A stretch of DNA of 61,490 nt from Candidatus Saccharimonadia bacterium (GTDB lineage: Bacteria; Patescibacteriota; Saccharimonadia; UBA4664). Within the stretch, counting starts at the first letter, position 1, and every line of letters starts with the position of its first letter. Positions 1-61,490 of this stretch are shown here, in pieces. The notes beneath the pieces are model-generated. The model made no database searches and was not told where the DNA came from. It worked only from the letters and a program-made list of their open reading frames with translations. Position numbers and translations under genes: made by a program. The stretch lies in the NCBI GenBank assembly GCA_035544015.1, contig DATKIP010000113.1, positions 1 through 61,490 of the forward strand. The letters are read 5' to 3'.

Positions 1-141
1 CGACTGAGAACGGCTGGTCGTTCAGTTGACCGTCAAGTCCCTGGAGCATGTCGAGGTCGGACAGGACGTTGGTGTACATTCGCCCCTGGACGATCACCGC
101 GTTGGCGCCGTTCGTGGCGTTGACAACGTCTTCCCAGTAAG
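1..141. repeat. Terminal direct repeat copy 1 (identical to 61350..61490, 141/141)
   Basis: The window starts cgactgagaacggctggtcg... and the same 141 nt end it. The repeat lies inside an open reading frame, so it is most simply the assembly overlap of a circular or circularly permuted genome. Confidence 0.9.
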
Positions 142-1030
142 GCGTGATGTTCGGCCGATACACGCCGTTCCGTTGGATGATGAAGACGCCCTCGGGCTTC
201 ATCATGAACGGCGCCTGACGACTCGTGACGATCTTGGTGACGGGGTAGCCGGGGTCGCCGACGTCGTCGCCAGTGACGGACCCGGGCGTCCAGACCGTGT
301 CGTTGAGTGGCGTCGCGCTGTTGGTGATCTTGTACCCGGCGCCGGTCCCGACCGTCCGGATCATCCACTGGTCCCAGTTGCCCTCGCCGTCCACCCCGAA
401 CCAGGACCCGATCTGCCAGCCCGCACACGTCGCGCCCGACGTGAACGTGTCGGTCGCAACGACGTGACTGACCAACGGCTGCGCTGTCCCGTTGGCGTAC
501 CCGCCCCAGTAGGCGGTGCCCAGGTACAGCGTCGTGCTGGTAATCGTCACGCTGGTAGACATACCGGCGATGGTGGCGAAGTCGGCCACGGCCGACGCGC
601 TGGCTGCGGTGCCCCCACTGACCTTGCAAGCGTACCGCCCCGTCGAGAAGTACAGATGCCCCGAGCGCTCGAAGCCGGCCCGTATCTCGGCGTGCGTGCC
701 GGCCGGCAGGGCAACCTCGGTGAGTGCTCCGGATGGCACCGCGACGTGCGGAATGTAGGTGATGACGTTCTTAGCCCAGGCGAACCCATTCGGCACCCTG
801 GGGTCGTAGTAGCTGTACCCGGCGCCGGCCGAGAAGTCCGCGAACTCGCGCGGGATGCCGCCCGGACGGAACTCCTCGGTGGCGTCCACGGGGGTCAGCG
901 TGCCCTCGAACTCGTGCGGCTGGGCCACGCCGTTCTTCTCGGGGGCAACCGCCACCAGGCCGACCTCGAAGCCGTCCGCCGTCCTCAGCGTGACGTGGTA
1001 GGGCTGATTGCCCGACTGGAGGCCCGGCAT
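1..1030 (-). CDS. 5' part (codons 1-343) of a 679-aa virion tail protein (nozzle/tubular-B-like by size and position only); continues across the circular junction into 60343..61349
   Basis: ATG is cat 1028-1030, abutting the TAA (1031-1033) of the upstream gene. I walked every codon of this minus frame from 1030 to 1 and found no stop. The frame is continuous with track ORF 60343..61446 through the repeat. N-terminus MPGLQSGNQPYHVTLRTADGFEV. Confidence 0.75.
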   Translation of the reverse strand, partial: MPGLQSGNQPYHVTLRTADGFEVGLVAVAPEKNGVAQPHEFEGTLTPVDATEEFRPGGIPREFADFSAGAGYSYYDPRVPNGFAWAKNVITYIPHVAVPSGALTEVALPAGTHAEIRAGFERSGHLYFSTGRYACKVSGGTAASASAVADFATIAGMSTSVTITSTTLYLGTAYWGGYANGTAQPLVSHVVATDTFTSGATCAGWQIGSWFGVDGEGNWDQWMIRTVGTGAGYKITNSATPLNDTVWTPGSVTGDDVGDPGYPVTKIVTSRQAPFMMKPEGVFIIQRNGVYRPNITPYWEDVVNATNGANAVIVQGRMYTNVLSDLDMLQGLDGQLNDQPFSV

Positions 1031-1978
1031 TTATCCGTAGCTCCGAGGCTGGCCGTACGGGCGCCCGGAGTAGACCATCCGGAACTTCGGCTCGGTCTCT
1101 TCGCTAGCCTGCTGCGTGTCCCACCAACGCAAAGCGTATGCGCGCGTTGTCCAAAAACTTTCTCTTTCGCGGTAGTGGTTGACGTACTCGTCCGGCCCCT
1201 GCTGCGAGCCGAGGTACTGGTACGCCTTCATGAGCACCTGAGCGCGCATCACCGCCCGGAGCGGCAGCGCCTCGTCGGTGTCGTTCTGGAGCCCGTCCGT
1301 GTCGGCTGCCCAGGTGCCGCCGGTCCTGATCCATGTCAGCGCCGGGCGGTGAGCCTTGATGTAGAAGGTCTGCCCGCTGGTGAACGGCTTGCCCGGCAGC
1401 AGCAGCCTGGGCGCGTCGGCGTCATAGAGCCAGTCCCAGGAGTAGCCCGTGTCGGTCGGGTAGTCGTCACCAACGTTCTGGAAGTAGATACCCAGGATCT
1501 GGGACTTGTCGACCAGCCACGAGTACAGCGTCGTGAGGTCGTACGCCGACTGCTGCGTCACCCCGCTGACGGGCAACAGATCGAGCGGCGGCATCGAGAG
1601 CAGCACGTCGTTGGCGATCTCGCGGATGCCGAGCGTGCCGAGCTCGCTGGTGATGGCCGGCAGCCTGGTACTGACCTCGAAGCCCATCCCCGACGTGACG
1701 CTGGTAGCAAAGGATCGGGCGACCGTGAACGAGCCGGCGTCCGCATCGAAGCCGCCCGCGTTCAGGATGTCGCGCTGGGCCGCCAGGTTGGCGCCGGTGG
1801 TGGCGTTCAGGTAGCCCCAGGCGTTGTTGAAGAAGTTGCCGCCGGTGGCGTTCGCCGAGATCAGCGACGAGCACGTAAAGCTGACGAGATCAGAAGCGGC
1901 GGTCGTCGTGGTGTTCACGACGAACCGCCCTCCGAGCCCTACCTGGGCATCACGCCTGAAGACCAGCAGCGACGCCAC
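1031..1978 (-). CDS. Virion structural protein, 315 aa (tail adaptor/tubular-A-like by position only)
   Basis: Track ORF. GTG start with GAGGAG about 12 nt upstream. Its stop abuts the start of the next gene. No family recognised by eye. Confidence 0.7.
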   Translation of the reverse strand: MASLLVFRRDAQVGLGGRFVVNTTTTAASDLVSFTCSSLISANATGGNFFNNAWGYLNATTGANLAAQRDILNAGGFDADAGSFTVARSFATSVTSGMGFEVSTRLPAITSELGTLGIREIANDVLLSMPPLDLLPVSGVTQQSAYDLTTLYSWLVDKSQILGIYFQNVGDDYPTDTGYSWDWLYDADAPRLLLPGKPFTSGQTFYIKAHRPALTWIRTGGTWAADTDGLQNDTDEALPLRAVMRAQVLMKAYQYLGSQQGPDEYVNHYRERESFWTTRAYALRWWDTQQASEETEPKFRMVYSGRPYGQPRSYG

Positions 1979-1985
1979 GAATCAG

Positions 1986-2141
1986 TCACTCCTCATCGGC
2001 CGGCGTCTTGTGCGGCGGTCGCTTCGAGCCCTTCGGATCAACCCGTTCGGTGATGGTTTCCTCGACGGCATCCTGACGCCGCTCCAGATCGGCCAGGCGC
2101 CCCAACACGTCGTCATCGCGGAGTCCGGGCTTCTTTGGCAC
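1986..2141 (-). CDS. Small charged protein, 51 aa (below the track cutoff)
   Basis: GTG at 2141 with AGAGGAG 8 nt upstream. A codon-by-codon check gives (M)PKKPGLRDDDVLGRLADLERRQDAVEETITERVDPKGSKRPPHKTPADEE then TGA at 1986-1988. Third positions are G/C-rich. Confidence 0.55.
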   Translation of the reverse strand: MPKKPGLRDDDVLGRLADLERRQDAVEETITERVDPKGSKRPPHKTPADEE

Positions 2142-2191
2142 GCGATGTGCTCCTCTGATGGATTGCAGGTCTCGGCGGCGGCGAGTACATC

Positions 2192-2217
2192 AGGGGCGGT
2201 CAATGGCGACCGCCCCT
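2192..2217 (-). terminator. Perfect 10-bp hairpin just downstream of the 2225..3043 gene
   Basis: aggggcggtc (2192-2201) and gaccgcccct (2208-2217) with a 6-nt loop, 7 nt after the stop codon. No U-tract, so it may be a GC-type terminator or a processing site. Confidence 0.4.
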
Positions 2218-2224
2218 CGTCACG

Positions 2225-3043
2225 TCACTCGGAAGCTGCCTCCAGCGGGATCCGGTCCTGGCTGACCCAGATGTAATCGGCCGTCATCACCTTCGCGGAG
2301 GTCGTCGCGACCGACTGGAGGTACAGCCACGGGTAGAGCGCGATCTGGCCGTTGACGGCTCCGTTCCCCACCTGATGGCTGGCTCGGAGCCGACCGTTGA
2401 CCCAGCAGTACGCCATCGAGCGACCGGTCCGGTCCGGATCGGTCTGGAGCAGCACCCGCACCGTCATGTAGGTGTCGGCGACCGGTGTGGTGAAGCCAGT
2501 GGTCAGCAGCGTCGAGGCGACCGTCTGCGACGTGAACGAGCCGAGCGAAGCGAACGCCAGGCCGGTGTGGGTCTGGTTGTTCCAGATCCCGAACACGGCG
2601 CCATTGGTGCCGACGAAGGACGGCGTGTCGATGTCGGTCACGAATGACGCCCCCGTAGCAGGCGCCGCATCCACCCAGCCAGCCTCAACGATGAACGTCG
2701 TCGGCACGGTGTTGACCTTGAACCGCGCCTCAAACATGCAGTTGGCATCGCCACTGAAACGGGTCTTGCCGACCGCCGAAATGGATGCGGTCGCGGTCGC
2801 GGCGGTCGTACCGGCCATCACTCCGCCGGCGCCGTCGATGACCGTGAAGTTGGTCGACGTCGCGGTCTGGGCCAGCGTGAAGTTGGCCGCCTCGCCCCAG
2901 GACACGAAGTCGTAGAACTCGGTGATCCGGTCTCGCTTCGCCAGGTGGCGCAGAAAGTCACGCAGCGGGCTCTGCATCTGGGAGCGGCTGAGCTGCTGAT
3001 TCGAGAGCTCGTAGCCGCGATCGGGCAACTGGCGGAACGGCAT
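2225..3043 (-). CDS. Virion protein, 272 aa, beta-rich (jelly-roll/lectin-like impression only)
   Basis: Track ORF 2225..3061. I prefer the ATG at 3043 because AAGGAG lies 7 nt upstream and it directly follows the upstream stop (TGAcATG). Confidence 0.7.
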   Translation of the reverse strand: MPFRQLPDRGYELSNQQLSRSQMQSPLRDFLRHLAKRDRITEFYDFVSWGEAANFTLAQTATSTNFTVIDGAGGVMAGTTAATATASISAVGKTRFSGDANCMFEARFKVNTVPTTFIVEAGWVDAAPATGASFVTDIDTPSFVGTNGAVFGIWNNQTHTGLAFASLGSFTSQTVASTLLTTGFTTPVADTYMTVRVLLQTDPDRTGRSMAYCWVNGRLRASHQVGNGAVNGQIALYPWLYLQSVATTSAKVMTADYIWVSQDRIPLEAASE

Positions 3044-3044
3044 G

Positions 3045-3581
3045 TCAGTCTCCTTCGTCACCGCTGCTCGTCGGCAACTGACGTAGCGTCAGCGGCTCAA
3101 ACAGCTCACCCGGCACTTCGAGACGGATCGTCTCGGGGTGCCGCTCCACGAATTGGGCAGACAACAGGAAGTCGCGGTAGCCGGGGACTTCCAGCCCGGA
3201 CAGGAGATCTCTCGACGGGTTCGGGCCCGGACGGACCACCAGTTCGGTGCTCGACGCCAGGTCGAAGCCCCGGCGCCGCATCTCATCAAACCAGCGGGTC
3301 GCCATCTCGCGGGCGAACGCCTCAAACTGGGCCGTCTTCATGCCGTAGGGCACGCGGAACGAGCCGGTGACCCACTGCGGCGCGTAGGCCATGTGCGGGC
3401 CGGCGGCCTGTTCGATGGCCGCCCGATTGGCGCCCGCGACCTCCGGTTCCGGCTGGTCGTCGAGCGTGTCGGCGATCTCGTCCCAGTCGAGCCCCTGCCC
3501 CCACTGCCGACCCAGCTTCTGGGCGGTCGGCTCGGGGTTGTCGAGCGCCGGAAGGACGTCGCCGAGCGCAAGTCCGGTCAT
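3045..3581 (-). CDS. Hypothetical virion-module protein, 178 aa
   Basis: Track ORF with an ATG start, co-oriented in the capsid/tail block. Confidence 0.7.
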   Translation of the reverse strand: MTGLALGDVLPALDNPEPTAQKLGRQWGQGLDWDEIADTLDDQPEPEVAGANRAAIEQAAGPHMAYAPQWVTGSFRVPYGMKTAQFEAFAREMATRWFDEMRRRGFDLASSTELVVRPGPNPSRDLLSGLEVPGYRDFLLSAQFVERHPETIRLEVPGELFEPLTLRQLPTSSGDEGD

Positions 3582-3599
3582 GCTACGATGACTCCATTG

Positions 3600-3671
3600 G
3601 ACGGCGTGCCAGAGTGGCTATGGCTCCGACTGCAAATCGGGTGTATGGCGGTTCGAGTCCGCCCGCCGTCT
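3600..3671 (+). tRNA. tRNA-Cys (anticodon GCA), plus strand, antisense to the surrounding structural operon
   Basis: Acceptor stem GACGGCG/CGCCGTC. Anticodon arm UCCGA-CUGCAAA-UCGGG. T arm GGCGG-TTCGAGT-CCGCC. Discriminator U73, the CysRS identity base. It fills the 94-nt gap between two minus-strand genes. Confidence 0.8.
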
Positions 3672-3675
3672 CCGG

Positions 3676-4254
3676 TCATGCGGGGATCAACTCGTCTTCG
3701 TGCAGCGAGACCGTGCCCATGACAGCACCTGGCATCACCTCGCGGGGGAACTTGCAGCGGTACTTCCACATGCCGCGCTTTCCGCCCTTGATCCGCTTGG
3801 TCAGGAACGTCCGATCGATCACCACGCCGGGCGCGTTCGGCACCTCGGCCGCTTCCATCAACTCGCCCCGCGTCTTGCCGTCCTTGCGCCCGTGCGGGAC
3901 GGCGTCGAGGTTGAGCCGGACACGCGAGTTTGAGCCGAAGCGGGCCGGGTACTCGGTGATGAACGCGGCCGGTATCCTGATGCCGTCCGATGTGATCGGG
4001 ACCGTCTGCGAGCGCGGCTGGGCGTCAGGCGGCGCGAGCTCGGCGATCTGGTACCGCTCGTGATCGGCCGAGTAGGTCTCAGGGGTGGCCGGCACGAAGC
4101 GGGGGCCACTGTTCTCGACGGCCTCCACGCGCGTGGTCAGGCTCTGGACCTGGCCGCTGATCTTTTCCAGTAACCCCAGGATCAGGGCCGACTGGTCGGG
4201 CGTAGACTCGGGGGAAGGAGCGGCCGTAGCCGCCCCGATCTCGTCAGACTGCAT
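3676..4254 (-). CDS. Hypothetical virion-module protein, 192 aa
   Basis: Track ORF 3676..4308. The ATG at 4254 is preferred because GAGGA lies 8 nt upstream and it avoids overlap with the capsid gene. Confidence 0.7.
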   Translation of the reverse strand: MQSDEIGAATAAPSPESTPDQSALILGLLEKISGQVQSLTTRVEAVENSGPRFVPATPETYSADHERYQIAELAPPDAQPRSQTVPITSDGIRIPAAFITEYPARFGSNSRVRLNLDAVPHGRKDGKTRGELMEAAEVPNAPGVVIDRTFLTKRIKGGKRGMWKYRCKFPREVMPGAVMGTVSLHEDELIPA

Positions 4255-4289
4255 GCGCGCTGTCCTCAGTTGCTTCTTGCGTGGCACGA

Positions 4290-5156
4290 TCAGGCGGCCT
4301 GGAACCAAACGCCATGATCGTCGCGCATCGTCTTGACGCCGTAGAGCTGCTCCACGACGACCTTGTCAGCCAGGAAGTTGATGTCCAACCACTTGTGGGT
4401 GGTCGGCTCCATCTGCATCACGATCGTCATCGCCTCGGTGTTGGCCATCACGTTGTCGTGGCCGACCGTGTTGTCGCCCTCGACGTTCGTGGAGACGTAG
4501 ATCGGAATGCGGAACCACGACCCGATGTAGCCCATATCGTCGTCGTCGTCCACGCTGCCCTGGATCTTCGAGAAGTCGTTGGACATGAAGTGGTCGATCT
4601 GGACAAAGCCCTCTTCGGCCGCTGGCGAGAAGATCCCAAACCGCCCCTTGCGCGGGACGTTGGCATCGTTCAACTGGCGCCGCGCCTTGACGAACTGCTC
4701 GTAGGTCGGGAACGCGCCCATCACGCCGACCGTGTTGGTCGAGAGGTCGTCCACCAGCGCCGCGATGTCGTCGTCAGCCTGGAGCGCCAGCGCGTAGCCG
4801 AGCTCCGGCGCGTACAGCTCCATCTGGTCCTTGTAGGATTGCTTCGCGGTGGCGGTCTCGGTGGCCATCGCGGCGTAGCCCCAGGTGCCGATGGTGATGG
4901 CGGTGGTCGACTCGGTGTTGGTCTCGAACAAGACCGCCGTGTTGGCGGACATGTTCTTGGTCCGCGCGGTCAGGTGGGACACACCGGGGACATTGATGGT
5001 CGCCCCATACGGGGCGTCCTGCTCGTACTTGCGGGTGAACAACTTCGCGTAGCACAGCCGCTGCTCACGGGCCCGGATGACGTACTTGGACCACAATGCG
5101 GGGATGTAGACGGCTGCGGTGGTCGCGTCGATGAACTCTGTTGCGCCTGAGGCCAT
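4290..5156 (-). CDS. Major capsid protein, 288 aa
   Basis: It lies immediately downstream of the scaffold-like gene. The N-terminal arm AAVYIPALWSKYVIRAREQRL...YGATINVPG resembles the N-arm of P22-coat-type/HK97-fold capsid proteins. Confidence 0.75.
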   Translation of the reverse strand: MASGATEFIDATTAAVYIPALWSKYVIRAREQRLCYAKLFTRKYEQDAPYGATINVPGVSHLTARTKNMSANTAVLFETNTESTTAITIGTWGYAAMATETATAKQSYKDQMELYAPELGYALALQADDDIAALVDDLSTNTVGVMGAFPTYEQFVKARRQLNDANVPRKGRFGIFSPAAEEGFVQIDHFMSNDFSKIQGSVDDDDDMGYIGSWFRIPIYVSTNVEGDNTVGHDNVMANTEAMTIVMQMEPTTHKWLDINFLADKVVVEQLYGVKTMRDDHGVWFQAA

Positions 5157-5171
5157 GGTACGCCTTCCTTC

Positions 5172-6263
5172 CTACCCGGCACGCCGGCGCGGCGCCTGGA
5201 GCCCGCCGGGGATGCTCTGCAACACGCGGTCGATGGCGCCCGACTTGAACGCCTGCTCGAATGGCATGGCCGCCAGCTCCTCGGGCGTCGGCACGGTGGG
5301 GCGCGCGCCAGGCTGACCCGGACGGTCCACGGTGGCGGCATCGGCTGCGCGACGGTTGGCGGTCAAATTGCCGCGCTCGTTGACCAGCGAGTCGATCCGA
5401 TCGGCCTGCCGCTTGATCTCGGCGTCCTTCGCCTTGACCACTTCGGCATGCTCGGTGGTAAGCCGCTTCGTCACCCGATCGCGGACGGTGTCGCGGAGCG
5501 CTCGCATCTGGTCGTGCGGCTGGGTGTGCTGGGTGACGGCCGCCTGATCGACGTCGGGATCGGCCAGCACCCTGGATGACGTGATCTCGTGGTTCCAGAG
5601 ATCCACGATGCGCTGGACCTTGCGGTCCCCCATCACGTCCTCGAAGCGCCGGGCGGTCTTCCAGGCCGTCATCAGATTGGCGGCCTCGTCCTCGGTCAGG
5701 CCCGCAGATCCCTTGACCTCGGAGACCTTCTTGCCGTTTGGTAACACCACGTCGAGACCGTTGAGTGCCGATGAGTCACCCTGGAGGTGCTGCCAGACGG
5801 CCTGCTCGACCGCGCCGTAGTCGTCGTCCGACCCCACGTAGGCGGCGGTCTGGGCCTTGAACTGCTGCTCGTCCCGGATGCGGCGATCCGCTTCCTGCTG
5901 GACGCGCTGCTCGTCGGCGATCCTGGCGCGGGCACGATCCTCGGCGGCTCGTTCGATCTCGGCGGTGTCGGGCGTGGTAGGAGCCGGAGTGTCAGCCTTC
6001 AGCGCTTCAGCCTTAGGGACATCAGCTTTGGCCGGCGCCGGCTTCTCTTCGGTGGATGGCGGATCCGGGGCTGCGTCCTCGCCCATGAGTGTCTTCGGCG
6101 CCCGGCCTTCCATCTGGGCCAGCAGGTCGTCAATCTCGCTGTCGATCTGCTTCGTGAACGACTTGCTGTCGGTCTGGGTGGGCGTCGGATCAGTGTCGGG
6201 CGTCGCCGGGATAGTGGCGTCAGCCTCGACTACTGGTGCTGGAGTATTGGGCTCGTCTGCCAT
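5172..6263 (-). CDS. Scaffolding protein (by position and composition), about 363 aa
   Basis: Acidic, Ala/Glu/Arg-rich, predicted coiled-coil protein directly upstream of the capsid gene. ATG at 6263 (TTG at 6266 in the track). Confidence 0.6.
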   Translation of the reverse strand: MADEPNTPAPVVEADATIPATPDTDPTPTQTDSKSFTKQIDSEIDDLLAQMEGRAPKTLMGEDAAPDPPSTEEKPAPAKADVPKAEALKADTPAPTTPDTAEIERAAEDRARARIADEQRVQQEADRRIRDEQQFKAQTAAYVGSDDDYGAVEQAVWQHLQGDSSALNGLDVVLPNGKKVSEVKGSAGLTEDEAANLMTAWKTARRFEDVMGDRKVQRIVDLWNHEITSSRVLADPDVDQAAVTQHTQPHDQMRALRDTVRDRVTKRLTTEHAEVVKAKDAEIKRQADRIDSLVNERGNLTANRRAADAATVDRPGQPGARPTVPTPEELAAMPFEQAFKSGAIDRVLQSIPGGLQAPRRRAG

Positions 6264-6267
6264 CAAA

Positions 6268-6307
6268 AAGACCGTCCCCCAGGCGCTGGCCTGGAACAGA
6301 CGGTCTT
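6268..6307 (-). promoter_or_regulatory. 5'-leader hairpin between the promoter and the scaffold start codon
   Basis: aagaccgtc (6268-6276) pairs with gacggtctt (6299-6307), with an inner ccagg/cctgg pair. On the minus strand the stem is followed by UUUUGAUG, so the U-run runs into the start codon. Confidence 0.5.
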
Positions 6308-6342
6308 CAGACGACCTTGTACGCTATGTAGCTACTCTGGGT

Positions 6343-6372
6343 AGTCTATGCGCTAGGACCACTTCCCGTCAA
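6343..6372 (-). promoter_or_regulatory. Sigma70-like promoter for the scaffold/capsid operon
   Basis: Minus strand reads TTGACG (6372-6367), an 18-nt spacer, then TAGACT (6348-6343), inside the 112-bp intergenic gap. Confidence 0.5.
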
Positions 6373-6378
6373 TACTGG

Positions 6379-6693
6379 TCATGTCTGTGGGACCACTTCG
6401 CGAACAATGGCAGTCGGAGTCCCGTAGAGCGCCAGCGCCAGATCGCTCAGCGGATGCCCCGGATACAGCAAGCGATTCGGTATCTCTCGACGTGCATCCC
6501 TGACCGCAGCATCGGCCGCCTCCAGCGCCGCGACGATCTTCGGCATGCTGAGCCAGGGGCAGTCAGGCTTGTGGTCTGTCGCCTCGATGTGAGCAAACCC
6601 CACGATGACAGCGTCGCACATCAGACAGTGCGACCCCTCGACGAGATACGGGCCACACCGCTCAATTCGCCGCGCGCCGTCAAGCAGGCTCAC
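6379..6693 (-). CDS. Hypothetical Cys-containing protein, 104 aa
   Basis: Track ORF with an ATGA overlap to the upstream gene. Confidence 0.6.
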   Translation of the reverse strand: MSLLDGARRIERCGPYLVEGSHCLMCDAVIVGFAHIEATDHKPDCPWLSMPKIVAALEAADAAVRDARREIPNRLLYPGHPLSDLALALYGTPTAIVREVVPQT

Positions 6694-6899
6694 CGTCTCA
6701 CCTCATGCCTCAGGTTCCCCGCGTCATCCGGCAGACGGTGCTCCCGATTGCACGCACAGCGGTGCTCCATGATCGAACGCCCGTCGTACTGCAACCGCAG
6801 GATAATCTTCCCGCAGCCGGGCCGGCACCGCCACGTGAACAGCAACGACGGCAGCGTCAGCACCGCCGTGGACATCGTGGCGACGCACGCAGAAGTCAC
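6690..6899 (-). CDS. Hypothetical Cys-rich protein, 69 aa
   Basis: Track ORF with ATGA overlaps at both ends. Confidence 0.55.
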   Translation of the reverse strand: MTSACVATMSTAVLTLPSLLFTWRCRPGCGKIILRLQYDGRSIMEHRCACNREHRLPDDAGNLRHEVRR

Positions 6900-7138
6900 A
6901 GATCGGTGTCCTTCAGCAACCCTTCATCGTGAAGCCTCTTGATCGCCCGGTGCTGGCCGTAGACCATACCGGCGAACATCCCCGCCATCATGAGCGATCG
7001 GTCATGCTCGTTCAGACCCTCCGGGATCGGGGGGCCGGCGTCCTCGAAGGACATCGGCGGCGGCTCCTGGTCCGGCGGGATGGCCGGACCATCCCTGAGC
7101 ATGCGAATGAGATGCTGCACATCGTCGCTTGCTGGCAT
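6896..7138 (-). CDS. Hypothetical protein, 80 aa
   Basis: Track ORF 6896..7159. The ATG at 7138 shares one base with the upstream TGA (TGATG). Confidence 0.55.
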   Translation of the reverse strand: MPASDDVQHLIRMLRDGPAIPPDQEPPPMSFEDAGPPIPEGLNEHDRSLMMAGMFAGMVYGQHRAIKRLHDEGLLKDTDL

Positions 7139-7311
7139 CACGCCGTCGTCTCCCCGCACCCGCCACCGCGTAGACGGCGAATCTCCGCAACGAGTGTGGC
7201 AACCTCACATGGCATCTGCTCGGCATCCACCTGACAGCGATCCTCCCACCCGGGCTCATCCAGAGGGCGATGCTGAGCCTCCATCTCACTCAGGCGCTCC
7301 TCTGAGATCAC
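7138..7311 (-). CDS. Hypothetical protein, 57 aa
   Basis: In frame with track ORF 7138..7362. The GTG at 7311 overlaps the glycosyltransferase stop (GTGA). The upstream part of the track ORF is Gly/Arg shadow sequence. Confidence 0.45.
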   Translation of the reverse strand: MISEERLSEMEAQHRPLDEPGWEDRCQVDAEQMPCEVATLVAEIRRLRGGGCGETTA

Positions 7312-9317
7312 GCCGCCGTCTCCCCGTCCACCACCGTCTCGGGCGCCACGTGCCGCACCCACATGCTCCAGGAGTCGCGATAGATCTGCTCCAATTCTCG
7401 CGTGTACGCCACCGGATCGCCCACCGTGCAGCCCGTGATCCGCGCCGGCAGTCCGGCCCGTAGCTCGGACAGGTCGCTCTGTGCCTTCTCCACCGCGATC
7501 GCGACGTATCGCTCAGGGGTATCTGCAATCCAGTCGGTCATCCCGAGCGACGTTAGGATAGACGCACTGACCCGAGATGGCGCGCGCGGACCGATCAACG
7601 TCACGCACGGCACGCCCATCATGGCAGCCTCAAGCGTGGTGATCCCGCCGACGTGAGGCCACGAGTCCAGCATGATGTCGATCTCACTGTACTGGCGGAT
7701 ATGCTCGTCGCGCGGGGTGTGACCCCGGGTCTCGACGCGATCGGGGCTGATGCCGTGCGCTGCGAACTTCGCCCGAAGCCGTTCGGCCGTCTCGCCCTCC
7801 AGGCCGCCGAACTTCAGCACGATCCGCGAGTCCGGTAGGCGCTTCATGACCTCGCACCAGAGGCCAAGGATCGGGTCGCTGATCTTCTCGACGCGGTTAT
7901 ACGACCCAAACGTCACGTAGCCGTTCTTCAGAACCGGCGGCGGCCCCGGAAGTGGGAGCTCCAGCATCGGATCAAACGTCAGTAGGCTGGACATCCTGAC
8001 GATCGTCTCGGTGTAGCCGTGCTCCAATTCGGGCGGCACGAACACATCGTCAGCCAGGAACAGGTCCATGCACTCCAGGCCGGTGCCGGTGGCGTAGCCC
8101 CAGGCGTGCACCTGAATCGGGGCCGGCTTGTGGCAGAACGTCAGCAGCCGTCCGCCGCTGGTGTAGGATGCGCAGTCCACCAGGATGTCGATCTGCCGGG
8201 CCCTGATCTCAGCGGCCAGCACGTCGTCGGGCATGCTGGCCGTCATCACCCACTCCTTGAGAGCGGGCGCTTCGCGAATCTTCGCCGAGATCTCGTCCTC
8301 GTACCTGTTACCGGCGAACACGTAGACCTCGATCTGCTCGGGGTCGTGGGCCCGGATCACCGGGCAGTGGATGTGACCGGCCGAATGCTGGCGGAAGTCG
8401 GCCCCGACGTAGCCGACCTTGAGCTTCCGCGTCAGACTGCGGTCGTTCTCGTGGGACCGCCACTGGCGCTTCAGCGGCTGCTCGAACACGTACGAGAAGT
8501 GCCGCCGGCGGCAGAGCGCCTCCAGCAGCGTCGTTTCGGGCAGCAGGTCCAGGAACATGACCATATTGCCGTAGAGCGCGGCGTTGGTCGGCACCAACTC
8601 CACGGCCCGCTGCGTGACGCCCATCGCCTCGTGGTTGCGGCCCATCAGGTTGTAGATCGCACCGAGGTTCGACCAGGCCATGTAATCCTGGCCTTGAGAC
8701 ACTTCGATGGCCCGCTGCTGCGAGCCGGCCGCCTCTTCCAGGTGCCAGTCGGCCCGGAGCGCCACGCCGTAGTTGATGAGCGCCATCGCGTTGGTGCCGT
8801 TCGACTGCCTGACCGCCTGCTCGCCGTAGGAGAGTGCCTTCTCATTGTCGCCCTGCGCCGAGTAGGCCGCGCACAAGTTGGCCATCGCGGCGTAGTTCTT
8901 ACCTGTCTCGACGGCCCGCTCGGCGGAGGCAATGGCTTCGTCCACGCGGCCCATCCGAGAGAGCGCGGCCGATCGGTTGTTGTGGGCATCGGACCAGGAG
9001 GGGCGCAGGCCGATGGCCACGTCGAAGTTCTGGACGGCCAGGTCCGGGCGGCCGACCTCCAGCATCACGCTGCCGCAGTGGAACTGGATCTCCGGATTGG
9101 TCGGCCAGAGCTTGACGGCCTGCTGGAGCACATTCGCTGCCATCGGGAAGGCCCGGAACTGCACCAGTGTGGCCGCCTGGTCCATCAGTTTGGCCGCTGC
9201 CTGCTGCTGGGAGTTGAGGACGGCCGCTTTCGGTTTCTGGGGCTGCTCCCAGAACTGCGGGGCCGGCTTCATCGCCCGATCCAGGATGGCGTCGAGAGAT
9301 CGACTCACCACGCCCAC
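7308..9317 (-). CDS. TPR-repeat + GT41 (O-GlcNAc transferase / SPINDLY-family) glycosyltransferase, 669 aa
   Basis: The N-terminal roughly 260 aa are TPR repeats (e.g. AVKLWPTNPEIQFHCGSVMLEVGRPDLAVQNFDVAIGLRPSWSDAHNNRSAAL). The C-terminal part matches the COG3914/GT41 pattern: KVGYVGADFRQHSAGH...IDILVDCASYTSGGRLLTFCHKPAPIQVHAWGYATGTG...VTFGSYNRVEKI...DIMLDSWPHVGGITTLEAAMMGVP. Confidence 0.85.
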   Translation of the reverse strand: MGVVSRSLDAILDRAMKPAPQFWEQPQKPKAAVLNSQQQAAAKLMDQAATLVQFRAFPMAANVLQQAVKLWPTNPEIQFHCGSVMLEVGRPDLAVQNFDVAIGLRPSWSDAHNNRSAALSRMGRVDEAIASAERAVETGKNYAAMANLCAAYSAQGDNEKALSYGEQAVRQSNGTNAMALINYGVALRADWHLEEAAGSQQRAIEVSQGQDYMAWSNLGAIYNLMGRNHEAMGVTQRAVELVPTNAALYGNMVMFLDLLPETTLLEALCRRRHFSYVFEQPLKRQWRSHENDRSLTRKLKVGYVGADFRQHSAGHIHCPVIRAHDPEQIEVYVFAGNRYEDEISAKIREAPALKEWVMTASMPDDVLAAEIRARQIDILVDCASYTSGGRLLTFCHKPAPIQVHAWGYATGTGLECMDLFLADDVFVPPELEHGYTETIVRMSSLLTFDPMLELPLPGPPPVLKNGYVTFGSYNRVEKISDPILGLWCEVMKRLPDSRIVLKFGGLEGETAERLRAKFAAHGISPDRVETRGHTPRDEHIRQYSEIDIMLDSWPHVGGITTLEAAMMGVPCVTLIGPRAPSRVSASILTSLGMTDWIADTPERYVAIAVEKAQSDLSELRAGLPARITGCTVGDPVAYTRELEQIYRDSWSMWVRHVAPETVVDGETAA

Positions 9318-9487
9318 TGCTCCAGTAGATCCTCGTGATCCATCTTCCGCATACTGGTGAGATACTGCTCCTGGCTCTTTCTCTCCCGCTCAAGTTGCTC
9401 CGTCATACCAAAGCCCCGCCAGAATCCTTCTCGGTAGATCGAATCCACGTAGCCCTTCCAGAGCATCTTGCGGTAGAGCTCTCTCAA
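9305..9487 (-). CDS. Hypothetical protein, 60 aa
   Basis: Track ORF. The TTG start overlaps the upstream stop (TTGA). Confidence 0.5.
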   Translation of the reverse strand: MRELYRKMLWKGYVDSIYREGFWRGFGMTEQLERERKSQEQYLTSMRKMDHEDLLEQWAW

Positions 9488-11469
9488 GCAACCCTCCGTC
9501 CGCGCTGAAGCAGCCCAGAGCCCGCGAGCGCCTGCGCGATCACATCACGCGGCGCCCCCATGCTGACCAGCCGCGCTGCTGCCTCGACAGGATCGAAGCC
9601 CCCGCCGGCAGCGCCGGCCAGCAATGAGTCCATCGGGCCGCCCTGGCCGGGTTGTGGGCTCGACGGCTGGTCACCGCCGACCGCCGATGACGCGAACGAC
9701 GACAGTGGCCCCTGCCCGAGCGGGGCCTTTTGCATGTCGCCCTGATCCTGCTGCGGGTACGGGTTCTGGCCCGGGATGATGTTGTACTTGTAGGGCTGAT
9801 ACTGTGACTGCTGGTAGTTCGGATCGGTAACGGTTGGGTCAGTAGGCACCTGGATCGGGAGCATGCCATCGGTCGGCAAGTCGCTCGGGATGGGGTTAGC
9901 TCCCGGCAGAATACCCCCACTGGGTGCCGGCGGCAGCGGCGCAGCGGGTTGCCACATCGGTGCCGTCCCTGGCGCCACTGGTGGCTGCCAGACGCTGCCG
10001 TCCTGTCCGGCCGGTCCCGCGTTCGCTGCTGCCTGCGCATTACTAGGTGGCGGCCCGGCCGGAGGTGTCGCCATCGCGGGGGCGGGCGCAGCAGCAACCG
10101 GCACGGCCGGTGCTGGCGGGGGTGCTGCATTCGGCGCGATGCTGCCGGGCACGGCGCCCAATCCGAGCGCGGGTGCTGGCGCTGGCGCGCCCGGCGGCTG
10201 GTACGGCTCGGGGGTCGGCCCGGTAGCCGCAGCCTGCTCCTTGGCTGCCGGTGGCTGGGCCGTGGCTGCACTCTGGGCGCTCGCGATCTGGAACATGGGA
10301 TGCAGGCCCGGGAGTTGCGGGGTCTTCGCCGTTCGCTCCTCGCGGTTCTTGTTCATCTCCCAGAGCAAGCCAGGGATGACGTTCTTCAGGCTGCCCGAGT
10401 CGGGGTCGAACCCGCCCTTGCTGGTTAGCGTCGAGAACGCCCCGAGCGCCGACGTGAAGTCTGATGCCGCCTCCTCGCTTCTGGTGTTGCGGAGCCCCGC
10501 CTCGTCCTGCTGGCGCTGACGAATGACCGTGTTGGCGTTCGCCACGTTCGTGATGGCCGTGCCAGCCCGCCCATGCGCTTCCTTGACAGCGTTGTCGTAG
10601 TCGTCCTGCGTGATGCCGCCCTGCTCGGCAGGGAGCCCGATCTTCTGACGCTGACGAGCGGCCCACGCGCCAACACCGACATCCAACCCTGGATCGTCAA
10701 AGTTGATCTCGAACGGGTCCACGTTCTTGAGCGTGACGCCGGGCTTCGGCACTTCGATCGTGACGAATGAGGGTGGCTGCTTCGGGTCGGCCGCGTTCGG
10801 CTGCCACACGCCCCACTGACCGTTGACCTGGACGGGCTTCGGAGCGGCGGCTCCTGGCGCGTTGGCAATCGGCGCCCAGACCGGCGGGTTCTTCGTCGTG
10901 TCGAAGTACCCCCACGAGCCGTCAGGAGCCTGCTGGGGCTTCGGGGCATTCTGGCGGGCCTGATCCTCACGAGCCCGTGTGTCGGCTTCATCCTGGCGCG
11001 ACCGCTGCCTGGCGGCCTCCGCATCGGAGCCCTGCTGCTTGATCCGCGCGTCTGCCCGCGTTCGGCGTTCGGCGTCGGTCTCGTAGGCCGGGTCTTGATT
11101 GGCCGGTAGCGCGGCGTTCTTCTCGCGCTGGCGCTGAAGCTCAGCGGCGTTCTTCTTCTCGGGAGTGTCGTCGGCTGGCCTGCCAGGGTTGGCATCACCC
11201 TGGTTCACGATGTCGAAATCACCGTCAGGGCGCCGGCGCACATTGAGCACTGCGCCAGTCGGCTTCCCCTCACCGTCAACGGCCGTCCACTTCTCTTCGC
11301 TGATCTCGATGGTGGCCGGTGCGGTCGGGTCGTAGTCGGGGTTGTCCGTGCCATCCGCTCGCGTGAGTTGCTTTGCTGGGTTCGCGACCTTCTGCGTGGA
11401 CCGGCTGTACTGGACCCGCTTGTCCCCACCCTGCTGGGCGATCCACTTCTCGACATCCTGCTGGTTCAC
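9484..11469 (-). CDS. Internal virion/ejection-type protein, 661 aa, with long Pro/Ala/Gln-rich low-complexity regions
   Basis: Track ORF with an ATGA-type overlap to the giant upstream gene. The function call rests on composition and position only. Confidence 0.7.
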   Translation of the reverse strand: MNQQDVEKWIAQQGGDKRVQYSRSTQKVANPAKQLTRADGTDNPDYDPTAPATIEISEEKWTAVDGEGKPTGAVLNVRRRPDGDFDIVNQGDANPGRPADDTPEKKNAAELQRQREKNAALPANQDPAYETDAERRTRADARIKQQGSDAEAARQRSRQDEADTRAREDQARQNAPKPQQAPDGSWGYFDTTKNPPVWAPIANAPGAAAPKPVQVNGQWGVWQPNAADPKQPPSFVTIEVPKPGVTLKNVDPFEINFDDPGLDVGVGAWAARQRQKIGLPAEQGGITQDDYDNAVKEAHGRAGTAITNVANANTVIRQRQQDEAGLRNTRSEEAASDFTSALGAFSTLTSKGGFDPDSGSLKNVIPGLLWEMNKNREERTAKTPQLPGLHPMFQIASAQSAATAQPPAAKEQAAATGPTPEPYQPPGAPAPAPALGLGAVPGSIAPNAAPPPAPAVPVAAAPAPAMATPPAGPPPSNAQAAANAGPAGQDGSVWQPPVAPGTAPMWQPAAPLPPAPSGGILPGANPIPSDLPTDGMLPIQVPTDPTVTDPNYQQSQYQPYKYNIIPGQNPYPQQDQGDMQKAPLGQGPLSSFASSAVGGDQPSSPQPGQGGPMDSLLAGAAGGGFDPVEAAARLVSMGAPRDVIAQALAGSGLLQRGRRVA

Positions 11470-14400
11470 GGTGCCCCCGATCTCAGCGTCTCACGCTGCT
11501 GCTGGCGTGCTTCAAGGACACGGCGGCGGATATCCCCCGCGCCGATCGACTGCATGAGCCGCTGGTCGGCCGCATCGTTGGCCTGGCGCAGCAGATCCTC
11601 CATTGCCACCTTCCGAGCTTCGGGATTCGACCAGAAGGTGCGGCTGGTCAGGTTACCGCTGAAGCGCTGGAGGATCTCGCCGCGATAGGTATTCCAGCGT
11701 CGCGTCTCGTCTGGTGTCAGATCCATCGGGATGGTGTCGACGGTCAGCTTCGTCTTCGGAAACCCGATGTCCACGCCAGCGTCAAGGAACGCCTTGACGG
11801 TCGGGTCGGGCTTCTCTGCCGACGTCCGCGCGAACACGGCCTTGACGCCCTGTTGTTGGTTCTCCTGGGGCCGCCCGAGCACGTCCTGCGCGATCGGCAG
11901 CCCGCCGCGTGCCCCGATGCCGCTCTGGACCTGCTGGCTGATAGTCGTCGAGGCTGGCGTGTTCTTCCCCGAGTCGACCGTCCGCTCGTTCGGGTCCAGG
12001 GCCGTGCCGATGGTCCGAGCAGTCGCGGCGTACGGAACCATGCGGGTGATCGTTGAGGATGCGTACCGCTCAGCGGCCGATCCCAGGCCGCCGCCATACC
12101 CGGCCTGGATTGTCTGCATGATGCTGGAGATGCCCTGGAGGTACGGCTGCTGCTGGAGCTGCTGGCCGAGGCGCCCGGCGTAGTTACTGGCAATGCTGGT
12201 CGGGCTCTTGTCCTTGCTGTAGGCGATCGAGTCGTGAACGTCAGCCGCCGCGTTCAGCAGTGGCGCGTAGATGCCCATCACGCGGTTCGGGACGTACACC
12301 CCATCGATCAGCGTCGAGTACGGACGCCAGCCCTGCGAGCGCATCTCCGCTTTCTTCTGCGGGTCGTCGGGGCCACCTCCCGTGATGACGCCGCTTGCGA
12401 CCGGCCCGGCCGCCAACCCGATCATGAGTGCCGACCCCAGCGTGGCATCGTACATCTTGTCGAACTTCGAGCCCTGGCTATTCATCGCGAAGCCGATCGG
12501 CGAGCGCTCGGCCAATCGGGTGTTCATGTTCCAGGGGGTGTTGAAGAACGGCGTCACGAGGTTCCCGACCACGGGCATGTTCCCGACCGTCGCGAAATTC
12601 CGCGCCTTCTTGCCGATGGTGCCGAGATCGTCCTGAAACGTCTGGCGCTTGGCGTAGGCCGCGCCCTCATCAATGACCGTTTGCGTGCCCGAGAGCGTCG
12701 GCAACTGACCCGCACGAACGTTCGCAGCGTCGGTCAGCAAGTCGTTGACGTGTTGCTTCCAGGCCGTGCCCTTCAGCCCGGCGTCCGTCGCCTGCTGCGC
12801 GGCTGCCCTGGCCTCGCCGGCTCCCTGGGCGATGGTCCCGAAGACGGCGTCAGGCAGCGCCGAGAAGACGCGCCCGCCGGCCTCCAGTCCTGTTGTGATG
12901 GCCTTGCCGATCGGATTCTGCGTCTGGGCCGAGAGCGGCTCATGCCCCGGCGTCGGCGCGTACTTGCCACTCGCGGTCAGCGCATCCACCATCGCCGAGC
13001 CGACCTGAGAGAGCCCGTGGAATGCACCAGCAGCCATCTCGCCCGGCTCCCGCAGCGCCGAGGCGTTCCCGGTGCTGATCGCCCTGGCAACGCCGCGTGT
13101 GGTCTCCTTCGGGATGGCGTAGAGCGGTTCCGCCACGTTGCCCGTCAGGTTCACGGTAAACGTCGCCGGGCCAATCATCGACGAGTACCCGGATTCGGCA
13201 AAGAGCTTGCGCACCCATTGGAGCGGAGAAAGTCCGGGCGACGCCTGCCGCTGCGCTCGCTGGACGGCGCGCTGCACGGCGTTCGGGTTGAAGCCACCGG
13301 CACCCGGCGCCTGCCCAAACATCGCCAGCAGGCCACTATCCGCGCCGGCCGTGCCCCCCTGTCTCGCTGCAATCGCCCGCATGCCCTTCGTGATGGCGTA
13401 CGGCGCGACGGCCCCCACCGCAAAGCCCTTGACGCCCGCGTACGGGTCGTCTGGGTTCATCTCCTGGTTGACGGCCGCGCCGACCCCGCCCGAGACGGAC
13501 GACGCCACCCCCTGCCCGAGCACGCGGTTCACGGCAGACAGGCGGTCGGGAGCGGCGGATGGGGGGAGGGTGCCGGCTGTCACCGACGCGGTTTGAGAAC
13601 CCGGCGCGTAGCGAACAGCATTCCCCATCTCGTTGGTTGTGTAGGCTAGTGTCCTCTCGATGCGATCCACTGGAATCGGCTTCGGGGTCTTGATGTACCC
13701 GTCGTGGTCAAGGCGCCAACCGTCTTGCGGGTCCACGCGGATTCGGACAGCCACAGCCTCGCCGTTCTTCGGATTGTAGAACGGCGACGGCTCAAATGTA
13801 CTCGCGACAGTGCCCTCACGGGCGTCGAGGTTCAGGCGTCCGTCCGACTGAAGGAAGCCGCGACGGAGTGAGCCCTCGTAGTCCTCGCGAGAAATCACTC
13901 GATAGACAGCATCGAGCGGTTGGCGAGTGCCCGGGATCTCCTCAGCGTTCCCGAAGAAATTCGGACGGTACTGCGCCATCTCGGGGCCATTCGGGCCTTC
14001 CGTCACGCGCCACTCAGCCGCCCGCGCTCTCGTTACCTGCCGACCTGTGGAGTCCGTATATGGCTCAGTGATCGGCTCCTCGCGCGGGCGCACGCCCAGA
14101 TCCTCAGTGAGCCGGCTTTCCCAGATATCACGCGGTGTTCTCGGCGCCTCATCCGGCACCACCCCGAACCCGGCATTGAGTCGGCTACTGGTGTCCACCT
14201 GTGGCGTGATCTCAGGGCCGATGCCGGCCGCTCGCAGATCGGGATGCACAGCCTCGCGCGGCATCCTGGAGTCGCGGATCATCTCAGCAGACGCCTCACC
14301 GAGGGCGCCCTGCTCGAAATCGCCTATCCGTCCCTTGATGGGCGGGTACGGGCGTCCGAACTCCTCCGGGATCTGCCCGAGTACCCCAGGAGCCACCGTC

Positions 14401-16553
14401 GAGCCTTCAGCAGCCATCCTGGCGTCAGCAGCAGCCACGTTCTCGGCGTTGCGGGCCATCCACTGCCCGAAGCGCTCGGCCGGCACACCATCCTTGATCG
14501 CCTGAAGAATAGGCCCGCCCAGTCGTCCGCCAACCTTGATCGCGCCATAGCCCAGCCGCGCGGCGTCGCGAACGAGCGCGGCTGTCATGATGGCGTCGCC
14601 CAACCCGACCTCGCCCACAATGGGGAAGTTGCCTTTCGGCACCATCTCGTTCAACTGCCGGGCTAGCGTGGTGGACGGCGCCAGGTCGCCGACGACCCCG
14701 AGCGCACCCATCGCCGCCTCGCCGTAGTTGCCCTCGGCAACTCCTGACTGTGCGGCGCCAATGTTCCGGCCGAGCGAGCGCCCGGTCTCCACAATAGCGC
14801 GGTCGATGGTGGTCTCAGGCTGGCCCGAGTCCGGCAGTGGCGGCTTGCCGAGTAGTGGGCGCGTCACGGCGTTGGCGATGCCCCGGCCGATCGGGGTTGC
14901 GATACCCTCGGTGGCGACGGTGTTGCCGATATCCTGCACGGCGCCCTGGACATACCCGACAATGGCGCCGCCAGCGTCGTAGAGCGGCTTGAACGGGCTC
15001 TTGGGTTGTGCTGGCTGCTCCGGCCCGGCCTGCTCGAGCGGAGGCCCGTATGTCGGGCGTACGTCATTTGACGTACTCGGTGGCGTGTATGGAACCTGGG
15101 GCTCGTCGCGGGCGTCGCCGTAGGTGGACGGTACATCCGGCGGTACACTTACGGACCTCTGGGGGTACGCCTGAGGGGTCACCGGCGTACCGGCCGGCGG
15201 TACATCAGACGGTACGGCTTCCCACCGTCCGCTATCAGCGTCCCTCGGATCGTACTCCGCGCCGGTCGCCGTGTCCGGCCCCATCGTCGCGGCGAGCGGC
15301 TGGCGCTGCATATCCCCCATGTACCACGCGGACGAGCCCGGGGGTGGCCCGGTCTCCCCGTTGGCCGGGTCATAGGGCACATCGTTGCGCAGTGGCGGGG
15401 GAACAGGCTCGTTTGGGTCAGAGAGCCGCTGGACGTAGCGCTCGGAGTCGCTGGCATCCTCCGGCATCGGATGGGCGTCACCGAGCGCCATGCGTAGCGA
15501 GTCGCCCTGGGCGCTCTCCTGCGGCGTCGAGAGCACGGTCAGATCAGCCGCGCCGCCCGGCCGCTTCCTGAACGCCTCCGGGGTCATCGTGAACGTGTTA
15601 CCCCACTGGTCACGGACGGTGTACAGGCCAGAGGAGCCCCCGGCTGCCGGGGGAGTACCAGCAGCCGGGGGCGCAGGTGGGGCAGCCGGCGCAGGGTTCG
15701 CGGCCCCAGCGCCGGCGTTCGGAGATGCGCCGCCGTACTTCGAGGCGGCCTGACGGAAGAGTCGGACGTACTCGTGACCGTCCACCGATGAGCCGTCAGT
15801 GGCGCTGGTGACATTGCCCTGGCCGTCGATCGCCCCAAAGTACGCTGCTGCTGCCTTATCGGGGTCGCCGTACCGCCGCAGGGCGTCGCCGTAGACCTTG
15901 GCCCCCCGGAAGATGTTGGTACGCGGGTCTTTCGGGTTCTCGCCGGGCTTGAAGTGGAACGGCATCACCTGCATCAGCGACTGCGCACCGGCCGACGACA
16001 CGGCCTCGGGATCGCCGCCCGACTCGATCTCCATCAGCCCCTTGATCGCCCACTCGGGGACGTTCTCGGCGCGCGCCGCCTCAGCGACGATGGACGACCA
16101 GCGCTCGACATCGGGGCTGCCTGTGCCGCTTGACGGGGCATAAGAGGAAGGGGTTAGCGCAGCCGAGGGCGTTGGCAATCCGTTGGCGTTGGCGTTGGCG
16201 TTTTCACCAACGGGTGTTGGTGTTGGGCCAACGGGCTGCTTCGGAGCACTAACCCCCAGGCTCTCCAGGCTCGGGAGCGCCCACGATGGCGCGGTGTCGG
16301 CCACGGCCTGACGGGCGCGCTGAGGAACGCTGCCGAGCGCCGACATGACGGACGACGGTGCACCCGTGACGCCCAGACTTTCGAGGCTCGGAAGCTGCCA
16401 GGACGGCTGTTCGGGCTCAGGCTGGGGATCTGGCGTCGGGTTGATGGCCTGCGCGTACCGCTGCGTCACGTCGTCGACCAGCGACACCGTGCGCGCCCCG
16501 GCGGCAGCGGCATCGTTCTGGTTGAGCGTGCGGCGCGGCAGATAGAGCGGCAT
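11466..16553 (-). CDS. Giant internal virion protein with an SLT lytic transglycosylase domain, 1695 aa
   Basis: Track ORF 11466..16661. I prefer the ATG at 16553 (MPLYLPRRTL), one nt after the upstream stop. SLT signature WAIKGLMEIESGGDPEAVSSAGAQSLMQVMPFHF lies about 200 aa from the N-terminus. Confidence 0.85.
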   Translation of the reverse strand: MPLYLPRRTLNQNDAAAAGARTVSLVDDVTQRYAQAINPTPDPQPEPEQPSWQLPSLESLGVTGAPSSVMSALGSVPQRARQAVADTAPSWALPSLESLGVSAPKQPVGPTPTPVGENANANANGLPTPSAALTPSSYAPSSGTGSPDVERWSSIVAEAARAENVPEWAIKGLMEIESGGDPEAVSSAGAQSLMQVMPFHFKPGENPKDPRTNIFRGAKVYGDALRRYGDPDKAAAAYFGAIDGQGNVTSATDGSSVDGHEYVRLFRQAASKYGGASPNAGAGAANPAPAAPPAPPAAGTPPAAGGSSGLYTVRDQWGNTFTMTPEAFRKRPGGAADLTVLSTPQESAQGDSLRMALGDAHPMPEDASDSERYVQRLSDPNEPVPPPLRNDVPYDPANGETGPPPGSSAWYMGDMQRQPLAATMGPDTATGAEYDPRDADSGRWEAVPSDVPPAGTPVTPQAYPQRSVSVPPDVPSTYGDARDEPQVPYTPPSTSNDVRPTYGPPLEQAGPEQPAQPKSPFKPLYDAGGAIVGYVQGAVQDIGNTVATEGIATPIGRGIANAVTRPLLGKPPLPDSGQPETTIDRAIVETGRSLGRNIGAAQSGVAEGNYGEAAMGALGVVGDLAPSTTLARQLNEMVPKGNFPIVGEVGLGDAIMTAALVRDAARLGYGAIKVGGRLGGPILQAIKDGVPAERFGQWMARNAENVAAADARMAAEGSTVAPGVLGQIPEEFGRPYPPIKGRIGDFEQGALGEASAEMIRDSRMPREAVHPDLRAAGIGPEITPQVDTSSRLNAGFGVVPDEAPRTPRDIWESRLTEDLGVRPREEPITEPYTDSTGRQVTRARAAEWRVTEGPNGPEMAQYRPNFFGNAEEIPGTRQPLDAVYRVISREDYEGSLRRGFLQSDGRLNLDAREGTVASTFEPSPFYNPKNGEAVAVRIRVDPQDGWRLDHDGYIKTPKPIPVDRIERTLAYTTNEMGNAVRYAPGSQTASVTAGTLPPSAAPDRLSAVNRVLGQGVASSVSGGVGAAVNQEMNPDDPYAGVKGFAVGAVAPYAITKGMRAIAARQGGTAGADSGLLAMFGQAPGAGGFNPNAVQRAVQRAQRQASPGLSPLQWVRKLFAESGYSSMIGPATFTVNLTGNVAEPLYAIPKETTRGVARAISTGNASALREPGEMAAGAFHGLSQVGSAMVDALTASGKYAPTPGHEPLSAQTQNPIGKAITTGLEAGGRVFSALPDAVFGTIAQGAGEARAAAQQATDAGLKGTAWKQHVNDLLTDAANVRAGQLPTLSGTQTVIDEGAAYAKRQTFQDDLGTIGKKARNFATVGNMPVVGNLVTPFFNTPWNMNTRLAERSPIGFAMNSQGSKFDKMYDATLGSALMIGLAAGPVASGVITGGGPDDPQKKAEMRSQGWRPYSTLIDGVYVPNRVMGIYAPLLNAAADVHDSIAYSKDKSPTSIASNYAGRLGQQLQQQPYLQGISSIMQTIQAGYGGGLGSAAERYASSTITRMVPYAATARTIGTALDPNERTVDSGKNTPASTTISQQVQSGIGARGGLPIAQDVLGRPQENQQQGVKAVFARTSAEKPDPTVKAFLDAGVDIGFPKTKLTVDTIPMDLTPDETRRWNTYRGEILQRFSGNLTSRTFWSNPEARKVAMEDLLRQANDAADQRLMQSIGAGDIRRRVLEARQQQRETLRSGAP

Positions 16554-16554
16554 G

Positions 16555-16722
16555 TCAGAACCCCAGGCGTCCCTTCGGTCGCGGCAGCACCTGATGTTCG
16601 CGATAGTCGCCGGCGCCATCGGGCACCAGGATGAACGGCGCGGCGTCGGGCTCACGCTCATTCACGCCATGCGCCGAGCCGCTCATGCGATCGTCAACCC
16701 AGAAGTCCTCATCCCAGGCCAC
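16555..16722 (-). CDS. Small protein, 55 aa
   Basis: Last 55 codons of track ORF 16555..17541. GTG at 16722 downstream of AAGGAG. Sequence (M)AWDEDFWVDDRMSGSAHGVNEREPDAAPFILVPDGAGDYREHQVLPRPKGRLGF with high GC3. The rest of the track ORF overlaps the SDR gene out of frame. Confidence 0.5.
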   Translation of the reverse strand: MAWDEDFWVDDRMSGSAHGVNEREPDAAPFILVPDGAGDYREHQVLPRPKGRLGF

Positions 16723-16739
16723 ATTGCGCTCGGGCTCCT

Positions 16740-17525
16740 TCACACCAGCATCCCCGTACGCGCCTGCCACTCTGGTGGAACCAGCGGGGGCGCCGGGATG
16801 ATGAGCTTGTACCGATGCCGCTGGCCCAGCAGGCTGTCGTTCAGGCTCTCGACGTTCTCCTGGTTGATTCTTGACCAGTCGTCGTGCTCGGCGCTGATCG
16901 TCTTGCCCGTCAGGCCCTTCGTCTCGGAGCTCAGCAGGCGCAGCACGCACGCTACCGCGCGATCCTTCTCGGGGCTCGGAGCATCCAAGTGGCCAGTCAT
17001 CGGCGTCGGCACGTACCCAGGCGCCACGCAGTTGACACTGACACGCGCCTGTTCCTCGGCCATCGTCTCCATCAGGCTCACCACGCCGGCCTTCGAGGCT
17101 GCGTAGGCCGAGCGGCCAGCGTACGGACCGAATGCCCCACCACCGGAGAACAGCAGGATACGGCCGTCTTCGGACTTCAGGAGATACGGTAGCACCGACT
17201 GTACGACGTGGAACGTCGCCTCCAGGTTGACCGTGATGGTGCGGACCCAGTCCTCGGCGTCCACATCGCCGACCCAGCCTTCCGGGCCGTACGTCGCGGC
17301 GCAGTGCACCAACGCGTCGAGCGGGTGGCCGAACTTGTACGCGTTGCCGATTCGCCCGGCCTGGTACTTCGAGACGAGGTCCGTCCCGATCCAGGAGAAC
17401 CGCTCGTGCTCGATGGCGGGCTTCCGCCGAGACGTGCCGAGCACTGACCAGCTGTCCTGTAGCAACGCCTCGGCGACGGCCTTGCCGATGCCGGAGGATG
17501 CGCCTGTTACCAGTGCGTGCTTCAT
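16740..17525 (-). CDS. Short-chain dehydrogenase/reductase (classical SDR), 261 aa
   Basis: MKHALVTGASSGIGKAV carries the TGxxxGxG cofactor motif and SAYAASKAG carries the YxxxK catalytic motif. The ATG at 17525 forms an ATGA overlap with the upstream gene. Confidence 0.85.
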   Translation of the reverse strand: MKHALVTGASSGIGKAVAEALLQDSWSVLGTSRRKPAIEHERFSWIGTDLVSKYQAGRIGNAYKFGHPLDALVHCAATYGPEGWVGDVDAEDWVRTITVNLEATFHVVQSVLPYLLKSEDGRILLFSGGGAFGPYAGRSAYAASKAGVVSLMETMAEEQARVSVNCVAPGYVPTPMTGHLDAPSPEKDRAVACVLRLLSSETKGLTGKTISAEHDDWSRINQENVESLNDSLLGQRHRYKLIIPAPPLVPPEWQARTGMLV

Positions 17526-17719
17526 GCTGCCCCCTGAGCACCTAACCACCCGAATAGGCAACAAAACGGCGAGGCGATTGCCATACCAATAGCGGACCAT
17601 GTGGCGAACTGCACGGCGTCAGCGACTGGCAGTAAGAGCACGGTGAGGCCGAAGACGCTACCAAACATGACCACGACGCCAATCACTGAAGCGACTAAAC
17701 ACCACATCAGAATCGTCAT
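17522..17719 (-). CDS. Small membrane protein, 65 aa, 2 predicted TM segments
   Basis: MTILMWCLVASVIGVVVMFGSVFGLTVLLLPV... The ATG at 17719 forms an ATGA overlap with the upstream stop. In frame with track ORF 17522..17887. Confidence 0.55.
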   Translation of the reverse strand: MTILMWCLVASVIGVVVMFGSVFGLTVLLLPVADAVQFATWSAIGMAIASPFCCLFGWLGAQGAA

Positions 17720-18150
17720 GCTGAGAACGCCTCCGCTTCGGCCTTCACTGGGCCCACGAATGCCAGACACGGGTACAGCCGCTCCCAGTACGCTGCCGGC
17801 CACGTCTCGCGCGCCTCCTGGTGCGCCCTGATCCACGCCTGATACTCGTCGCTGCCCCAGGTCGCACCCTGCGCCGTCACGCACCACTCGCAGTTGCAGA
17901 TGGACGGGACGACGGCTTGCGCCTTGATCGCGGCCATCACCTTCGGGTCAGACGTCCGCGCGATCCGAGCGGCGGCAGCCTCCGGCGAGTTGAATCGGCA
18001 CTTCGGCCAGCGGGCGTGCACACGCCAGGATCGGCCCGTCTCAGGGTCCAAGATCTGCGCACCGGGGATACTGCTCGTCCACTGTGGGCCAATCAGCGTG
18101 CTTGTGGGAGTCGTGACCATCGGACCTGATCGAACCGTTATTGTCATCAT
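17716..18150 (-). CDS. Hypothetical protein, 144 aa
   Basis: Track ORF, co-oriented, with 4-nt overlaps at both ends. Confidence 0.65.
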   Translation of the reverse strand: MMTITVRSGPMVTTPTSTLIGPQWTSSIPGAQILDPETGRSWRVHARWPKCRFNSPEAAAARIARTSDPKVMAAIKAQAVVPSICNCEWCVTAQGATWGSDEYQAWIRAHQEARETWPAAYWERLYPCLAFVGPVKAEAEAFSA

Positions 18151-19955
18151 GCTGCCATCGCCGATCCGCCACCGCCCCAGCGACTCCGGTTGTACCTAGA
18201 CATGACGGTCGTCCAGTCGTGGCCTTGAGCCTGTGCCGCTCCCCGCATCAACTCCTTGGTCATCGGGTCTTGCTGCTCGTACCAGCCGCTCGCCGCGCCT
18301 TGCGGGTTCTTGGCAAACTCGTTGGCCGTGTCGTAGATCTGCTGCTCTGGCGCGCTCAGGCTGCTCCGCAAGGCGTCGCCAGTCGGAATCATGTTGGCAG
18401 CGGCCAGCGCCCAGTTGGTCACAGGCTGCTGGGTCTGTGGTGCGGCAGCCGGGGCCATCGCGCTCGGGTTCTGCATCGGGGAGAGCGCGGCGCTGTCCAC
18501 GTAGCCGGGCCGCGAGGGTGTTGGCTGTGCGTCTGCAACCCCACCCGCCGGCGCCCCGCCGGCGCCGCTGCGCAGGTAGTAGCCGCCGCTCCCGTCGCCG
18601 GCTGGCGCAGACGGCTGGCTGCCCCGTGCCTGGTACCGCGCGAGCTCGGCTGCGTCGCTCGGGTCCACTGCCTCGCCTGCGGCACGCTGCTGGGCCTGCC
18701 GCTCCATGATCTGCTGGGCACGCGCCTGCTCCTGCGGGGAGAGCGGAATCACCGTCTGTGCGGCGCCGCGAGCCTGGTATCGCTGAAGCTCTGCCAGGTC
18801 TTCGGGGGACACGTCGCCCTCATGGGCTGCCGCGAGTGCAGCCCGACGCGAGGTTATCTCGTTGAACCGAGACTGCTCGGCCGGACTGAGCGCTCCTGGT
18901 TGCGGTCCGCCGGGGGGTGGCGATGCACCTGGACGCACCTCGCCCTGGCCGGGCTGCTGGATGCCCATCTGCCCGAGCACGTTCCCGAGGCTGTTCGCCT
19001 GGGGGGTGCCGTTGAACGCCGTGTTACCCTGCTGGCCACCCTGCGTCCAGGCGAGGCCGGGGATGTTGGCCAGGTTTCCAGCGACCCCGGAGGTCATCTG
19101 CTTGTACTTGATCCAGTCGGCCGGGTTACTTGCCAGGTCGATCGCCTTCGTGGTCCAATCCAAGAGCGCCTGGTTGCCGAACTTCTCGCGCTCCAGCGTC
19201 GCCTGCCCCGTGGGCGTGTAGCCGGTCGCGGTCGTCTGGAACTGGTCGTGCTGCTCGGCAAGGTTGGCCAGGAACTGCTCGCGCTGATCGACGCGGGTAA
19301 GGTCGTACTGCCTGGCCGTCTCCGCAAGCTTGGCCCTGTCCAATCCCATCGAATCGGCGAACTGGGCGAGCTGGTCCCCTCTGGAGAGGTCGTACTGCCT
19401 GGCGCCCTCGGTCAGTTGGGACTTCTTGAAGTCCAGATCTTGCGTGAACTGCGTCGCGCGCTGTCCGAACGTCGCATCAAATTGACGTTTGCTTTCCGCC
19501 GATGCGAGATCAAATTGCCTCTTTCCCTCAGCCGTAGTCGTGTCGAACTGCCGAGCAAGCTCCTGCTGCTTGAGGGTGAACTGCTGCATCGCCTGCTGGG
19601 TGGTCGTGTCGAATTGCCGCTTGTCCTCCGCGAGTTTGGCCTGGGAAAGCTGGAGCATCCCACGGTTGTACGCGGCGTTCGCCTCGGCCGTGCCCTTGGT
19701 CACGAGGTCGCGCTGGCGTGACTGCTCAAGCTGTTGAAGCTGGATCTGGTACTGCTTGTCAGACTCGGCGCGGCGCTGGCGCTCTTGCTCGACGAACGCC
19801 TGCGTCCAGTCGTACGGGTTCTGCTGGGCAGCCGCGCTTTGATCGGGCACGCCCGTGGCACCCTGCGATCCGCGCGTGTCATAAGCCGGCGGCACGCCGA
19901 CGCTAGGATCGGTGGTGAAGGGGCGCATGTTCGCCCAGTAGCCCGGATCAATCAC
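18147..19955 (-). CDS. Gln-rich repeat-containing virion/internal protein, 602 aa
   Basis: Track ORF. Residues about 110-230 carry at least 6 degenerate repeats of the type (K/A)RQ(F/Y)D(x)n (KRQFDTTT, ARQFDTTT, KRQFDLAS, KRQFDATF, ARQYDLSR, ARQYDLTR). Confidence 0.7.
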   Translation of the reverse strand: MIDPGYWANMRPFTTDPSVGVPPAYDTRGSQGATGVPDQSAAAQQNPYDWTQAFVEQERQRRAESDKQYQIQLQQLEQSRQRDLVTKGTAEANAAYNRGMLQLSQAKLAEDKRQFDTTTQQAMQQFTLKQQELARQFDTTTAEGKRQFDLASAESKRQFDATFGQRATQFTQDLDFKKSQLTEGARQYDLSRGDQLAQFADSMGLDRAKLAETARQYDLTRVDQREQFLANLAEQHDQFQTTATGYTPTGQATLEREKFGNQALLDWTTKAIDLASNPADWIKYKQMTSGVAGNLANIPGLAWTQGGQQGNTAFNGTPQANSLGNVLGQMGIQQPGQGEVRPGASPPPGGPQPGALSPAEQSRFNEITSRRAALAAAHEGDVSPEDLAELQRYQARGAAQTVIPLSPQEQARAQQIMERQAQQRAAGEAVDPSDAAELARYQARGSQPSAPAGDGSGGYYLRSGAGGAPAGGVADAQPTPSRPGYVDSAALSPMQNPSAMAPAAAPQTQQPVTNWALAAANMIPTGDALRSSLSAPEQQIYDTANEFAKNPQGAASGWYEQQDPMTKELMRGAAQAQGHDWTTVMSRYNRSRWGGGGSAMAA

Positions 19956-20103
19956 GGCCGACCACCCCTCTCCTGTTCACGCGCAGCGTCACCGCGAAGC
20001 CGTACCCGCACATGCACCGGATGCCCCACTGCTGCTCAGCGCCGGCCATCTTGATCGGGTGCAGCATGCGACAACTCGGGCACATCGGCCACGCGATCAT
20101 CAC
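19948..20103 (-). CDS. Zinc-ribbon mini-protein, 51 aa (below the track cutoff)
   Basis: GTG/ATG at 20103/20100. Checked codon by codon: (M)MIAWPMCPSCRMLHPIKMAGAEQQWGIRCMCGYGFAVTLRVNRRGVVGRD. It has a CxxC...CxC arrangement and its stop overlaps the next gene. Confidence 0.45.
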   Translation of the reverse strand: MMIAWPMCPSCRMLHPIKMAGAEQQWGIRCMCGYGFAVTLRVNRRGVVGRD

Positions 20104-20109
20104 GCCGCC

Positions 20110-20628
20110 TCAGCCTGCCGCCGGCGCTTGGAGTCCGGCCGGCTGCCCCATGCCTTGCGATACCACGGGCTGTCCGTCTTGTTCTGGGGCGGACGTGCCA
20201 CCTTGATAGCTCTGCTCGCCCCGCGCCGCTTGCGTGACATCCTGCTCCCCCTTCTGCATCGCTTTCGGTGGTCCAGCACGGGTGTGCTTCATGGCCCAGT
20301 TCGCAATGTCCGCCTGCGTGGTGCGCCCCTCGCCCGTGGACATATCCCAGCGATCGGGATAGACCTGCTGGCTGATCTTCAAGCCGATGTCCAGCGCCAA
20401 CTCGGGCGTGAGCTCCGTAAGCCCGCGCTGCTGCATCTCCTGCTGCCACATCTGGGCCTCTTGCGCTGGCGTCTTAGCCCGCTCCCAGAATCGTCGCCGC
20501 TCCTCGTCAGGCGGCACCTCAGCAATAGCGTCACGCTTCAGCATCTCGGCAAGGTGCGGAACCAGACTCTTCCGACCCTGGACCATCGTCTCGGCCATGA
20601 TGTCGCGCGGAGCGGCTGCGTCAGGCAT
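20110..20628 (-). CDS. Hypothetical head-module protein, 172 aa
   Basis: In frame with track ORF 20110..20928. The ATG at 20628 shares a base with the portal stop (TGATG). The upstream track extension is Arg/Gly shadow sequence overlapping portal. Confidence 0.65.
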   Translation of the reverse strand: MPDAAAPRDIMAETMVQGRKSLVPHLAEMLKRDAIAEVPPDEERRRFWERAKTPAQEAQMWQQEMQQRGLTELTPELALDIGLKISQQVYPDRWDMSTGEGRTTQADIANWAMKHTRAGPPKAMQKGEQDVTQAARGEQSYQGGTSAPEQDGQPVVSQGMGQPAGLQAPAAG

Positions 20629-22766
20629 CAGACCGGCGCTCCCTGCACTGGCTGCTGCAACCCGCCGACTGACGCCTGACGCCCGGCCGCCGCGATGGCC
20701 GCGTACTGCGAGTTGGCCGGGTTCTGCATCCCCGTGGCCGCCTGGGCGCCGGGGTCCGAGCTCCCGCCCATCGGCGGATTCAGCCCGGCCGTCATGCCGA
20801 TCGGCTCGCCCTGCTGACCGGCCGCGCCGGACTGCTGCGCCCCGAACAGCGCGACCAATTCCTTGTCCCCGAGGTATTCGGCGGCGTCCTTCATGATGAT
20901 CTGGAGCGCAGGCGGCGTCTTCTTCCACCGCTGGTAAAGCAATTGCGCCATGTAGCGGTCAGGGTCTTTGACCCCAATCGCCTGGCACCAGTCCTCGTCC
21001 GTGATGGCGTCCTTCTCCCAGAACCCGAACAACTGCGCCTTGGCAGCCAGGTCGTCGCCGAGATTCTGAGGATAGGAGGCTTCGAGGTCGAACGACTCCT
21101 CGCCCTCGGGGCCGAGCCAACGCGGGTCCAATTCGATCAGCGCGCGGGTGACGCTGCCGCCGTCCGATGGCGTCTCGGGATTGCCGAGCACCACCACGTT
21201 CTTGCCGGTCTTCCTGGAGACCCCGCAGCAGACCTCAAGCTTCAGTTCCCCCACCCGGCGCCAGACGTTGAGCACCGATCGACGGATGTCGGACACCCCA
21301 GCCAGCGTATCGGCCGAGACCACGCTGCGCTCGATCGCCGAGCCCGCGTCACCGCCACCACGGGCCAGCGGCGAGACCAGATCCTGGCTGTTCGACCCGT
21401 TGAGCGCCCCGATCATCTCGTTGACGTCGCGGCCAGATCCTGGGTGTTGGGCCGGGATCATCGTCCCCCAGACTGGGGTGATCTTGAAGGGCTCGATGGT
21501 GAGCGGGTTCTGCTTGACGAACTCCATCCACGCCTGCTGCATGGCGGTGTCGCGAACGGAGTCTGGCATCTGCATGAACCAGGCGAGCATGCCCTCGGAC
21601 CAGCCGGCGTACGCCTTGCCCGTCAGGAACGCGTCGCCCGCAAGCCATGATCGCCCAAACGGGAACGTGTACGGCATCGCCCGCTTATCCGGGTCGGTGC
21701 TGAACCAGCGCCAGCCGTAGAACGGCACGACGGGCAGCGTGCGGAGGCCGCACTGCTTGTACAGGTCGATGACAGCCGCGTCCTCGAAGCCCGGCCGCTC
21801 GACGCGGGTGTGCTTGCCCGCGAGTGAATAGGCCACGTAGGGGTACAGGTTGCCGTCCGCGTCCTGGTCGGTCAGCCACGCCTGGTACAGCCAGAGGTCG
21901 CCGGTCTCCATGTCGCCTTCGGTCGTGTCCTTCGGCTCCAGATGATCGTGTAGGCCGTCGATGATGTAGTTGCGGCGCATCGCGTCAGAGGGAGCCATGC
22001 GCGTCCGCGAAATGATCCCGTCGACCGTGACGTCGGGGCCCTTGATGAGCGGGTTGATCGGGACGTACTGGAGACGAGACAGCAGTTGCGTGTCAGAGGG
22101 GAAGTTGCGGGCTCGGAGCGCCTTGACGTGGCGGTCGTACGCTCGACGACTCTGCTTCTCGTCGGTGCCGAAGTCCGCGTCAAACTTCTCTTCATCGAAG
22201 TCGTCGCCCTGCTCGTCCTTCGCCGTGTCGAGCGCGTCCTGGTACTCGTGGCCCTGCGCGTTGCGACGGAACTCCGGCTTGATCCGCTCGGCCTTGTCGT
22301 CCTCGTAGTAGTGGCCCGGCACCCGCGCAAAGCGCGCCACCTCAGGCACCTCGATGGCGCAGCCTTCGGCCTCGACCAGTGCCAATTCGGTCAGGTCGCG
22401 ATGCGAGAGCGAGCGCGAGACGGACGGGTTGCTGAACCGCTCGATGCGCGACGAGTTGCGCTCGTGGAGGTCGGACGTACCGAGCTTCGGCCGCTTCAAC
22501 TCTGGCTCGTCCTTGGTTTCCGTGCCGGCCAGTTTGTTCAGGAGCTGCATCACGCTGGTGTACTTCTGGGCAGTGTCGACGCGGAACGCCTCGCAGTCCT
22601 CGCGCTTGGCCAGCACGTCCGGCAAAGGCGCCTTCATCTCGCCGATCAGGAGCGAGCGGGCATCGGAGATCCGACCGTGCGAGCCCGTGTACCGGCCGTT
22701 GTGCTTCGTGAACAGCTCGGGGATCGCTTCGCCCACGATGTTGTGGCGGTTGGTGTACTCAGCCAT
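20628..22766 (-). CDS. Portal protein, 712 aa
   Basis: Called from size and its position downstream of terminase. The ATG at 22766 (MAEYTNRHNIVGEAIPELF) is coupled TGATG to the upstream ORF. The family call is positional, not motif-based. Confidence 0.7.
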   Translation of the reverse strand: MAEYTNRHNIVGEAIPELFTKHNGRYTGSHGRISDARSLLIGEMKAPLPDVLAKREDCEAFRVDTAQKYTSVMQLLNKLAGTETKDEPELKRPKLGTSDLHERNSSRIERFSNPSVSRSLSHRDLTELALVEAEGCAIEVPEVARFARVPGHYYEDDKAERIKPEFRRNAQGHEYQDALDTAKDEQGDDFDEEKFDADFGTDEKQSRRAYDRHVKALRARNFPSDTQLLSRLQYVPINPLIKGPDVTVDGIISRTRMAPSDAMRRNYIIDGLHDHLEPKDTTEGDMETGDLWLYQAWLTDQDADGNLYPYVAYSLAGKHTRVERPGFEDAAVIDLYKQCGLRTLPVVPFYGWRWFSTDPDKRAMPYTFPFGRSWLAGDAFLTGKAYAGWSEGMLAWFMQMPDSVRDTAMQQAWMEFVKQNPLTIEPFKITPVWGTMIPAQHPGSGRDVNEMIGALNGSNSQDLVSPLARGGGDAGSAIERSVVSADTLAGVSDIRRSVLNVWRRVGELKLEVCCGVSRKTGKNVVVLGNPETPSDGGSVTRALIELDPRWLGPEGEESFDLEASYPQNLGDDLAAKAQLFGFWEKDAITDEDWCQAIGVKDPDRYMAQLLYQRWKKTPPALQIIMKDAAEYLGDKELVALFGAQQSGAAGQQGEPIGMTAGLNPPMGGSSDPGAQAATGMQNPANSQYAAIAAAGRQASVGGLQQPVQGAPV

Positions 22767-23209
22767 CACCACTTCCCCGGACGGCCAGTATTCGGCACAG
22801 AGTGGATATGGACGCCTTCTCGGGTACAGAGTTGGCAGAATGGAGCGGTCTGGCGGAGCGGAGCAACCCACATCCCGGCGTGCGTGCTGGTCCCCCAAGA
22901 GACACACGACGCACCCTGAGTACTCACTCCCCACGATGGGGTGAGCGGCGACCCACTCGTGCTGTACAGCACGGCCACCGGCGCGTACGTTCCAGTCGCG
23001 GCCGTCAGACGTTGCCACTGCAACTGTTGCTCTCGCGCCTCGATGGCGCGGCGCGACCAGATTTCTGGGATATACCGCTCATCACACGGATCAGTGATCT
23101 TCGGAGATGCCGGCGTTGCCACCAGCGCCGGTACTTCCGAAGAGCGCACCAGCGTGCCGCCCAATGACCACGCGCCCGGCCTGACCATGCCCTGCCCGTA
23201 CTCGGCCAT
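22766..23209 (-). CDS. Hypothetical protein, 147 aa, carrying a capsid N-arm-like segment (ERYIPEIWSRRAIEAREQQL)
   Basis: In frame with track ORF 22766..23407. The ATG at 23209 is coupled TGATG to the upstream ORF. The segment resembles capsid residues YIPALWSKYVIRAREQRL. Confidence 0.5.
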   Translation of the reverse strand: MAEYGQGMVRPGAWSLGGTLVRSSEVPALVATPASPKITDPCDERYIPEIWSRRAIEAREQQLQWQRLTAATGTYAPVAVLYSTSGSPLTPSWGVSTQGASCVSWGTSTHAGMWVAPLRQTAPFCQLCTREGVHIHSVPNTGRPGKW

Positions 23210-23598
23210 CAGGCGAGGGCCTTCCGCGACACCGCAGGTAACCGAACCGATGCGCCGTGCCAGATCAGATCTCGGATGTTCGACTTGGCCATCAGCTTCG
23301 AGAAAACGAGATCCTGCCCGGCCATCCCCTTGGCGTACTTCGACCAGATCTCGGGGATGAAGTCGGCCGCCGATGCCGTATCGACCGCGAACGCCGTGTA
23401 CGACCACGTCCCAATGGTGAGGGGCTGTTCAGAGACTGCCAGGATCTCGGCGACTTCCTCCTCGGTGGGCAGCGCGATGGGGCCGCGCGGCACGCCGAAG
23501 TCCAGCCGCTCGGACGGGATGAACAGCGGCGCGGCCACGATCGACAGGCCCGTGCCGCCCAACACCTTCAGGAAGCTGCGTCGATTCATGCCAGCCAT
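23209..23598 (-). CDS. Tat-signal protein, 129 aa, with a C-terminal capsid N-arm paralogue
   Basis: (MAG)MNRRSFLKVLGGTGLSIVAAPLFIPS is a textbook twin-arginine signal (RRxFLK plus an h-region). The C-terminal roughly 53 aa AADFIPEIWSKYAKG...HGASVRLPAVS align with capsid residues 14-62. The ATG at 23598 is coupled TGATG to the upstream mini-ORF. Confidence 0.65.
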   Translation of the reverse strand: MAGMNRRSFLKVLGGTGLSIVAAPLFIPSERLDFGVPRGPIALPTEEEVAEILAVSEQPLTIGTWSYTAFAVDTASAADFIPEIWSKYAKGMAGQDLVFSKLMAKSNIRDLIWHGASVRLPAVSRKALA

Positions 23599-23714
23599 CA
23601 GTCGCTCATGATCTCCAGGAACTGGTCCCAGGTCACCAGTCCCGATCGCCACACCTGCCGCAGTCGCTCGGCGTCAGCGCGGTAGTTGAAGAACCACGCC
23701 CAGTAGTTCACCAC
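23598..23714 (-). CDS. Mini-protein, 38 aa (below the track cutoff)
   Basis: GTG at 23714/23711. Sequence (M)VNYWAWFFNYRADAERLRQVWRSGLVTWDQFLEIMSD with high GC3. Its stop overlaps the next start. Confidence 0.45.
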   Translation of the reverse strand: MVNYWAWFFNYRADAERLRQVWRSGLVTWDQFLEIMSD

Positions 23715-23721
23715 GTCGCGC

Positions 23722-24021
23722 CTACGCACCCGTCAACCGCCTGACTCTTTGGCAAGGTTGTTCAGGGGTGCAGTCGGGGCAGGCTTTTGGCCCCCACAGT
23801 TGGCCGCACAGTCCCATCGGGTTGTCCCGCTGCGCCGGCGCATGCCGCTCGGCGTTCTCGAAGTCCCACGTCTCGGGCTTCATCAACTCGGCGTCCTGAG
23901 CCATCGCGACAGTTTCAGCTATCCACGTAGTAACCTCGTTCATCTCACGAGCGAAGCGCGGGAATACGACATACGTCATCTCGCCCGCGTGGGGGATCGT
24001 CATCTTCGGCGGTGGTCGCAT
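23722..24021 (-). CDS. Hypothetical protein, 99 aa
   Basis: Track ORF between terminase and portal. Confidence 0.6.
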   Translation of the reverse strand: MRPPPKMTIPHAGEMTYVVFPRFAREMNEVTTWIAETVAMAQDAELMKPETWDFENAERHAPAQRDNPMGLCGQLWGPKACPDCTPEQPCQRVRRLTGA

Positions 24022-24309
24022 CTACCTGACCCCGTGCTGGGCAAGATGAGAGACCAGCGCATCCTCGGCCAGTTGCTGCGCTGGAGTGGCGCCCTTCTTC
24101 GAGAACATGGCGCTGGTGCCGCATCGGTCACAGGTCCACCTCGCCCAATCGGTCGGCGGAAGTCCCGTAGGTGGCGGCGCGACAAGGTCCGGGAGTACGG
24201 CATTGAGGACGCCGAACAACTCCGCGATCCAGGAGGTGTCCCCGGCCCAGGCGTCGCTCTCGGCCAGCGCGAGTCGCTTCCTAATCTCTTCGGGCGTCGG
24301 CATCACCAC
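24022..24309 (-). CDS. Hypothetical protein, 95 aa
   Basis: Track ORF that abuts its neighbours. Confidence 0.6.
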   Translation of the reverse strand: MVMPTPEEIRKRLALAESDAWAGDTSWIAELFGVLNAVLPDLVAPPPTGLPPTDWARWTCDRCGTSAMFSKKGATPAQQLAEDALVSHLAQHGVR

Positions 24310-24659
24310 GACGGCCTCTGTCCTACGGGCACCGCATGCATGTGGATATCGGGGCGATCACACAGTAGGCAGACGAACCCCGAGGCGGATACTGCCCAGG
24401 CTTCGTGAGCCTGTTCGTGCGCTTGCAACGCCACTAGTATTCGATCCGGAGCATCGTCGAGACGACCAGGAACTCGCCGACAGCGCGGGTCAGTTGCATA
24501 CTCCCGGCGCCCGCTCTCGCAGTGGAAGCGCGCCTGTAAACGAAGGCTCACCACCCCAGATTGCCGGTCATAGTGTTCAAACCACGTATTCACCGATGTG
24601 CGGGTCCGCGCCGCGATAGGACGCACCTCAGCCAGCAGGCGGTGGATCTGGTCGTACAT
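24303..24659 (-). CDS. Hypothetical protein, 118 aa
   Basis: In frame with track ORF 24303..24683. The ATG at 24659 shares a base with the terminase stop. Confidence 0.6.
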   Translation of the reverse strand: MYDQIHRLLAEVRPIAARTRTSVNTWFEHYDRQSGVVSLRLQARFHCESGRREYATDPRCRRVPGRLDDAPDRILVALQAHEQAHEAWAVSASGFVCLLCDRPDIHMHAVPVGQRPSW

Positions 24660-26122
24660 CACCGCACCCCCGTCGACTGCCACTCGCCGAACAGCGCAGC
24701 GAGCCGGGCATCCTTATCGCTCTTACCGTTCAGGCCGGTGAAGTCGGGCACGGGTGTCGGCTGCGTCGGCCGGCCGTTCGTCGCACCAGTGCTAAAGCCG
24801 AGGGGCATAGATGTGGCGAGCGCCGAGAAGTCTGGGATCGACTCCATCGCCATCAGGCCGTAGCGGAGCGCGTCGTACTCGTCATCCGGGCCATCCGTAT
24901 CGACGTCCTCAACCTTGTGAGCGTCGTAGACCAGGGATGGCAGGTTCTTGATGAGCTGGATGCACGACGAGAACACCTGGAGATGCGGACGACCGTCCGG
25001 CGCATCTTTCAGGTACTCACGAACTCGGGCCAGCCCGTTCAGGCGATCGTTGTTGGCGTGCGTGAGCGTGACGCCGTTCTCGAAGTAGATCTGCGCGATC
25101 GACTTGCCAGAGTCAGGCGACTTGATCCACATAGCAGGGTCCGCAACATGCAGCCTGATCTTCTCGTCCTCGCCCGTCAGACTGACCACAGCCTGCGCTT
25201 GCTGCGAGGCAAGCAGGCCGGGCTGGCTGATCTCGCGGTAGATGTAGACCCGGGGCACGCTCTTGTCGAGCGCGGCCCATAGCGTGACGAACGGCCGAGC
25301 AGAGCCGTAGTCCGTCATCCGTACCCGCTGCCAGTCCTTGTCAAGCGGGATCGGATCAATGACGTGCTTCTCGCGGCGCCACTCGGTGAGCACCTGGCCG
25401 GCGAACACGTCCCAGTCACCGTCACGCAGTGCTCGCCGATCCTGCTCCGGTAAGCTGTTGAGCACCATCATGTACTGCGGGTCGGCGTCAAGCAGAATCT
25501 GGTTGTCGTAGATGTTCGAGAAGTGGAAGCAGCGCGTCGGCAGCGGGTCGCCCTGCTCGTTCCGTGGTGTCCACGGCGCGCAGTCTCGGGTACCGCGCGA
25601 CAGGAACCGCTCTTTGACCCAGGCGTGGCCGATGCCGCCTGGGTTGAACGTGGTACGCAGGTATGGTTTGATCTCGGGCACCGACGACCGACACTGCGCC
25701 ATCAGGAACGTGTACTGCGTCTCGGAGAACTCTTCGAGCTGATCGAACGCCATGAAGTGATACTCATGGCCGTGGTAGATCCGCTTGTCCTCTTCGTTCT
25801 CGCAGTGGCGCATCGAGATCATCGCACCGGACGGGAACGTCCATCGGGCGTGGTCGCCGTTCCACTTGGCTCCCAGCGGCGGGAACCACTCCCAGGCCCG
25901 GTCCATGACTTCCTGGAGGCGCTTGTACGTGCGGCGGAAGATGATCGCCCGGTAGCGCGAGTGCCCAACGCCGCGCGTGGCTTCCATCAGCATCGCCAGC
26001 GTCTTACCAGGGCCTTTGGTGCCGCCGAAGCCGGACTCGAAAGCAGGGCAAGCGTGCCACGGCTCCTGCTTCGATTGGGGGCGATAGACGAGGCGTGGCG
26101 GCGCCGATGCGACAGCCATCAA
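24659..26122 (-). CDS. terL: Terminase large subunit, 487 aa
   Basis: Walker A-like GFGGTKGPGKT. Walker B/coupling region HEYHFMAFDQLEE. The C-terminal nuclease-type region has conserved acidic residues. It follows a small-terminase-like gene. Confidence 0.85.
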   Translation of the reverse strand: MMAVASAPPRLVYRPQSKQEPWHACPAFESGFGGTKGPGKTLAMLMEATRGVGHSRYRAIIFRRTYKRLQEVMDRAWEWFPPLGAKWNGDHARWTFPSGAMISMRHCENEEDKRIYHGHEYHFMAFDQLEEFSETQYTFLMAQCRSSVPEIKPYLRTTFNPGGIGHAWVKERFLSRGTRDCAPWTPRNEQGDPLPTRCFHFSNIYDNQILLDADPQYMMVLNSLPEQDRRALRDGDWDVFAGQVLTEWRREKHVIDPIPLDKDWQRVRMTDYGSARPFVTLWAALDKSVPRVYIYREISQPGLLASQQAQAVVSLTGEDEKIRLHVADPAMWIKSPDSGKSIAQIYFENGVTLTHANNDRLNGLARVREYLKDAPDGRPHLQVFSSCIQLIKNLPSLVYDAHKVEDVDTDGPDDEYDALRYGLMAMESIPDFSALATSMPLGFSTGATNGRPTQPTPVPDFTGLNGKSDKDARLAALFGEWQSTGVR

Positions 26123-26460
26123 CCGACCTTCCGATCAGGGAGGTAGATCGTCACGCCGCCAGACACCTGCACATCGGCCTCGGTCTTCTCGGTCGGCTTA
26201 CCCATCACGCGGTTGATGAGGTACTCGTTTGCCTGGCGGTCGGGGGGCTTTCTGTACACGGAGGGCTCTCCGTCCTCGCCAGGGATGTCGCCCTCGACCA
26301 TCACGCCATCGGCCAGGACGAACAGGTTCGCCAGTAGGTGAGGGAGGCGATCAACGATCCGCTTCTCAGCCTCGCGGATCGGCGTGTCGAGCAGCGACTT
26401 CAACTCACCGGGCTTCCGCCCAGCCCCACCGCGCGCCCCGCCATGTCCGTTCGCCGCCAA
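26119..26460 (-). CDS. Terminase small subunit (putative), 113 aa
   Basis: Basic Gly-rich N-terminus (GGARGGAGRKPGE). ATGA overlap with terL. The call is positional. Confidence 0.5.
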   Translation of the reverse strand: MAANGHGGARGGAGRKPGELKSLLDTPIREAEKRIVDRLPHLLANLFVLADGVMVEGDIPGEDGEPSVYRKPPDRQANEYLINRVMGKPTEKTEADVQVSGGVTIYLPDRKVG

Positions 26461-26501
26461 CTTGAATCCCTACTTGAATTCCGGCCGAATCAAGATCGGC
26501 G

Positions 26502-26555
26502 CTACTTCCCGCACTTGCCAGAGTGGTTCTTGCCGCACTTCTTGCACATCGCCAC
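26502..26555 (-). CDS. 17-codon Cys/Lys-rich mini-ORF (M)AMCKKCGKNHSGKCGK
   Basis: GGAGG (26568-26564) lies 8 nt upstream of the GTG at 26555. All codons are G/C-ending. It sits between a strong terminator and the small terminase gene. Coding status is unproven. Confidence 0.3.
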   Translation of the reverse strand: MAMCKKCGKNHSGKCGK

Positions 26556-26580
26556 GGTGAGACCTCCAGAAACGCAGAAA

Positions 26581-26613
26581 AGCCGCCGCAGCCCCTTTCG
26601 GGCCACGACGGCT
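26581..26613 (-). terminator. Rho-independent terminator separating the replication/early block from the packaging genes
   Basis: Minus-strand RNA reads AGCCGUCGUGGCCC-GAAA-GGGGCUGCGGCGGCU, about 14 bp including G-U pairs, followed by UUUCUGCGUUUCUGG. Confidence 0.65.
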
Positions 26614-26682
26614 ATCCCATCGGTCACACTGCGCGCCCGGTACCCCAGGCAGCGCTATTCGCTTGGCGTCAGTGTACCAGAG

Positions 26683-26835
26683 TCAGGACGACCTGTCACC
26701 ATCGCGCCGCAGATCGAGTCCGAGCCGCTCAGCGAGCGACCGTGCAAGCTGGTCGCGACGCTCCTCGATGTGCTCCACCGTCAACTCCAAGGCCTCTTCA
26801 TCCGTAAGCTCATCATGGTCATCCTCGTCTGCCAC
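26683..26835 (-). CDS. Acidic mini-protein, 50 aa (below the track cutoff)
   Basis: GTG at 26835. Sequence (M)ADEDDHDELTDEEALELTVEHIEERRDQLARSLAERLGLDLRRDGDRSS. Confidence 0.35.
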   Translation of the reverse strand: MADEDDHDELTDEEALELTVEHIEERRDQLARSLAERLGLDLRRDGDRSS

Positions 26836-27001
26836 CGACCACCTCCTGCTTCCACTCGCTCACTGCGCCGCAGTGGCACTGTACCTTCATCGGCTCGAAG
26901 CAGAGCACGACGACGCCGGCCAGCGGGTACGGACGGCCGTGGTCGATGGCCACGACCGGGGCTCGGCACGACTGGCAGACGCGCATCGTGTTCTGACTCA
27001 C
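26819..27001 (-). CDS. Cys-rich protein, 60 aa
   Basis: Track ORF with a CxxC...CxC pattern and an ATGA overlap upstream. Confidence 0.5.
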   Translation of the reverse strand: MSQNTMRVCQSCRAPVVAIDHGRPYPLAGVVVLCFEPMKVQCHCGAVSEWKQEVVGGRRG

Positions 27002-27453
27002 CTCCCATCCCCCGCCCCCGGCGCATCGGCTGCCGGCGCCAGTGCCCGGTACTGGTCCATCGCGATCCTAGCCGCGTCCTTCATCAGGTATCGCTCGTTG
27101 TTGGTCACGCCGTTTGTGATGCGGTCGAACACGAGTTGGGCAAGATCGGCGAACGTCTCCAGCGCCTCCCGCGCCCCGGCGAGCTCCTGCTTGAGCCTGA
27201 CGCCTTCCTTCACGAGCGTGGCAACGGGGTCGATCAGCACGCCCTCAGTCTCGGCAAAGTAGGCCGCCTTCCACTGGTCCCGCTCCCCAGTCACCGCCTC
27301 CAGCGCGGCTGATAGGCGGTCCACTTCCTCAGCCATCTCTGCGAACGAACACGGCCAGCGGGTGAAGCAACAGCCACACCAGCCAGGCATCTCCTGCGAC
27401 TCTTTGTGCTCCATGTATGGCTCGTCGGAGAGCGGGCGTGGGGCGCCGGTCAT
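26998..27453 (-). CDS. Hypothetical protein, 151 aa
   Basis: Track ORF with a 4-nt overlap. Confidence 0.65.
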   Translation of the reverse strand: MTGAPRPLSDEPYMEHKESQEMPGWCGCCFTRWPCSFAEMAEEVDRLSAALEAVTGERDQWKAAYFAETEGVLIDPVATLVKEGVRLKQELAGAREALETFADLAQLVFDRITNGVTNNERYLMKDAARIAMDQYRALAPAADAPGAGDGR

Positions 27454-27671
27454 GACTGTGACTCTTGCAATGGGAATTCCGCCCTCGCCCGAGCATTCCG
27501 ATGCATGCCGCAGAACGAGCGTAAGTGCCTTCGCTCAGGGAACAGCTCGAAGTACGACGGATCGTTGACGATCCGATTGCGACAGGGGCGACCGTTCACA
27601 ATCTCTTCACAGGCGTCGGCCGACACTTGCCCCTTCCCGTCACAGAATCGGCAGGCAACCATCTCAGCCAT
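27450..27671 (-). CDS. Cys-rich protein, 73 aa
   Basis: Track ORF. N-terminus MAEMVACRFCDGKGQV... Confidence 0.55.
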   Translation of the reverse strand: MAEMVACRFCDGKGQVSADACEEIVNGRPCRNRIVNDPSYFELFPERRHLRSFCGMHRNARARAEFPLQESQS

Positions 27672-27672
27672 C

Positions 27673-28200
27673 TCACCCCTCCCCTGGGCCCTGGGCGGCG
27701 TGCTCGATCACCGTGGCCGGCAGTTTCTTCAGCGGAAACAGCGGCTGCTCCAGGGTGTGTCGGGCCATATCACGTATCCCCAGCAACCCGTGTGTGAGGC
27801 CTCCCCACCGGTCCGGCTGCTCAAGATGCATGCTTGCAAGATCGGCAATCGTCTCCAATCGATGCCGGTACCACGCCAACTCTTCGGCCTGACGTATCGT
27901 CGCGGCCTCCAGGCGGGTCACACGAGCCAGGGCGACGACGGCCTGTTGGCGCCATTTCCCGAGACGCCCCTGCCCGTAAGGGGTCCCCATCGCCTGTCTC
28001 GACAACTCGGCCTTGAGGTTCCTGACCTTCCGCCGAAGCGAGCGGACCGTCTCCCGTGACCAGTTGTCCCGACGCTGCACGATGACCGGGGCCATGGTGT
28101 CGTAGAGCGTCACGTTGAACTGCCTTCGTGCGCGGAACGAGGCAGCGAGCATCTCATGCGTTGCTGGCTCACCAAGCGGCTCGTCAAACTCAGGCGCCAT
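27673..28200 (-). CDS. Hypothetical protein, 175 aa
   Basis: In frame with track ORF 27673..28242. The ATG at 28200 (MAPEFDEP) is preferred. Confidence 0.6.
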   Translation of the reverse strand: MAPEFDEPLGEPATHEMLAASFRARRQFNVTLYDTMAPVIVQRRDNWSRETVRSLRRKVRNLKAELSRQAMGTPYGQGRLGKWRQQAVVALARVTRLEAATIRQAEELAWYRHRLETIADLASMHLEQPDRWGGLTHGLLGIRDMARHTLEQPLFPLKKLPATVIEHAAQGPGEG

Positions 28201-28423
28201 CGGCGTGAGTGAGCAGGACCAGGCGCCTGAGTTTGACGGCAATCAGAGCATCCAGCGTCATGCATCCACACGTCTCAGTGCAGACTCCGTCAGGATGCGA
28301 CCGCTCATAGGCAGGGATACCCGACATCTCCAGATGCCTCGGACACAAGTCGGCGGGGTCAAGAGCGTACTTACCCTCCGACACGGGCTCCTCACGCATC
28401 ACACAGAAGAAACACCGCATCAA
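28190..28423 (-). CDS. Cys-rich protein, 77 aa
   Basis: Track ORF with an ATGA overlap to rusA. Confidence 0.55.
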   Translation of the reverse strand: MMRCFFCVMREEPVSEGKYALDPADLCPRHLEMSGIPAYERSHPDGVCTETCGCMTLDALIAVKLRRLVLLTHADGA

Positions 28424-29028
28424 CTTTCCTCCCCCGCCCCGTCCGTGGCCCGCGCTGCGGTGGGCGGGCTCAACGCCTCTACGATCAGCAGCACGCCAGG
28501 GCCATCGGCGCCGGCCCGTTCTTCCCGAACATCGCCGCGCTCACAGAAGCGATACGTGTCCTTCGGGATGACGCCGGCGTCCACGATCCCATCCTGAAGC
28601 GGTGCGAGCCGTGCATGATCGTTCTCCGCGTCGGCGATCCCGATCCGCGATCGGTAAACCACTGCTGAGATGCGGATGCGCCCGAGCGGTGGGATCCGAT
28701 GCGCCATACTGGCTGCCTCTTTGGCTGCCGTTCGCCACTCCTGAACCCAGCCGTTGTGGGTGAACTCGTTCCCGTCCCGCGTGTTCTTCGTCGGCGGAAG
28801 CTCCAAGCGCTGCCGCTTCGTCTTGATCTTCTGGCCGGCGATCGTCACCGTAGCTTTCCGTGGCGGCCCCAGGCGCGCGGGGAACCAAAGCTCCCATCGA
28901 CCAGAGGATTGACGAGAGCCCGTCTGAATCGGCGTAGGCGTGTCTACAGTCGTTTTTCGACTATCGACCGTCTGTCGTGCCCGTACGGGCCGTACAGCCC
29001 GCATCCCGTCGCCGCGCGCCCTGGCCAC
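28420..29028 (-). CDS. rusA: RusA-family Holliday junction resolvase, 202 aa (long N-terminal extension)
   Basis: C-terminal part ...RISAVVYRSRIGIADAENDHARLAPLQDGIVDAGVIPKDTYRF... fits the RusA D-x-(D/E)-N ... D pattern. The true start may be internal. Confidence 0.6.
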   Translation of the reverse strand: MARARGDGMRAVRPVRARQTVDSRKTTVDTPTPIQTGSRQSSGRWELWFPARLGPPRKATVTIAGQKIKTKRQRLELPPTKNTRDGNEFTHNGWVQEWRTAAKEAASMAHRIPPLGRIRISAVVYRSRIGIADAENDHARLAPLQDGIVDAGVIPKDTYRFCERGDVREERAGADGPGVLLIVEALSPPTAARATDGAGEES

Positions 29029-29186
29029 TAGCGGCTACCCCTGCACGCGTCGAGAGCGCGGTCTTCCGTCTCCCGCAGATCCCGACACGGCTCGCACGGG
29101 ATCTTCCACCCCAGCGCGTGAGTCGATTCGTGTGCGACCGACGCCTTCACGGCGCGGATGTGTGCAGCCTGTGGCCGCTCATCCAT
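29028..29186 (-). CDS. Mini-protein, 52 aa
   Basis: In frame with track ORF 29028..29450. ATG at 29186 (MDERPQAAHIRAV...). Confidence 0.4.
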   Translation of the reverse strand: MDERPQAAHIRAVKASVAHESTHALGWKIPCEPCRDLRETEDRALDACRGSR

Positions 29187-29439
29187 CGTGCTCCCCCGTC
29201 TCGACGCGGCAGCGCAGGGCCGCCCGGTCAGTCGTGTGTCGCCACCAGCGGTAACCGCACCATGTGCACCGCATCGACAGGTGCTCCGCGACATCGAACA
29301 TGCCGTTAGGCACCGGGCGCCCGCCGCAAGGGCATCCTCCGACCCGTTGCCACCACCACCCACCGGTGCAGTAAGCCGTCTCCACCGGCTTGGTGTCGCA
29401 CTTTGGGCAGGCGTCCCGAACGCCGATCTGCACCCGCAT
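29179..29439 (-). CDS. Cys/Trp-rich zinc-ribbon-like protein, 86 aa
   Basis: In frame with track ORF 29179..29673. ATG at 29439 (MRVQIGVRDACPKCDTKP...CTWCGYRWW). Confidence 0.5.
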   Translation of the reverse strand: MRVQIGVRDACPKCDTKPVETAYCTGGWWWQRVGGCPCGGRPVPNGMFDVAEHLSMRCTWCGYRWWRHTTDRAALRCRVETGEHDG

Positions 29440-29530
29440 GTCACCCACACTCACCCCCACCCGAACACCGCATCGAGCAACGCTCGCCACCAGGAGCGAA
29501 AGACCAGAGGCCGCCAGTGCGAACACGGCA

Positions 29531-29704
29531 TCAGGAGCGCCCCTCGCGACGATCGCGCTCCACGGCGCGAGCACAGTCGGGGTCGTACACCTTGCCATCG
29601 AGCACCTCGACGGACCGTGGCGCCTTCCCGCACCGCTCGCAGATCTCCCCAGCCCGCGCAGGTCGCGGCTCATTCCACAAGAACCTGTCCAGCATCGTGG
29701 CCAT
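29531..29704 (-). CDS. Zinc-ribbon mini-protein, 57 aa
   Basis: In frame with track ORF 29531..29842. ATG at 29704 (MATMLDRFLWNEPRPARAGEICERCGK...). Confidence 0.45.
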   Translation of the reverse strand: MATMLDRFLWNEPRPARAGEICERCGKAPRSVEVLDGKVYDPDCARAVERDRREGRS

Positions 29705-29706
29705 CG

Positions 29707-30270
29707 TCAGCCCCCATCCCCGGCGCAGTCGGGCGCCGTGGCGGCGTCGAGCGTCAACGCCTCCTGGCCGGTCAGGATCTTCTCGACATCCTTCCTGAGC
29801 CGCTCCTGCGTGAAGTGCGCGGCCCAGAACTCGCCCTGCCACTCGTTCTCATTTAGCGACAGCGCATCAGCGCACGGACCATCGGCCACCGGGTAGCACC
29901 AGGAGCGGTATTCGCCGTCGCCATCCCACTCTTCGTACACGGGGATGGTCAATTTGCACTCGCTACGTTTGACCCAGACCGCGTCCATCTCGTCGTAGAT
30001 CTTCCGCCAGAGATCGGTGTTCTCCCGGTACAGACGCTCGTGATTCCAGTCGTCCGGCAGACCGTGCTTCGTCATCAACTCATCGAAGATGTCGTCACGG
30101 TCGATGAACCGACCATCCCGGCTGTGATCGCCCGGACACGGCGTCTCGACAGCGAACACCTCGCGGATCTGGCGGAACAGATCGACCAGCGGCGACTCGC
30201 GATTCAACTCGGCGGCCAGCACCCCATCGGGCCCGTCGTCGGTCGCGCGGGGAGAGGCGGTCATTCCCAA
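29707..30270 (-). CDS. Hypothetical acidic protein, 187 aa
   Basis: Track ORF. Confidence 0.65.
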   Translation of the reverse strand: MGMTASPRATDDGPDGVLAAELNRESPLVDLFRQIREVFAVETPCPGDHSRDGRFIDRDDIFDELMTKHGLPDDWNHERLYRENTDLWRKIYDEMDAVWVKRSECKLTIPVYEEWDGDGEYRSWCYPVADGPCADALSLNENEWQGEFWAAHFTQERLRKDVEKILTGQEALTLDAATAPDCAGDGG

Positions 30271-30476
30271 TCCCCCGAGAACGCCGCGACGATCGCCAAA
30301 GCAGCGAAGATGAAGGCGAGCGCGAACACCCCCGCACCGTCCGGCTGGGCGCGCGTCGATGTCGATGTGGTCGTCACGAGCGTGTACGGCATCGTGACGT
30401 ACGACCAGGCGGCGAACGCCGCGACGCCTGCCAGCCCGAACGCCAGGAGCAACCTGCCAATTCGCTTCACGTCCAT
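30261..30476 (-). CDS. Small membrane protein, 71 aa, 2 TM segments
   Basis: Track ORF with hydrophobic stretches LLLAFGLAGVAAFAAW and GVFALAFIFAALAIVAAF. Confidence 0.6.
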   Translation of the reverse strand: MDVKRIGRLLLAFGLAGVAAFAAWSYVTMPYTLVTTTSTSTRAQPDGAGVFALAFIFAALAIVAAFSGDWE

Positions 30477-31187
30477 CTACCCCGCCACCCCTTCCGTCTC
30501 CCAGAACCCACCCTGCCGCGCCGGCCCCACCGCGTGCTGCCGGCGCTTATGGATCGGTCCGTCATGCCTGAACACGAGCCACGATGTGCAGTTCGACCGC
30601 ACGCTCAGCGGCGGCCCGTGCTTCTGCCACTTCGGGTCTTCCGGCTTCGACTTGCTCACCAGATACGCCAGGTCGTACAGATCGACGGGGATGACCTCCT
30701 CGACCCACTGGTTCATCCGGACGAGCCTGGATGCGTGAATCTGGTCCATCACCTTCACGATCACGCCGACCCTGGCTACCCGCCACGCCTCACGAGCGCC
30801 GGCCTGAATCGAGGCCCGCGCCTCTGGCTCCGTGCGATATGACCCGAACCGCTTACCAACCAGCGACGTGCCCTTCTTCGAGGTGTTCGACAGGTAGGGT
30901 GGGTCGAACACAACCACCGAGAACGACCCGTCAGCGAACGGCAGCCGCGTGAAGTCGGCCACGACTGCCGGCTTGCCGTGAGGGCTAATGTCGCAGCCCA
31001 CGACGTGGCGATCCGAGCCGTCCCAGAACTTACCCCGGCCCCAGGTCGCATCAAGCACCGTCTCAGCGCCCGGGAACGAGACAGCCAGCAGCCGAGCGAC
31101 CATCTCGGCGCTGCTGCCCGTGGCGATCCGCGTGAGCGGCGCCGGCGGCTCCCCGCCCACCGAGGCCGGGCCGTGGCGGGCGGTCAC
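30477..31187 (-). CDS. DNA amino-methyltransferase (N6-adenine or N4-cytosine), DPPY type, 236 aa
   Basis: AdoMet motif VLDATWGRGKF followed about 45 aa later by VVFDPPY. The GTG at 31187 overlaps the upstream stop (GTGA). Confidence 0.75.
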   Translation of the reverse strand: MTARHGPASVGGEPPAPLTRIATGSSAEMVARLLAVSFPGAETVLDATWGRGKFWDGSDRHVVGCDISPHGKPAVVADFTRLPFADGSFSVVVFDPPYLSNTSKKGTSLVGKRFGSYRTEPEARASIQAGAREAWRVARVGVIVKVMDQIHASRLVRMNQWVEEVIPVDLYDLAYLVSKSKPEDPKWQKHGPPLSVRSNCTSWLVFRHDGPIHKRRQHAVGPARQGGFWETEGVAG

Positions 31188-31618
31188 GCCACTGGCTCCG
31201 CTTCGGCAGCATCCTCGAAGACGAAGGGCCGTTCCCACTTCGTCAGTCGCTCTTCCATCGTTGGGTGGCTACTGAACGGGTGTGCGTTCCGAGCCCGAGG
31301 CCAGAAGTCGAGTTTGATGTGGGTCGGGTTGACCGCCGAGATGCCGATCCGAATAGCGTGGTCGTGAGCGCCGATCACCAGCTTCGTCAGCAGCGACCCG
31401 TCGAACGTACACAGGCTGCTCGCGAAGTTCGGGGCCCGGACCACAATCGCCACGCGATCACCATTCCAGGCCGCGCGCTTCGCGCCGTCACAGTGGTAGA
31501 TCCCCTCCCAGGCCCAATCCACGAGCTCGGCCACGCGTGCGCCGTCCTCGCTGACTTCCTTGCCGCACTGGCGCAGCCAGCGTGCGCCCCAGCCGTAGCG
31601 CTCTTTCCAGTCAGTCAC
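31184..31618 (-). CDS. Hypothetical protein, 144 aa
   Basis: Track ORF. Confidence 0.65.
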   Translation of the reverse strand: MTDWKERYGWGARWLRQCGKEVSEDGARVAELVDWAWEGIYHCDGAKRAAWNGDRVAIVVRAPNFASSLCTFDGSLLTKLVIGAHDHAIRIGISAVNPTHIKLDFWPRARNAHPFSSHPTMEERLTKWERPFVFEDAAEAEPVA

Positions 31619-32351
31619 CGCTTGTCTCCCCTCTCACCCGCCCATCCGCCGCGCTCGCTGTGGCGGTGGATGGGGACTGGGCGTCTGGCTCGAAGTGGCC
31701 GGGCTTGAAGCAGTCCTGCGCGCCGGCCCACTGAAACGCCCACAGTGCAGCGGCGATGAACGTCGAGCGCAGCCGTCCTGTCGGTGCACGGGATTCCAGC
31801 GATCGGCGAGCATCATCGGTGAGATCATCCAGCGACGGTGCCCAGGACAGCTCCGCCGTCTCGACGGGCTCGCCATCGGCGGTCTCGGCGCGGCCCCGCA
31901 AGTCCTCCTTGCGACGGTCCCTGAGCGCGATCAGGTCACGTGTCGAAAGGGGCGGTTCCCCTTGAACGACAGGCGCGAGCGCGGCCATGAGCAGTCGCCT
32001 TGCCTCGATTGGGGGTAATTCCGCCACAACCCGATGGTGCGTCCACGTCAACTGCTCAACGCGTGTTCCGCGCGGAAACGCCGCCGACACCCACGCTGCC
32101 GCTCTCAGGGTCGATTCGGCGAACGGCGACCCCGAAAACGCGTCAGGGAACGCCTGAGAGGCATCCCCGCCGTAGGCGGCCTCCCCGAACAGGATCAGGT
32201 CGCCGATCCACCATTTCACCGATCGGTCCATCGTCTGGAGCGTCTCCATCGCCGAGCACCACTCCTCGAAGGTCAGGTCAGCCGGCGGCTGATAGCTCAT
32301 CTCCGTCCGTGTGCCCGGCAGGCCGGTCCTAAGCGCGAGCTCCGCGCTCAT
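31611..32351 (-). CDS. Hypothetical protein, 246 aa
   Basis: Track ORF. It contains KWWIGDLILFGEAAYGG, which I cannot assign to a family. Confidence 0.65.
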   Translation of the reverse strand: MSAELALRTGLPGTRTEMSYQPPADLTFEEWCSAMETLQTMDRSVKWWIGDLILFGEAAYGGDASQAFPDAFSGSPFAESTLRAAAWVSAAFPRGTRVEQLTWTHHRVVAELPPIEARRLLMAALAPVVQGEPPLSTRDLIALRDRRKEDLRGRAETADGEPVETAELSWAPSLDDLTDDARRSLESRAPTGRLRSTFIAAALWAFQWAGAQDCFKPGHFEPDAQSPSTATASAADGRVRGETSGD

Positions 32352-32698
32352 CGAGCGCGCTCCGTTTGCTTCTGCTCACGGATCTGGCGAACGCGCTCCT
32401 GCTCCCGCTTCACCGCCTTCAAGACGTGCCCCGATGTCTCGCGCCAGACCTCGATGTCCTCCGATTCGTGGAGGTAGCCAACGAAGTACTCCTCATCCTC
32501 GGCGGCGCTGACCTCATGGACCGAATCCCGGGCCAGCACGCCCTCTCCGACATCTTCGGTCTCGTCACCGTAGTCTCGGCGCACCCAGGCCCAGAATGCC
32601 ATCGGCTCGGCCCGTAGCAATCCGTCATCGGTCACGAACACGGCTCGCCAGCCCTGGGCCGGTGTGATGCCCTGCCAGATGCCTTTCGGTCGGCTCAT
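32348..32698 (-). CDS. Hypothetical protein, 116 aa
   Basis: In frame with track ORF 32348..32779. The ATG at 32698 has GGGAG 7-8 nt upstream. The longer form would run into the AT-richer promoter-like region. Confidence 0.6.
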   Translation of the reverse strand: MSRPKGIWQGITPAQGWRAVFVTDDGLLRAEPMAFWAWVRRDYGDETEDVGEGVLARDSVHEVSAAEDEEYFVGYLHESEDIEVWRETSGHVLKAVKREQERVRQIREQKQTERAR

Positions 32699-32788
32699 CG
32701 AATCACTCCCGTAGACCCGGTAGAAGAATGAGTTACCTTCTTCGTACTTAGAAGTGCCTCTCCAGCCAGTAAAAGGCACCCAAAAGCC

Positions 32789-32944
32789 GACGCATGCGTC
32801 ACGCTGACTCGATATGACGCACCTGCGTCGCAGAACGACGCATGCGTCACGATTTGCGCAGAAATCTCCCGTTTACGACGCATGCGTCTGACGCACTTGA
32901 CGCATGCGTCACGGCGTGCGTCACGCATCTGCGTCACCTGCGTC
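32789..32944. repeat. Iteron/operator cluster built on the 12-bp palindrome GACGCATGCGTC
   Basis: Perfect copies at 32789-32800, 32837-32848, 32877-32888 and 32899-32910. Variants with a 2-nt central insertion at 32816-32829 (GACGCAccTGCGTC) and 32924-32935. Extra half-sites at 32890-32895, 32917-32922 and 32939-32944. Confidence 0.85.
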
Positions 32945-34276
32945 GGGCCACGGCAGCGGATCGGGGTCGCCGTAATCGGCGTCTTCGGCGGGTGCCGGCG
33001 GCTCGACCAACACGTCCCACAACCCGCGCCCGTCCTTGTAGAACCGCTTGGTCTGGCGCTGGAGCGTCGATGTCACGGTGGTCCGCTTGGCCGGCGCCAT
33101 CGCCTCGACAATCGCCGAGAGCTGGGACGGTCCCTCCCGCCTAATGTAGCCCGCGATCCGGTCCACCAGGGGCAGCGCCTGCTCAAGCTCGGGGTCGTCC
33201 ATCTCTTCGCGATCCCAGCGGCAGACCTCGTCGTTGACCTCCCAGCGCAATCCGACCGGGGGAGGCTCCTTGCCGTTGTTGACCTTGGCGATGAACAGGC
33301 CCAGGTGGCGGAAACCATCGGCGGCAGGCTCGTGGGTCTGTTTCAGATGGAACGACCGCCGTATCCAGTTGCGCTTGAAGATCGACCCGTACGCCTTGGT
33401 GGCGATCTTCTCGGACTGAGCCTGCTCTGAGCTGATGTGGTCGATCAGGAACGCCGTCAGGCCGATGCGGCGGAGCGCCCGATTCATCCTCGACGGACCC
33501 TCGTTGGACGGGGCGCCGGCCGAGATCGAGCCCGCCATCGCGGCCTCGATCGAGTCCACGACGATCAGGATGATCCCGTTCTCCTGGCAGAGCGCCAGCA
33601 CCCGCTCGACGGCATCCGAGAGCGGCCCGTCCATCCGCAGGTACCAGATGTCGGGATAGGTGATGCCGGCCCCTCTAGCTATCTGCTGGACGCGGGCATT
33701 CAGGGTGTCCTGATCCGTCTCCCAGTCCAGGTACAGCACGGGGCCGCGCTGGTGGGGGCGGTAGCCGGGCAGGATCTCGATGCCCGTCGTCACGCTGACA
33801 GCCAGCGCCAGGCCGAGCCACGATTTCCCCACCGATCCGTCGCCGTGGATCTCGTTGTTCTGGTTGCGCTCCAGCAGCCCATCGACGAGCCACCCGCCGT
33901 CGATGGGCGCCGGCAGGTTGCCGATCAGGACGGCGGGCTCGGCCTCATCGTCGCGCCTCTCGACCTCGACGCAGAACGCATCGACGATGTTGCGCCACTC
34001 GATGCTCGGCTTTCGCTCCAGCAACCGATTGGCGAATCCCGCGCGGTCGCGGCCGGACGATAAGTTCAGCACCTCGCCCGCAAGCCGCTCGCGCGGCGTC
34101 CCGCGCCCTGGTGCCTTGTATTCGACGTCCACGTAGCCCTTGAGGCTGCCGCCGTCCCGACGCAGGCGTCGCACCGTGATGCGACACGTACGGTCCAGCA
34201 TGACGGCGCGCCAACCGAGCCCGTGCGCCTCGAAGGAATCACCTGATGGTGCTGGTTCTTTGGCGACAGCCATCAC
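32921..34276 (-). CDS. RecA-fold replicative helicase / RepA-like ATPase (AAA_25-type), 451 aa
   Basis: Walker A HGDGSVGKSWLGLALA. Walker B IILIVVDSIEA. ATGA overlap with the primase gene upstream. The C-terminal codons run into the palindrome cluster. Confidence 0.75.
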   Translation of the reverse strand: MMAVAKEPAPSGDSFEAHGLGWRAVMLDRTCRITVRRLRRDGGSLKGYVDVEYKAPGRGTPRERLAGEVLNLSSGRDRAGFANRLLERKPSIEWRNIVDAFCVEVERRDDEAEPAVLIGNLPAPIDGGWLVDGLLERNQNNEIHGDGSVGKSWLGLALAVSVTTGIEILPGYRPHQRGPVLYLDWETDQDTLNARVQQIARGAGITYPDIWYLRMDGPLSDAVERVLALCQENGIILIVVDSIEAAMAGSISAGAPSNEGPSRMNRALRRIGLTAFLIDHISSEQAQSEKIATKAYGSIFKRNWIRRSFHLKQTHEPAADGFRHLGLFIAKVNNGKEPPPVGLRWEVNDEVCRWDREEMDDPELEQALPLVDRIAGYIRREGPSQLSAIVEAMAPAKRTTVTSTLQRQTKRFYKDGRGLWDVLVEPPAPAEDADYGDPDPLPWPDAGDADA

Positions 34277-35193
34277 GCGCCGAACCTCGGGATGCCGCCG
34301 ATGCCGGCGGCTGGTGCGAGCTCCGACAGCGCGTCCTTGAACGCGACGCCATCGAGCGCTTGCAGGAAGGTGAACACATCGCCCCGAGCGTCACACCCGA
34401 AGCACTTATAGAAGGGTTGGCGCGGGTCCACCTTGAAGCTGGGCGAGCGGTCGGCGTGGAACGGGCAGCACCACCACGGCGTGCCCTGACGAACCTCCTT
34501 CGGTGGCCCCAGCCGCTCCTCAACGACCCTGAGCAGATGCGTCCTGGCAGTCCCCACCCGCTCGTCATCGCGCGCGCGGTCATATGTAGGCCGCACCAGT
34601 TTCGGCCTCGTCGGTTCGGGATGCAGCCGCCAGGGTCGGGCAGACTGAAGCAGATCGGAGACGATGCCGGCGCGATCCGTCTTCGGAGACAGGTCGGCCG
34701 CATCGAAGCCCTTCTTCAGCAGCCCATGCCTGATCGTCCCGTCCTCGCCCACCCACTCGGGAACGATGGCTCTAGGCAGGTGCCCACCGAGCCGATGGAG
34801 CTCCCAGGCGATCCGGTTCATGTGCTGGTGACCCTCGCGGTCGTGGTCGGGCCAGAGCACCACGTCGAACGGCAGCAGCACCGACAGGGCGTCCTCACCG
34901 GGCGTGGCCGAGGCGCCCGTCACGGTGCCCAGCGCATCGAATCCCAGCGCCCACAGCGCGTCGCGGGCCTTCTCGCCCTCGGTGAGGATGACGGTCTCCC
35001 CAATCGTGAGCGACGGGATGCGCTCGGCGCCGTACAGCGGCAGATCGGGCGTGGATAAGCCCATCAGGCCGTCCCTGGCGTCGCACCCGGGCACCTGCCA
35101 GTACATCCGCTTCTGACCGCCGGGCCAGCGCACCGCCACATGCTCGGCGATGGTCTCACCGAGCATGTCCCTGATCTGGTAGACCGTCCTCAT
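34273..35193 (-). CDS. DNA primase-like protein, Toprim domain N-terminal and CHC2 zinc finger C-terminal, 306 aa
   Basis: Toprim: VILTEGEKARDAL...VVLWPDHDREGHQH. CHC2 finger: WWCCPFHADRSPSFKVDPRQPFYKCFGCDARGDVFTF, near the C-terminus. Confidence 0.75.
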   Translation of the reverse strand: MRTVYQIRDMLGETIAEHVAVRWPGGQKRMYWQVPGCDARDGLMGLSTPDLPLYGAERIPSLTIGETVILTEGEKARDALWALGFDALGTVTGASATPGEDALSVLLPFDVVLWPDHDREGHQHMNRIAWELHRLGGHLPRAIVPEWVGEDGTIRHGLLKKGFDAADLSPKTDRAGIVSDLLQSARPWRLHPEPTRPKLVRPTYDRARDDERVGTARTHLLRVVEERLGPPKEVRQGTPWWCCPFHADRSPSFKVDPRQPFYKCFGCDARGDVFTFLQALDGVAFKDALSELAPAAGIGGIPRFGA

Positions 35194-35208
35194 GGTGTGG
35201 CGCTCCGA

Positions 35209-36174
35209 CTAGAAGGCTTCCGCGTCTTTGGCTTCAGGCTCGGCGAGCATCTCGTTGAGCGTGGCGAGCATCTGGTGGACGGTCTCGCTGGCCTCCGTGA
35301 CGGGGTCAAAGTCGCTCACCGCGTTGGCGCCGTGTGTCGCCCGAACCTGAGCGATCTTCTCGACGATCTCGGCATTCAGCGCTCTGCGCGCCTGTATCTC
35401 ATCGGAAAGCTCACGAGCCGCTTTCTTCAGCGCCACTTCCGAGGCATTCGCCGGCGGTGCCTGTGGCTCGCCAAGTCCGGCTGCCGTCGCTGCCGCGATA
35501 CCAACGGACCACTGTTGGTCCCACTTCTGGCGGAACTCGGCGCCTGCCGGCTGAGGCGGAGGAGGGGTCACGTCCCCTATCTCTGGCCTGATCGCTCGGA
35601 TCGGAGCGGCCTGTGGGACGACCTCGATCTCACCGTCGTCCGTCACCGTGACCTCGGCGCCGAGCTCCTCGGGGGTGTACATGCCGCCCAGCGAGTCGGG
35701 GAACGCGAGGCGGGCCACGGCGCTGATGCAGCGAGCTCGCAACATGGCTGCCGGGTACTGCTTCCAGGGGCCGCCCTTGCCCAGTAACCCGGCCTGCTCG
35801 GCGTTCTCCATCGTCCACTCGAAGGCCCGTGCCTGGGGCCAGGACTTCCGCTTGTAGCTGACCGCGCAGCGCTGGGCGCTGGTCTCCACGAACTGGATCG
35901 CCTGGTCGCCGTGGTCACGGTAGACCATCGCCAGCATGACCTCGGCGCCAACAACCGGCCGGCCGTTGATGATTCCGATGTTGGACAGCGCGTACATCGG
36001 CGGAATCCCGATCTCGCGCCCCTTCTGGATCACTGCCAACGCGGCTGCCGGCTTGTCGATCCCCTTCGGGAGCAACCCCGAGGCGACCAGCTCGCGGGCC
36101 ATCTCCATCATCGTCTTCCAGCTTTGCGCGTCTGGCAGGATGTCCTGTCGCTGTGCCAATGCGGTCGTCGTCAT
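35209..36174 (-). CDS. recT: RecT-family single-strand annealing protein, 321 aa
   Basis: The N-terminal two thirds fit the RecT pattern (...AALAVIQKGREIGIPPMYALSNIGIINGRPVVGAEVMLAMV...PWKQYPAAMLRARCISAVARLAFPD). Confidence 0.8.
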   Translation of the reverse strand: MTTTALAQRQDILPDAQSWKTMMEMARELVASGLLPKGIDKPAAALAVIQKGREIGIPPMYALSNIGIINGRPVVGAEVMLAMVYRDHGDQAIQFVETSAQRCAVSYKRKSWPQARAFEWTMENAEQAGLLGKGGPWKQYPAAMLRARCISAVARLAFPDSLGGMYTPEELGAEVTVTDDGEIEVVPQAAPIRAIRPEIGDVTPPPPQPAGAEFRQKWDQQWSVGIAAATAAGLGEPQAPPANASEVALKKAARELSDEIQARRALNAEIVEKIAQVRATHGANAVSDFDPVTEASETVHQMLATLNEMLAEPEAKDAEAF

Positions 36175-36410
36175 GATTCACTCCACTGCGTCGTGTCGCT
36201 CTTGCCCAGGTTGCAGTCCGAGCAGGCAGTAACTAAGTTCGATGGATCGTTCGTGCCGCCCTGGGATCGAGGCCTGACGTGATCGACGTGCAGGCGCGCT
36301 CCGTCATGAGCGCTGGCGCCGCAGTAGACGCATCGAAAATGATCCCGGGCGAGGATGCGGAACCGGAGTCCCTTCCCGATCTTCGGCTCTACCGGCTTCG
36401 TTGCCGCCAC
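36171..36410 (-). CDS. HNH endonuclease, 79 aa
   Basis: RCVYCGASAHDGARLHVDHVRPRSQGGTNDPSNLVTACSDCNLGK. I prefer the GTG at 36410 with AGGGGG upstream, because the long track ORF (to 36956) would run antisense through a well-supported plus-strand gene and its promoter. Confidence 0.75.
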   Translation of the reverse strand: MAATKPVEPKIGKGLRFRILARDHFRCVYCGASAHDGARLHVDHVRPRSQGGTNDPSNLVTACSDCNLGKSDTTQWSES

Positions 36411-36521
36411 AGGCTGCCCCCTAAACTCTCCATGTGACTGGAGAATTATACGAGGAACAAAGATCAACTGTCCAGCGCTATAATCTATTATCGGGCTTGG
36501 GTTTTCAGTACCCTCTGCCCC

Positions 36522-36728
36522 GTGGAGCGAGACTACGTGCTTGTGAAGGAAGCGGCGGCCGAGCTCGGCGTATCGACCTGGGCCATCTGGAAAGCGATCC
36601 AACTCGGCCAGATCGAACGTACGGACAAGATTGGGCCTCTGCATGCCATTCCGCTCGACGTCTGGGAGCGATACAAGAAGACTCGCAGGCGTCCCGGTAG
36701 GCCGAAGAACAAGCCGGCCGAGCACTGA
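36522..36728 (+). CDS. Excisionase/MerR-like HTH DNA-binding protein, 68 aa, on the opposite strand
   Basis: YVLVKEAAAELGVSTWAIWKAIQLGQI is a typical Xis/AlpA-type HTH. The C-terminal tail is basic. An AT-richer upstream region contains gcgcTATAATc (about 36475-36485). Confidence 0.65.
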   Translation: MERDYVLVKEAAAELGVSTWAIWKAIQLGQIERTDKIGPLHAIPLDVWERYKKTRRRPGRPKNKPAEH

Positions 36729-36763
36729 GCCCCGCCCTCGGCGCCCACGGAGGACTGAGGGGG

Positions 36764-36940
36764 TCACAGCCCGATCCTCCATCGATCCTGGCCGCCGCGC
36801 CAGTGGACGAATGTCCACGGCCCTACGGCGACCTCGAACGACATCCGAGTCCAGTAGACGCGCGGGACGAATGCCCAGAAGATGCAGCGCACGCCGAGCC
36901 TGAGATCGTGCCCCCATTCTGGATTCCGATAGCGCTTCAC
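36764..36940 (-). CDS. Trp-rich mini-protein, 58 aa (below the track cutoff)
   Basis: GTG at 36940 after GGGGGAGGTGGAGC. Sequence (M)KRYRNPEWGHDLRLGVRCIFWAFVPRVYWTRMSFEVAVGPWTFVHWRGGQDRWRIGL with high GC3. Confidence 0.35.
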   Translation of the reverse strand: MKRYRNPEWGHDLRLGVRCIFWAFVPRVYWTRMSFEVAVGPWTFVHWRGGQDRWRIGL

Positions 36941-37022
36941 GCTCCACCTCCCCCACTTCGCCCGATCGCGCGACGGCAGGCGGCCAGCCGAGAGAGCAGC
37001 GTCAGGAGCGCGTAGAGGGCGG

Positions 37023-37793
37023 TCATGCTGTGGCCCCGTAGACGCGCATCAAGTGCTCGCCGATGGTTTGGGCGACGTCAACGTGGACGGCGTTACCGAG
37101 CATGCGCAGTCGGTCCACCCGGGAGGGAAGCCGAGCATCTGTTCCACCATCTCGGGCGTCAGTTCGACTCCCTCGATGGCCGCCCACTGTCCCAGCGTCA
37201 GCCCAAAACCGTTCCCATTCCCGTGCTGCGCCTTCAAGCGCTCCCGCCTGGCCAGCATCCGCTCGACGTCCTTGCAGCCGAACAGGCTGGCAGACGGGGT
37301 CGGATGCTTCAGCAAGCAGGAACAACCGGTCCCGCTGATGGTCAGCGCCAACGCAACAGGCACGGAGTCGGAAGGGCAGGACAGCGTAGCCGCGAGATTC
37401 GAGCGCGTCTCGGAATCGCTGCCAAGGCCAGGGAGCATCGGGACGGGATCGAGTGGGATTCTCGCGGAGAACAAGCCAAGGGCGAACGACGTCAACGATG
37501 CGGAGGAATTCAGCACCGAGCGACGGCGCTCCCGTTCCGACCGTGACGCGGGCACGGCTGTTCTCCTGGCAGGGATCTCCACCGACGAGCAGGTTGCAGC
37601 GCCAGTCGTCGGGATCGGAGGGAGGGAAGGTGCGGGCGTCATCGTGGCGCGGCAGGCCCGGCCAGCGGTGCTCAAGGACGGTTCGTGCACTGGGACTGAT
37701 CTCCACCTGGAAGGCGCACGTCAGGCCGGCGAGCTCCAATCCTCGATCGAGTCCGCCGCAGCCCGTAAAGAGAGAGCCAAAGACGAGATTCAC
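37023..37793 (-). CDS. DNA (cytosine-5) methyltransferase, 256-aa open frame whose central region appears to be encoded in a second frame
   Basis: Frame 1 carries motif I LFTGCGG, IV GGDPCQ, VI LRENP, VIII HQRDRLFLL and X MLGNAVHVDVA. The overlapping frame (track ORF 37049..37690) carries HPTPSAS...GNGNGFGLTLGQ...TPEMVEQMLGFPPGWTD between motifs VIII and X. See the matching finding. Confidence 0.7.
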   Translation of the reverse strand: MNLVFGSLFTGCGGLDRGLELAGLTCAFQVEISPSARTVLEHRWPGLPRHDDARTFPPSDPDDWRCNLLVGGDPCQENSRARVTVGTGAPSLGAEFLRIVDVVRPWLVLRENPTRSRPDAPWPWQRFRDALESRGYAVLPFRLRACCVGADHQRDRLFLLAEASDPVCQPVRLQGRRADAGQAGALEGAAREWERFWADAGTVGGHRGSRTDARDGGTDARLPSRVDRLRMLGNAVHVDVAQTIGEHLMRVYGATA

Positions 37794-38314
37794 CGTCCAG
37801 TGCCTCCCGCCGCATCGCTCGCGGCCTGGTGGGGCGGGGCGGCGGTGCGCTCGCTGACAGCGTCGGTGATCCTGATGAGCAAGTCTTCCCAGACGATCGT
37901 CTGGTACTCGGCGCCTGTCAGCACCAGCAACGGGTTGACGTACTCCTGGCCGTTCCGCTCGGTGCCCTTCGTGGTGAGCTCGTCGCAGATGAACACGGCG
38001 CGGAGGCCGCAGTCACAGTCGTGGTAGTCGCCCCGTGTGGCCTGCGGGTGATCGGGCTCGCAGGCCTGCCTGATCCAATCGACGCCGGCGCTATCGGCGG
38101 GCCGGTCGTAGAACACCTTGACGTGCTGAACGCAGCCCTCAGCGTGCTGGAAGGCCGGCAGCCAGTCGTCCCAGATTGGGCCGCTGTAGCCGTTCTGCTC
38201 GTTGATGTGGTTCGGGACGCCCTGGGCGTAGACTTCCCACCACGCGTCGCTGAACGAGCCGCCATTGGCTTCGTCGGGCACCTTGATCTGCCACATCGTG
38301 GCGTAGATGCTCAC
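37790..38314 (-). CDS. Hypothetical protein, 174 aa
   Basis: Track ORF with ATGA overlaps. Confidence 0.65.
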   Translation of the reverse strand: MSIYATMWQIKVPDEANGGSFSDAWWEVYAQGVPNHINEQNGYSGPIWDDWLPAFQHAEGCVQHVKVFYDRPADSAGVDWIRQACEPDHPQATRGDYHDCDCGLRAVFICDELTTKGTERNGQEYVNPLLVLTGAEYQTIVWEDLLIRITDAVSERTAAPPHQAASDAAGGTGR

Positions 38315-38493
38315 AGGCAGCCCCCTTCCGCCGCTGGCTCGGAGCAGTCTGCGTGGCGCTCGATGAATGCCTTGACGGCTGCTAGGTACTCACCGATCTC
38401 GACCGGCACCCCGATCGGTAGCCGCTGGTCGCACCGCTGGCACCAGCACCCCATCGGCACGGATGTCATGAGAATCCACGGGTGCTCGATCAC
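38311..38493 (-). CDS. Cys-rich mini-protein, 60 aa
   Basis: In frame with track ORF 38311..38709. The GTG at 38493 overlaps the upstream stop (GTGA). Contains ...MGCWCQRCDQRLP... Confidence 0.45.
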   Translation of the reverse strand: MIEHPWILMTSVPMGCWCQRCDQRLPIGVPVEIGEYLAAVKAFIERHADCSEPAAEGGCL

Positions 38494-38732
38494 GTCGGAT
38501 ACCCGCCCTTCTCTGCCGGCTTCGCGGCGACCGTCTCGAACCCCGGGAGCATGTCCCCGCCGGCCGCCCGCACCACGGCGGCGGCTGGGGCCGGGTCCAG
38601 AGCTTCGAGGGTCTGGAAGTGTGTCTCGGCCAGCCCGCAGAGCTTCGAAGAGTCGTCCTCGTTCCGCCACTCGCACACGCGGCACGTCTTGATGTGGGTC
38701 AGGAGCCACTGATAACGGGTCTCGTCACTCAC
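38490..38732 (-). CDS. Cys-containing protein, 80 aa
   Basis: Track ORF with a 4-nt overlap. Confidence 0.55.
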   Translation of the reverse strand: MSDETRYQWLLTHIKTCRVCEWRNEDDSSKLCGLAETHFQTLEALDPAPAAAVVRAAGGDMLPGFETVAAKPAEKGGYPT

Positions 38733-38962
38733 ATCGGTACCCCGTTCTCAAGCTCCGGGAACGCCGCCAGCCGCGCCTCGTCGAACGAGCCACAGGCCGC
38801 CTTCTGGCGCTGGATCTGCTCGCAGGCGCGGTACATGGCCGCGAAGTCCTGGCGAAGATCCCAGCGCGTCTCAGGGTCACCGTCGACCCAGGCCAGCAGT
38901 TCGGGCAGGATCAGCGAGACGTCCTCGATCGCGATCCGATCGCGCCTGGTGATGGTCTTCAT
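38729..38962 (-). CDS. Hypothetical protein, 77 aa
   Basis: In frame with track ORF 38729..39133. The ATG at 38962 forms an ATGA overlap. Confidence 0.5.
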   Translation of the reverse strand: MKTITRRDRIAIEDVSLILPELLAWVDGDPETRWDLRQDFAAMYRACEQIQRQKAACGSFDEARLAAFPELENGVPM

Positions 38963-39201
38963 CTCGCGGCCTCCGCTCTCACGGCGGCCAGCACCCGAGC
39001 CGTCACGGCCGCCGGTGCCTCGATCGGGGCAAGTCGGTTCACGAAGTGCGTGTGAACGTCGCCAGTCTCGGGCGCCGTGTTGCTCAGGAGTTTGGTCAGC
39101 ATGTCCGGCTCGTCGCGGATCGTCTCGCCGCACATGAGACAGGAGGCGAAGTTGTTTTCCGAGTGGATGGCGTTGCTCTGGCAGCGCGGGCAGCGGGTCA
39201 T
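38959..39201 (-). CDS. Zinc-ribbon protein, 80 aa
   Basis: MTRCPRCQSNAIHSENNFASCLMCGE... The ATG at 39201 forms an ATGA overlap. Confidence 0.5.
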   Translation of the reverse strand: MTRCPRCQSNAIHSENNFASCLMCGETIRDEPDMLTKLLSNTAPETGDVHTHFVNRLAPIEAPAAVTARVLAAVRAEAAR

Positions 39202-39323
39202 GGCATCCTCCCAGCGACGCTGTCCACCACGACGAATGTCAGGAACACGGCGCCAGCCAGGGCCAGGAACGCCACGGTCGGCCCCACCAGGAAGATCAGG
39301 GCGACGGTCAGGAAGCGGGACAT
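39198..39323 (-). CDS. Single-TM mini-protein, 41 aa
   Basis: MSRFLTVALIFLVGPTVAFLALAGAVFLTFVVVDSVAGRMP. In frame with track ORF 39198..39617. Confidence 0.4.
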   Translation of the reverse strand: MSRFLTVALIFLVGPTVAFLALAGAVFLTFVVVDSVAGRMP

Positions 39324-39505
39324 CGCACGCTCCTGATGACACCCGCGATGGCGTCGAGCTTGATCTCGCAATCGCCGACGAGGCTGGCCGCTGCGAATCG
39401 CTGCATGAGGTCGGGCGCCGCCTCGAAGGCCAGCCGGGCACGGGCGCGCTCGTCGGCGGTCAGACTGCCGACCGGAGAGAGGCGGTCGGTGGGACGGTCG
39501 GTCAT
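39308..39505 (-). CDS. Hypothetical protein, 65 aa
   Basis: Track ORF with an ATGA overlap upstream. Confidence 0.5.
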   Translation of the reverse strand: MTDRPTDRLSPVGSLTADERARARLAFEAAPDLMQRFAAASLVGDCEIKLDAIAGVIRSVRCPAS

Positions 39506-39705
39506 GCGACGCTCTCCCGTTCATGCTGAAAAGGCGCGGCGTCGAACATCTCGCGGACCCGGGTCTGCCACTGGTCGCGCGTCTCGTTCGGTCGCTGCCA
39601 AATGGCGCACGTCGCACAGGACGAGTCGCGGCAGATGTCTCCGAAGGCGTGCCGGACCGGGGCTGGCTTCATCGGCCCGTAGCAGAGGTCGTGTCGGGCG
39701 GTCAT
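39502..39705 (-). CDS. Cys-containing mini-protein, 67 aa
   Basis: In frame with track ORF 39502..39864. The ATG at 39705 forms an ATGA overlap. Confidence 0.45.
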   Translation of the reverse strand: MTARHDLCYGPMKPAPVRHAFGDICRDSSCATCAIWQRPNETRDQWQTRVREMFDAAPFQHERESVA

Positions 39706-39953
39706 AGGTTCCACCCGACCGCTGACACCCAGGCGTACTCGCGCCCACAGCCGCTGTCGATGCCGCAGTACACCCGTCCCCATCGCTCCCAGAGTGGCGG
39801 GTCCACCATCAGCCGCGCGCTGCACGTCGGGCAGCGTCGCGGAATGCCGGCCTCGGGCTTCCACCAGCGAAGCTGACGGCTCCAGTCCGAGAGCTTCAAT
39901 TCGGGCAACTTGACGTGGTCGGCTGGAGGCTTGCGCGATGTCGACGCGGTCAT
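39702..39953 (-). CDS. Zinc-ribbon-like protein, 83 aa
   Basis: Track ORF. Contains ...RRCPTCSARLMVDPP...YCGIDSGCG... Confidence 0.5.
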   Translation of the reverse strand: MTASTSRKPPADHVKLPELKLSDWSRQLRWWKPEAGIPRRCPTCSARLMVDPPLWERWGRVYCGIDSGCGREYAWVSAVGWNL

Positions 39954-40528
39954 GCTGCCCTCCGCTCGCCCGCTTCAGGCTCAGAGATCAGGCGGTAGGC
40001 CAGCACCCTGCCACGAGCACCCCAGTCCCAGGTCGCGGCCCGCTGTTCGATGCGGTAGCCGGACTGCCGGAGGCGGCACAGGCCTATGCGCACGGCGCTG
40101 CGCTCGTGTAGGCCGTCGTCGCCGTAGATCCAGATGGCGATGTCGCTCATCGTGAGCCACTGCTCACCGGTTGCCGCGAAAAGGGCGACGACCTCGCGCA
40201 GGCGACGGCTGAGTCGAAAACGCGTCGTCTCACCGTGACCCCTCCGCTCATTCGCGCAACGCTGCGAGCAGCATCGGCGCCAGCGAGGCTCAGGGATGAA
40301 CGCCGCCCCACAGGCACGACACGGGCGACGTCGTCGTCCCGCGAAGGTAGCGGCGCAGGCTGCCGAGCAGCAGCGCTTCGATGTGCGCTGCGGAGAGAAC
40401 GTGACGCCGCATGCACTGCACGCGCGCGGGAGCGGTCGCCTGTCCATGCGACAGCACGCCAGCGAGCAGTACGCCCCCTGGGTCGGCTTGAGCGACGTGG
40501 GGCAGGCGCGACAGGTAGGTACCGTCAC
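39950..40528 (-). CDS. Triple zinc-ribbon repeat + winged-helix protein, 192 aa
   Basis: Three repeats of C-x2-C-G-x-x-F-x-P-x5-8-CCS-x2-C (CRACPTS..., CSACGVTFSPQRTSKRCCSAAC, CRACGAAFIPEPRWRRCCSQRC), followed by an OmpR/PhoB-like winged helix (IYGDDGLHERSAVRIGLCRLRQSGYRIE). Confidence 0.6.
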   Translation of the reverse strand: MTVPTCRACPTSLKPTQGAYCSLACCRMDRRPLPRACSACGVTFSPQRTSKRCCSAACAATFAGRRRRPCRACGAAFIPEPRWRRCCSQRCANERRGHGETTRFRLSRRLREVVALFAATGEQWLTMSDIAIWIYGDDGLHERSAVRIGLCRLRQSGYRIEQRAATWDWGARGRVLAYRLISEPEAGERRAA

Positions 40529-41136
40529 GATGCCACCGCCTTCCGCCCAAGCACGCCCACGGGGACGCCGAGCAGATCGGCAGTGGCAGCGGCCTGCCGC
40601 AACTGCTGCGCGGTCAGGGCGGATGCTGGGTGGTAGATGTGGCCCGAAGGGACCGCGTCGGTGCTGGACACAAGATGCTGGGATAGAGCGCCGGCGGCGT
40701 CATCGAGACCATGCCCAATCTCGCCAATCGTCAAACTCTGTGGCCCAACACTTGTCACCGACGCGGCGCCCTCGGGAGTCGGAGGAGAGTGCCGGCGCCT
40801 TGCGAAGGCGGGGCCGGCGTAGGTGATGCCGTCGATGCGCCGCTGGTGGTCGGTGGCCAGCACGTAGACCCGCCGCTCAGCGTCGAGCTCACTCCTGGCC
40901 TGACGACAGAGCGTCTGGAGGCCATTCGGTCGACTCACCTGTACGTGGAACGCCGTGCGGCTGTGCCAGTCCTGATGTCCTGTGCACCACGCCTCACCAT
41001 TCGCCTCGTGCTGGCGATACGCTGCGACCGTGATGCGTAGCTTGCCGGCGGCAACCTTGGCACCATGCTCGGAGATGCGCTGCCCGACAGTCACCACCGC
41101 CCCCGCCAGGCGCGCCGCGTCCTGGGCGGGCGTCAT
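40525..41136 (-). CDS. Hypothetical protein, 203 aa
   Basis: In frame with track ORF 40525..41160. The ATG at 41136 forms an ATGA overlap. Confidence 0.6.
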   Translation of the reverse strand: MTPAQDAARLAGAVVTVGQRISEHGAKVAAGKLRITVAAYRQHEANGEAWCTGHQDWHSRTAFHVQVSRPNGLQTLCRQARSELDAERRVYVLATDHQRRIDGITYAGPAFARRRHSPPTPEGAASVTSVGPQSLTIGEIGHGLDDAAGALSQHLVSSTDAVPSGHIYHPASALTAQQLRQAAATADLLGVPVGVLGRKAVAS

Positions 41137-41525
41137 GGCTGCACCACCAGCGGTAGCCACATCGGGCTAAAGATCAGCAGCAGCAGCAACCCCACGAAGA
41201 CCACGCCGAGAAGGGCGACAGTAACGAGTCGAGCCCCCGTGATCGTCAGGTGGTTGCTTTGCTCACATTCTTCGGCGAGGCACGCAGCAGCCTCTTCCTC
41301 GATCAAGTACCGCGCGATAGCCAACGACGGGGCGACAAACTCGCCCGTGATCTCGCGAGCGCCATCGTCGTGCAGGTAGACCAGCACGTGCTCCGTGGTC
41401 GGGCCAACGGTATGGGCGAACATCTTGCCGTCGATGAAGTAGGCCGGGGCTCCGATGTAGATGCCCCAGATGGCCCGCGCCGGCGGCTCCGAGTCAGGGA
41501 CCATGCCCACGCGCTCGGCGCTCAC
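41133..41525 (-). CDS. Hypothetical protein with a C-terminal TM segment, 130 aa
   Basis: Track ORF ending ...VALLGVVFVGLLLLLIFSPMWLPLVV. Confidence 0.6.
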   Translation of the reverse strand: MSAERVGMVPDSEPPARAIWGIYIGAPAYFIDGKMFAHTVGPTTEHVLVYLHDDGAREITGEFVAPSLAIARYLIEEEAAACLAEECEQSNHLTITGARLVTVALLGVVFVGLLLLLIFSPMWLPLVVQP

Positions 41526-41812
41526 CCTCGTGGCTCCGATGCTGCGGCGTTCACTTCATCGACCAGCGCGGCCATATCCGCAACGCGCTCACAACTGCGG
41601 CGGTAGGCGTCGCGTGTCTCGTCGTCAGCGATCGGCAGATCGATCGTCTCGCCATTCGGCAGGGTAACGACGATCGCGATGTCCTGGTCCCAGACGTCGT
41701 ACCAACTAGCAAGGTGCGCCTTGAGAATCCGCAAGGCACCCAGCGCGGGGTAGTGCCGCGCCTCTTCCGGGTCTGGTACGATGGTCTCAGCGGGGGATCG
41801 TTCGTCGGTCAC
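41522..41812 (-). CDS. Hypothetical protein, 96 aa
   Basis: Track ORF. Confidence 0.6.
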   Translation of the reverse strand: MTDERSPAETIVPDPEEARHYPALGALRILKAHLASWYDVWDQDIAIVVTLPNGETIDLPIADDETRDAYRRSCERVADMAALVDEVNAAASEPRG

Positions 41813-41851
41813 AATCTACGGTCCTCTCTCGACGCCCTGGGCTCTGACGGC

Positions 41852-42388
41852 TCAGGGTGTCTGCGTGTCTGCGGATGTCAGACGGGGCGCCGACGCTAGT
41901 CCCGTACCGTCAGCACCCCGCCGCTCGCATAGGTCGCCGACGTTCGGGCCGACTAGCCGGGGATCATCACCATCTGCATGCAATCGAAGATCAGGACTGC
42001 GGTGGTCGGGGGTCCGCGCATCGGCGTTCCTTTCGTCGTGCTCCCGAGATTCGGCGCTCTCGGTTCCTTGCGCGTGCTCACGGATCTGGCGCTCGATCTC
42101 TTCGAGCTGCGCCTGGTCGTCCTCGATGCAGGCCGGCATGTGGACCAGCATTCCCGTGCTGATGGCGCACTTGAGGCAGTGCGGATCGAGACCGTGGCCA
42201 TCGGCGAGGCGCTTCGTGGTCGGGGCGATCTTCTTGAAGCAGCCAGCACAGATGACGTGATCCCCGGCCGCGCGGACGCTCGCGCCGTTCTCGCGGTTCG
42301 GCTCAACGATCCTGTACCGATGATCCCGATAGACGAGGTCGACGGCCTGCATCGGCCGACCCGTGCGGGCGGGGGCAGCGGGGGTCAT
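41852..42388 (-). CDS. Hypothetical Cys-containing protein, 178 aa
   Basis: Track ORF with an ATGA overlap to the upstream enzyme gene. Confidence 0.6.
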   Translation of the reverse strand: MTPAAPARTGRPMQAVDLVYRDHRYRIVEPNRENGASVRAAGDHVICAGCFKKIAPTTKRLADGHGLDPHCLKCAISTGMLVHMPACIEDDQAQLEEIERQIREHAQGTESAESREHDERNADARTPDHRSPDLRLHADGDDPRLVGPNVGDLCERRGADGTGLASAPRLTSADTQTP

Positions 42389-43344
42389 GAAGCGGCCTCG
42401 GGTGCATCATCAGAGAAGCAGCCGCAGCCACCGACGTCGAACATATCGACCTGGGCGCCGCGTTCGATCCGCTGGCGCAAGTCAGCCAGCGTCAGCGGCT
42501 TCTTCTTGCCGTCACCCGAGCGGTCGGTCAGGATCGAGACGGGCTTGCCGAGGTACTCGCGAATCGCCTGCTCCTTGGCTTCCCACCACGCGAACACCGC
42601 CGGCAGCGCGTGATAGACCCGCACCCAGTGGCCCTGACCAGCCTTGATGCAGCCGCCCCCACAGTTGTTGTGGGAGAGTCCCAGCGTGTACAGCCGAGGT
42701 CGGCGGATGCCGTGCGCTCGCAACGCGCCGTAGATGTCAACCTTGGTCAGGAATGGCGGCTCACAGAGCGGCGCTTCGTAGCGCCAGCCATCGACCAGAC
42801 GACGGTCACGGAGTCCGGTGAAGCGATGTTTCTCTGACCAGTCGATCCCGACGTAGACGGCCGTGGTGCTCGAAGATCTTGAAGCGGCAAGCCAGCAATC
42901 GATGGCTTGCCGCTTCAAGATCTTCGAGCACGGGTCTGCTCTGGAGTTACCGAGGAACCGCTCGGCGAAGAAGATCGTCCACGGGTCGCGGCCCTCGGCG
43001 ATCCACGCCAGGAACGGCAACCGCTCCTTCGTGCGCTCGCGGAGGTCGGTTAGCGCAGCGACACGGCCGGCTTCGTCCTCGTGAAACTCGGGCATTGCCA
43101 GCGCGGCCTTCACGAGATCGGCCGGGGCCGGCACGTCGAATACGTTGCAGGCCGCCTCGATCAGGAAGCGGTAGAGGTCGGTGTCCTCGATCAGCGTGTC
43201 CGTGAACAGGAGTGTCAGGTTGTCGGTGCCGTGCCGCTCGGCAACTCGGCGTGCGGCCGCCCAACTACCAACGCCGCCGCTGAACGTGGCGACATGCTGC
43301 TGCCCGGTCGCCCCACCGCCCACGGCGCGGCGCCCGGCGGTCAT
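42385..43344 (-). CDS. PP-loop ATPase, PAPS-reductase-like family, 319 aa
   Basis: Variant PP-loop VATFSGGVGSWAAA near the N-terminus. C-terminal Cys cluster HNNCGGGCIKAGQGHW. The overall length and pattern match phage PAPS-reductase/DndC-like proteins. Confidence 0.65.
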   Translation of the reverse strand: MTAGRRAVGGGATGQQHVATFSGGVGSWAAARRVAERHGTDNLTLLFTDTLIEDTDLYRFLIEAACNVFDVPAPADLVKAALAMPEFHEDEAGRVAALTDLRERTKERLPFLAWIAEGRDPWTIFFAERFLGNSRADPCSKILKRQAIDCWLAASRSSSTTAVYVGIDWSEKHRFTGLRDRRLVDGWRYEAPLCEPPFLTKVDIYGALRAHGIRRPRLYTLGLSHNNCGGGCIKAGQGHWVRVYHALPAVFAWWEAKEQAIREYLGKPVSILTDRSGDGKKKPLTLADLRQRIERGAQVDMFDVGGCGCFSDDAPEAAS

Positions 43345-43520
43345 GGTCGCCTCAGATTCGCGAGTGCCCGCGTCAGATCGAGCGAGGCACGCTTGACAGC
43401 TGCACGGGACGGGCAGGCGTCGTACGAACTGCGGTGCTTGGTGCAGGCGTCCATCTCGTTCAGTCGGCGCAGGAAGCGCTCAGCCTCCGCGCGGGCCTCC
43501 GCGATCACCTTGGTGTTCAC
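43341..43520 (-). CDS. Mini-protein, 59 aa (below the track cutoff)
   Basis: GTG at 43520 after GGGAGG. Sequence (M)NTKVIAEARAEAERFLRRLNEMDACTKHRSSYDACPSRAAVKRASLDLTRALANLRRP. ATGA overlap with the next gene. Confidence 0.5.
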   Translation of the reverse strand: MNTKVIAEARAEAERFLRRLNEMDACTKHRSSYDACPSRAAVKRASLDLTRALANLRRP

Positions 43521-43560
43521 AGCGGCCTCCCGGAGCGGCGCTCGGCAGCGTGTGGGGCGG

Positions 43561-43743
43561 TCATCGAGAGGCCTCAGCAGCCAGCCGCCGAGCCACGATG
43601 GGCAGGCCCGCGTCGATCGCGAGGCGCAGCACGTCGGACTTGTTGAGGGGGGTCACGCTGGCAATGCGCTCCGCTTCGGCATGCACGGTCACGTCGAGCT
43701 CGATCCCCATCGGCTTCCGGTCTCGTGCCGGAGTACCCGCCAT
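43561..43743 (-). CDS. Ribbon-helix-helix (CopG/Arc-like) regulator, 60 aa; Cro-position gene of the switch
   Basis: Contains ...IELDVTVHAEAERIASVTPLNKSDVLRLAIDAGLP... It is the first gene of the long minus-strand operon and is divergent from the XRE repressor. Confidence 0.6.
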   Translation of the reverse strand: MAGTPARDRKPMGIELDVTVHAEAERIASVTPLNKSDVLRLAIDAGLPIVARRLAAEASR

Positions 43744-43790
43744 TGTATCTCTCCCGCGTGATCCTCGGTAGAGATCCTACCGGCTTCTGT

Positions 43791-43819
43791 ATTATCGGAA
43801 CTCTTTGCAGCGATGTCAA
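43791..43819 (-). promoter_or_regulatory. Near-consensus sigma70 promoter driving the RHH/early-replication operon
   Basis: Minus strand reads TTGACA (43819-43814), a 17-nt spacer, then GATAAT (43796-43791). Confidence 0.65.
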
Positions 43820-43838
43820 GTCATGTCATATAGACTTG
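43805..43838 (+). promoter_or_regulatory. Divergent promoter for the XRE repressor, with operator-like repeats in its spacer
   Basis: TTGCAG (43805-43810), an 18-nt spacer, then TATAGA (43829-43834). ATGTCA is repeated at 43813-43818 and 43823-43828 (10-bp phasing). Inverted CAAGTC/GACTTG at 43817-43822 and 43833-43838. Its -35 region overlaps the -35 region of the minus-strand promoter. Confidence 0.5.
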
Positions 43839-43863
43839 GAACAGGAACCCTAGGGAGAGATAC

Positions 43864-44370
43864 GTGGCAGTGGTCACGGCGACAGATCGCACGCGAGAGC
43901 AGGGCAAGCGCCTGCGAGAGCTCAGGGAGCGTCTGGACCTGAGCAAGGGCGTGCTGATTGATGCGCTCTCATTCGGATCGACACAGACCTACGATCTGTA
44001 TGAGCGCGGCGTATCCGTGATTCGCTTCGATCGCGTGCCGGAGTGGGCGGCCGCGTTTGGTATCTCGGAGCAAGAGTTTCTCGATGCCGTGTTGGAGCCC
44101 TCGAAGCCGGCGCAGATGACGGGCGCCTTCGATATGCCAGACGACCCCGCCTGGGATTTCCAGGCCGAGCTACATCGGGTATGGCCGCACGACGCGGCAT
44201 TCGCCGATCAGACCTATCAAGAGCATGTCAGCGCGCCACAGTTCGCCCAGAAGGCCGTGGTTGACGCGCTCCGTCGCCTTGCTGCGCGCGATCAGGACAT
44301 GCTCATCCAAGAGAGCGGACGGGCGATCGATGAAGACCGCTCACAGATCCGCTTTACGCGCACGGGATAA
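43864..44370 (+). CDS. XRE-family HTH repressor (cI-like position), 168 aa, no S24 peptidase domain
   Basis: QGKRLRELRERLDLSKGVLIDALSFGSTQTYDLYERG is a Cro/C1-type HTH. GTG start. Confidence 0.8.
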   Translation: MAVVTATDRTREQGKRLRELRERLDLSKGVLIDALSFGSTQTYDLYERGVSVIRFDRVPEWAAAFGISEQEFLDAVLEPSKPAQMTGAFDMPDDPAWDFQAELHRVWPHDAAFADQTYQEHVSAPQFAQKAVVDALRRLAARDQDMLIQESGRAIDEDRSQIRFTRTG

Positions 44371-44525
44371 CACCGGGCAACGAACGCCCGGAGCCCCGCT
44401 GGCGCACTATCTTGACGGAACCACGCGTAGTGGTATCCGTCACGACATTGTTGACGCACTCGCGCCACACGAGTACCGTGGAGGCTACGAAGAGAGCCAG
44501 GGTCAACGCAGATCGGGGGAGTGGG

Positions 44526-44834
44526 ATGAGCTCGTCGATTCTTGATATCGGCCGAGGCCATGACGGCAACGGCAGCCCGCTCAACCTGATCCGCTGCGAC
44601 TACCCACCGGCCCTGGTGGGCACCGTCACGATGACCGCGCGGTGCCATCAGGTTACGCTGGCTCGACGCATCGGCGCGTCAGACGTGGCGAGGGTTGTGC
44701 TCCATTTGCGGACCGCGCACACCCCAGACCGGGGCGTGCGTATCTGCTACGCCCCGGTCTGCGCGATGGCCACGGCCCTCGCTATGGGGTCATCGGAGAC
44801 GGATCTGCGGCCAGCCATCGCCTCGTCAGCCTGA
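44526..44834 (+). CDS. Hypothetical protein, 102 aa
   Basis: In frame with track ORF 44412..44834. The ATG at 44526 has GGGGGAG upstream. Confidence 0.45.
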   Translation: MSSSILDIGRGHDGNGSPLNLIRCDYPPALVGTVTMTARCHQVTLARRIGASDVARVVLHLRTAHTPDRGVRICYAPVCAMATALAMGSSETDLRPAIASSA

Positions 44835-44972
44835 CGACGAGCGCACTCCCCCCAGTATCTCCATCGTAACGCCACGCCCTCGGCGGCGCGTGTGGAGAAA
44901 TCCCCAGTTTTGCCGGCGTCTCGGTCTTTTTCACCCGTGTTGCACCTCGCGGCCGGAAGCCGGGCTGCGGCG

Positions 44973-45503
44973 TCAGGTGCGGGGCTTCAATGGCCCGTAC
45001 CTCGTCATCAGGAAGTCTCCGCCCGTCGATGGCGGTGTGTACCGCCTTTCATTCCGTCTCGTTCTGTTGGTTTGGTTCCGGGAGTTTTCTTTGCCGGCCG
45101 CGTTTGACCGCCTCCCCTGCCACTCTGGCCGGGCCTCCTGGTCGCGGCTGGCCTCGACGGCGGTCACCAGCGCCAGCAGCGCGCCGCACAGGATGTACTC
45201 GTTCGACATCTGGCGCTTGTCCCACGCCAGCCGCTCCTGACGCTGTAGGAGCCCGCGAGACTCAATCCGTTCGGCTGTGCGCCGGACGGTCCTGGCCGAG
45301 CACTTCATCGCCTTTGCCAGCGTCTTGACGCTCGGGATGATCGGCGAGGACGGGTACCAGCGGAACGAGAGCAGGTGCACGACGAGCTGGAGCTCGCGGG
45401 CGTTCTCCACCAGTTCGTGCACGCCATTCGGGATCTGGGTGTAGCGCGAATCGGTGGGGAATGGGTCTGGACACAGCGGGGCGGACCCTGATACATTCTG
45501 CAT
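44973..45503 (-). CDS. Winged-helix/HTH DNA-binding protein (replication-organiser-like), 176 aa
   Basis: YTQIPNGVHELV...LQLVVHLLSFRW...PSVKTLAKAMKCSARTVRRTAERIESRGLL is a typical HTH_36-like pattern. Confidence 0.6.
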   Translation of the reverse strand: MQNVSGSAPLCPDPFPTDSRYTQIPNGVHELVENARELQLVVHLLSFRWYPSSPIIPSVKTLAKAMKCSARTVRRTAERIESRGLLQRQERLAWDKRQMSNEYILCGALLALVTAVEASRDQEARPEWQGRRSNAAGKENSRNQTNRTRRNERRYTPPSTGGDFLMTRYGPLKPRT

Positions 45504-45685
45504 CGAAGGTTCTCCTGCCCCGCGTCACTCGCCGGCCAAAGCTAAGTGACGTGGGGCTCTTCATTTCCTGCGCCCGCTTCAGGCGCGCCGGAGATCATCC
45601 GGACCGGCGCCCGGAATGTCAAGCCGGGCCGCTTTACGTCGACCCGATCACGATTCTGAGCGCGATGCATCCGCGTTGGACATGA

Positions 45686-45715
45686 AGAAGCCCCAGGCTA
45701 GCAGACCTGGGGCTT
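45686..45715. terminator. Perfect 11-bp hairpin in a 473-bp gene-poor region
   Basis: gaagccccagg (45686-45696) and cctggggcttc (45705-45715) with an 8-nt loop. No clear U-tract on either strand. Confidence 0.45.
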
Positions 45716-45976
45716 CATGGCGCCTGAACTTCTGCCCATGGCACACCCAACACGGTCATGGTACCACGTCCACGAGTGCGCTAGGAACTGAGCGAGTTTA
45801 GTGTTTCCCGGGCTGCTCCGGGCACCGTAGGCCGATTCGTTGACGGCTACTCCGCGATAGGCCGCGTCAGTACCTTGCGACACCAGTTTGGCCGTCAACT
45901 CTCGCCCGCGACATGATCGCGTGGCCACTCGCTACTCCGAACTCTACCACGCTCGCCGCCGGCCCCGCGCGACCCG

Positions 45977-46288
45977 TCAGGCCGGCGGAACCGTGCTGCC
46001 GATCTCTCGCGTGAAGAGATGCTCGTGCGGCGGCAGATCGCCCTCATCCGGGATGGTGTCGGACTCGTCCAGATCCCAGGATCGGGGATCGCACCACACG
46101 CAGGCCGGAACCCTGAATACCATCTCCAGCTTGACGTAGAGCGAGTCCCAGAAACTGAACGCCGTCAACTCTTCGAGGTTGCGCCGTCGCTGCTCTCGCT
46201 TTGGCGCGGCGTCGATCTGGGCCATCCGGGTCAGGCAGTGGTTCATCAGCGCGGCCAACTCTTCGGGCTTGAAGTACAAGCTCATCAT
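45977..46288 (-). CDS. Hypothetical protein, 103 aa
   Basis: Track ORF. Confidence 0.6.
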   Translation of the reverse strand: MMSLYFKPEELAALMNHCLTRMAQIDAAPKREQRRRNLEELTAFSFWDSLYVKLEMVFRVPACVWCDPRSWDLDESDTIPDEGDLPPHEHLFTREIGSTVPPA

Positions 46289-46347
46289 GGCGATCGATCC
46301 TCCTGCCTACCCTAAACCGCAGATCGCCACCGATTTCCAAGCCAGAT

Positions 46348-46908
46348 CTACCATGTCGCCGGGTTCCACCATCGCCGATCCTTCAACCGCTGCTCGGCCG
46401 CCTCCCGTGCCGCGCGCTCGGCGGCGAGGATAGCCTGACTCTCGGCAAGTTGCTGGGCCAGGTCGTCGGCGCGTGCTGCATCCTCTGCCAACACTCTGGC
46501 CGTCGCGTCCAATGATGATACTTCCTGTCTGAGACGCTGTCGGTCGGCGTCCGCTTGCGTCTCGGACGCCTTCAGACGCTCGGCCAATTCGCCATTCTCG
46601 CGGGCCAGCACTTCGATGCGAGCGTAGAGCGGAGCGGTGTGCTGGCTGATGATGTCCGAGACGCTGTCGGACAGGGCAAGGGCCCGCTCCTCGACGGTCG
46701 GCGGGATGTCCTGGGGCGTCTCAGCATCGTCTGAGACGTCGTCGGACGTGGCGCCGGCGACCCAGACCTCGACGGGGCGGCCGACCAGATGCCGCTTCGG
46801 GAGCCGGCGCCGATCCAGCGTACGGATGGTCACCCGGTAGAAGCGGGCCGCGTCGGCGAGTGGCAGCCACGCGCCGGCTTCGGATGTGTCGGTCGGTGTC
46901 TCGGACAT
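46348..46908 (-). CDS. HTH (MerR/excisionase-like) + coiled-coil protein, 186 aa
   Basis: AWLPLADAARFYRVTIRTLDRRRL, followed by a long Ala/Glu/Arg-rich heptad-like region. Confidence 0.6.
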   Translation of the reverse strand: MSETPTDTSEAGAWLPLADAARFYRVTIRTLDRRRLPKRHLVGRPVEVWVAGATSDDVSDDAETPQDIPPTVEERALALSDSVSDIISQHTAPLYARIEVLARENGELAERLKASETQADADRQRLRQEVSSLDATARVLAEDAARADDLAQQLAESQAILAAERAAREAAEQRLKDRRWWNPATW

Positions 46909-46928
46909 CGGACGGACAGGATACGCGG

Positions 46929-47013
46929 CGGAGCGCCCGGGAGTCGAACCCGGCGGGAGTTGCCCCCTTACCTCATTAGCAGTGAGGCGCCTTAGCCGAT
47001 CGGCATACGCTCC
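46929..47013 (-). tRNA. tRNA-Ser (anticodon GCU), class II
   Basis: Acceptor stem GGAGCGU/GCGCUCC. Anticodon arm CCUCA-CUGCUAA-UGAGG. Long variable arm. T arm CCGGG-UUCGACU-CCCGG. Discriminator G73. Confidence 0.8.
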
Positions 47014-47016
47014 GAG

Positions 47017-47088
47017 AGACAGCGGTCGGAATCGAACCGACGATCACCTGATTTGCAGTCAGGGCCATAACCACTCTGGCACGCTGTC
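47017..47088 (-). tRNA. tRNA-Cys (anticodon GCA)
   Basis: Acceptor stem GACAGCG/CGCUGUC. Anticodon arm CCUGA-CUGCAAA-UCAGG. T arm GUCGG-UUCGAUU-CCGAC. Discriminator U73. Confidence 0.8.
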
Positions 47089-47089
47089 C

Positions 47090-47165
47090 TGGTGCACCCG
47101 GAGGGATTCGAACCCCCAACCCTCGTGTCTTGAGCACGGCGGCTCTACCGTTGGCCTACGGGTGC
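47090..47165 (-). tRNA. Class-I tRNA with anticodon CAA (Leu by anticodon), CCA encoded
   Basis: Sequence GCACCCG-UA-GGC..GCC-G-CCGUG-CUCAAGA-CACGA-GGGUU-GGGGG-UUCGAAU-CCCUC-CGGGUGC-A-CCA. 76 nt with a 5-nt variable loop and A73. Confidence 0.7.
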
Positions 47166-47273
47166 TGGCCGGAGCACCGTGAGTGTGGTCCCGGCGATCC
47201 TGGGCTCTACCCCCCTGCCTTCACCAGTTCACGGTTCCCCCGAAGTTATCAGGGGTCGCTGGGATAGATACGG

Positions 47274-47348
47274 TACTCCCGGTCCGATTCGAACGGACAC
47301 TGTCCTGCTCCTAAGGCAGGCGCCTCCTACCAGTTGGGCTACGGGAGC
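47274..47348 (-). tRNA. Class-I tRNA with anticodon UAG (Leu by anticodon)
   Basis: Sequence GCUCCCG-UA-GCC..GGC-G-CCUGC-CUUAGGA-GCAGG-ACAGU-GUCCG-UUCGAAU-CGGAC-CGGGAGU-A. 75 nt with a perfect anticodon stem and A73. Confidence 0.7.
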
Positions 47349-47349
47349 G

Positions 47350-47433
47350 CGGACGGGACAGGAATCGAACCTGCGGGGACTCTCGCCCCTGCTCTTTTCG
47401 AGAGAGTGCGGCCAGCCAACGACCAACCCGTCC
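47350..47433 (-). tRNA. tRNA-Ser (anticodon CGA), class II
   Basis: Acceptor stem GGACGGG/CCCGUCC. Anticodon loop CUCGAAA. Variable arm GGGG-CGAGAGU-CCCC. T arm GCAGG-UUCGAUU-CCUGU. Discriminator G73. Confidence 0.75.
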
Positions 47434-47439
47434 ACGGCC

Positions 47440-47448
47440 ATTGTAGCA
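47440..47448 (-). promoter_or_regulatory. Extended -10 element (TGcTACAAT) 7 nt upstream of the first tRNA
   Basis: Minus strand reads TGCTACAAT. The predicted start would fall at about the 5' G of tRNA-Ser(CGA). No good -35 element. Confidence 0.4.
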
Positions 47449-47465
47449 CCGTACTGAGACGGGCT

Positions 47466-47499
47466 GAGACCACTTGCGAGAACCGCAGTTCTCGGTCTC
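47466..47499 (-). terminator. Nested hairpin upstream of the tRNA array
   Basis: GAGACC..GAGAAC-cgca-GTTCTC-GGTCTC: two 6-bp helices with a 6-nt bulge. Confidence 0.35.
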
Positions 47500-47607
47500 T
47501 ACTTATGAGCGCTCACAGCGGTTTACCCGCCCAGCCCCCGCGCCACCGAGCGCCATCCGCGCCATAGCCCGCGCCAACGGGTGCCATAGGCGGTGGACAA
47601 AGAGAGA

Positions 47608-47631
47608 GCCCCGACCTGTGAAGATCGGGGC
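47608..47631 (-). terminator. Hairpin followed by a U-rich tail on the minus strand
   Basis: gccccga / tcggggc (7 bp, 10-nt loop). On the minus-strand RNA it is followed by CUCUCUCUUUGUCC. Confidence 0.4.
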
Positions 47632-47799
47632 CTCCTCTCGCTGGGCTTGCGCCCGCACCCGGCCTCGCGAGGAAGACGGGGGAATTGTGAGCGGGGCCCT
47701 ATGCCCCACCACCGAAGCCGGCCGGACTGGCGATGGGTGCGGTACCGCGCTCACTGAGAGCATACCACCCGCCGCGCGGCCGGCGGGACGGGCTGCCGA

Positions 47800-48063
47800 T
47801 CAGCGAGGCTCGGCGGCCAGTTCGTAGGCTTGCCACGCCTCACCATGATCGCGCTGGTGGTACTCGATCAGTCCGTAGAACGGCGATGTCTCGTGGCCCT
47901 GGACGACTTCATTACAGAGCGGACACCGCCATCCACTGTCGTAGACCTCGTCGGGGTGCTCGGCCCGCCAGCGCTCGACGAACGCCTCTTGGGCACCCAG
48001 TGTGGTACAGGTCGGGCAGGGGACCGCGCCCCTGCCGCCACAGGTGTGCTCAGCCATCCACAT
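47800..48063 (-). CDS. Zinc-binding mini-protein, about 87 aa
   Basis: In frame with track ORF 47800..48168. ATG at 48063/48057 (MWMAEHTCGGRGAVPCPTCTTLG...WRCPLCNE). Confidence 0.5.
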   Translation of the reverse strand: MWMAEHTCGGRGAVPCPTCTTLGAQEAFVERWRAEHPDEVYDSGWRCPLCNEVVQGHETSPFYGLIEYHQRDHGEAWQAYELAAEPR

Positions 48064-48520
48064 CCCCCGTGCCCTGCTCGACCTGGGCGGCGCGGCGCTT
48101 GTTGTGCTCGAATGCCACGGAGCGGGCTGCGTCCTCGTCCGGCAAACACCCCACGACGACCGACCCATCTGGCGCGACGACGTACCAGCCGGTCTTGCCT
48201 TCGCGGACCATGTAGATCTGGGTGATCGCGGCTTCTGAGGCTGCCCGCATCACGGCCTGCCGCTGGTTCCATCGTTCAGGATCAGCGAAGCGCATCAACT
48301 CCAGGACGGCCGTGTCAAGCTCGTCGTGATACTCGCTGCACGCGCCAGGGTACTCGGGGTAGAACTCGTCCTGGCAGCGGGCGAGACGATCCCACGCGGC
48401 GCCGACCTTCACAGCTAGATCCGTGACGATGTCGCCATACCTGATCCCCTCGCGCGCCTGATCCAATTCGCAGTAGATACAGCCGTACCTGTTGCAGCCA
48501 CACGTCGTTGTCTGACTCAC
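48050..48520 (-). CDS. Hypothetical protein, 156 aa
   Basis: Track ORF with a Cys-rich N-terminus (TTCGCNRYGCIYC). Confidence 0.65.
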   Translation of the reverse strand: MSQTTTCGCNRYGCIYCELDQAREGIRYGDIVTDLAVKVGAAWDRLARCQDEFYPEYPGACSEYHDELDTAVLELMRFADPERWNQRQAVMRAASEAAITQIYMVREGKTGWYVVAPDGSVVVGCLPDEDAARSVAFEHNKRRAAQVEQGTGDVDG

Positions 48521-48762
48521 TGCCCCTCGCCCCCTTCCTCGCCACGCGGGCGCCCGGGATCGCGGGCGGCCCGGCTCTCCGCTCGTAACCGCCTGATCTC
48601 AACCAGGAGATCGGGAACGTCCTGCATGCAGACCTGAAAGGCGATGGCCATCTGCTGCTGGCGATTCGCGAGCCCTTTGGTGACAGTTCGTGCCCGAACC
48701 TCGATCGCCACGAGATCGTCGCCGGTGAGCTTTGGCCTAACGCGCCCGCTCCCCCGCGTCAT
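48517..48762 (-). CDS. Hypothetical protein, 81 aa
   Basis: Track ORF with ATGA overlaps. Confidence 0.55.
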   Translation of the reverse strand: MTRGSGRVRPKLTGDDLVAIEVRARTVTKGLANRQQQMAIAFQVCMQDVPDLLVEIRRLRAESRAARDPGRPRGEEGGEGQ

Positions 48763-49208
48763 GGTGTCGACCCTGGGCGGCGGCGCTCGTCCAGTAACTC
48801 AACCTGAACCGGCTTGCCAGCCCGACGTGCAATCCTGACCGTCATCCACGTCCCCGATCGCCGAGAGCGCGGGTCGTCCTCGGATGCTTCGGGGATGGTG
48901 ATCAGGCGGTCGCTCAGCTCCACGATCCGCTCATTCCGTGCCCGGTAGTCGGTGCCTGGCGGCATCTCCTCGAAGATGTCGCAGTGCTGCCTCCAGAAGC
49001 GCCCCACGCGGCTCCGATCGGCCGGCAGGACCGTGTGTACCTTCAGTCCGCGCTGGTGAGCGGCAACGGCCACGAGCATGTCCACGCCGATGCAGCCGCC
49101 AGTGACCACTGTGCAATCAGGCGGTAGGTCGCTCACGATGTCAGCGATCCGCCCAGCATCGCGGTGACCGGCTGAGCGGGTGCCGCTGAAGCCGACCGTC
49201 TCGCTCAT
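48759..49208 (-). CDS. SLOG-superfamily Rossmann protein (DUF2493/DprA-like), 149 aa
   Basis: VGFSGTRS...CTVVTGGCIGVDMLVAVAAHQRGLKVHTVLP...YRARNERIVELSDRLITIP...SGTWMTVRIARRAGKPV fits the DprA/DUF2493 pattern. Confidence 0.6.
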   Translation of the reverse strand: MSETVGFSGTRSAGHRDAGRIADIVSDLPPDCTVVTGGCIGVDMLVAVAAHQRGLKVHTVLPADRSRVGRFWRQHCDIFEEMPPGTDYRARNERIVELSDRLITIPEASEDDPRSRRSGTWMTVRIARRAGKPVQVELLDERRRPGSTP

Positions 49209-49411
49209 TCTTCCGACTCCTGATCGGATACTCCTGACGAGGCGCCTCGGTAGTGCTCCAGGCCAGCCCGAAGCAAACGGATGATGGTCCGGTTGAGTGG
49301 TCGGTCCTCTTCCTCAGTCAGTTGCTTGATCTCGGCGTGGAGATCGTCGGGGAGTCTAACTTGTAGTGCCACGATCCTTCTCGGCATGCGCGTAGTGTAG
49401 GTCAGGTTCAC
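49205..49411 (-). CDS. Ribbon-helix-helix (CopG/MetJ/Arc) regulator, 60-68 aa
   Basis: RRIVALQVRLPDDLHAEIKQLTEEEDRPLNRTIIRLLRAGLEHY. The start could be the GTG at 49411 or the ATG at 49387. Confidence 0.7.
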   Translation of the reverse strand: MNLTYTTRMPRRIVALQVRLPDDLHAEIKQLTEEEDRPLNRTIIRLLRAGLEHYRGASSGVSDQESEE

Positions 49412-49457
49412 CTGAACTTGCGCACCTGCACTTGAATAGTAGCATATGCACCTAAAC
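49409..49457. promoter_or_regulatory. Three direct repeats CACCTNNAC in the divergent control region
   Basis: cacctgaac at 49409-49417, cacctgcac at 49423-49431 and cacctaaac at 49449-49457. The 8-bp palindrome GCATATGC lies at 49442-49449. TTGAAT (49432-49437) and TATACT (49463-49468) are promoter-like hexamers. Confidence 0.5.
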
Positions 49458-49534
49458 TATGCTATACTTCAGGCATGAAGAAAGCCCCCACGAGTCATCA
49501 CCTCGTGAGGGCCAACCAAACGGAGGTAACCCGA

Positions 49535-49936
49535 ATGGCGTCAGCAGTCTACCAGCCATCGGCAAGTCAGTGGGCATCGGCAACCGTGCACCTGGAGAAC
49601 CGCGACGAGTGGCGGTATTTCCGGAAGTGCGGCGTGCGATACGTGGCGATCATCTCAGGCCGCAGCAGTCGCTTTTACGTGGTCCGCGCTGACGCCGGCG
49701 GGTGCTCTTGTCCGTGGGGGCAGAGCCCGTGGTCTTTCGGCAAGCCGTGCAGCCATCGTATCGCCGTCGAGCTTGCGGCGCTGGAGGCTGACTTGATCGA
49801 GTCGCGCAAGCAAGCTCCGAAAGCGCGGCCGACCATCGAAGAGTTGTGGCCAAGTTGCTGGACGGACGGGTGTGACAACGATCCCGCGCCCCACTCCGGT
49901 GGCTGCCACGAGCACATGAATTCGGAGGCGTTCTGA
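49535..49936 (+). CDS. SWIM zinc-finger protein, 133 aa
   Basis: GGCSCPWGQSPWSFGKPCSHRIAV fits the SWIM pattern CxCxnCxH. The ATG at 49535 has GGAGG 8 nt upstream (the track starts at 49475). Confidence 0.65.
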   Translation: MASAVYQPSASQWASATVHLENRDEWRYFRKCGVRYVAIISGRSSRFYVVRADAGGCSCPWGQSPWSFGKPCSHRIAVELAALEADLIESRKQAPKARPTIEELWPSCWTDGCDNDPAPHSGGCHEHMNSEAF

Positions 49937-50403
49937 TGGGTCACTCACCGGCGACACCGCAACTCGATCGAGCGCTCGCGGTCAGGGACGTGTCTGAGCA
50001 GATTGGCCAGTTCGTCATGGAGCACCTGGCCGCGCAAGGAATCGTCCTGGCCCGCTGGATGTGGGAGCAGTTGCCCTGCACGAAGACCTGGGGCCAGAAG
50101 GCTGACGGCACCTACGTCGAGATCAAACCCTTCAGCAGGTACGCGGTGGACGCCAATGGCGAGATTGGCCGCGCGCGCTATGACGAGGTCGAGATCGACG
50201 TATTCGAGTGCCCCTGCCCGATGCAGGCTCGGGAGGGAGGTAGGCCGGAACACACCTACCAGCACGCGCGATGGTCGCTCATCCAATTTTACAAGTCTGA
50301 CTCGTGGATCAACGACGAGTTAGCTCGGTTCTTTGGACTCGATCCATCCGAGATGGAACGAGAACGAAAGGCCCTGCTGGCAAGTCTGAGTCAGCATAAC
50401 TGA
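49936..50403 (+). CDS. Hypothetical protein, 155 aa
   Basis: Track ORF with a TGATG junction to the upstream gene. Confidence 0.65.
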   Translation: MGHSPATPQLDRALAVRDVSEQIGQFVMEHLAAQGIVLARWMWEQLPCTKTWGQKADGTYVEIKPFSRYAVDANGEIGRARYDEVEIDVFECPCPMQAREGGRPEHTYQHARWSLIQFYKSDSWINDELARFFGLDPSEMERERKALLASLSQHN

Positions 50404-50449
50404 CCCCCCGCCCAGGCCGCACCGGCGGCCGTTCAGCCTGGAGGATGGC

Positions 50450-50638
50450 ATGGAGGAAGCGAACGACTGTCCTTTCAACTGTGACGGGTCAGGGCGCTGC
50501 TTGATAGCGGCACATCGCCAGGAAGAGCCTTACCGCCAGCCGACTCCGAGCGACCCTAACGGACAACTGCGCCACTGGCGACGGAAGGGAGACGGCATCA
50601 GTATGACTGGCAAGCGAAGAGCGACGATAAACGACTGA
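50450..50638 (+). CDS. Hypothetical protein, 62 aa
   Basis: Track ORF. Confidence 0.5.
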   Translation: MEEANDCPFNCDGSGRCLIAAHRQEEPYRQPTPSDPNGQLRHWRRKGDGISMTGKRRATIND

Positions 50639-50722
50639 CCCCGCGCGCCGTGGCCGCCCGGCAATGGGCAGGGCGGAGAGGCCGAAGTAATCCCCCTTAG
50701 CTGAAACAGTAAGGAGAGGATC

Positions 50723-50914
50723 GTGAGGGTCGAGGCGTCCACCCCGATAGCGGAGTACAGCTTGGAGCAGACGGCCGAGGACACCATCGTCATGATTCAG
50801 CGCAGATACGGGCCGGAGTACCCCGGGGTTGATCTGGTGGAGCATATGACGAGAGCTGAGGCCAACAGCTTCCTGTTCAACCTGAGCGGCTACATCGACA
50901 AGGTCGAGTTCTGA
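50723..50914 (+). CDS. Hypothetical protein, 63 aa
   Basis: Track ORF. GTG start with AAGGAGAGG upstream. Confidence 0.55.
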   Translation: MRVEASTPIAEYSLEQTAEDTIVMIQRRYGPEYPGVDLVEHMTRAEANSFLFNLSGYIDKVEF

Positions 50915-50964
50915 GCGCCCGCCGCCCTGGCGGGCCGGCGGTGTGAGGAGAGGGAGAGAAGACG

Positions 50965-51159
50965 ATGCCGGCACTAACACGGATCACAGCAACGGTCGTG
51001 ATCGACGTCGTGATTCAGGGCGACGAAGAACTCGACAACATCTGCGAAGACATTCACCAGCAGCTCAGCATGGTGATGGTTGACAACGACTGGACGGGGT
51101 CGGTTGAGTTGTCGTGGGAGCACACCGCCCCTGCGAACAACATCGTGCCGATTCGCTGA
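50965..51159 (+). CDS. Hypothetical acidic protein, 64 aa
   Basis: Track ORF with GAGGAGAGGGAGAG upstream. Confidence 0.55.
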   Translation: MPALTRITATVVIDVVIQGDEELDNICEDIHQQLSMVMVDNDWTGSVELSWEHTAPANNIVPIR

Positions 51160-51197
51160 CTGACGCCCCGCGCGCGGGCACCCTTGGGAGGTTGACG

Positions 51198-51545
51198 GTG
51201 AGCGATTCAGAAGAGCAAGCAATGAACGAGGCCTGGATGGCGAGCAAGATCCTCGCGGGCCTCACTGACGAACGTCAGGCGTGGCGGGAAGGACTGGCGT
51301 TTCGTGAGGGCTGGCTGGCCAATGCCGCCCTCTCGGCGGCCCAGTGCCAGCCCGAGGCGGGAGAGGCTGAGCGGCTCAGGAAGGCGCTGGGGAAGATCGT
51401 GGACACGATCGACGCCTTCCCGTACGAGACATGGCGCGGTGCCAGCGTCGAGGTCCGTCAGCAGGTTTTACGGATCGCGATTGACGCTCTTGTGCCTCTG
51501 GCCCAGCCGGCCCGGGACGGGGGCGCGGGGGACGAGCATGCCTGA
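51198..51545 (+). CDS. Hypothetical protein, 115 aa
   Basis: In frame with track ORF 51114..51545. The GTG at 51198 has GGGAGG upstream. Confidence 0.55.
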   Translation: MSDSEEQAMNEAWMASKILAGLTDERQAWREGLAFREGWLANAALSAAQCQPEAGEAERLRKALGKIVDTIDAFPYETWRGASVEVRQQVLRIAIDALVPLAQPARDGGAGDEHA

Positions 51546-51735
51546 TGAGTTGAGCGCGCTTGAAATGGCCGTGAAGGCACGCGGCGATCAAGCGGCTGAG
51601 ATGTTGCGCGAGTGGGCGCCGGAGCTCGAAACGATTGCGCACAGAGATCCGTCCACCTGGACGCCCAACGATATCAGGAAGATCAAGGGCACACTTCTGA
51701 GTGTCTACGGCTTCGTCACGGAGGGTCGCATCTGA
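51538..51735 (+). CDS. Hypothetical protein, 65 aa
   Basis: In frame with track ORF 51304..51735. ATG at 51538 (MPDELSALEMAVKARG...). Confidence 0.5.
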   Translation: MPDELSALEMAVKARGDQAAEMLREWAPELETIAHRDPSTWTPNDIRKIKGTLLSVYGFVTEGRI

Positions 51736-51929
51736 TGCCTGACGACGAGCGGCCGGGCGGCGGGTACGAGGCGGCGCCGACGATGACATGTCCCGGCTAT
51801 CCTGATCAGGGCCACGACTTCAAGGCTGTGGCCACAGTCGGCGCGTTGACGTACATGCGGTGCCGCCGCTGCCGGACAGGTCCATACGTCAATGCGGACA
51901 TCACGCTGACGCTAGACGACCCGTCCTGA
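51735..51929 (+). CDS. Cys-containing mini-protein, 64 aa
   Basis: In frame with track ORF 51612..51929. The ATG at 51735 overlaps the upstream TGA. Confidence 0.5.
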   Translation: MPDDERPGGGYEAAPTMTCPGYPDQGHDFKAVATVGALTYMRCRRCRTGPYVNADITLTLDDPS

Positions 51930-51948
51930 CAGCGGCGGGCATGGAGAG

Positions 51949-52323
51949 GTGCGAGGGATGGGCCATTACAGTATCGGCCAGGTGACTAGCATTGAAGATC
52001 TGCACACGAGTTTCGGTGTCGATCCTCGGCCTAATACATTGAACTACGTGCTGGGATCAACGTCGGGCGTTCACGGATCGTATGCCAGCCTGGACGACAT
52101 CGAAGCCTGTTTTGAACGTACCTGTGATTGCGAAGGTGGCGACCACGAGTACGATGAGGAAGGACGGGCAGACTTCACGGTCCTACTGGTTCGCCCGCGC
52201 CTTGTGCACCTCAGCTACGGCCATATTGAAATCACACGGGGGGATATCCCGTACCTTCGCCTTCTCATCACTCGCTCAATGGAGGCGATCCGCGAGTCGC
52301 AGGCGGGTAACCTTATCGGATGA
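51949..52323 (+). CDS. Hypothetical protein, 121-124 aa
   Basis: Track ORF. The ATG at 51958 is an alternative start. Confidence 0.6.
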   Translation: MRGMGHYSIGQVTSIEDLHTSFGVDPRPNTLNYVLGSTSGVHGSYASLDDIEACFERTCDCEGGDHEYDEEGRADFTVLLVRPRLVHLSYGHIEITRGDIPYLRLLITRSMEAIRESQAGNLIG

Positions 52324-52381
52324 CCGCCCACTCCCAGCCCGTCGCTCGGGCGGCGGGGCTCTCAGGAGGAAGGAGCGAAGG

Positions 52382-52603
52382 ATGACTGACCGACACAACG
52401 GCTACTACGTCGTGCTGGAGCACGATATCCGTGATGACGATGCCGAGGCGACCATCGCCGCAGTCAAGCAGATCAAGGGGGTGCTCTCGGTTACGCCGAA
52501 CATTGCTGGCTTCGATGAGCACATCGCGGAGATGCGCGTTCGGACGGAACTGAGCGAAAAGCTACTGAAGGTGCTGCACCCCGAATGGTACAAGGACCGC
52601 TGA
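52382..52603 (+). CDS. Hypothetical protein, 73 aa
   Basis: In frame with track ORF 52082..52603. The ATG at 52382 has GGAAGGAG upstream. Confidence 0.55.
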   Translation: MTDRHNGYYVVLEHDIRDDDAEATIAAVKQIKGVLSVTPNIAGFDEHIAEMRVRTELSEKLLKVLHPEWYKDR

Positions 52604-52654
52604 CCTTGGCATCTCGGGCGCGCGGGCCCGGGTCAGGCGGCGGGGAAGTGTAGA

Positions 52655-52978
52655 ATGGACATCATGAACGCTGCGGACCATGAGGCGCTGACTGCCATCT
52701 CCAGACTCTACAGCGCGCCGGCACACCGACTCCCGCCGGCTGTCCTCGTTCAGCATGACCTGCTCACCGGGCGCGCCCACGTCAACATCCCCCCGATCAT
52801 GCGGTCTGGTCTGGAGCAGCTAGGCTACGATCCGAATGCCTACGGCCGCACCTACGAGGACAATCTCCGTCGTCAGGGTCTCTGGCCCGCCGATCGCCCG
52901 CCCTTGTACGTGCTGCCCCGCATCAAACCCTGGAGTCGGCGCGGCTGGCGTGTGGTGATCGGGCACAGGAAGCGTTAG
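52655..52978 (+). CDS. Hypothetical basic protein, 107 aa
   Basis: Track ORF. Its stop codon overlaps the stop codon of the convergent endolysin gene (gTTAGg). Confidence 0.55.
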   Translation: MDIMNAADHEALTAISRLYSAPAHRLPPAVLVQHDLLTGRAHVNIPPIMRSGLEQLGYDPNAYGRTYEDNLRRQGLWPADRPPLYVLPRIKPWSRRGWRVVIGHRKR

Positions 52979-54177
52979 GCGGCGGGCAGCCGGTCGCGGA
53001 GCACGGTCAGGCGGCTGATGATGTCGTCGAGATCGGCGCGGCTGATCGAGGATGACGGGACTGGAGTAGGCGCCGGCATCGGGGTGCCGATGAGATCCGG
53101 ATGCAGCACCCGAACAATGCTGGCGTTGTTGCCAGCCCTGGCCTCGAACTGCTGGCGCGTAAGCTCGGGCTGACCGTAGGTCGCACCGGTAGCGGGATTG
53201 GCCAGCAGAATGACGTCTCGCGCCGGATCGTAGCCCCGCACGCCGCTCCAGTGGCCGTGGCCGGCGCCGCCCCAGACCGGCAGTCCCAGCAGCAACGGAT
53301 ACGGCGGATGCGCGTTGATCTCAGGGATGAGCTGATCCCAGGAGATCGGGCACTGGTTGTTAGAGATCCCGTAGCCGTCCGAGCCGTAGTGCTTCGGGTC
53401 GCCGATCTGCAGCCAGGTAACGATGCCGGCGCCAGTGTGGTCGAGTAAGCCAACCTCCTTGGAGACGATGTTCAGATTGACCATGTCGGTCTCGATCCAG
53501 TCGGTGGCCGGGGTCCGGCCCAGCGCGCGCATCGCCCACGTCAACGAGGTCGGGGCGCACGACCAGTCGTCGTTCTGCAGCACAGCCGGGTAGTCGGGGT
53601 TGAACGTGACGGGCATGGGTGTCTCCGTGGGGGCGGCGTAGGCGTCGAGGGCGCTGGCCATCGCGATCAGGCGGTCGAGCCCAGCCGTTCCGCCCTGGAA
53701 GACGCGGCGCACCCAATTCCAATCGTGTTCGTGGCAGAGCTCCACCATCGTGTAGAAGTGCGACCCGTTCTTGGCAGGGACGCCCTTGGTGGCCCAGAAC
53801 CAGGCTAGGATATTGGCGCTGATTTTCGGGTCTAGCGCCAGGTCGGGATTGCTGACGAGGTCGATGCCGAGCGCGTCACCCGCGTTCCGATAGTTCGACA
53901 AGTGCGTCAGTTGCGGGAAGCCTCGGCCGGCGAAGTCGGGGCCGCCCTCGTACCCTGCCCAGTTAGCCGTCGTGCCGTACTCGTGGATCGGCTCAAAGGT
54001 CGATGCCGTCTCGATGGCGACCGTAGGCAACACACCGAGGCAGACGTCGCGATCGTAGATCCCCCGCACGTACAGGGCATCGACAATCAGCGGCCAGTTG
54101 TGGGTCACAGCATCCACGGGGCAGCCAGTGATGCGGGCGATCGTAGCCGCGTCCCACCAGCGCCAGGGATCAGCCAC
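52975..54177 (-). CDS. Two-domain endolysin: GH19 muramidase/chitinase-like + C39-like (papain-fold) cysteine peptidase, 400 aa
   Basis: GH19: AIETASTFEPIHEYG...GRGFPQLTHLSNYRNAGDALGIDLVSNPDLALDPKISANILAWFW. Peptidase: NDDWSCAPTSLTWAMRALG...GHGHWSGVRGYDPARDVILLANP. The GTG at 54177 overlaps the holin stop. The track extension to 54423 overlaps the holin gene out of frame. Confidence 0.8.
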   Translation of the reverse strand: MADPWRWWDAATIARITGCPVDAVTHNWPLIVDALYVRGIYDRDVCLGVLPTVAIETASTFEPIHEYGTTANWAGYEGGPDFAGRGFPQLTHLSNYRNAGDALGIDLVSNPDLALDPKISANILAWFWATKGVPAKNGSHFYTMVELCHEHDWNWVRRVFQGGTAGLDRLIAMASALDAYAAPTETPMPVTFNPDYPAVLQNDDWSCAPTSLTWAMRALGRTPATDWIETDMVNLNIVSKEVGLLDHTGAGIVTWLQIGDPKHYGSDGYGISNNQCPISWDQLIPEINAHPPYPLLLGLPVWGGAGHGHWSGVRGYDPARDVILLANPATGATYGQPELTRQQFEARAGNNASIVRVLHPDLIGTPMPAPTPVPSSSISRADLDDIISRLTVLRDRLPAA

Positions 54178-54508
54178 GGCTGGCCTCCAGCAACCGAGGC
54201 TCATCGGGCTCGTCCACCGCATCCGGAAACCGCTGGCGCATCTGGGCCGCGCGCTCGCGGAGCACCGCTTTCGCGATCTCGTCGACGGTCGGCACGGTCG
54301 GCTGAGAGCGCCACGCTCCCACCGCGTCTGAGGCGCCTTCGGCGACGGTATAGATGCCAACGGCGCCGAGGGCGGCTGTTTGGAATTCGCTCCACGTGAT
54401 GTGCCCGCCCCAGTAGCCGGCAATGGCCAGCGCCAGCATGAAGAGGCACAGGAGCAGTTTCCGACTGGTTAGGCGGTTGTACAGGTCGTCAAGCTTTGAC
54501 TGACTCAT
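54170..54508 (-). CDS. Holin-like membrane protein, 112 aa
   Basis: MSQSKLDDLYNRLTSRKLLLCLFMLALAIAGYWGGHITWSEFQTAALGAVGIYTVAEGA... has 2 hydrophobic segments and a charged C-terminus. ATGA overlap upstream. It lies immediately before the endolysin. Confidence 0.55.
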   Translation of the reverse strand: MSQSKLDDLYNRLTSRKLLLCLFMLALAIAGYWGGHITWSEFQTAALGAVGIYTVAEGASDAVGAWRSQPTVPTVDEIAKAVLRERAAQMRQRFPDAVDEPDEPRLLEASRG

Positions 54509-55005
54509 GCTGGCGGCTCCGGTGGCTTCATACGGGCGGTCGGACCAGGGATGGTTTCGTCGATCCAAGACGGCAGTGGAAGTGGTTTCAGTCCCCGTTC
54601 TAGTCGGTCGGTATCCACTTCCTCGCGCACAACCGAGAAGTAGTTCACAAATCGATGGTGACGACTTCTGAGCATGTCGTTCTCGCTATGCAGTTTCCGT
54701 AATTCCTCCAGGAACTTATCGGCGCGCTCTTCGCAGGCCCGGACCGCCTCGCGGCTTCTGGCATCCTGCTCGCGCATCTCAATGCGTGCTGCTGAAAGCT
54801 CAGTCCGCATCTGGCCGAGCTCAACGCGCTGGTCACGGATCGTCGCCAGGAGGTCGTCGCGGACCATGTCCTCGGATGTGGCGCGCTGTTGGCCCTTGTC
54901 CTTGCGCCAGTCGAGCAGCGCCTTGGCCGAACTGCCAGCGATGGCCAGGAGGCCGCCAGCGCCGACCCACGTCGCCGGGTCGCTCCATGCGGGGGTATCG
55001 GCCAC
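54505..55005 (-). CDS. Type-II membrane protein with a coiled coil (i-spanin/Rz-like or lysis regulator), 166 aa
   Basis: In frame with track ORF 54505..55248. GTG at 55005. The N-terminal TM segment ATWVGAGGLLAIAGSSA is followed by heptad-like RVELGQMRTELSAARIEMREQDARSREAV... Confidence 0.5.
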   Translation of the reverse strand: MADTPAWSDPATWVGAGGLLAIAGSSAKALLDWRKDKGQQRATSEDMVRDDLLATIRDQRVELGQMRTELSAARIEMREQDARSREAVRACEERADKFLEELRKLHSENDMLRSRHHRFVNYFSVVREEVDTDRLERGLKPLPLPSWIDETIPGPTARMKPPEPPA

Positions 55006-55006
55006 G

Positions 55007-55402
55007 TCAACGCACCCATCGCGCCTGCCAAAACGCCCCCACCTGGCCGGCAGCGAGCGCGAGCATGATCGGCGCCACCGCCGAGAGTGGGTTGGCCCAG
55101 AGGATGCCGAGACCGAGGGCGGTGAACAGCACCCCCAGGACGGTGGCCGCGATCCGTCGCAGCGGTACGGTGTCGTGCAAGGCCGCTGCGATCTGAGCGA
55201 CGCCAGCCCCGAGTAGCGACAGCCCCCAGATACTCTCGGGCGCCGCATCGAACAGGCGATAGCTCGGAGAGGTCGAAAACGTGCTGGCCGGCAGGATCAG
55301 CACGACTCCCGAAGCCACCGCCGCCATGCCGTTCTGGAGCTCCAGGCCTCTAGTGCTACTGCCTCGAATCATGTCGATGGCCCAGACGAGGTACCCGATC
55401 AC
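55007..55402 (-). CDS. Polytopic membrane protein, 131 aa, about 4 TM segments (holin or lysis-associated)
   Basis: Track ORF with hydrophobic stretches. It is the first gene after the 295-bp intergenic region. Confidence 0.6.
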   Translation of the reverse strand: MIGYLVWAIDMIRGSSTRGLELQNGMAAVASGVVLILPASTFSTSPSYRLFDAAPESIWGLSLLGAGVAQIAAALHDTVPLRRIAATVLGVLFTALGLGILWANPLSAVAPIMLALAAGQVGAFWQARWVR

Positions 55403-55486
55403 GGCGCCCCCGATGGAACGATTTGCCCCGCGTTGTCGCTCTATACAAGTGCCGTCCTCCTAGTTCATGCTAGGGTTCGGTGCTCT

Positions 55487-55516
55487 CCGGATCGGGTGTA
55501 CCACCACCCGATCCGG
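55487..55516. terminator. Perfect 12-bp hairpin between the fibre genes and the lysis cassette
   Basis: ccggatcgggtg (55487-55498) and cacccgatccgg (55505-55516) with a 6-nt loop. A second GC hairpin ggccc-tttc-gggcc follows at about 55535-55551. Confidence 0.5.
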
Positions 55517-55593
55517 CTGAGTGCGTTACTGCCCTGGCCCTTTCGGGGGCCGGGGTACCTGTGCTATGTTTCCCGCCCCTGGAGGGCCTTTAG

Positions 55594-55701
55594 ATGGAGG
55601 ATCGAGCTCGGCTGATTGCATTCGCCCTCTGGGGGGCGATTGGAATCTGGATCGTCCTTGGGTTCGGATTCCTGGCGTATCTGGTGACCGTCGCCCGCTA
55701 G
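55594..55701 (+). CDS. 35-aa single-TM peptide on the plus strand (tentative)
   Basis: GGAGGG lies 8 nt upstream of the ATG at 55594. Sequence MEDRARLIAFALWGAIGIWIVLGFGFLAYLVTVAR. Its TAG overlaps the TAG of the convergent minus-strand gene within CTAG. Confidence 0.35.
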   Translation: MEDRARLIAFALWGAIGIWIVLGFGFLAYLVTVAR

Positions 55702-56201
55702 AGCCCTCCAGGTCGGAACCGCCGCACCTCGGCGAAGGCAAACCAATCAACCGTCCGCCCCGTCGCCCCAGTCACCGTGATGACCGCGTCGTTCCCTGAG
55801 AGCGATGGCACGATCGTCCAATTGGCGACACCGGCCGTCGTCGCAGCCGCGCCGCTGTCCTGGTGGCTGGCGAGATCGACGCGGGCGCCGACCGCTGACG
55901 GGCCGTTCGAGAGCCGCTTGAACACGGATCGAAAGACGAGCGACTTGACGACGCCGTTGCCACTGTCGATCCCGTAGACCTCCACCAGCGCGCCATACGC
56001 GGTCAGGGTGATCAGTGGAAAGCGTAGAAGCTCCTGGGAGACCGTGCCGACCGTCTGGATGCGACCGATGGGGTTGACCTGGCCGGCGTATTCGGTGGTC
56101 GGAATCGCCCGCTGTGCATCAAACGCCGCGAGCTCGGCCCCGGTCATCTCGACCTCGACTAGCTCCCTGGTCGTGCAGTTGAACTCGACCTGTGTCGGCA
56201 C
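55698..56201 (-). CDS. Tail-fibre-module protein, 167 aa
   Basis: Track ORF downstream of the fibre genes. Confidence 0.65.
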   Translation of the reverse strand: MPTQVEFNCTTRELVEVEMTGAELAAFDAQRAIPTTEYAGQVNPIGRIQTVGTVSQELLRFPLITLTAYGALVEVYGIDSGNGVVKSLVFRSVFKRLSNGPSAVGARVDLASHQDSGAAATTAGVANWTIVPSLSGNDAVITVTGATGRTVDWFAFAEVRRFRPGGL

Positions 56202-56217
56202 GATGCCCTCCCGAATC

Positions 56218-57546
56218 CTATGCCGGTAGTCCCCAGACAGTGAGGCGGCTCGTGGTTGTCCAGAAACCGGCCGAAAGTGTCACGCGAACCAGCGTGATGG
56301 CAGCCGTGGATTCCCAGACTCCGACCGTCATGAGCGCCTGAATGGATCCGGAGGCCAGGTTGAATGACCCGTCGCACATCGCGATCACGTTTTTCCATGC
56401 TGAGGTGCCTGCGTAGCCGGGCAAATGGATACTGAACGACCCGATCAGATTGGTCGTACTGGTAGCAGCCGGCATGGAGCCAAGAGCGATGTAGTCGACC
56501 GCTCCAATGCTCTCGTCAGCGGTCGGGACCGTCGCGGATCCATAGACCCGCTGGTAGTCGTACGCACCGACTGTCGGGCTGGTCTCAAATGTCAGGCGCG
56601 TGCCCACACCAGCGGACGTGTCTGTCGATCGTCCACCGTCCAATTCTAGATACAATGAGCGGTACGCCCCGGAGATGCCGGAGAGCGCCAGGACAGCGGA
56701 CGACCCAGTGCCCACAACCTCCCCTAACTTATCGAGCGAGTTGGATGCTCCCACCGACTCGAACCCGGCGCCGGTAGCGTTGGATCGAAAATACTGCCCC
56801 GACGTTGTGGGAAAGACCGCGATTGGCGTGTTGGCGGCCGTCGCCGTGATAACCCCACCAGTCGCTGAGAGAAGTGACTGGGGCGAGGCGAGCCAGGTTG
56901 GCGCCGTGGCCCCCGCATTCATCCCGAGCACGAACCGGGCAGTACCGGGGGCCAGTCCCGTCACGCTGTTAGCCCCGGTCGCGAAGAATGTGTAGCCGGC
57001 CGTGACCGCCGCCGCTAACACACCTGATGCCCACGTCTGGCCAGTGGCGCCGGCATTCATCACGAATTCCTGGAAGGCCGTCCCCTTCGGGATGTGGGCC
57101 GGTGTGTTGGCGGCCGACGCCCCCACCAGTGAGCCCGCCGATGCCAGCAAGGACTGGAGCGATGCACTCCAGGACGGCACGCCACTTGACGAGACGATCA
57201 TGCTCTGGAACGTCGACCCGATGTTCAAGAGCGCGCTCGCGGTCCCGCCCGCGCCGTACAGCGTCTGGCCGGTCGCCGTGAACAAACTGAGCCCGGTCGC
57301 GACCACCGGGACACCGAGCGTCACGCCGGTCTTGTTGAATAGCGCGATGGTCGACGTGCCCGAGACCACTTTGAGGGCGTTGCCGGCTGAGGTCTCCTCA
57401 TTGGTGATCGTGACCGTGTACTCGGTGGCGTGGGTGGTGGTGAAGGTGGCCGACTGGTCCTTCGTGGCAGCCGTCACCCAGCGTGTGAATTGAGTGACAT
57501 GGGTGGATCGGATCGGCTGGCCTGCGGCTACCGAGACGAGAGGCAT
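56218..57546 (-). CDS. Tail fibre / receptor-binding protein, 442 aa, with an internal duplication
   Basis: Ser/Thr/Ala/Gly-rich. Duplicated segments FVMNAGATGQTWAS...PSWSASLQSLLASAGSLVGASAANTPAHIP and FVLGMNAGATAPTWLASPQSLLSATGGVITATAANTPIAVFP. Confidence 0.65.
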   Translation of the reverse strand: MPLVSVAAGQPIRSTHVTQFTRWVTAATKDQSATFTTTHATEYTVTITNEETSAGNALKVVSGTSTIALFNKTGVTLGVPVVATGLSLFTATGQTLYGAGGTASALLNIGSTFQSMIVSSSGVPSWSASLQSLLASAGSLVGASAANTPAHIPKGTAFQEFVMNAGATGQTWASGVLAAAVTAGYTFFATGANSVTGLAPGTARFVLGMNAGATAPTWLASPQSLLSATGGVITATAANTPIAVFPTTSGQYFRSNATGAGFESVGASNSLDKLGEVVGTGSSAVLALSGISGAYRSLYLELDGGRSTDTSAGVGTRLTFETSPTVGAYDYQRVYGSATVPTADESIGAVDYIALGSMPAATSTTNLIGSFSIHLPGYAGTSAWKNVIAMCDGSFNLASGSIQALMTVGVWESTAAITLVRVTLSAGFWTTTSRLTVWGLPA

Positions 57547-57734
57547 CAGCCGCTCCCTTCCTGCTCAAGCGGCGCGTGCAACTCGTCCGCACACGCCACG
57601 AGCTGCTGTCGGAGCGCCGCAACCTCAGCGTCGCGCTCGGCCAGTCGGATCTCGTAGACCAACAACTGCGCCGACACTGCGCCGTAGCGCGCGGCCAGCG
57701 CGTCCCATTCCCGTTGCCCGATCTCGATGCTCAT
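57546..57734 (-). CDS. Coiled-coil mini-protein, 62 aa (fibre assembly/chaperone-like by position)
   Basis: Track ORF that overlaps its neighbours at both ends. Confidence 0.5.
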   Translation of the reverse strand: MSIEIGQREWDALAARYGAVSAQLLVYEIRLAERDAEVAALRQQLVACADELHAPLEQEGSG

Positions 57735-58561
57735 GGGAATTTGCTGCCGCCGCCAATCGTTGCCACGTTGACCAGGAGGTTGGCGGTCCCGACATCAGTA
57801 ACCGCCTCGACGCAGCCGTAGCGGCCACTTCCGGTCGGCAGCATCATCTCGACGCCCGGCCTACCCGACGTCAGACTGGCGTAACTGGTGGAGCGGTTCA
57901 TGGCCAGCACCTGGTCAAGCGTGGTCGACGCATCCAGCGCGGCTGACACTGTCAACTTGACCCAGTACAGGCTTTCACCCGAGTACGGGATGGCGTTGAC
58001 GGCGCCGGTGATCGTCCTGAGGGTGCCGACCGTCCAGTCGGTGGGGACGGTCCATGTGATGCCACCATCGACGTTGAAGGTGGCAACCCCAGAGAACGTG
58101 CCGTCTGCGCTGGTCAGGGTGGCCATCGTCGGGCCGGTTGCCGACCAGTACGCCGTGACGGCGGTCGACGTGTTGGAGTTGGTCGCCTGCACGTCGGCGA
58201 ACACGCCACGGAACGGGAGCTCGGCGCCGACCCAGAGGGCGCCGGTGGTGGCGAGCGACGACAGCACGACCGCGCCGTTGGTCGCCTTGTTGTTCTGCGC
58301 GACCGCCGAGTAGTCGGTGACCCCGGTCGCCGTCGCGAAGTTGTCCGTGGTCTTCAGGACGCGGAGCCACGGGTTGAGGGCGTACGAGATCACGGCGGCG
58401 GTGCCGGCGTAGTTCCGCCCCTCCATGTACAGGTACTGCGAGCCCGGGGGGAACGCCTGGAACGCTGCTGCGGCCGTGGCTCCTGCCGTGATCGCATTCC
58501 CCACGGCGGCGGATGCACGGCGCCACTCCCCGAAGGGGCCATTCAGATTAGGCATGCTCAT
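57731..58561 (-). CDS. Tail/fibre-module structural protein, 276 aa
   Basis: Track ORF with beta-rich Thr/Ala/Gly composition. Confidence 0.65.
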   Translation of the reverse strand: MSMPNLNGPFGEWRRASAAVGNAITAGATAAAAFQAFPPGSQYLYMEGRNYAGTAAVISYALNPWLRVLKTTDNFATATGVTDYSAVAQNNKATNGAVVLSSLATTGALWVGAELPFRGVFADVQATNSNTSTAVTAYWSATGPTMATLTSADGTFSGVATFNVDGGITWTVPTDWTVGTLRTITGAVNAIPYSGESLYWVKLTVSAALDASTTLDQVLAMNRSTSYASLTSGRPGVEMMLPTGSGRYGCVEAVTDVGTANLLVNVATIGGGSKFP

Positions 58562-58742
58562 CGGTATCGGCTCCTTCAGGGGGGATCACGTCGCCCGAGA
58601 CGGCTGGCGGCTCGGGCGAGGGCTGCTGGTTCGCTGTGGCGATCTGGTGGCCCAGCGTGCTTGCCATCGTGGAAAGGGCGACCACCATCTCGGCGTTCGT
58701 TCGCGAGAGGCCGGCGTTCGTCAGGATGTCGATCTCGTTCAT
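58548..58742 (-). CDS. Hypothetical protein, 64 aa
   Basis: In frame with track ORF 58548..58772. The ATG at 58742 lies one nt after the fibre stop. Confidence 0.5.
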   Translation of the reverse strand: MNEIDILTNAGLSRTNAEMVVALSTMASTLGHQIATANQQPSPEPPAVSGDVIPPEGADTDEHA

Positions 58743-58743
58743 G

Positions 58744-59766
58744 TCATCTCCAAGCCGAGTAGCGGTACACATCGTTCGTCTGATTGGAGATCGCCGTGAT
58801 GCCGGCGCCGCCTTCGACCTGAAATCCAGTCGACACGAGAACAGTCGAATCGAGCACTACCAGGAAGGTGAGCGCGGTTACGCCGCTGAGGCGGGCAAAC
58901 CCGATGTTGTCGCTCCCGTTGCCGCTCAACAGGTGACATGTCGCTCGCGTGCCAGACGACGATCCGACGCTAGCGATGTACACATACTTAGGCTGGAAGC
59001 CCAGGGTGATCGTGCGCGTCGTGCTGCCGTTGCCGGTGTAGTTTCCGGTGACCACGAAGTCGTCAGCGTGCAGTCCGTCTACCATGTCGGCGTTGAAGCT
59101 CGTGGCGACGCCCGTTGAATTGGCAACGAACGGGGCGCCGGCGATGGCTGTCGAAGTGAACGTGTTCGCTATCGCCGAGCTCAAGAACGTGGCGACGCCG
59201 CTGACGTTAAGGGTGGACGCCATTGTCACGATGCCGCTGAACGTGGCCGTCGCCGCGACCACCAGGCCTGAGGACATCGTCACTGCGCCCACAACGGTCA
59301 CCGCCCCCGTCACCCGCAGTGTCCCGACCGTGGCCGCGCCCACCACGTTGAGGCTGCCCCCGAGCGAGGCCGCGCCGGTCGTCACGGTGAATCCATTGGC
59401 GACCGTGGCCGACCCGCCCATGACCACGGGTCCAGTTGTGACGGTCACCCCGCTTGCTACCGTCAGTGTGTTGACAGCGAGTAGTCCGGTGAACACGCCG
59501 GTCCCGGTGTGCGTGAACGCCCCGCCGAATGCCACGCCGGTCCCGTCAATGCGCCCGAAGTTGGTCCCGGCGATGGCGCGGAACGACAGCGCGCCGATGC
59601 CGCTGTTCTGAAGGTCCAGACCGTAGCGGTCATCGTCATTGATGCCCGTGGCGGTGGCTGCCGGCGCGCTGTTCCCGCCCAAAAACCACATCACGAGTGG
59701 ATCGACCTGATCGTAGCCTGCTTTGGCCGTGGTATCCGCGAGGGGCAATGGGCGGACAGTCGCCAT
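58744..59766 (-). CDS. Tail fibre protein, 340 aa
   Basis: A run of short beta-helix-like repeats (GVTVTTGPVVMGGSATVANGFTVTTGAASLGGSLNVVGAATVGTLRVTGAVTVVGAVTM...) is followed by FNADMVDGLHADDF, a motif common in phage fibres. RBS GGGAGG. Confidence 0.75.
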   Translation of the reverse strand: MATVRPLPLADTTAKAGYDQVDPLVMWFLGGNSAPAATATGINDDDRYGLDLQNSGIGALSFRAIAGTNFGRIDGTGVAFGGAFTHTGTGVFTGLLAVNTLTVASGVTVTTGPVVMGGSATVANGFTVTTGAASLGGSLNVVGAATVGTLRVTGAVTVVGAVTMSSGLVVAATATFSGIVTMASTLNVSGVATFLSSAIANTFTSTAIAGAPFVANSTGVATSFNADMVDGLHADDFVVTGNYTGNGSTTRTITLGFQPKYVYIASVGSSSGTRATCHLLSGNGSDNIGFARLSGVTALTFLVVLDSTVLVSTGFQVEGGAGITAISNQTNDVYRYSAWR

Positions 59767-59858
59767 TAGACTGTTCCTCCCATGCTATAATTGACGCGCG
59801 AAACCCCCGCGCCGTTGGTAGCGGCCGGGGGAGTGGCACAAGGTACTGGAGGTACCCG

Positions 59859-60332
59859 ATGCAGTCCGATGATACCACCGTCCGTATCCCGCTCCGCGCC
59901 AAGGATGGCAGCGTCCGAGCATACGCCCTGATTGATGCTGACGATGCTGACTTCGTCAACCAGTGGGAATGGCACTTTGCCAGCAACTACGCTGTCAGGA
60001 ACGAGCGATTCGGTGACAGTGGGTGGCGCCAGATCTTCATGCACCGAGAGATCCTGGACTTGCCGAGGCTCTCGAAGTACCGTGGCCCGGTTGGAGATCA
60101 CATCAATCGGGACAAACTCGACAACCGTCGTGCTAACCTGAGAGCCGTCAGCAAGAGCGAAGACGCGCAGAATGGCCCCCCTCGCGGAGGAACGTCGGCC
60201 ACGCCCGGAGTCAACTGGCACAAGCGACAACGAAAATGGATCGCGCGCGTCAGGGTAGGCGATGCAAGGCGCCACCTGGGATCTTTCGATACAGAGGAGG
60301 CGGCCTCCGCCGCAATCAAGGCGATGGGGTAG
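59859..60332 (+). mobile_element. Free-standing HNH (HNH_3) + AP2-domain homing-endonuclease gene, 157 aa, on the opposite strand between tail genes
   Basis: GDHINRDKLDNRRANLR is the HNH_3 motif and GVNWHKRQRKWIARVRVGDARRHLGSFDTEEAASAA is AP2-like. The ATG at 59859 has GGAGG 6 nt upstream. TATAAT lies at 59786-59791. Confidence 0.8.
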
Positions 60333-60342
60333 GCTATGCAGC

Positions 60343-61490
60343 TTAGGCGACATAAGCCGCCTCCGAGTCGTACACGCTCCCATCGTTGTAAGCCGGCTCG
60401 CGGGCAAGCACGGTGAACCGGATCGTGGCTTCGATCTGCCAGTGGTCGCTGTCCTTGACCTCGCGCTCTTTCCAGACCGCGCCCTGCTCCAGCGCGATCG
60501 TGTACGTCGTGTTTTTCCAGTCGACGATGGTGGCCGGGCGCGGCCCTTGCGCCGCGATCAACACCTCCCACGTCGCCTGCGGGTTACTGGTCGTGTCGTA
60601 CGTGCTATCGCGGAGTTTAATGCCCGTCCCGAAGCGGAACCGGCCTTGGTAGACCGTGCTGGCCTTGATGCCCTCCCCCGCCCACAGCGTGTACGCGCGC
60701 AAGATCGGCGGCGTGGTCCCGGACCCGGCCAGGAAGTCGATCGAGGGTGCAACCTGCCGACCGTTGATGTCGTCGACGATCCGCGCCTCGGTGTACGGGC
60801 TCTCGGTGACGGTGGCGCCGAGCTGTACCCGGGTCTCTTTGTCGGTCGAGACGTACGGCGTCAGGTACGACGTGTCCGAGCACGACTCCGAGACCACCGC
60901 CACCTGGCGGACCGCCTTCTGAGCGTGCACACCCTGGCTCCAGGGATTCGACGACAGGTACAGCGTGCAGGTATCCGTACGGGCTCTCCACGGGCCGCCG
61001 GAGGCCAGTTCCTGGAGGATGTTGCCGTTCCTGGGGAGCGACATCCAGTACAGGTGCGTGGTCGTGTCGGCAGCGTTCCGGGTGCCGACCCACATCCTCG
61101 GATTGCCGCCGGGAGCGGCCATCTTCAGCCAGGTGATCTTCTCGCCCTCGATCACCAGCGGGCAGGAGTGCCAGACGAAGTTGGTGATGCCCGGTTGCCC
61201 TGGCACAGCCTCGCGGGGCTTCCCGAAACTGACGTACGACGTCTGGCGCACTGTGTCGTACTGGCAGTAGACGATCCAGTCCTTGTACCGGCAGATCGCC
61301 GATCCGTCGCCAGCGACGGGGGTCTCGTTCGGGAGGTCCGAGCCCGGACCGACTGAGAACGGCTGGTCGTTCAGTTGACCGTCAAGTCCCTGGAGCATGT
61401 CGAGGTCGGACAGGACGTTGGTGTACATTCGCCCCTGGACGATCACCGCGTTGGCGCCGTTCGTGGCGTTGACAACGTCTTCCCAGTAAG
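60343..61490 (-). CDS. 3' part of the 679-aa tail protein that starts at 1030 (unique part 60343..61349; 61350..61490 duplicates 1..141)
   Basis: Track ORF 60343..61446 begins inside the terminal repeat only because the window is cut there. The frame stays open to the window edge and is in phase with 1..1030. Confidence 0.75.
   Translation of the reverse strand, partial: YWEDVVNATNGANAVIVQGRMYTNVLSDLDMLQGLDGQLNDQPFSVGPGSDLPNETPVAGDGSAICRYKDWIVYCQYDTVRQTSYVSFGKPREAVPGQPGITNFVWHSCPLVIEGEKITWLKMAAPGGNPRMWVGTRNAADTTTHLYWMSLPRNGNILQELASGGPWRARTDTCTLYLSSNPWSQGVHAQKAVRQVAVVSESCSDTSYLTPYVSTDKETRVQLGATVTESPYTEARIVDDINGRQVAPSIDFLAGSGTTPPILRAYTLWAGEGIKASTVYQGRFRFGTGIKLRDSTYDTTSNPQATWEVLIAAQGPRPATIVDWKNTTYTIALEQGAVWKEREVKDSDHWQIEATIRFTVLAREPAYNDGSVYDSEAAYVA
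61350..61490. repeat. Terminal direct repeat copy 2 (identical to 1..141)
   Basis: Exact 141-nt identity with the start of the window. Confidence 0.9.

Follow-up and report, generated by a model that had tools for sequence, protein, structure and literature searches.

A SPINDLY-like TPR-GT41 glycosyltransferase encoded among the virion genes of an uncultured phage lineage

Few phages, mainly mycobacteriophages, are known to have glycosylated proteins in their particles, and in these the sugars have an effect on immune recognition. The glycosyltransferase family GT41 includes OGT and SPINDLY (SPY), which are central regulators in eukaryotes, as well as bacterial relatives largely without known substrates. 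We analyzed a stretch of DNA of 61,490 nucleotides, called the window below, and found it to represent the complete genome, ~61.3 kb in length, of an uncultured phage carrying a GT41 enzyme with N-terminal TPRs. The locus raises the question of what a glycosyltransferase of this family does among virion structural genes and which proteins it may modify.

The gene and the fold of its protein

The gene is located on the minus strand. Its maximal ORF spans positions 7308-9317 and has a length of 669 aa, as claimed in the first-pass annotation, with GTG as the start codon. Because a GGAG sequence is found 8-11 nt upstream, translation probably starts at the GTG at 9311 or 9308, giving a protein of 666-667 aa. 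The translational coupling to the neighboring genes, proposed in the same annotation, was borne out by a GTGA overlap at either end of the gene. At 9308-9305, the TGA stop of a 60-aa ORF (9305-9487, minus strand), lying between the gene for a 661-aa protein and the GT41 gene, overlaps a GT41 start codon; at 7311-7308, the GT41 stop overlaps the GTG start of a 57-aa ORF (7138-7311, minus strand). The related phage L003 has a 56-aa ORF in the position of the latter, with a 4-nt overlap. We rejected the small flanking ORFs as conserved partners of the enzyme, the alignment of those between the ~600-aa gene and GT41 showing 13-25% identity among relatives. The GT41 gene itself is under purifying selection: the dN/dS ratio against L003 was 0.16 overall, 0.12 in the TPR domain, and 0.18 in the catalytic domain.

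Profile, sequence, and fold searches all upheld the initial view of the protein as an OGT/SPINDLY-like GT41 enzyme fused to TPRs. It matched the Pfam model PF13844 (Glyco_transf_41; E = 2.9e-41), scoring 141.8 bits where the cutoff is 25, and more than 10 Pfam TPR models, and phmmer E-values ranged from 1e-27 to 1e-66 against every solved GT41 structure type. The sequence matches in the PDB included SPY (E = 4e-66, spanning query residues 106-659 at an identity of only ~25%), human OGT (hOGT; 1e-61), and TtOGT (3e-60). The three GT41 motifs recognized at the first reading are all present in the translation, at residues 300-315 (KVGYVGADFRQHSAGH), 376-413 (IDILVD...GYATGTG), and 547-570 (DIMLDSWPHVGGITTLEAAMMGVP). 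Using the AF2 model of the protein (pLDDT 91.9), the best 50 Foldseek matches were all GT41 structures, with E = 8e-40 and TM scores of 0.81/0.86 to SPY with GDP-fucose (8dti_A) and of 0.71/0.91 to TtOGT (5djs_A), the last value being normalized to the target. In the model, the two-lobe GT-B catalytic domain superimposes on those of OGT and SPY.

The best full-length match by both sequence and fold was SPY, an O-fucosyltransferase of Arabidopsis (7Y4I, 8DTF-8DTI). The two proteins share a TPR superhelix that is fused directly to the GT-B domain with no intervening domain; unlike SPY, the phage enzyme is encoded in a virion operon, and its TPR hairpins are fewer than those of full-length SPY. 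The closest solved catalytic domain was that of TtOGT from Thermobaculum terrenum (5DJS, E = 4e-56). TtOGT and XcOGT of Xanthomonas (2VSN, 2JLB) have the same compact build as the phage enzyme, a short TPR array followed by a GT-B domain, but are chromosomal and not viral. Outside the clade of the window protein, the closest homologs show ~36% identity and are labeled as bacterial or "SPINDLY family." The best reading is that the protein belongs to a bacterial SPINDLY-like subfamily, lacking the intervening domain of the metazoan enzymes.

The TPR domain (8469-9212, minus strand; residues 36-283), delimited with the AF2 secondary structure and Pfam, contains 14 helices in the model. These form seven hairpins, the first and last of them degenerate, in agreement with the earlier count of about seven N-terminal repeats. 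An asparagine ladder consisting of N114, N147, N182, N217, and N251 is invariant in 20 aligned clade sequences.

Active site and donor pocket

We mapped the residues of the GT-B catalytic domain (7347-8423, minus strand; residues 299-657) against SPY and found D307, H311, S312, N474, K478, H539, D551, H555, and E563 to be present, as well as a loop formed by G557-G558-I559-T560-T561. Of these, H311, S312, N474, K478, H539, D551, and E563 were invariant in 19 aligned clade relatives, and K478 was found in 74 of 74 phage GT41 sequences from IMG/VR. The catalytic Lys and His residues, which the first-pass annotation had singled out, are intact (K478, H311, and H539) and correspond to K842, H558, and H901 of human and Drosophila OGT, with which the phage enzyme shares the GT41 fold. 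In SPY, K665 and H495 are needed for activity and mutation of S496 strongly lowers it (PMC9715652); the equivalents of these three residues, and those of N661, H728, and E752, are all kept in the phage protein. Judging from these residues, the enzyme is apparently active. The idea that the related TtOGT naturally lacks the catalytic Lys was rejected, the structure 5DJS being that of an engineered K341M mutant.

Among the nucleotide and phosphate contacts (N661, H728, and T747-T749 of SPY; H901, T921, and T922 of hOGT), N474, H539, and T560 are kept, while the positions of T747 and of T748, a phosphate-loop Thr of importance in SPY, are occupied by Gly and Ile (I559), so that the TTTT phosphate loop of SPY reads GGITT in the phage enzyme. 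Ile or Val at the T748 position is common to cellular relatives of phage GT41. At the position determining the donor sugar, the window protein has His (H555), as do the 19 aligned clade relatives without exception. In SPY, the corresponding Y744 sizes the pocket for fucose, keeps GlcNAc out, and is needed to transfer fucose, the mutants Y744A and Y744C losing activity (PMC9715652); TtOGT and XcOGT similarly have Tyr at this position. With His in place of Y744, the protein does not have the identity of a SPINDLY-type O-fucosyltransferase and should not be filed as a POFUT.

Neither does it qualify as a metazoan-type OGT. The ~140-residue intervening domain is missing, human OGT aligning in two pieces (residues 25-180 and 205-397 of the phage catalytic fragment used as query) with ~140 OGT residues unmatched, and the pocket residues C917 and H920 are replaced by His and Gly, respectively; the use of UDP-GlcNAc is therefore not to be assumed. 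As H555 matches neither the Tyr of SPY nor the Cys of OGT, the transferred sugar should not be taken to be either O-fucose or O-GlcNAc. An identity as HMW1C/NGT was rejected as well: the NCBIfam NGTferase equivalog model NF049992, which has a cutoff of 1000 bits, scored only 19.5 and covered just the last ~90 residues.

Operon neighbors, relatives, and wider distribution

The placement of the gene between the internal (ejection) proteins and the scaffold and capsid genes was confirmed, the scaffold being assigned by size and position. The late structural-operon setting claimed for it holds by gene position, from which the timing of expression is predicted. The upstream genes encode an internal virion (ejection) protein of 1731 aa that contains a lytic transglycosylase domain (11466-16661, minus strand; phrog_6651, 2.5e-20, and phrog_342, 1.8e-12) and, after it, the 661-aa protein (9484-11469, minus strand), which is rich in Pro/Ala/Gln, belongs to the internal-protein module, and is a candidate acceptor or partner of the enzyme. 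Downstream are a putative scaffolding protein of 364 aa (5172-6266, minus strand), showing 51-60% identity in L001-L003 and no family match, and the 288-aa major capsid protein (4290-5156, minus strand; phrog_267, 2e-26), whose homologs (PF25209/PF19821) are named "N4-gp56 family major capsid protein." Three fiber-like proteins of 442, 276, and 340 aa (56218-59766, minus strand) are encoded in the same late transcription direction and gave no family matches. The earlier claim of acceptor-rich neighbors stood for the fibers, which have a Ser+Thr content of 21-26% and are candidate acceptors on their composition, but not for the 661-aa protein with its 9.8%.

No nucleotide-sugar biosynthesis gene was recognized in the window, including a Pfam search of ten further ORFs, nor was a hydroxymethylase or other hypermodification gene among its annotated ORFs, many ORFs being unannotated. 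An SDR of the classical adh_short/FabG-like type (16740-17600) was considered as a sugar-nucleotide enzyme linked to GT41; it is found in L002 and missing from the L001 stretch, and no firm link emerged. We recognized no integrase among the scanned ORFs, covering about half of the genome. The nearest terminases show at most 38% identity and come from phages of unrelated hosts.

The window GT41 has ~30 known relatives with 53-84% identity. In the four relatives checked for gene order (GT41 identity of 84, 71, 65, and 53%), the insertion point was the same in every case: internal protein, ~600-aa protein, GT41, scaffold, and capsid. Homologs of the 1731-aa internal protein are found upstream of GT41 in L001, L002, L003, and L060. 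The 661-aa protein is kept upstream of GT41 in the clade, with 57-68% identity to L001 and L003 (tblastn), and conservation of its first ~100 residues extends to L060 (BLASTP against a 576-aa protein, E = 3e-12). In L060, the SLT internal protein, the 576-aa protein, and GT41 occur together and adjoin an unrelated capsid family. The giant proteins upstream of GT41 in L001 and L008 carry polyvalent-protein-type domains, combining SLT with ddrB-ParB and NlpC/P60 with LPD38, respectively. The more distant relatives, with capsids of 42-51% identity, are without the GT41 gene; since they assemble virions without it, the gene is accessory. In the best reading, one lineage of uncultured phages with genomes of ~61 kb has carried GT41 as a fixed late gene.

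An alignment-based scan of IMG/VR revealed ~80 more distant GT41 genes, while single-protein pattern searches of the same database with GT41 and with the capsid found nothing. In 19 of the loci, TerL, portal, S78 protease, GT41, and HK97 capsid follow in this order, and in 7-15 loci GT41 comes directly after a giant protein with a Ser+Thr content of 24-33%; one locus has the arrangement of the window next to a capsid gene of another family. The fibers of the window had no detectable homology to these giant Ser/Thr-rich proteins. An NJ tree, a rough distance tree used for clade separation only, placed the window clade apart from a large IMG/VR clade. GenBank phages gave no match in tblastn searches with the full protein (E ≤ 1e-5) or the catalytic domain (E ≤ 1) or in a megablast search with 20 kb, BFVD yielded no GT41, and in the literature we found no report of GT41 or a TPR-fused enzyme in phages. 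The GTDB species-representative genomes provided no prophage copy of GT41 and no host clue, the sole match being one of 23%, restricted to the TPRs, in Telmatobacter.

Possible roles of the enzyme

We consider it slightly better than an even chance that GT41 is a late-expressed O-glycosyltransferase for virion proteins, a role for which we infer the activity, timing, sugar, acceptor, and benefit. The enzyme would be a soluble, catalytically competent protein glycosyltransferase whose translation goes hand in hand with that of the internal (ejection), scaffold, and capsid proteins. In the host cytoplasm, its seven-hairpin TPR superhelix would guide part of a phage structural protein, in extended form, to the active site, much as SPY does and as OGT does, in which the substrate passes through the TPR lumen. 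There a nucleotide sugar supplied by the host would be placed by K478, H311, and S312 so that the sugar can be transferred to Ser/Thr, and the outcome would be glycosylated virions. The likeliest acceptors would be the co-inherited 1731-aa and 661-aa internal proteins, the capsid or scaffold, or the Ser/Thr-rich fibers. This role is made likelier by the conserved gene order and by the recurrence of GT41 in head modules and beside Ser/Thr-rich giant proteins. Counted against it are the low Ser+Thr content of the adjoining 661-aa protein, the Ile/Val at the equivalent of SPY T748, although cellular relatives have it likewise, the lack of a recognized nucleotide-sugar biosynthesis gene in the window, and the distant relatives whose virions assemble without GT41.

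The closest functional analog of the proposed role is found in mycobacteriophages, where, according to the accounts in PMC12619734 and PMC10877033 of Freeman 2023, phage-encoded glycosyltransferases modify capsid and tail-tube subunits. As in those phages, the glycosyltransferase gene of the window is tied to virion structural genes. The first-pass annotation had set the enzyme apart from the GT-A/GT-B enzymes of mycobacteriophages; the difference holds for the family and for the fused TPR selector but fails for the fold class, because GT41 itself has the GT-B fold. Another precedent is FlmG of Caulobacter, whose N-terminal TPR domain binds flagellin; its C-terminal GT-B domain adds the sugar while the flagellin is still in the cytoplasm, ahead of the assembly and export of a large multimeric structure (PMC7591256). 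GT41 genes themselves are known from flagellin glycosylation islands (PMC4875605). FlmG resembles the phage enzyme in this bipartite logic, a likeness of architecture alone; it places pseudaminic acid onto flagellin, whereas the phage enzyme is phage-encoded and has no recognized sugar-biosynthesis island. A further GT41 enzyme, HMW1C (NGT), is encoded beside the HMW1 adhesin, a large repetitive protein that it modifies, and this pairing resembles the IMG/VR loci with GT41 after a giant Ser/Thr-rich protein; HMW1C is without TPRs and N-glycosylates Asn.

A packaged effector would be just as good a match to the position of the gene beside the ejection proteins. The enzyme could be packaged and ejected with the DNA, or otherwise act on host proteins, and the O-glycosylation of host factors would then allow the infection to be taken over or protected; we regard such a host-directed function as unlikely. 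The Alt ADP-ribosyltransferase of T4 is a packaged phage enzyme and provides an analogy for an injected GT41. The gene lies in the internal/ejection block and travels with it even where the adjoining capsid is of another family, the giant proteins encoded upstream in L001 and L008 have their polyvalent-protein-type domains, eukaryotic GT41 enzymes regulate many cytoplasmic proteins, and the TPR domain is highly conserved, all consistent with an effector. The protein is, however, without a capsid-targeting signal, and the location of GT41 directly after a giant Ser/Thr-rich protein in 7-15 other phages points to a phage-encoded acceptor. In the 19 ordered IMG/VR loci, moreover, the gene is flanked by those for the prohead protease and the capsid, to our knowledge not a recognized place for ejected effectors. 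In a broader form, TPR-GT41 would represent a widespread and unrecognized class of the morphogenesis/ejection module, here packaged, injected, and O-glycosylating host proteins at the start of infection. We find this version quite improbable; if true, the packaged enzyme would be the first case of a phage injecting a protein glycosyltransferase as an effector.

It is very unlikely that the enzyme modifies a host appendage, glycosylating flagellin, pilin, or an adhesin and thereby blocking superinfection or changing a receptor. COG3914/GT41 genes do occur in bacterial flagellin glycosylation islands (PMC4875605), FlmG binds flagellins by its TPRs within the same architecture (PMC7591256), and the closest non-clade homologs bear bacterial or SPINDLY labels. 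Against this, the gene is coupled inside a late structural operon and not in a moron or lysogeny position, and the scanned half of the genome and the GTDB representatives provided no integrase and no prophage copy, respectively; the recurrent head-module contexts would also be hard to explain.

A further alternative is an assembly chaperone, in which the TPRs would scaffold head or internal-protein assembly and a vestigial GT domain would transfer no sugar. The TPR domain is conserved at least as well as the catalytic domain, the T748 equivalent is Ile, and TtOGT had no O-GlcNAc transferase activity in vitro (PMC9715652), but the seven invariant active-site residues, the catalytic-domain dN/dS of 0.18, and the Ile/Val shared with cellular relatives make such a role highly doubtful. 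Least credible is a non-protein acceptor, phage DNA or a cell-envelope glycan: in the account of PMC12619734, characterized phage GT-B enzymes mostly act on DNA or host polysaccharide, and the BFVD matches of the catalytic half include DNA alpha-glucosyltransferases at a TMq of only ~0.3, but the GT41 activities in PMC4875605 and PMC9715652 are all those of peptide glycosyltransferases, the TPR superhelix fused to the catalytic domain, with an Asn ladder that is invariant, is a device for binding proteins, and no hypermodification gene was recognized among the annotated ORFs.

In this phage, the virion module includes as a fixed gene a GT41 enzyme whose active site is intact. Across phages, at least three unrelated capsid families are represented among those with GT41 in a structural module, yet GT41 is missing from the sequenced phage isolates in GenBank phage records. 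Returning to virion proteins as the preferred acceptors, the recurrent genes suggest an unstudied way of glycosylating them. If GT41 does so, virion glycosylation would be far broader than culture collections suggest and would be performed by a self-contained selector-plus-transferase enzyme. This would matter for the stability of phages and their interaction with receptors, for immune recognition in therapy, and for glyco-engineering. With the candidate acceptors encoded a few genes from the enzyme, the phage GT41 systems may offer a tractable route to the substrates and donor sugars of the bacterial SPINDLY-like subfamily.

The glycosyltransferase and its active site

The open reading frame (ORF) at 7308–9317 on the minus strand, read in the first-pass annotation as a GT41 glycosyltransferase with about seven N-terminal tetratricopeptide repeats (TPRs), proved to be real: it encodes 669 amino acids from a GTG start, and its translation contains all three quoted motifs. 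Translation more probably begins at the GTG at 9311 or 9308, given a GGAG at 9323–9320. The protein matched the Pfam family Glyco_transf_41 (E = 2.9e-41, 141.8 bits with a cutoff of 25), and more than 10 Pfam TPR models matched its N-terminal 250 residues. Among PDB sequences, the best match was Arabidopsis SPINDLY (SPY; E = 4.4e-66, query residues 106–659), with human OGT (hOGT) at ~1e-61, the Thermobaculum "OGT" 5DJS at 3e-60, and XcOGT at 6e-27; for the catalytic half alone, 5DJS was the closest (4e-56). A confident AlphaFold2 model (33 aligned sequences as input; mean pLDDT 91.9, pTM 0.86) had seven helical hairpins (residues 36–283), in agreement with the proposed repeat number, followed by two Rossmann-like lobes. 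The top 50 Foldseek matches in the PDB were all GT41 structures, including SPY with GDP-fucose (8dti_A, TM 0.81/0.86) and 5djs_A (0.71/0.91). The profile and structure searches bear out the family assignment, and the protein is a canonical, though divergent, member of GT41. In contrast to metazoan OGT, it lacks the intervening domain, as indicated by the hOGT alignment splitting in two around that domain.

To locate the functional residues, we transferred the assignments of the SPY structural study (PMC9715652) to the phage protein, to 19 members of its clade of close relatives, and to 13 more distant homologues. The essential lysine (SPY K665, hOGT K842) and the histidine stacking on the base (SPY H728, hOGT H901; PMC9715652) correspond to K478 and H539, and the equivalents of SPY H495, S496, N661, and E752 (hOGT D925) are H311, S312, N474, and E563. 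All of these are invariant within the clade, leaving the catalytic lysine and histidines (K478, H311, H539) intact. SPY Y744 (hOGT C917) is proposed to determine how large the sugar pocket is and hence the choice of donor (PMC9715652); its equivalent is a histidine in the phage protein (H555) and throughout the clade, whereas more distant homologues have His, Gln, or Ser. The phosphate loop is G-G-I-T-T, a variant that the homologues have too, whereas it is T-T-T-T in SPY and H-T-T-G in OGT. The enzyme thus belongs to a bacterial SPINDLY-like subfamily of GT41. Both features argue against filing it as either an O-fucosyltransferase or an O-GlcNAc transferase and leave its donor sugar not predictable; the donor chemistry implied by the original "OGT/SPINDLY-like" label thus cannot be taken for granted, the determinant being neither the Tyr of SPY nor the Cys of hOGT. 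In the TPR domain, N114, N147, N182, N217, and N251 are invariant in 20 aligned clade sequences. OGT binds extended substrate peptides through such an Asn ladder; as Asn here also belongs to the general TPR consensus, the ladder is a weak sign of peptide binding.

The phage genome and its virion module

The window, 61,490 bp long with a GC content of ~65%, is a phage genome. Its ends form an exact 141-bp direct repeat (1–141 and 61350–61490), which indicates a circularly assembled, complete genome of ~61.35 kb (~61,349 bp). Family scans matched a large terminase (24659–26122), a 1731-aa internal virion protein with a lytic-transglycosylase (SLT) domain (11466–16661), a major head protein (4290–5156), an endolysin with a GH19 domain, a primase, and RecT. 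A 678-aa ORF spans the circular junction (60345–61349 joined to 1–1030, minus strand), and the 367-aa ORF at 60343–61446 is only its C-terminal part. The junction-spanning protein shares 90% identity with a 679-aa protein of the relative L003 (13648–15684) and 64% with its counterpart in the relative L001, and is probably a tail or fiber component.

Elsewhere, the replication/early region contains a PAPS-reductase-like gene (42385–43344, minus strand; phrog_424, E = 7e-45), which might point to a DNA- or nucleotide-modification pathway. Six tRNAs were predicted: a cluster of five (Ser, Cys, Leu, Leu, Ser; 46927–47433, minus strand) and a lone tRNA-Cys (3600–3673, plus strand) that separates two structural genes of the minus strand; this last prediction may be a false positive or a second copy. 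A classical short-chain dehydrogenase (16740–17600, minus strand; adh_short E = 5e-36; phrog_3142, "FabG-like") belongs to the structural module, where it immediately precedes the gene for the internal virion protein. The relative L002 has a 47%-identical copy upstream, the matching stretch of L001 has none, and no firm link between it and the GT41 gene was found.

The GT41 gene has GTGA overlaps on either side: the stop of a 60-aa ORF lies on one of its candidate start codons (9308–9305), and its own stop lies on the GTG start of a 57-aa ORF (7311–7308). The translational coupling noted in the first-pass annotation therefore holds, and such coupling within a late structural operon is expected of an enzyme modifying virion proteins as they are made. 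The flanking small ORFs are not conserved among relatives. By eye only, the 57-aa ORF on the 3′ side (7138–7311) resembles a 72-aa ORF upstream of the L001 GT41 gene (9750–9968), with the common motifs EERL.E.EAQ and VAE.RRLR, which hints that a family of small mobile ORFs surrounds the gene.

A search of 5.8 billion proteins found ~30 relatives of 580–690 aa with 53–84% identity to the enzyme; below this clade, identity falls sharply to ~36%, and those proteins are labelled bacterial or "SPINDLY family." We checked the gene order in four clade members on long contigs, at 84% (22 kb), 71% (62 kb), 65% (40 kb), and 53% identity (16 kb), and found the same arrangement in all four: SLT-bearing internal protein, ~600-aa protein, optional small ORF, GT41, small ORFs, scaffold-sized gene, and 288-aa capsid gene. 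The gene is under purifying selection (dN/dS against L003 of 0.16 overall, 0.12 in the TPR domain, and 0.18 in the catalytic domain). More distant relatives, found with the capsid protein at 42–51% identity, retain the giant internal protein, a 570–760-aa protein, the scaffold, and the capsid gene; neither annotation nor tblastn found GT41 in them, which argues that the gene is accessory, gained by a single sub-lineage and fixed there. The relatives differ in other ways. In the 62-kb relative L001, the capsid gene is followed directly by an inserted LAGLIDADG homing-endonuclease gene in opposite orientation (14485–15159, minus strand), and the window has none. The giant internal proteins vary in their domains, with SLT and ddrB-ParB in L001 (951–7874) and NlpC/P60 and LPD38 in the relative L008 (1173–5537), a pattern that recalls the "polyvalent proteins" delivered together with the DNA of phages.

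GT41 genes in other phages

GenBank phage records contained no match to the enzyme, even for the catalytic domain alone at E ≤ 1; PHROGs had no family for that domain, BFVD no full-length structural match (best TMq 0.38), the GTDB species-representative genomes no close relative, and the literature searched no report of a phage GT41. In IMG/VR, an alignment-based scan returned 79 loci with GT41 genes at 23–41% identity. Calling ORFs, clustering the neighbor proteins, and annotating representatives gave three recurrent contexts. The first, locus L060, has the arrangement of the window: a 1572-aa SLT protein (31% identical to the window's internal protein in the C-terminal third of the latter), a 576-aa protein whose N-terminal 100 aa match the window's 661-aa protein (E = 3e-12), TPR-GT41, and a capsid gene of a GP7-like family, unrelated to the window's. 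The second (19 loci) is an HK97-type head module of TerL, Phage_portal, Peptidase_S78 prohead protease, GT41, and Phage_capsid. In the third (seven loci strictly, up to fifteen by cluster membership), a giant repeat protein of 500–1850 aa with 24–33% Ser+Thr is encoded shortly upstream of GT41; in five loci (L024, L026, L038, L054, L055), the giant ORF extends 10–22 nt beyond the maximal GT41 ORF start. Co-inheritance with both upstream internal proteins even where the capsid family changes, recurrence between prohead protease and capsid gene, and recurrence directly after Ser/Thr-rich giant proteins are what would be expected of a virion-protein modifier. Every group retains the catalytic Lys, His, and Asp residues. 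The donor-determinant position is His in the first and third contexts and Gln or Ile in the second. In a rough neighbor-joining tree, the second and third contexts and 24 unclassified loci formed one IMG/VR-only clade of 50 sequences, with the window's clade elsewhere.

Several loci showed additional features. A radical-SAM/SPASM enzyme and a ~190-aa protein resembling the pyrimidine-binding subunit of transketolase occur within a few kilobases of GT41 in 9–10 loci (L038, 12684–13808; L057, 10660–11247; also L020, L024, L026, L032, L052, L062, L066) and might supply or tailor the sugar or acceptor. Two viral contigs carry two separate GT41 genes each (L020 and L028 on 46.9 kb; L029 and L057 on 79.2 kb). 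Many portal proteins upstream of GT41 in the head modules (e.g., L066, 5394–7193) are unusually long, 800–920 aa against a 321-position Pfam portal domain, with low-complexity C-terminal extensions that could be acceptor regions.

Candidate acceptors and proposed role

The neighboring Pro/Ala/Gln-rich 661-aa protein (9484–11469), earlier thought rich in acceptor sites, contains only 9.8% Ser+Thr, compared with 13.3% in the 1731-aa protein and 13.9% in the capsid protein. Three fiber-like proteins (56218–59766) reach 21–26%, a composition like that of the giant repeat proteins, and no homology between the two groups was detected. The candidates cannot be ranked with confidence.

GT41 enzymes are soluble and act on proteins in the cytoplasm, the compartment in which phage particles also assemble; the activities listed for the family in PMC9715652 and PMC4875605 are solely peptide-directed. 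The phage enzyme would modify virion proteins during their synthesis. From gene context, we consider it slightly more likely than not that the enzyme glycosylates virion proteins; the protein O-glycosylation first proposed is plausible and, though unproven, now better supported by the comparative context. A known analogue is the glycosylation of capsid and tail tube in mycobacteriophages, as summarized in PMC12619734 and PMC10877033; the GT-A/GT-B contrast once drawn with those enzymes needs correcting, GT41 itself being a GT-B-fold family. Further analogues are FlmG, whose TPR domain binds flagellin while sugar transfer falls to its GT-B domain (PMC7591256), and the GT41 genes of flagellin glycosylation islands (PMC4875605). 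The main rival, in which the enzyme enters the particle together with the ejection proteins or acts in some other way on host proteins, seems to us unlikely. Lesser rivals are that it modifies an appendage of the host, that it is a chaperone whose enzyme domain is dead, or that its acceptor is not a protein.

The novelty lies in the setting, a GT41 glycosyltransferase gene conserved within the virion module of a phage. Several phage GT41 lineages, this one included, all occur in structural modules, all come from metagenomes only, and none is characterized.

What the first reader, a model, noticed from the sequence alone, without database searches (positions are those of the whole stretch)
22766..23598. 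Tat-signal protein and a second ORF upstream of portal both carry copies of the capsid N-terminal arm
Two tandem, translationally coupled ORFs lie between the terminase block and portal.
- ORF 23209..23598 opens with MNRRSFLKVLGGTGLSIVAAPLFIPS. This is a textbook twin-arginine export signal and is unexpected in a head-assembly module.
- Its last roughly 53 aa (AADFIPEIWSKYAKGMAGQDLVFSKLMAKSNIRDLIWHGASVRLPAVSRKALA) align without large gaps to capsid residues 14-62 (AAVYIPALWSKYVIRAREQRLCYAKLFTRKYEQDAPYGATINVPGVSHLTAR). By eye about one third of positions are identical, including IP.(I/L)WSKY and GA(T/S).(N/R).(V/L)P.VS.
- The next ORF (22766..23209) again contains ERYIPEIWSRRAIEAREQQL, matching capsid YIPALWSKYVIRAREQRL.

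The genome therefore holds three copies of the capsid N-arm, two of them detached from any capsid body. They could be decayed capsid duplications. They could also be functional N-arm mimics that dock to scaffold, portal or procapsid, or an exported or superinfection-related protein using the arm as an interaction module. I know of no described system of this kind.
Basis: partly seen in the sequence, partly recalled or inferred. Interest (0 to 1): 0.72.

Follow-up and report, generated by a model that had tools for sequence, protein, structure and literature searches.

The report
Phage export-tagged protein carrying capsid fragment
A small, conserved phage gene next to the portal gene joins a bacterial twin-arginine (Tat) export tag to a copied piece of the phage's own capsid protein, while the second ORF beside it is only a lineage-specific insertion scar; the gene belongs to an undescribed family whose function is unknown.

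Summary
The sequence observation holds. ORF A (23209..23598, minus strand) and ORF B (22766..23209) both contain stretches homologous to the N-terminus of the capsid protein (4290..5156). For ORF A the shuffle Z is 9-13 and the family profile hits the capsid at E 9e-17. For ORF B, Z is 7.4 and E is 2e-6.

The two ORFs are different things.
- **ORF A is a real gene.** It has strong GC3. Relatives keep it intact, with dN/dS of 0.2-0.5 on the capsid-like part. It belongs to an unannotated family of about 96 clusters.
- **The family has a near-invariant N-terminal module.** This is a Tat-type leader (RRxFLK, a hydrophobic region, a small-x-small site followed by Pro) plus the motif PLFIPSERLDFGVP, joined to a highly variable C-terminal cargo.
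- **The leader is far more conserved than core phage proteins.** It is 68-77% identical between phages whose portals and terminases are only about 25% identical.
- **ORF B is a scar.** It is a 443-bp insertion absent from the two closest relatives and flanked by a 14-bp duplication of the ORF A stop/portal start. It has weak codon bias and no homologue among 5.8 billion proteins.

Function is inferred, not shown. The most likely role is a Tat-targeted, probably uncleaved, envelope-tethered late accessory protein. A role as a head-assembly "arm mimic" is not excluded.

The parts
23209..23598 (-). ORF A, 129 aa. A real, conserved gene made of a Tat-type leader, the PLFIPSERLDFGVP motif, a linker and capsid-derived cargo.
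   Evidence: GC3 is 0.85-0.97. Homologues P0002 (68% identity), P0003 (54%) and P0004 (51%) are intact. dN/dS is 0.07-0.34 on the leader and 0.2-0.53 on the arm.
23530..23598 (-). Twin-arginine leader, aa 1-23: MAGMNRRSFLKVLGGTGLSIVAA, ending in V-A-A.
   Evidence: Pfam TAT_signal scores 17.8 bits and TIGR01409 scores 15.8 bits, both just under their cut-offs; relatives score 17.3-25.8 on TIGR01409. R, R and F are at least 90% conserved across 96 family representatives. 38 of 96 match Pfam TAT_signal.
23488..23529 (-). Conserved 14-aa motif PLFIPSERLDFGVP (aa 24-37), directly after the small-x-small site, so Pro sits at +1.
   Evidence: The motif is present in about 70 of 96 representatives by strict regular expression, and in variant form in most of the rest. 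Variants with a long spacer keep ASA|PLF, AAA|PLF, PSA|PLF and similar. P, L, G, V and P are invariant or nearly so.
23374..23433 (-). ORF A aa 56-75 (SEQPLTIGTWSYTAFAVDTA). It resembles capsid residues 83-102, the strand after the E-loop, and lies before the arm, so the order is permuted relative to the capsid.
   Evidence: tblastn E 0.016. Capsid-family HMM domain E 0.057 and 0.007. The same block occurs in P0002 and P0190, and P0150 has it after the arm. The evidence is weak. A collinear alignment to the first residues of the Pf-WMP3 capsid is an alternative.
23221..23385 (-). ORF A aa 72-126. This is a copy of the capsid N-arm plus the first E-loop strand (capsid aa 9-62).
   Evidence: The arm profile scores 52-63 bits on capsids of the window's own clade and 24-27 bits on capsids 43-49% identical (Spearman 0.76).
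23198..23211 (-). Left copy of the 14-bp direct repeat, TGATGGCCGAGTAC. It holds the stop of ORF A and codons 1-4 (MAEY) of the original portal start, now the start of ORF B.
   Evidence: the repeat finder family D1, spacing 443. Alignment with L006 and L007.
22766..23209 (-). ORF B, 147 aa. This open frame was created by a 443-bp lineage-specific insertion and is an orphan.
   Evidence: It is absent from L006 and L007, where the ORF A homologue overlaps the portal start. No protein homologue was found at E <= 10. GC3 is 0.57-0.81, apart from the first 21 codons, against 0.85-0.95 in genes here. 1.9% of composition-matched shuffles stay open.
23006..23110 (-). ORF B aa 34-68. This degenerate capsid N-arm fragment (…KITDPCDERYIPEIWSRRAIEAREQQLQWQRL) is closer to capsids than to ORF A.
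   Evidence: Capsid-family HMM E 3e-5 over model positions 5-39. Smith-Waterman gives 79 against the capsid (Z 7.4) and 50 against ORF A (Z 2.9). DNA identity to the other copies is 54-61%.
23098..23143 (-). Imperfect 21-bp-arm hairpin inside the insertion.
   Evidence: inverted repeat I1. RNA fold gives -31.4 kcal/mol with z = -2.66. There is no T-run and no terminator call.
22755..22768 (-). Right copy of the direct repeat, TGATGGCTGAGTAC. It holds the stop of ORF B and the true start of portal.
20628..22766 (-). Portal gene, 712 aa. It is translationally coupled to ORF B here and to the ORF A homologue in relatives.
   Evidence: It is 93% identical to the L006 fragment and 68% to L007, and 25-26% identical to the 746-748-aa proteins that follow TerL in L001 and L013. 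It has no Pfam or PHROG hit. The assignment rests on position and size.
23598..23729 (-). Upstream 43-aa ORF whose stop overlaps the ORF A start (TGATG).
   Evidence: It is conserved in L006 (56% identity, E 1e-9). GC3 phase supports it.
4290..5156 (-). Major capsid protein, 288 aa, with the HK97 fold. This is the source family of the arm copies. The N-arm and first E-loop strand lie at 4971..5132 and the post-E-loop strand at 4851..4910.
   Evidence: phrog_267 E 2e-26. A source names some homologues N4-gp56 family major capsid protein. The AF2 model has pLDDT 77.6, with strands at residues 53-57, 84-88 and 91-100 and the spine helix at 111-132. Foldseek top hits are cyanophage A4 and mycobacteriophage Che8 capsids (E 4e-19 and 9e-18).

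Best explanation
**ORF A: what it is (shown)**
- It is a genuine late gene.
- It belongs to an undescribed family of small proteins (about 60-260 aa) found in the packaging/portal gene block of phages with N4-gp56-type capsids.
- The family is defined by a near-invariant N-terminal module. This is a twin-arginine leader (N/D-R-R-S/G-F-L-K, an Ala/Gly-rich hydrophobic stretch and a small-x-small site), followed directly by Pro and the motif PLFIPSERLDFGVP.
- After the module comes a highly variable cargo.

**The cargo (shown and inferred)**
- In the window's clade the cargo was built from the 5' end of a capsid gene of the same clade. It comprises the N-arm helix and first E-loop strand, preceded by a probable copy of the strand that follows the E-loop.
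- This cargo has since evolved fast, but under purifying selection.

**How it most likely works (inferred)**
- The leader takes the protein to the host Tat translocase.
- Pro at +1 of the small-x-small site should block signal peptidase I.
- The protein would then stay tethered in the cytoplasmic membrane like a Rieske-type uncleaved Tat anchor. The conserved motif would sit at the outer face and the cargo outside the cytoplasm.
- There it would act on a conserved host envelope component, for example in late-infection exclusion, envelope or lysis control, or interference with Tat or signal peptidase. It would not act inside the procapsid.

**ORF B**
- It is not a partner gene. It is a recent 443-bp illegitimate-recombination insertion into the ORF A/portal junction, flanked by a 14-bp duplication of that junction.
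- It carries a degenerate capsid 5' fragment.
- It stays open from the old coupled start to the new one, so ribosomes still reach the portal start.
- It is probably functionless. It shows how capsid fragments arrive at this locus.
For: **ORF A is a real gene**
- GC3 is 0.85-0.97.
- Four diverged intact homologues exist.
- dN/dS is below 1 in every segment.

**Family and leader**
- 119 representatives reach E <= 1e-3 in 1.84e9 proteins. About 96 of them share the module at their N-terminus.
- 38 of 96 match Pfam TAT_signal and 2 match the Rieske Tat-anchor model.
- Of the six relatives tested, five pass the curated TIGR01409 cut-off.
- The conserved positions (R, R, F, L) are the Tat consensus S-R-R-x-F-L-K. 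A Pro lies about 17 residues after RR, where Tat signals carry a helix breaker (PMC7317946).
- Long-spacer variants keep ASA, AAA or PSA immediately before PLF.
- The leader is 68-77% identical between the window and L001 or L015. Portals are 25-26% and TerL 25-27% identical. This points to a slowly evolving host partner rather than a phage partner.

**Cargo comes from the capsid**
- The best match is to the window's own capsid clade.

**Other cargo types**
- Five members carry the start of a pectate-lyase/tailspike domain, and other types exist.

**ORF B is an insertion**
- It is an orphan with poor codon bias.
- It is not a copy of ORF A.
Against: - The window's own protein falls just below both curated Tat cut-offs.
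- No SignalP or TatP run was possible, and no experiment was done.
- The host is unknown. No relative was found in 185,579 reference genomes, so the behaviour of its Tat system and signal peptidase cannot be checked.
- The gene always sits in the head/packaging block and is translationally coupled to portal in three lineages. This fits an assembly role as well.
- Capsid-like pieces recur in several rearranged forms across the family: P0150, P0158, P0190, P0214, P0222 and P0243. The arm is under purifying selection. Both suggest the cargo matters and is not a mere passenger.
- The claim that Pro at +1 blocks signal peptidase I rests on my recollection of E. coli work (Barkocy-Gallagher and Bassford 1992; Nilsson and von Heijne 1992). 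It was not read here.
- AF2 gave no usable model of ORF A (pLDDT 36.8).
Confidence: 0.5

Rival explanations
1. ORF A is a cytoplasmic head-assembly or encapsidation factor that works by N-arm mimicry. The conserved N-module binds a conserved partner at the portal vertex, or acts after ejection. The capsid-arm cargo plugs into the scaffold or the inner capsid lattice, so the protein is recruited into procapsids or nucleates shell growth at portal. The Tat resemblance would then be secondary.
For: - The gene always lies in the packaging/portal block and is stop/start-coupled to portal.
- The cargo is the capsid N-arm, which in P22-like and T7-like systems contacts the scaffold (established knowledge, not tested here).
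- The arm is under purifying selection.
- It is most similar to the capsids of its own clade.
- Capsid-like pieces recur in several family members.
Against: - The family's conserved positions are exactly the Tat consensus, and many members pass curated Tat models.
- The leader is much more conserved than portal, TerL or the capsid. That is hard to explain through a phage partner which has itself diverged to 25%.
- Most family members have no detectable capsid similarity (88 of 96), and some carry tailspike-type fragments instead.
- The gene's position relative to terS, terL and portal is not fixed.
Confidence: 0.2
2. Only the leader plus motif is functional. It would act as a small membrane or Tat/signal-peptidase-directed peptide. 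The C-terminal cargo would be evolutionary debris, picked up by illegitimate recombination from whichever phage genes were at hand and kept merely as a tolerated tail. The capsid similarity then has no functional meaning in either ORF.
For: - Cargo turnover is extreme while the leader is nearly invariant.
- Cargo includes truncated starts of unrelated structural proteins, namely capsid and pectate-lyase fold.
- Blocks are shuffled between relatives: P0005 against P0009, and ORF A against P0150.
- The ORF B insertion shows such capture happening at this very junction.
- The arm evolves much faster than portal: 54% against 93% identity between the window and L006.
Against: - dN/dS on the arm is 0.2-0.53, not about 1, although dS is near saturation for some pairs.
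- The reading frame and the IPEIWS...Q..V...L...P.V pattern are kept in four diverged lineages.
Confidence: 0.25
3. The similarities are chance, or the ORFs are not genes.
For: - ORF B alone has weak codon bias and no homologues.
- Spurious long ORFs are common in this 65% GC window.
Against: - Shuffle Z is 7-13 with 0 of 500 shuffles reaching the score.
- Profile E-values are 9e-17 and 2e-6 within the window.
- Hits to capsids are significant database-wide.
- ORF A is conserved with dN/dS below 1.
Confidence: 0.02

Closest known systems
Uncleaved twin-arginine signal anchors (Rieske iron-sulphur proteins; Pfam UCR_Fe-S_N)
   Same: Both have an N-terminal S-R-R-x-F-L-K motif and a moderately hydrophobic stretch that would stay as a membrane anchor. 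Two family members hit the Rieske Tat-signal model. Review: PMC7317946.
   Different: - ORF A has no cofactor-binding domain.
- It is phage-encoded in a late structural operon.
- An extra invariant 14-aa motif follows the anchor.
- Export has not been tested.
Small phage-encoded envelope-targeted accessory proteins (T5 Llp, Cor of T1/phi80-like phages, P22 SieA, T4 Imm/Sp and antiholin RI)
   Same: These are small phage proteins sent to the membrane or periplasm by an N-terminal signal. They evolve fast and are often embedded among structural genes. This comparison rests on my own knowledge; RI is covered in PMC8385771, listed.
   Different: - Those use Sec signals, lipoboxes or SAR/TM domains, not a Tat leader.
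- None is built from a capsid fragment.
- ORF A has no promoter or terminator of its own and is translationally coupled to its neighbours.
Intragenomic capsid paralogues (T4 gp24 against gp23; T7 gp10A/10B)
   Same: Each is a second protein in the same genome that shares capsid sequence.
   Different: Those are complete shell-forming HK97-fold proteins. ORF A keeps only about 55 residues of N-arm and first E-loop strand plus a probable 20-residue strand, and ORF B keeps about 30 residues. Neither has a spine helix or A or P domains.
N4-gp56 / cyanophage A4 / mycobacteriophage Che8-type HK97-fold major capsid proteins
   Same: This is the source family of the copied segment. The ORF A family profile aligns to residues 4-48 of 8e16 and 11-66 of 9jwb.
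   Different: ORF A is not a capsid protein. It carries a fragment fused to an export-type leader.
Precursors with proline at +1 of the signal-peptidase site (engineered MBP and Lep constructs in E. coli)
   Same: The family invariably places Pro straight after a small-x-small site. From memory, such precursors are not cleaved and inhibit signal peptidase I.
   Different: Those are laboratory mutants.

Membership tests
Twin-arginine (Tat) signal peptide (TIGR01409 / PF10518) | A twin-arginine motif of the S/T-R-R-x-F-L-K type close to the N-terminus | tested here: met
   ORF A has N-R-R-S-F-L-K at aa 5-11. R, R and F are at least 90% conserved across 96 representatives. The consensus is taken from PMC7317946.
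Twin-arginine (Tat) signal peptide (TIGR01409 / PF10518) | Score above the curated model cut-off | tested here: inconclusive
   The window protein scores 15.8 against 16.7 (TIGR01409) and 17.8 against 22.7 (Pfam), so it fails narrowly. Relatives P0002, P0003, P0004, P0009 and P0012 score 17.3-25.8 and pass TIGR01409. 38 of 96 members match Pfam TAT_signal at E <= 0.01.
Twin-arginine (Tat) signal peptide (TIGR01409 / PF10518) | A moderately hydrophobic h-region with a helix breaker 12-17 residues after RR, and a small-x-small (AxA) c-region | tested here: met
   The h-region is VLGGTGLSIVAA, followed by Pro about 17 residues after RR. V-A-A, or in relatives ASA, AAA or PSA, precedes it. The site is followed by Pro, so cleavage is doubtful.
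Twin-arginine (Tat) signal peptide (TIGR01409 / PF10518) | Tat-dependent export of the protein | not testable with these tools
   This needs reporter fusions in tat+ and tat- hosts. SignalP and TatP were not available.
HK97-fold major capsid protein (N4-gp56 family, PF25209/PF19821, phrog_267) | A full fold with N-arm, E-loop, spine helix, P domain and A domain | tested here: not met
   ORF A and ORF B match only capsid-model positions 9-62 (plus 83-102) and 5-39 of 287. The capsid itself (4290..5156) meets the criterion.
Autonomous moron (accessory gene cassette with its own signals) | Its own promoter and terminator flanking the gene | tested here: not met
   No promoter-like or terminator-like site was found in 22400..24400. 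Both ends of the gene are stop/start overlaps. In L019 and L020 the gene follows a gap of about 270 bp and is first of its same-strand block.
Portal-associated minor head protein (SPP1 gp7 / Mu F-like) | Sequence membership (Pfam Phage_Mu_F) and a position next to portal | tested here: not met
   There is no Pfam or PHROG hit of that kind. The gene is adjacent to portal in some lineages only.
Anti-phage defence or known defence-associated proteins (PADLOC) | A match to any PADLOC model | tested here: not met
   None was found for ORF A, ORF B or four relatives.

The most novel reading that the evidence does not exclude
The family could be a phage system that uses the host Tat pathway, or docks on TatBC, to present mimics of the phage's own virion proteins. 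These would be the capsid N-arm here and tailspike or fibre starts elsewhere. The cargo would be kept matched to the cognate structural protein by repeated capture or co-evolution. Such a system could titrate or mislead a host or rival-phage factor that recognises those structural proteins, or could tether head assembly to the membrane.
Probability: 0.15. Interest if true: 0.85.

Novelty: new variant of a known kind. Interest (0 to 1): 0.55.

Why it matters
- **A Tat leader in late phage genes.** Tat leaders are hardly documented in tailed-phage late genes. Here one is conserved across phages whose portals have diverged to 25% identity, which implies an important interaction with a host machine. 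If the leader is an uncleavable Tat anchor, or a blocker of signal peptidase or Tat, that would be a new way for a lytic phage to manipulate the envelope late in infection.
- **Evolution of a new gene from a structural gene.** The locus shows a short 5' piece of the capsid gene captured, rearranged and kept under selection as the body of a new small protein. Right beside it lies a fresh, still functionless capture (ORF B).
- **Annotation.** The family of about 96 clusters has no Pfam, PHROG or NCBIfam model. Defining it would improve annotation of a widespread soil and groundwater phage group.

Tried and rejected
1. **ORF B as a decayed tandem copy of ORF A.** A shared 12-nt TTGGGCGGCACG (LGGT) and similar TGATGGC junctions suggested this. 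The N-terminal protein comparison gives Z = -0.1, local DNA alignment Z = 1.5 and global Z = -0.2. Rejected.
2. **More capsid remnants in ORF B.** I looked for similarity extending past the arm helix, or hidden in the other two frames. It is not significant (Z 1.1, -0.4 and 1.0).
3. **Recent gene conversion between the three arm copies.** DNA identity is only 54-61%. Rejected.
4. **AF2 model of ORF A** from a 4-sequence alignment. pLDDT was 36.8, so it is unusable and no fold search was run on it.
5. **Cargo of other family members as copies of neighbouring genes.** tblastn of P0009, P0010, P0014 and P0150 against their own roughly 11-21 kb loci found nothing. Their capsid genes lie outside the fetched range, so cargo-capsid co-variation could not be tested.
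6. **Scans for the leader module.**
   - IMG/VR gave 1 irrelevant hit.
   - 185,579 reference genomes gave none.
   - JGI metagenomes gave 3 short contigs.
   - No host or prophage was identified.
7. **Database and pattern scans.**
   - PADLOC found nothing.
   - Rfam found nothing.
   - The promoter and terminator scan found nothing.
8. **Literature.** Searches for phage Tat substrates, or for Tat-linked superinfection exclusion, found nothing relevant.
9. **TIGTW block: collinear or permuted.** A pairwise alignment to Pf-WMP3 gp10 allows a collinear reading. The capsid-family profile and 13 of 18 identities (counted by eye from the sequences) to ITIGTWSYVAMAVETATA in clade capsids favour capsid 83-102. 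I lean towards the permuted reading but it is not settled.

Full report
**Anatomy.** The window is 65% GC and almost all genes lie on the minus strand. Reading in the direction of transcription, the order is:
- a terS-like ORF (26119..26460)
- TerL (24659..26122; Terminase_6N, phrog_979)
- three small ORFs
- ORF A (23209..23598)
- ORF B (22766..23209)
- a 712-aa portal-sized gene (20628..22766)
- about 15 kb further on, the major capsid gene (4290..5156).

The capsid assignment is secure. It hits phrog_267 at E 2e-26, and a source names some of its homologues N4-gp56 family major capsid protein. The AF2 model has pLDDT 77.6. Foldseek top hits are the cyanophage A4 and mycobacteriophage Che8 capsids.

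tblastn of the capsid against the whole window finds ORF A (capsid 9-61, E 1e-5), ORF B (capsid 17-39, E 1e-3) and a third block in ORF A (capsid 83-104, E 0.016).
- Smith-Waterman scores exceed all 500 shuffles. Z is 9 for ORF A against the capsid, 13 for the arm regions alone, and 7.4 for ORF B against the capsid.
- A profile of the arm from four family members finds the window's capsid at E 9e-17 and ORF B at 2e-6 among 756 six-frame ORFs. Nothing else scores below E = 2.
- In reverse, a 121-sequence capsid profile finds ORF A and its three close relatives at E 1e-9 to 3e-11, and ORF B at 3e-5.
- Against 1.84 billion representative proteins, the C-terminal half of the family profile hits the N-termini of capsid proteins.
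- Against the PDB it hits residues 4-48 of 8e16 and 11-66 of 9jwb.

**ORF A is a functional, conserved gene.**
- Third-position GC is 0.85-0.97, as in the neighbouring genes.
- Homologues at 68%, 54% and 51% identity are intact.
- Nei-Gojobori dN/dS is 0.07-0.34 on the first 38 codons, 0.13-0.47 on the linker and 0.20-0.53 on the capsid-like part.
- The capsid-like part evolves fast. It is 54% identical between the window and L006, while the portal fragments are 93% identical.

**ORF B is an insertion scar.** In L006 and L007 the ORF A homologue is followed at once by portal, with a TGATG overlap. The three-way DNA alignment shows 443 extra bases in the window. They are bounded by TGATGGCCGAGTAC (23198..23211) and TGATGGCTGAGTAC (22755..22768). 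That repeat is the ORF A stop plus the first four portal codons, so ORF B begins MAEY like portal.

ORF B has no homologue at E <= 10 among 5.8 billion proteins. After its first 21 codons its GC3 is 0.57-0.81. Only the short stretch around YIPEIWSRRAIEAREQQL is recognisable, and it is closer to capsids than to ORF A.

The frame stays open from the old coupled start to the TGA that overlaps the portal ATG. Only 1.9% of composition-matched shuffles do this. I take it to mean that only an insertion preserving read-through to the portal start was tolerated, or that the piece came from coding DNA in this frame.

**ORF A belongs to a larger, undescribed family.** The first search showed eleven more proteins sharing only the first 35 or so residues. 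The exhaustive profile search raised this to about 96 representatives of 50%-identity clusters. The conserved module has these parts:
- M-(N/D)-R-R-(S/G)-F-L-K
- an Ala/Gly-rich hydrophobic stretch ending in a small-x-small triplet
- P-L-(F/Y)-(I/V)-P-(S/A)-(E/D/Q)-R-L-D-(F/Y/M)-G-V-P.

About a third of members have an 8-20 residue spacer between the hydrophobic stretch and the motif. They still place ASA, AAA, PSA or similar directly before PLF.

The Tat assignment has family-level support:
- 38 of 96 members match Pfam TAT_signal.
- Two match the Rieske Tat-anchor model.
- Five of six tested relatives pass the curated TIGR01409 cut-off, while the window's protein misses it by 0.9 bit.
- The conserved residues are those of the Tat consensus described in PMC7317946.

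**The leader is far more conserved than the core phage proteins.** Between the window and the L001, L013 and L015 phages, portals are 25-26% identical and TerL 25-27%. The leader is 68-77% identical in L001 and L015. This argues that its partner is a slowly evolving host component rather than a co-diverging phage protein. The gene's position also moves:
- ahead of a small terS-position ORF (L016, L019)
- between a terS-like ORF and terL (L005)
- between terL and portal (window, L006, L007)
- just after portal (L001-L004, L010, L013, L015).

**Cargo.** Eight of 96 representatives have capsid-profile hits. By eye, several others (P0190, P0214, P0222, P0243) carry capsid-like pieces such as ITINTWSY or FADLVDRSYEEE in other arrangements. 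P0150 has the arm followed by the post-E-loop strand, whereas ORF A has that strand before the arm. Five members instead carry the start of a pectate-lyase/tailspike-type domain. Single members hit tail-fibre or minor-tail PHROGs. Blocks are also shuffled between P0005 and P0009.

The arm profile of the window's clade scores 52-63 bits on capsids at least 66% identical to the window's, and 24-27 bits on capsids 43-49% identical (Spearman 0.76). The fragment therefore came from, or has co-evolved with, a capsid of this clade. The three copies in the window are only 54-61% identical at the DNA level, so there has been no recent conversion.

**Mapping onto the capsid model.** The AF2 model has a low-confidence N-arm, strands at residues 53-57, 84-88 and 91-100, and the spine helix at 111-132. 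On this map ORF A carries the N-arm and the ascending E-loop strand, plus a probable copy of the descending strand. It lacks the E-loop tip, the spine helix and the A and P domains. It cannot form shell.

**Mechanism.** What is shown:
- the gene is real
- the leader is Tat-like and strongly constrained
- the cargo is capsid-derived and under selection
- ORF B is an orphan insertion.

What is inferred:
- The leader delivers the protein to the Tat translocase.
- Pro at +1 prevents signal-peptidase cleavage. This rests on my recollection of E. coli work and was not read here.
- The protein therefore stays anchored, with the motif and cargo outside the cytoplasm, where it would meet a host envelope component.

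That topology is hard to reconcile with docking to scaffold, portal or procapsid. The constant association with the packaging/portal block, the coupling to portal and the recurrence of capsid-like cargo keep an assembly or encapsidation role alive (about 0.2). A third reading gives the cargo no role of its own (about 0.25).

**Novelty.** No Pfam, PHROG, NCBIfam or PADLOC family covers these proteins beyond the Tat-signal models. The literature searches found no phage Tat substrate of this kind. I rate it a new variant of a known kind, namely small phage-encoded envelope-targeted accessory proteins. Its unusual features are a Tat leader, an invariant post-leader motif and cargo exapted from structural genes. 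Interest is moderate to high, limited by the lack of any functional evidence and by an unknown host.

Noticed in passing
window 16740..17600 (-): This ORF has an N-terminal TGASSGIGKA motif typical of short-chain dehydrogenases/reductases. It sits among the large structural genes, between a 1731-aa protein and the portal-side block. That is an unusual passenger for a virion module. It was identified by eye only.
   Followed up: no
window 18147..19955 (-): This 602-aa Gln-rich protein has many (K)RQFD-type repeats (e.g. ARQFDTTTAEGKRQFDLASAESKRQFDATFGQ). Similar RQFD-containing proteins of about 270-324 aa follow the Tat-like gene in L001, L013 and L015, but BLAST did not link them to the window's protein.
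   Followed up: partly
window 46927..47433 (-) and 3600..3673 (+): A cluster of five tRNA genes (Ser, Cys, Leu, Leu, Ser) lies on the gene strand. A lone tRNA-Cys call lies on the opposite strand between structural genes.
   Followed up: no
window 23098..23143 and 22958..22973: Inside the ORF B insertion there is a 21-bp-arm imperfect hairpin (-31.4 kcal/mol, z -2.66). There is also a perfect 16-nt palindrome, seen as a self reverse hit. No terminator tail and no Rfam match were found.
   Followed up: partly
P0005 vs P0009 (L001 9359..9865): Two relatives share the blocks EELWESIRPDIERDMAEQFE and FVMPR..EWERGIARFM..FGA.EYRID, but in opposite order. Short modules are therefore shuffled within the cargo of this family.
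   Followed up: partly
P0141, P0177, P0138 and two others (family members): The cargo of five members is the first 80-120 residues of a pectate-lyase/rhamnogalacturonase-like beta-helix (Pfam PF12708), a fold typical of tailspikes. This is too short to be a complete domain.
   Followed up: partly
L020 109..336: A 75-aa gene with an Acb2/Tad1-hairpin Pfam hit (anti-CBASS/Thoeris sponge family) lies about 700 bp upstream of the Tat-like gene in one relative.
   Followed up: no
L004 686..1486, L018 10889..11563, L003 6155..6958, L001 12217..13020: Opposite-strand ORFs lie next to structural genes of relatives. Two are homing-endonuclease-type genes: a weak HNH_3 match in L004 and LAGLIDADG_1 in L018, the latter directly after the capsid gene. 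The 267-aa ORFs in L003 and L001 have no Pfam hit on record.
   Followed up: no
window 11466..16661 (-); L018 1..4278; L015 3897..11125; L016 16860..20660: Giant proteins (1731 aa in the window; 2307, 2623 and 4621 aa in relatives) lie downstream of portal. In relatives they carry SLT and ddrB-ParB domains, and in L016 also helicase/SNF2-type and RNA-ligase-type domains. They are probably ejected internal virion proteins.
   Followed up: no
window 23594..23604, 23205..23215, 22762..22772: The same TGATGGC stop/start junction (Met-Ala start overlapping a TGA stop) recurs at three consecutive gene boundaries. Such repeated junctions offer microhomology for the kind of illegitimate recombination that produced ORF B.
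   Followed up: partly

Follow-up and report, generated by a model that had tools for sequence, protein, structure and literature searches.

The Phage Contig and Its tRNA Array

The window analyzed here, a stretch of 61,490 nt, is the whole of one of the 116 contigs in a 1.71-Mb assembly. Bases 1-141 are identical to bases 61350-61490, and we therefore take the assembly to be circularly closed, giving a complete phage genome of approximately 61.35 kb. The contig is a phage genome that encodes a terminase, an internal virion protein, and an endolysin (Table 1). ARAGORN called six tRNA genes, five in a minus-strand array and one elsewhere. The array order is Ser(CGA)-Leu(UAG)-Leu(CAA)-Cys(GCA)-Ser(GCU), with spacers of 0-2 nt except for a gap of ~107 nt between the two Leu genes. 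A prior reading of the letters without database searches (hereafter, the sequence-only reading) had described a five-gene minus-strand array with these anticodons, long variable arms on both Ser tRNAs, and tight spacers interrupted by one gap of this size. ARAGORN agrees on the array and on the Leu anticodons caa and tag, the Ser tRNAs are 85 and 87 nt long, and the spacing was confirmed. In Rfam, tRNA-Ser(CGA) gave only a sub-threshold tRNA-Sec-like match of 37 bits.

Table 1. Features of the phage contig, with positions numbered from the first base of the window.
Feature	Position	Strand	Basis	Remarks
Large terminase (TerL)	24659-26122	minus		Phage gene
1731-aa internal virion protein with transglycosylase domain	11466-16661	minus		Phage gene
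Endolysin	52975-54423	minus		Phage gene
tRNA-Cys(GCA), second copy	3600..3673	plus	ARAGORN; Rfam 53.4 bits	Outside the array
Terminator-like hairpin and T-rich tail	47607..47632	minus	Promoter/terminator scan	Closes the upstream operon ~170 nt before the array
Candidate extended -10 element TGCTACAAT	47440..47448	minus	Read from sequence	Ends 6 nt upstream of the tRNA-Ser(CGA) gene
tRNA-Ser(CGA), class II, long variable arm	47349..47433	minus	ARAGORN	85 nt; first array gene; ends G73 + C, without CCA
tRNA-Leu(UAG), class I	47274..47348 (ARAGORN span 47272-47348)	minus	ARAGORN; Rfam tRNA (RF00005) 55.0 bits; model R1 96.5 bits	
Spacer of ~107 nt between the Leu genes	47166..47271	minus	ARAGORN, Rfam, fold test	No recognizable gene
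tRNA-Leu(CAA), class I	47090..47165	minus	ARAGORN; Rfam tRNA (RF00005) 52.6 bits; model R1 69.7 bits	
tRNA-Cys(GCA)	47016..47088	minus	ARAGORN; Rfam 61.8 bits	U73, without CCA
tRNA-Ser(GCU), class II, long variable arm	46927..47013	minus	ARAGORN; Rfam 37.5 bits	87 nt; last array gene; ends G73 + CC

The spacer between the two Leu genes holds no minus-strand tRNA remnant detectable by ARAGORN at relaxed thresholds and no Rfam match in E-value mode, and its predicted fold is no better than that of shuffled sequences (z = -0.84). In Gordonia phage Sixama, an annotated HNH endonuclease CDS (1268-1510 of the fetched locus) overlaps the first 10 nt of the homologous tRNA-Leu(tag). By analogy, the spacer could be the scar of an HNH-type insertion. 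Upstream of the array, TGCTACAAT is a candidate promoter element by its sequence. A consensus promoter scan missed it because it has no -35 hexamer.

Structure of the Two Short Leucine tRNAs

Excluding the CCA, the tRNAs with the Leu anticodons UAG and CAA measure 73-75 nt. Each has A73, a D stem of 3 bp, and a variable loop of 5 nt. A canonical bacterial class-II tRNA-Leu has 83-88 nt and a long variable stem-loop, and neither Leu tRNA of the array has that length or that arm. Elsewhere in the assembly there are five class-II Leu genes, with lengths of 84-86 nt. The UAG tRNA has 75 nt through A73, followed by CC. Its acceptor stem begins with a G1-U72 pair, its D loop is AACUGGUAGG, its variable loop is ACAGU, and its anticodon stem (CCUGC/GCAGG) closes the loop CUUAGGA. 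The gene is an exact match to the family D-arm motif GUAGCCCAAYUGGYAGGAGGC. The CAA tRNA has 73 nt plus an encoded CCA, the only one in the array. It begins with G1-C72, has the anticodon loop CUCAAGA and the variable loop GGGUU, and carries a C27/A43 mismatch in the anticodon stem. Its D arm, GUAGGCCAACGGUAGAGCC, is a variant in which pair 11:24 of the 3-bp stem is flipped to G-C, as in the Leu(caa) of mycobacteriophage Cali. In the ARAGORN cloverleaves of both tRNAs, C13 and A22 are unpaired in the D stem. Both have A14, A73, the A15:U48 Levitt pair, G18G19, and the D-loop segment GGUAG, and their acceptor stems are GCUCCCG and GCACCCG.

These structures bear out most of what had been read from the letters, i.e., the stem and loop of the UAG gene, the loop of the CAA gene, the lone encoded CCA, the short variable loops, and A73 on both tRNAs. 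The 3-bp D stem was also read correctly. Its description as Gln/Glu-like does not hold, because class-II tRNA-Leu of the same assembly has a 3-bp D stem as well.

Two further details of these tRNAs recur elsewhere. The G1-U72 wobble is kept in 22/27 aligned short tRNA-Leu sequences, the UAG gene of the window included (alignment columns 1 and 75), and is also found in two class-II Leu genes (taa and caa) of the bin. The CAA tRNA has G37 after A36 and thus is without the A36-A37-A38 context used for i6A37 on UUR-reading tRNAs. G37 is also found in the Leu(caa) of Cali and of two loci designated L010 and L159.

Relatives in Phages

For the UAG tRNA, a BLASTN search of GenBank phages gave 88% identity over 76 nt to a gene of Gordonia phage Sixama annotated as tRNA-Leu(tag), and ~82% identity to a 76-nt tRNA-Leu in dozens of Bxz1-like mycobacteriophages. 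For the more distant CAA tRNA, the best full-length matches include tRNA-Leu of Streptomyces phages, e.g., Manuel, and the nearest neighbors are mostly short tRNA-Leu. ARAGORN found three short Leu tRNAs of 74-76 nt each in Sixama and Cali, and one of 77 nt in Manuel. Long arms are kept on the Ser tRNAs of Sixama and Cali and on the Tyr tRNA of Sixama. Actinophage records in GenBank routinely annotate members of this family as tRNA-Leu.

Relatives of the phage itself were harder to find. Megablast of the array region against GenBank phages gave no match. A TerL search in IMG/VR returned one 8.4-kb contig at 80% identity, which ends short of the array. No relatives were found for a 186-aa protein encoded downstream of the array, and an exact pattern taken from the CAA tRNA matched nothing in IMG/VR. 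A tblastx comparison of the window with all fetched loci recovered only the TerL relative and tRNA-level matches. One locus of similar make-up, L159, is on a 69.6-kb contig of a Terracidiphilus MAG and encodes a small array, Ser(cga)-Leu(cag)-Leu(caa)-Ser(gct), whose Leu(caa) is 87% identical to the UAG gene of the window. No protein similarity to the window was found in the 8 kb of this locus that were compared.

A Conserved Family of Short tRNA-Leu

We aligned 27 short tRNA-Leu sequences, including both genes of the window. Of the cells in paired positions, 98.5% are paired, and 15 of the 20 pairs vary on both sides. When the partners were slid by 1-3 columns in the same 27 sequences, 37-46% were paired. 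A73 and U48 are invariant. The high pairing and the two-sided changes indicate that selection maintains the tRNA fold in this family. From the alignment we built a covariance model, R1, which replaced a strict 33-nt motif that at one mismatch matched 4/201 Actinomycetes genomes and was too narrow. In the calibration set, short Leu tRNAs scored 63-97 bits, and all other tRNAs scored 62.3 bits or less. The CAA tRNA is a divergent member, with a score ~7 bits above the best non-Leu tRNA. Across the assembly that contains the window and 20 relatives, the two genes of the window are the only R1 matches above 63 bits.

The family is widespread in actinomycete cells. At E ≤ 1e-14, R1 has matches in 106/121 genomes drawn evenly from the class Actinomycetes, and all 30 of the loci that were checked are solitary tRNAs of 74-78 nt with the anticodon tag, taa, or caa. 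In GTDB (one genome per species), where we searched with the D-arm motif of the UAG gene, most of the matches listed are in the Actinomycetota, including Micromonospora, Actinoplanes, Pseudonocardia, Nocardioides, and Streptomyces. Among the matches listed, the short tRNA-Leu is the lone tRNA in 8 kb of chromosome in 74/120.

For two complete chromosomes, all tRNA matches were listed, and every one of at least 80 nt was fetched along with the low scorers. In Micromonospora sp. SH-82, the tRNAs of at least 80 nt are four Ser, one Tyr, Leu(taa), Leu(cag), and Leu(gag). The sole Leu(tag), at 78 nt, and the sole Leu(caa), at 77 nt, are both class I. In Streptomyces sp. YU58, the long Leu tRNAs are gag (two copies), cag, taa, and caa, and the sole Leu(tag) has 76 nt. 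Because both organisms use the standard code and neither chromosome has another decoder for CUA, the short tRNA must insert leucine. This is a strong inference from the gene content of the two chromosomes. The sequence-only reading had taken class II to be the norm for bacterial tRNA-Leu. That premise fails for the lineage that matters here, in which the short form is the sole UAG isoacceptor of two chromosomes. Leu(cag) and Leu(gag) are class II in both of these chromosomes, and in phage arrays the short form occurs with every one of the six Leu anticodons.

Probable Leucine Identity

The association between tRNA body and anticodon was tested by searching for the D-arm motif of the UAG gene, GTAGCCCAAYTGGYAGGAGGC, with the anticodon left unconstrained. 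On viral contigs in IMG/VR, 96/96 called tRNAs with this motif have Leu anticodons (tag 34, caa 29, cag 12, taa 12, gag 8, and aag 1), and 93 are short. In GTDB, the anticodon is Leu in 120/120 among the matches listed, of which 118 are short (tag 85, cag 19, gag 9, caa 5, and taa 2). Judged by its called anticodons, the D-arm body type is exclusive to Leu, at 216/216 among the matches listed. The UUR and CUN codon boxes share nothing but leucine, and a body found on both boxes and on no others is thus a leucine body.

The loss of the long arm is likewise a property of the Leu tRNAs. Across 99 loci (three GenBank phages, the rest IMG/VR contigs), 181 of 227 Leu tRNAs have 79 nt or less, vs. 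2/88 Ser tRNAs and 2/20 Tyr tRNAs. [quoted passage not shown] For SerRS, the size of the arm is the main identity element, and a long arm is required (PMC9976931). The Leu-only loss of the arm matches these identity rules. An edit-distance comparison of D arms with the tRNAs of the bin was also tried as a test of identity. Leu did not rank first; the closest D arms were not those of the bin's class-II Leu tRNAs, and the D arm appeared superficially Gln/Thr/Ala-like. The comparison was dropped in favor of the motif-anticodon association.

It is probable that both genes are functional Leu tRNAs of a widespread class-I family, one that is normal for some Leu isoacceptors in Actinomycetes and common in the arrays of their phages. 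As the family is normal in actinomycete chromosomes and phages, the short Leu tRNAs of the window are ordinary. The two are most likely ordinary leucine acceptors reading UUG and CUA/CUG. Of the options raised by the sequence-only reading, the one favored by the evidence is its first, i.e., Leu tRNAs for UUG and CUA that lack the variable arm.

Host Assignment and Codon Supply

The contig is an unusual member of its bin. It has 65.6% GC, vs. ~59% for the other large contigs of the assembly, and shows the largest tetranucleotide distance among contigs of at least 10 kb. No 16-mer-seeded match was found between the phage contig and the other contigs of the bin. In the bin itself, Leu(tag) and Leu(caa) both belong to class II. 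A search for the CCA-adding enzyme family PF01743 gave no match in the bin or in 20 relatives (0.6-1.7 Mb), although 10/10 bacterial controls matched, and TIGR02692 had no match in the bin. The CCA is encoded in 47/47 cellular tRNA genes of the bin vs. 1/6 of the phage tRNAs, and its presence on all of the bin's genes fits a lineage without the PF01743 enzyme. The outlying composition, the lack of shared sequence, the class-II-only Leu tRNAs, and the missing CCA-adding enzyme together make the bin assignment doubtful. The small-genome bacterium with which the contig is binned is probably not the host of this phage. TBLASTN searches of phages for TerL and endolysin homologs gave no clear host signal. 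Saccharimonadia live on Actinobacteria, and it is therefore plausible, if speculative, that a phage of the partner actinobacterium was co-binned.

The bin has one other feature of note in its tRNA set. It has a tRNA-Arg with the anticodon GCG (contig C10, 92470-92545) where bacteria usually have ACG, and its called genes include no Arg(ACG). Several large tRNA arrays from other phyla (L130, L147, L158, L173, and L215) likewise contain Arg(gcg).

We infer that the tRNAs are expressed, processed, and charged with leucine in an actinomycete-like host, and that the phage benefits through codon supply. A promoter of the array's own, lying immediately upstream of tRNA-Ser(CGA), would probably drive its minus-strand transcription. 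The individual tRNAs would be released from the transcript by RNase P and 3′ processing enzymes of the host, and a host CCA-adding enzyme would complete five of the six phage tRNAs. Host LeuRS would charge both short Leu tRNAs, after which the CAA tRNA may read UUG and the UAG tRNA may read CUA (and CUG). The Leu tRNAs would then supplement isoacceptors in short supply in a high-GC host, whose phage uses those codons about twice as often.

Codon usage was compared with crude gene calls (ORFs filtered on third-position GC), using 63 family-bearing chromosomal loci (71% GC) as a proxy for the host. Relative to these loci, the phage uses TTG 2.0 times, CTA 2.3 times, AGT 2.3 times, and TGT 2.0 times as often; the ratios for TCG and TGC are 1.2, and that for AGC is 1.0. 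Relative to the rest of the bin, the ratios are 1.9 for Cys and 1.36 for TCG, vs. 0.58 for TTG, 0.57 for CTA, and 0.71 for AGC. TTG and CTA are rarer in the actinomycete proxy than in the phage, and commoner in the bin than in the phage. Codon supply fits all six tRNAs on the assumption of a high-GC actinomycete-like host, but with the binned organism as host it does not fit the Leu tRNAs. Since TTG and CTA are under-used relative to the bin, the codon-supply argument holds only with a true host of higher GC.

Alternative Explanations

The charging identity of the two tRNAs might differ from their anticodons, in which case another synthetase would charge them and UUG or CUA would be recoded during infection. 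In favor of this, the body is class I, as in most tRNAs for other amino acids, edit distance gives the D arm a superficial Gln/Thr/Ala resemblance, and the CAA anticodon is one base from a Phe or Met anticodon. We nevertheless regard recoding as very improbable. The body occurs only with the six Leu anticodons, and it is the only decoder of CUA in the two standard-code actinomycetes. The elements of Gln identity (a weak 1:72 pair such as U1-A72, G73, and U35 with G36) are absent, as the tRNAs of the window have G1-C72 or G1-U72, A73, and A35. The G3:U70 pair of Ala identity is absent from both, and Ser identity would require the long arm. The anticodons pair with the sense codons UUG and CUA/CUG rather than with stops, and the phage ORFs are open under translation table 11, covering ~86% of the contig. 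The suggestion of recoding in the sequence-only reading is thus unsupported. It is unlikely, too, that the genes are hitch-hiking or decaying copies without a role in the phage, gained by recombination with the tRNA arrays of other phages. Decay might explain the CCA missing from five of the six tRNAs, the mismatched anticodon-stem pair of the CAA gene, and the otherwise unexplained spacer, and we found no close phage relatives with the array among GenBank phages or in IMG/VR. Both cloverleaves are, however, intact and score like cellular tRNAs, and actinophage tRNAs as a rule lack an encoded CCA. The spacers of 0-2 nt, the candidate promoter, and the downstream genes on the same strand resemble a working transcription unit.

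The arm-less Leu tRNAs, along with the Ser and Cys tRNAs, might instead replace host tRNAs that are destroyed or blocked by defense or toxin enzymes for which the long arm is a handle. Phages would then favor the arm-less form because the arm is a docking site for MenT3-like nucleotidyltransferases or Schlafen-like nucleases. If this were so, the Ser/Leu/Cys array would be a counter-defense kit and not a codon-supply kit. Several observations are in keeping with this. All six Leu anticodons occur in the short form in the arrays of phages and mobile elements, which account for the 181 short Leu tRNAs above, and CAG and GAG are class II in the two chromosomes. MenT3 depends on the long loop of tRNA-Ser, and type-II tRNAs are targets of human SLFN11 (PMC11615386). 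The short form is, however, the own isoacceptor of most Actinomycetes and no phage invention, and evasion of nucleases is not needed to explain it because cells use the same short form. The Ser tRNAs of the phage retain their long arms. The UAG, Cys, and Ser(CGA) tRNAs have exactly the same anticodon loops as their cellular cognates, and the loops of the array overall match or nearly match those of the cellular tRNAs. No defense nuclease specific to class-II Leu tRNAs was identified in our analysis. Both the use of the tRNAs as counter-defense substitutes and the role of the arm as a docking handle have a small chance of being correct, slightly better than that of decay. Ordinary leucine tRNAs that supply codons remain the preferred explanation.

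Comparison with Known Leucine tRNAs

The short Leu tRNAs of the window appear to be ordinary phage-borne tRNAs with no sign of recoding. Most Actinomycetes and many phage tRNA arrays break the textbook rule that assigns bacterial tRNA-Leu to class II, and false alarms will continue wherever automated screens treat a short Leu tRNA as an anomaly. The type of tRNA that a phage carries can also hint at its host, and the type found here is that of actinomycetes. In an incomplete search of the literature, we found no paper that describes short tRNA-Leu as general in Actinomycetes or actinophages, and the sole explicit mention was of a short-variable-loop tRNA-Leu(TAG) in a tRNA cluster of Mycobacterium mucogenicum/phocaicum (Behra et al., 2019; PMC6582537). 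That tRNA is encoded in a chromosomal cluster of 11-14 tRNAs, beside a long-loop chromosomal copy, and is likened to the tRNAs of the window by its description (PMC6582537).

The closest known relatives of the UAG tRNA are in phages. The tRNA-Leu of Sixama (SEA_SIXAMA_150) and of Cali (gene 80) share its D-arm motif, G1-U72, A73, and an ACAGU-type variable loop, although the Cali copy carries the anticodon CAG. As in the window, the tRNA-Leu of Sixama and the Bxz1-like phages have no encoded CCA and lie in a tRNA array near long-armed Ser tRNAs. The phages themselves are different. Sixama and the Bxz1-like phages are myo- or siphoviruses of 114-155 kb with 20-40 tRNAs, whereas the phage of the window has 61 kb, podovirus-like internal virion protein genes, and six tRNAs only.

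The chromosomal class-I tRNA-Leu(UAG/UAA/CAA) of Actinomycetes share with the tRNAs of the window their architecture, the D-arm motif, a length of 74-78 nt, A73, and U48, and can be the sole isoacceptor for their own anticodon, as in SH-82 and YU58. The cellular copies are solitary, have GGGGCC or GCCCCC acceptor stems, and some encode the CCA, whereas those of the window are in a phage array and have other stems. How a Leu tRNA can work without the arm is explained by two other systems. [quoted passage not shown] The former are engineered and the latter is organellar, and neither is homologous to the natural family of short tRNA-Leu in bacteria and phages.
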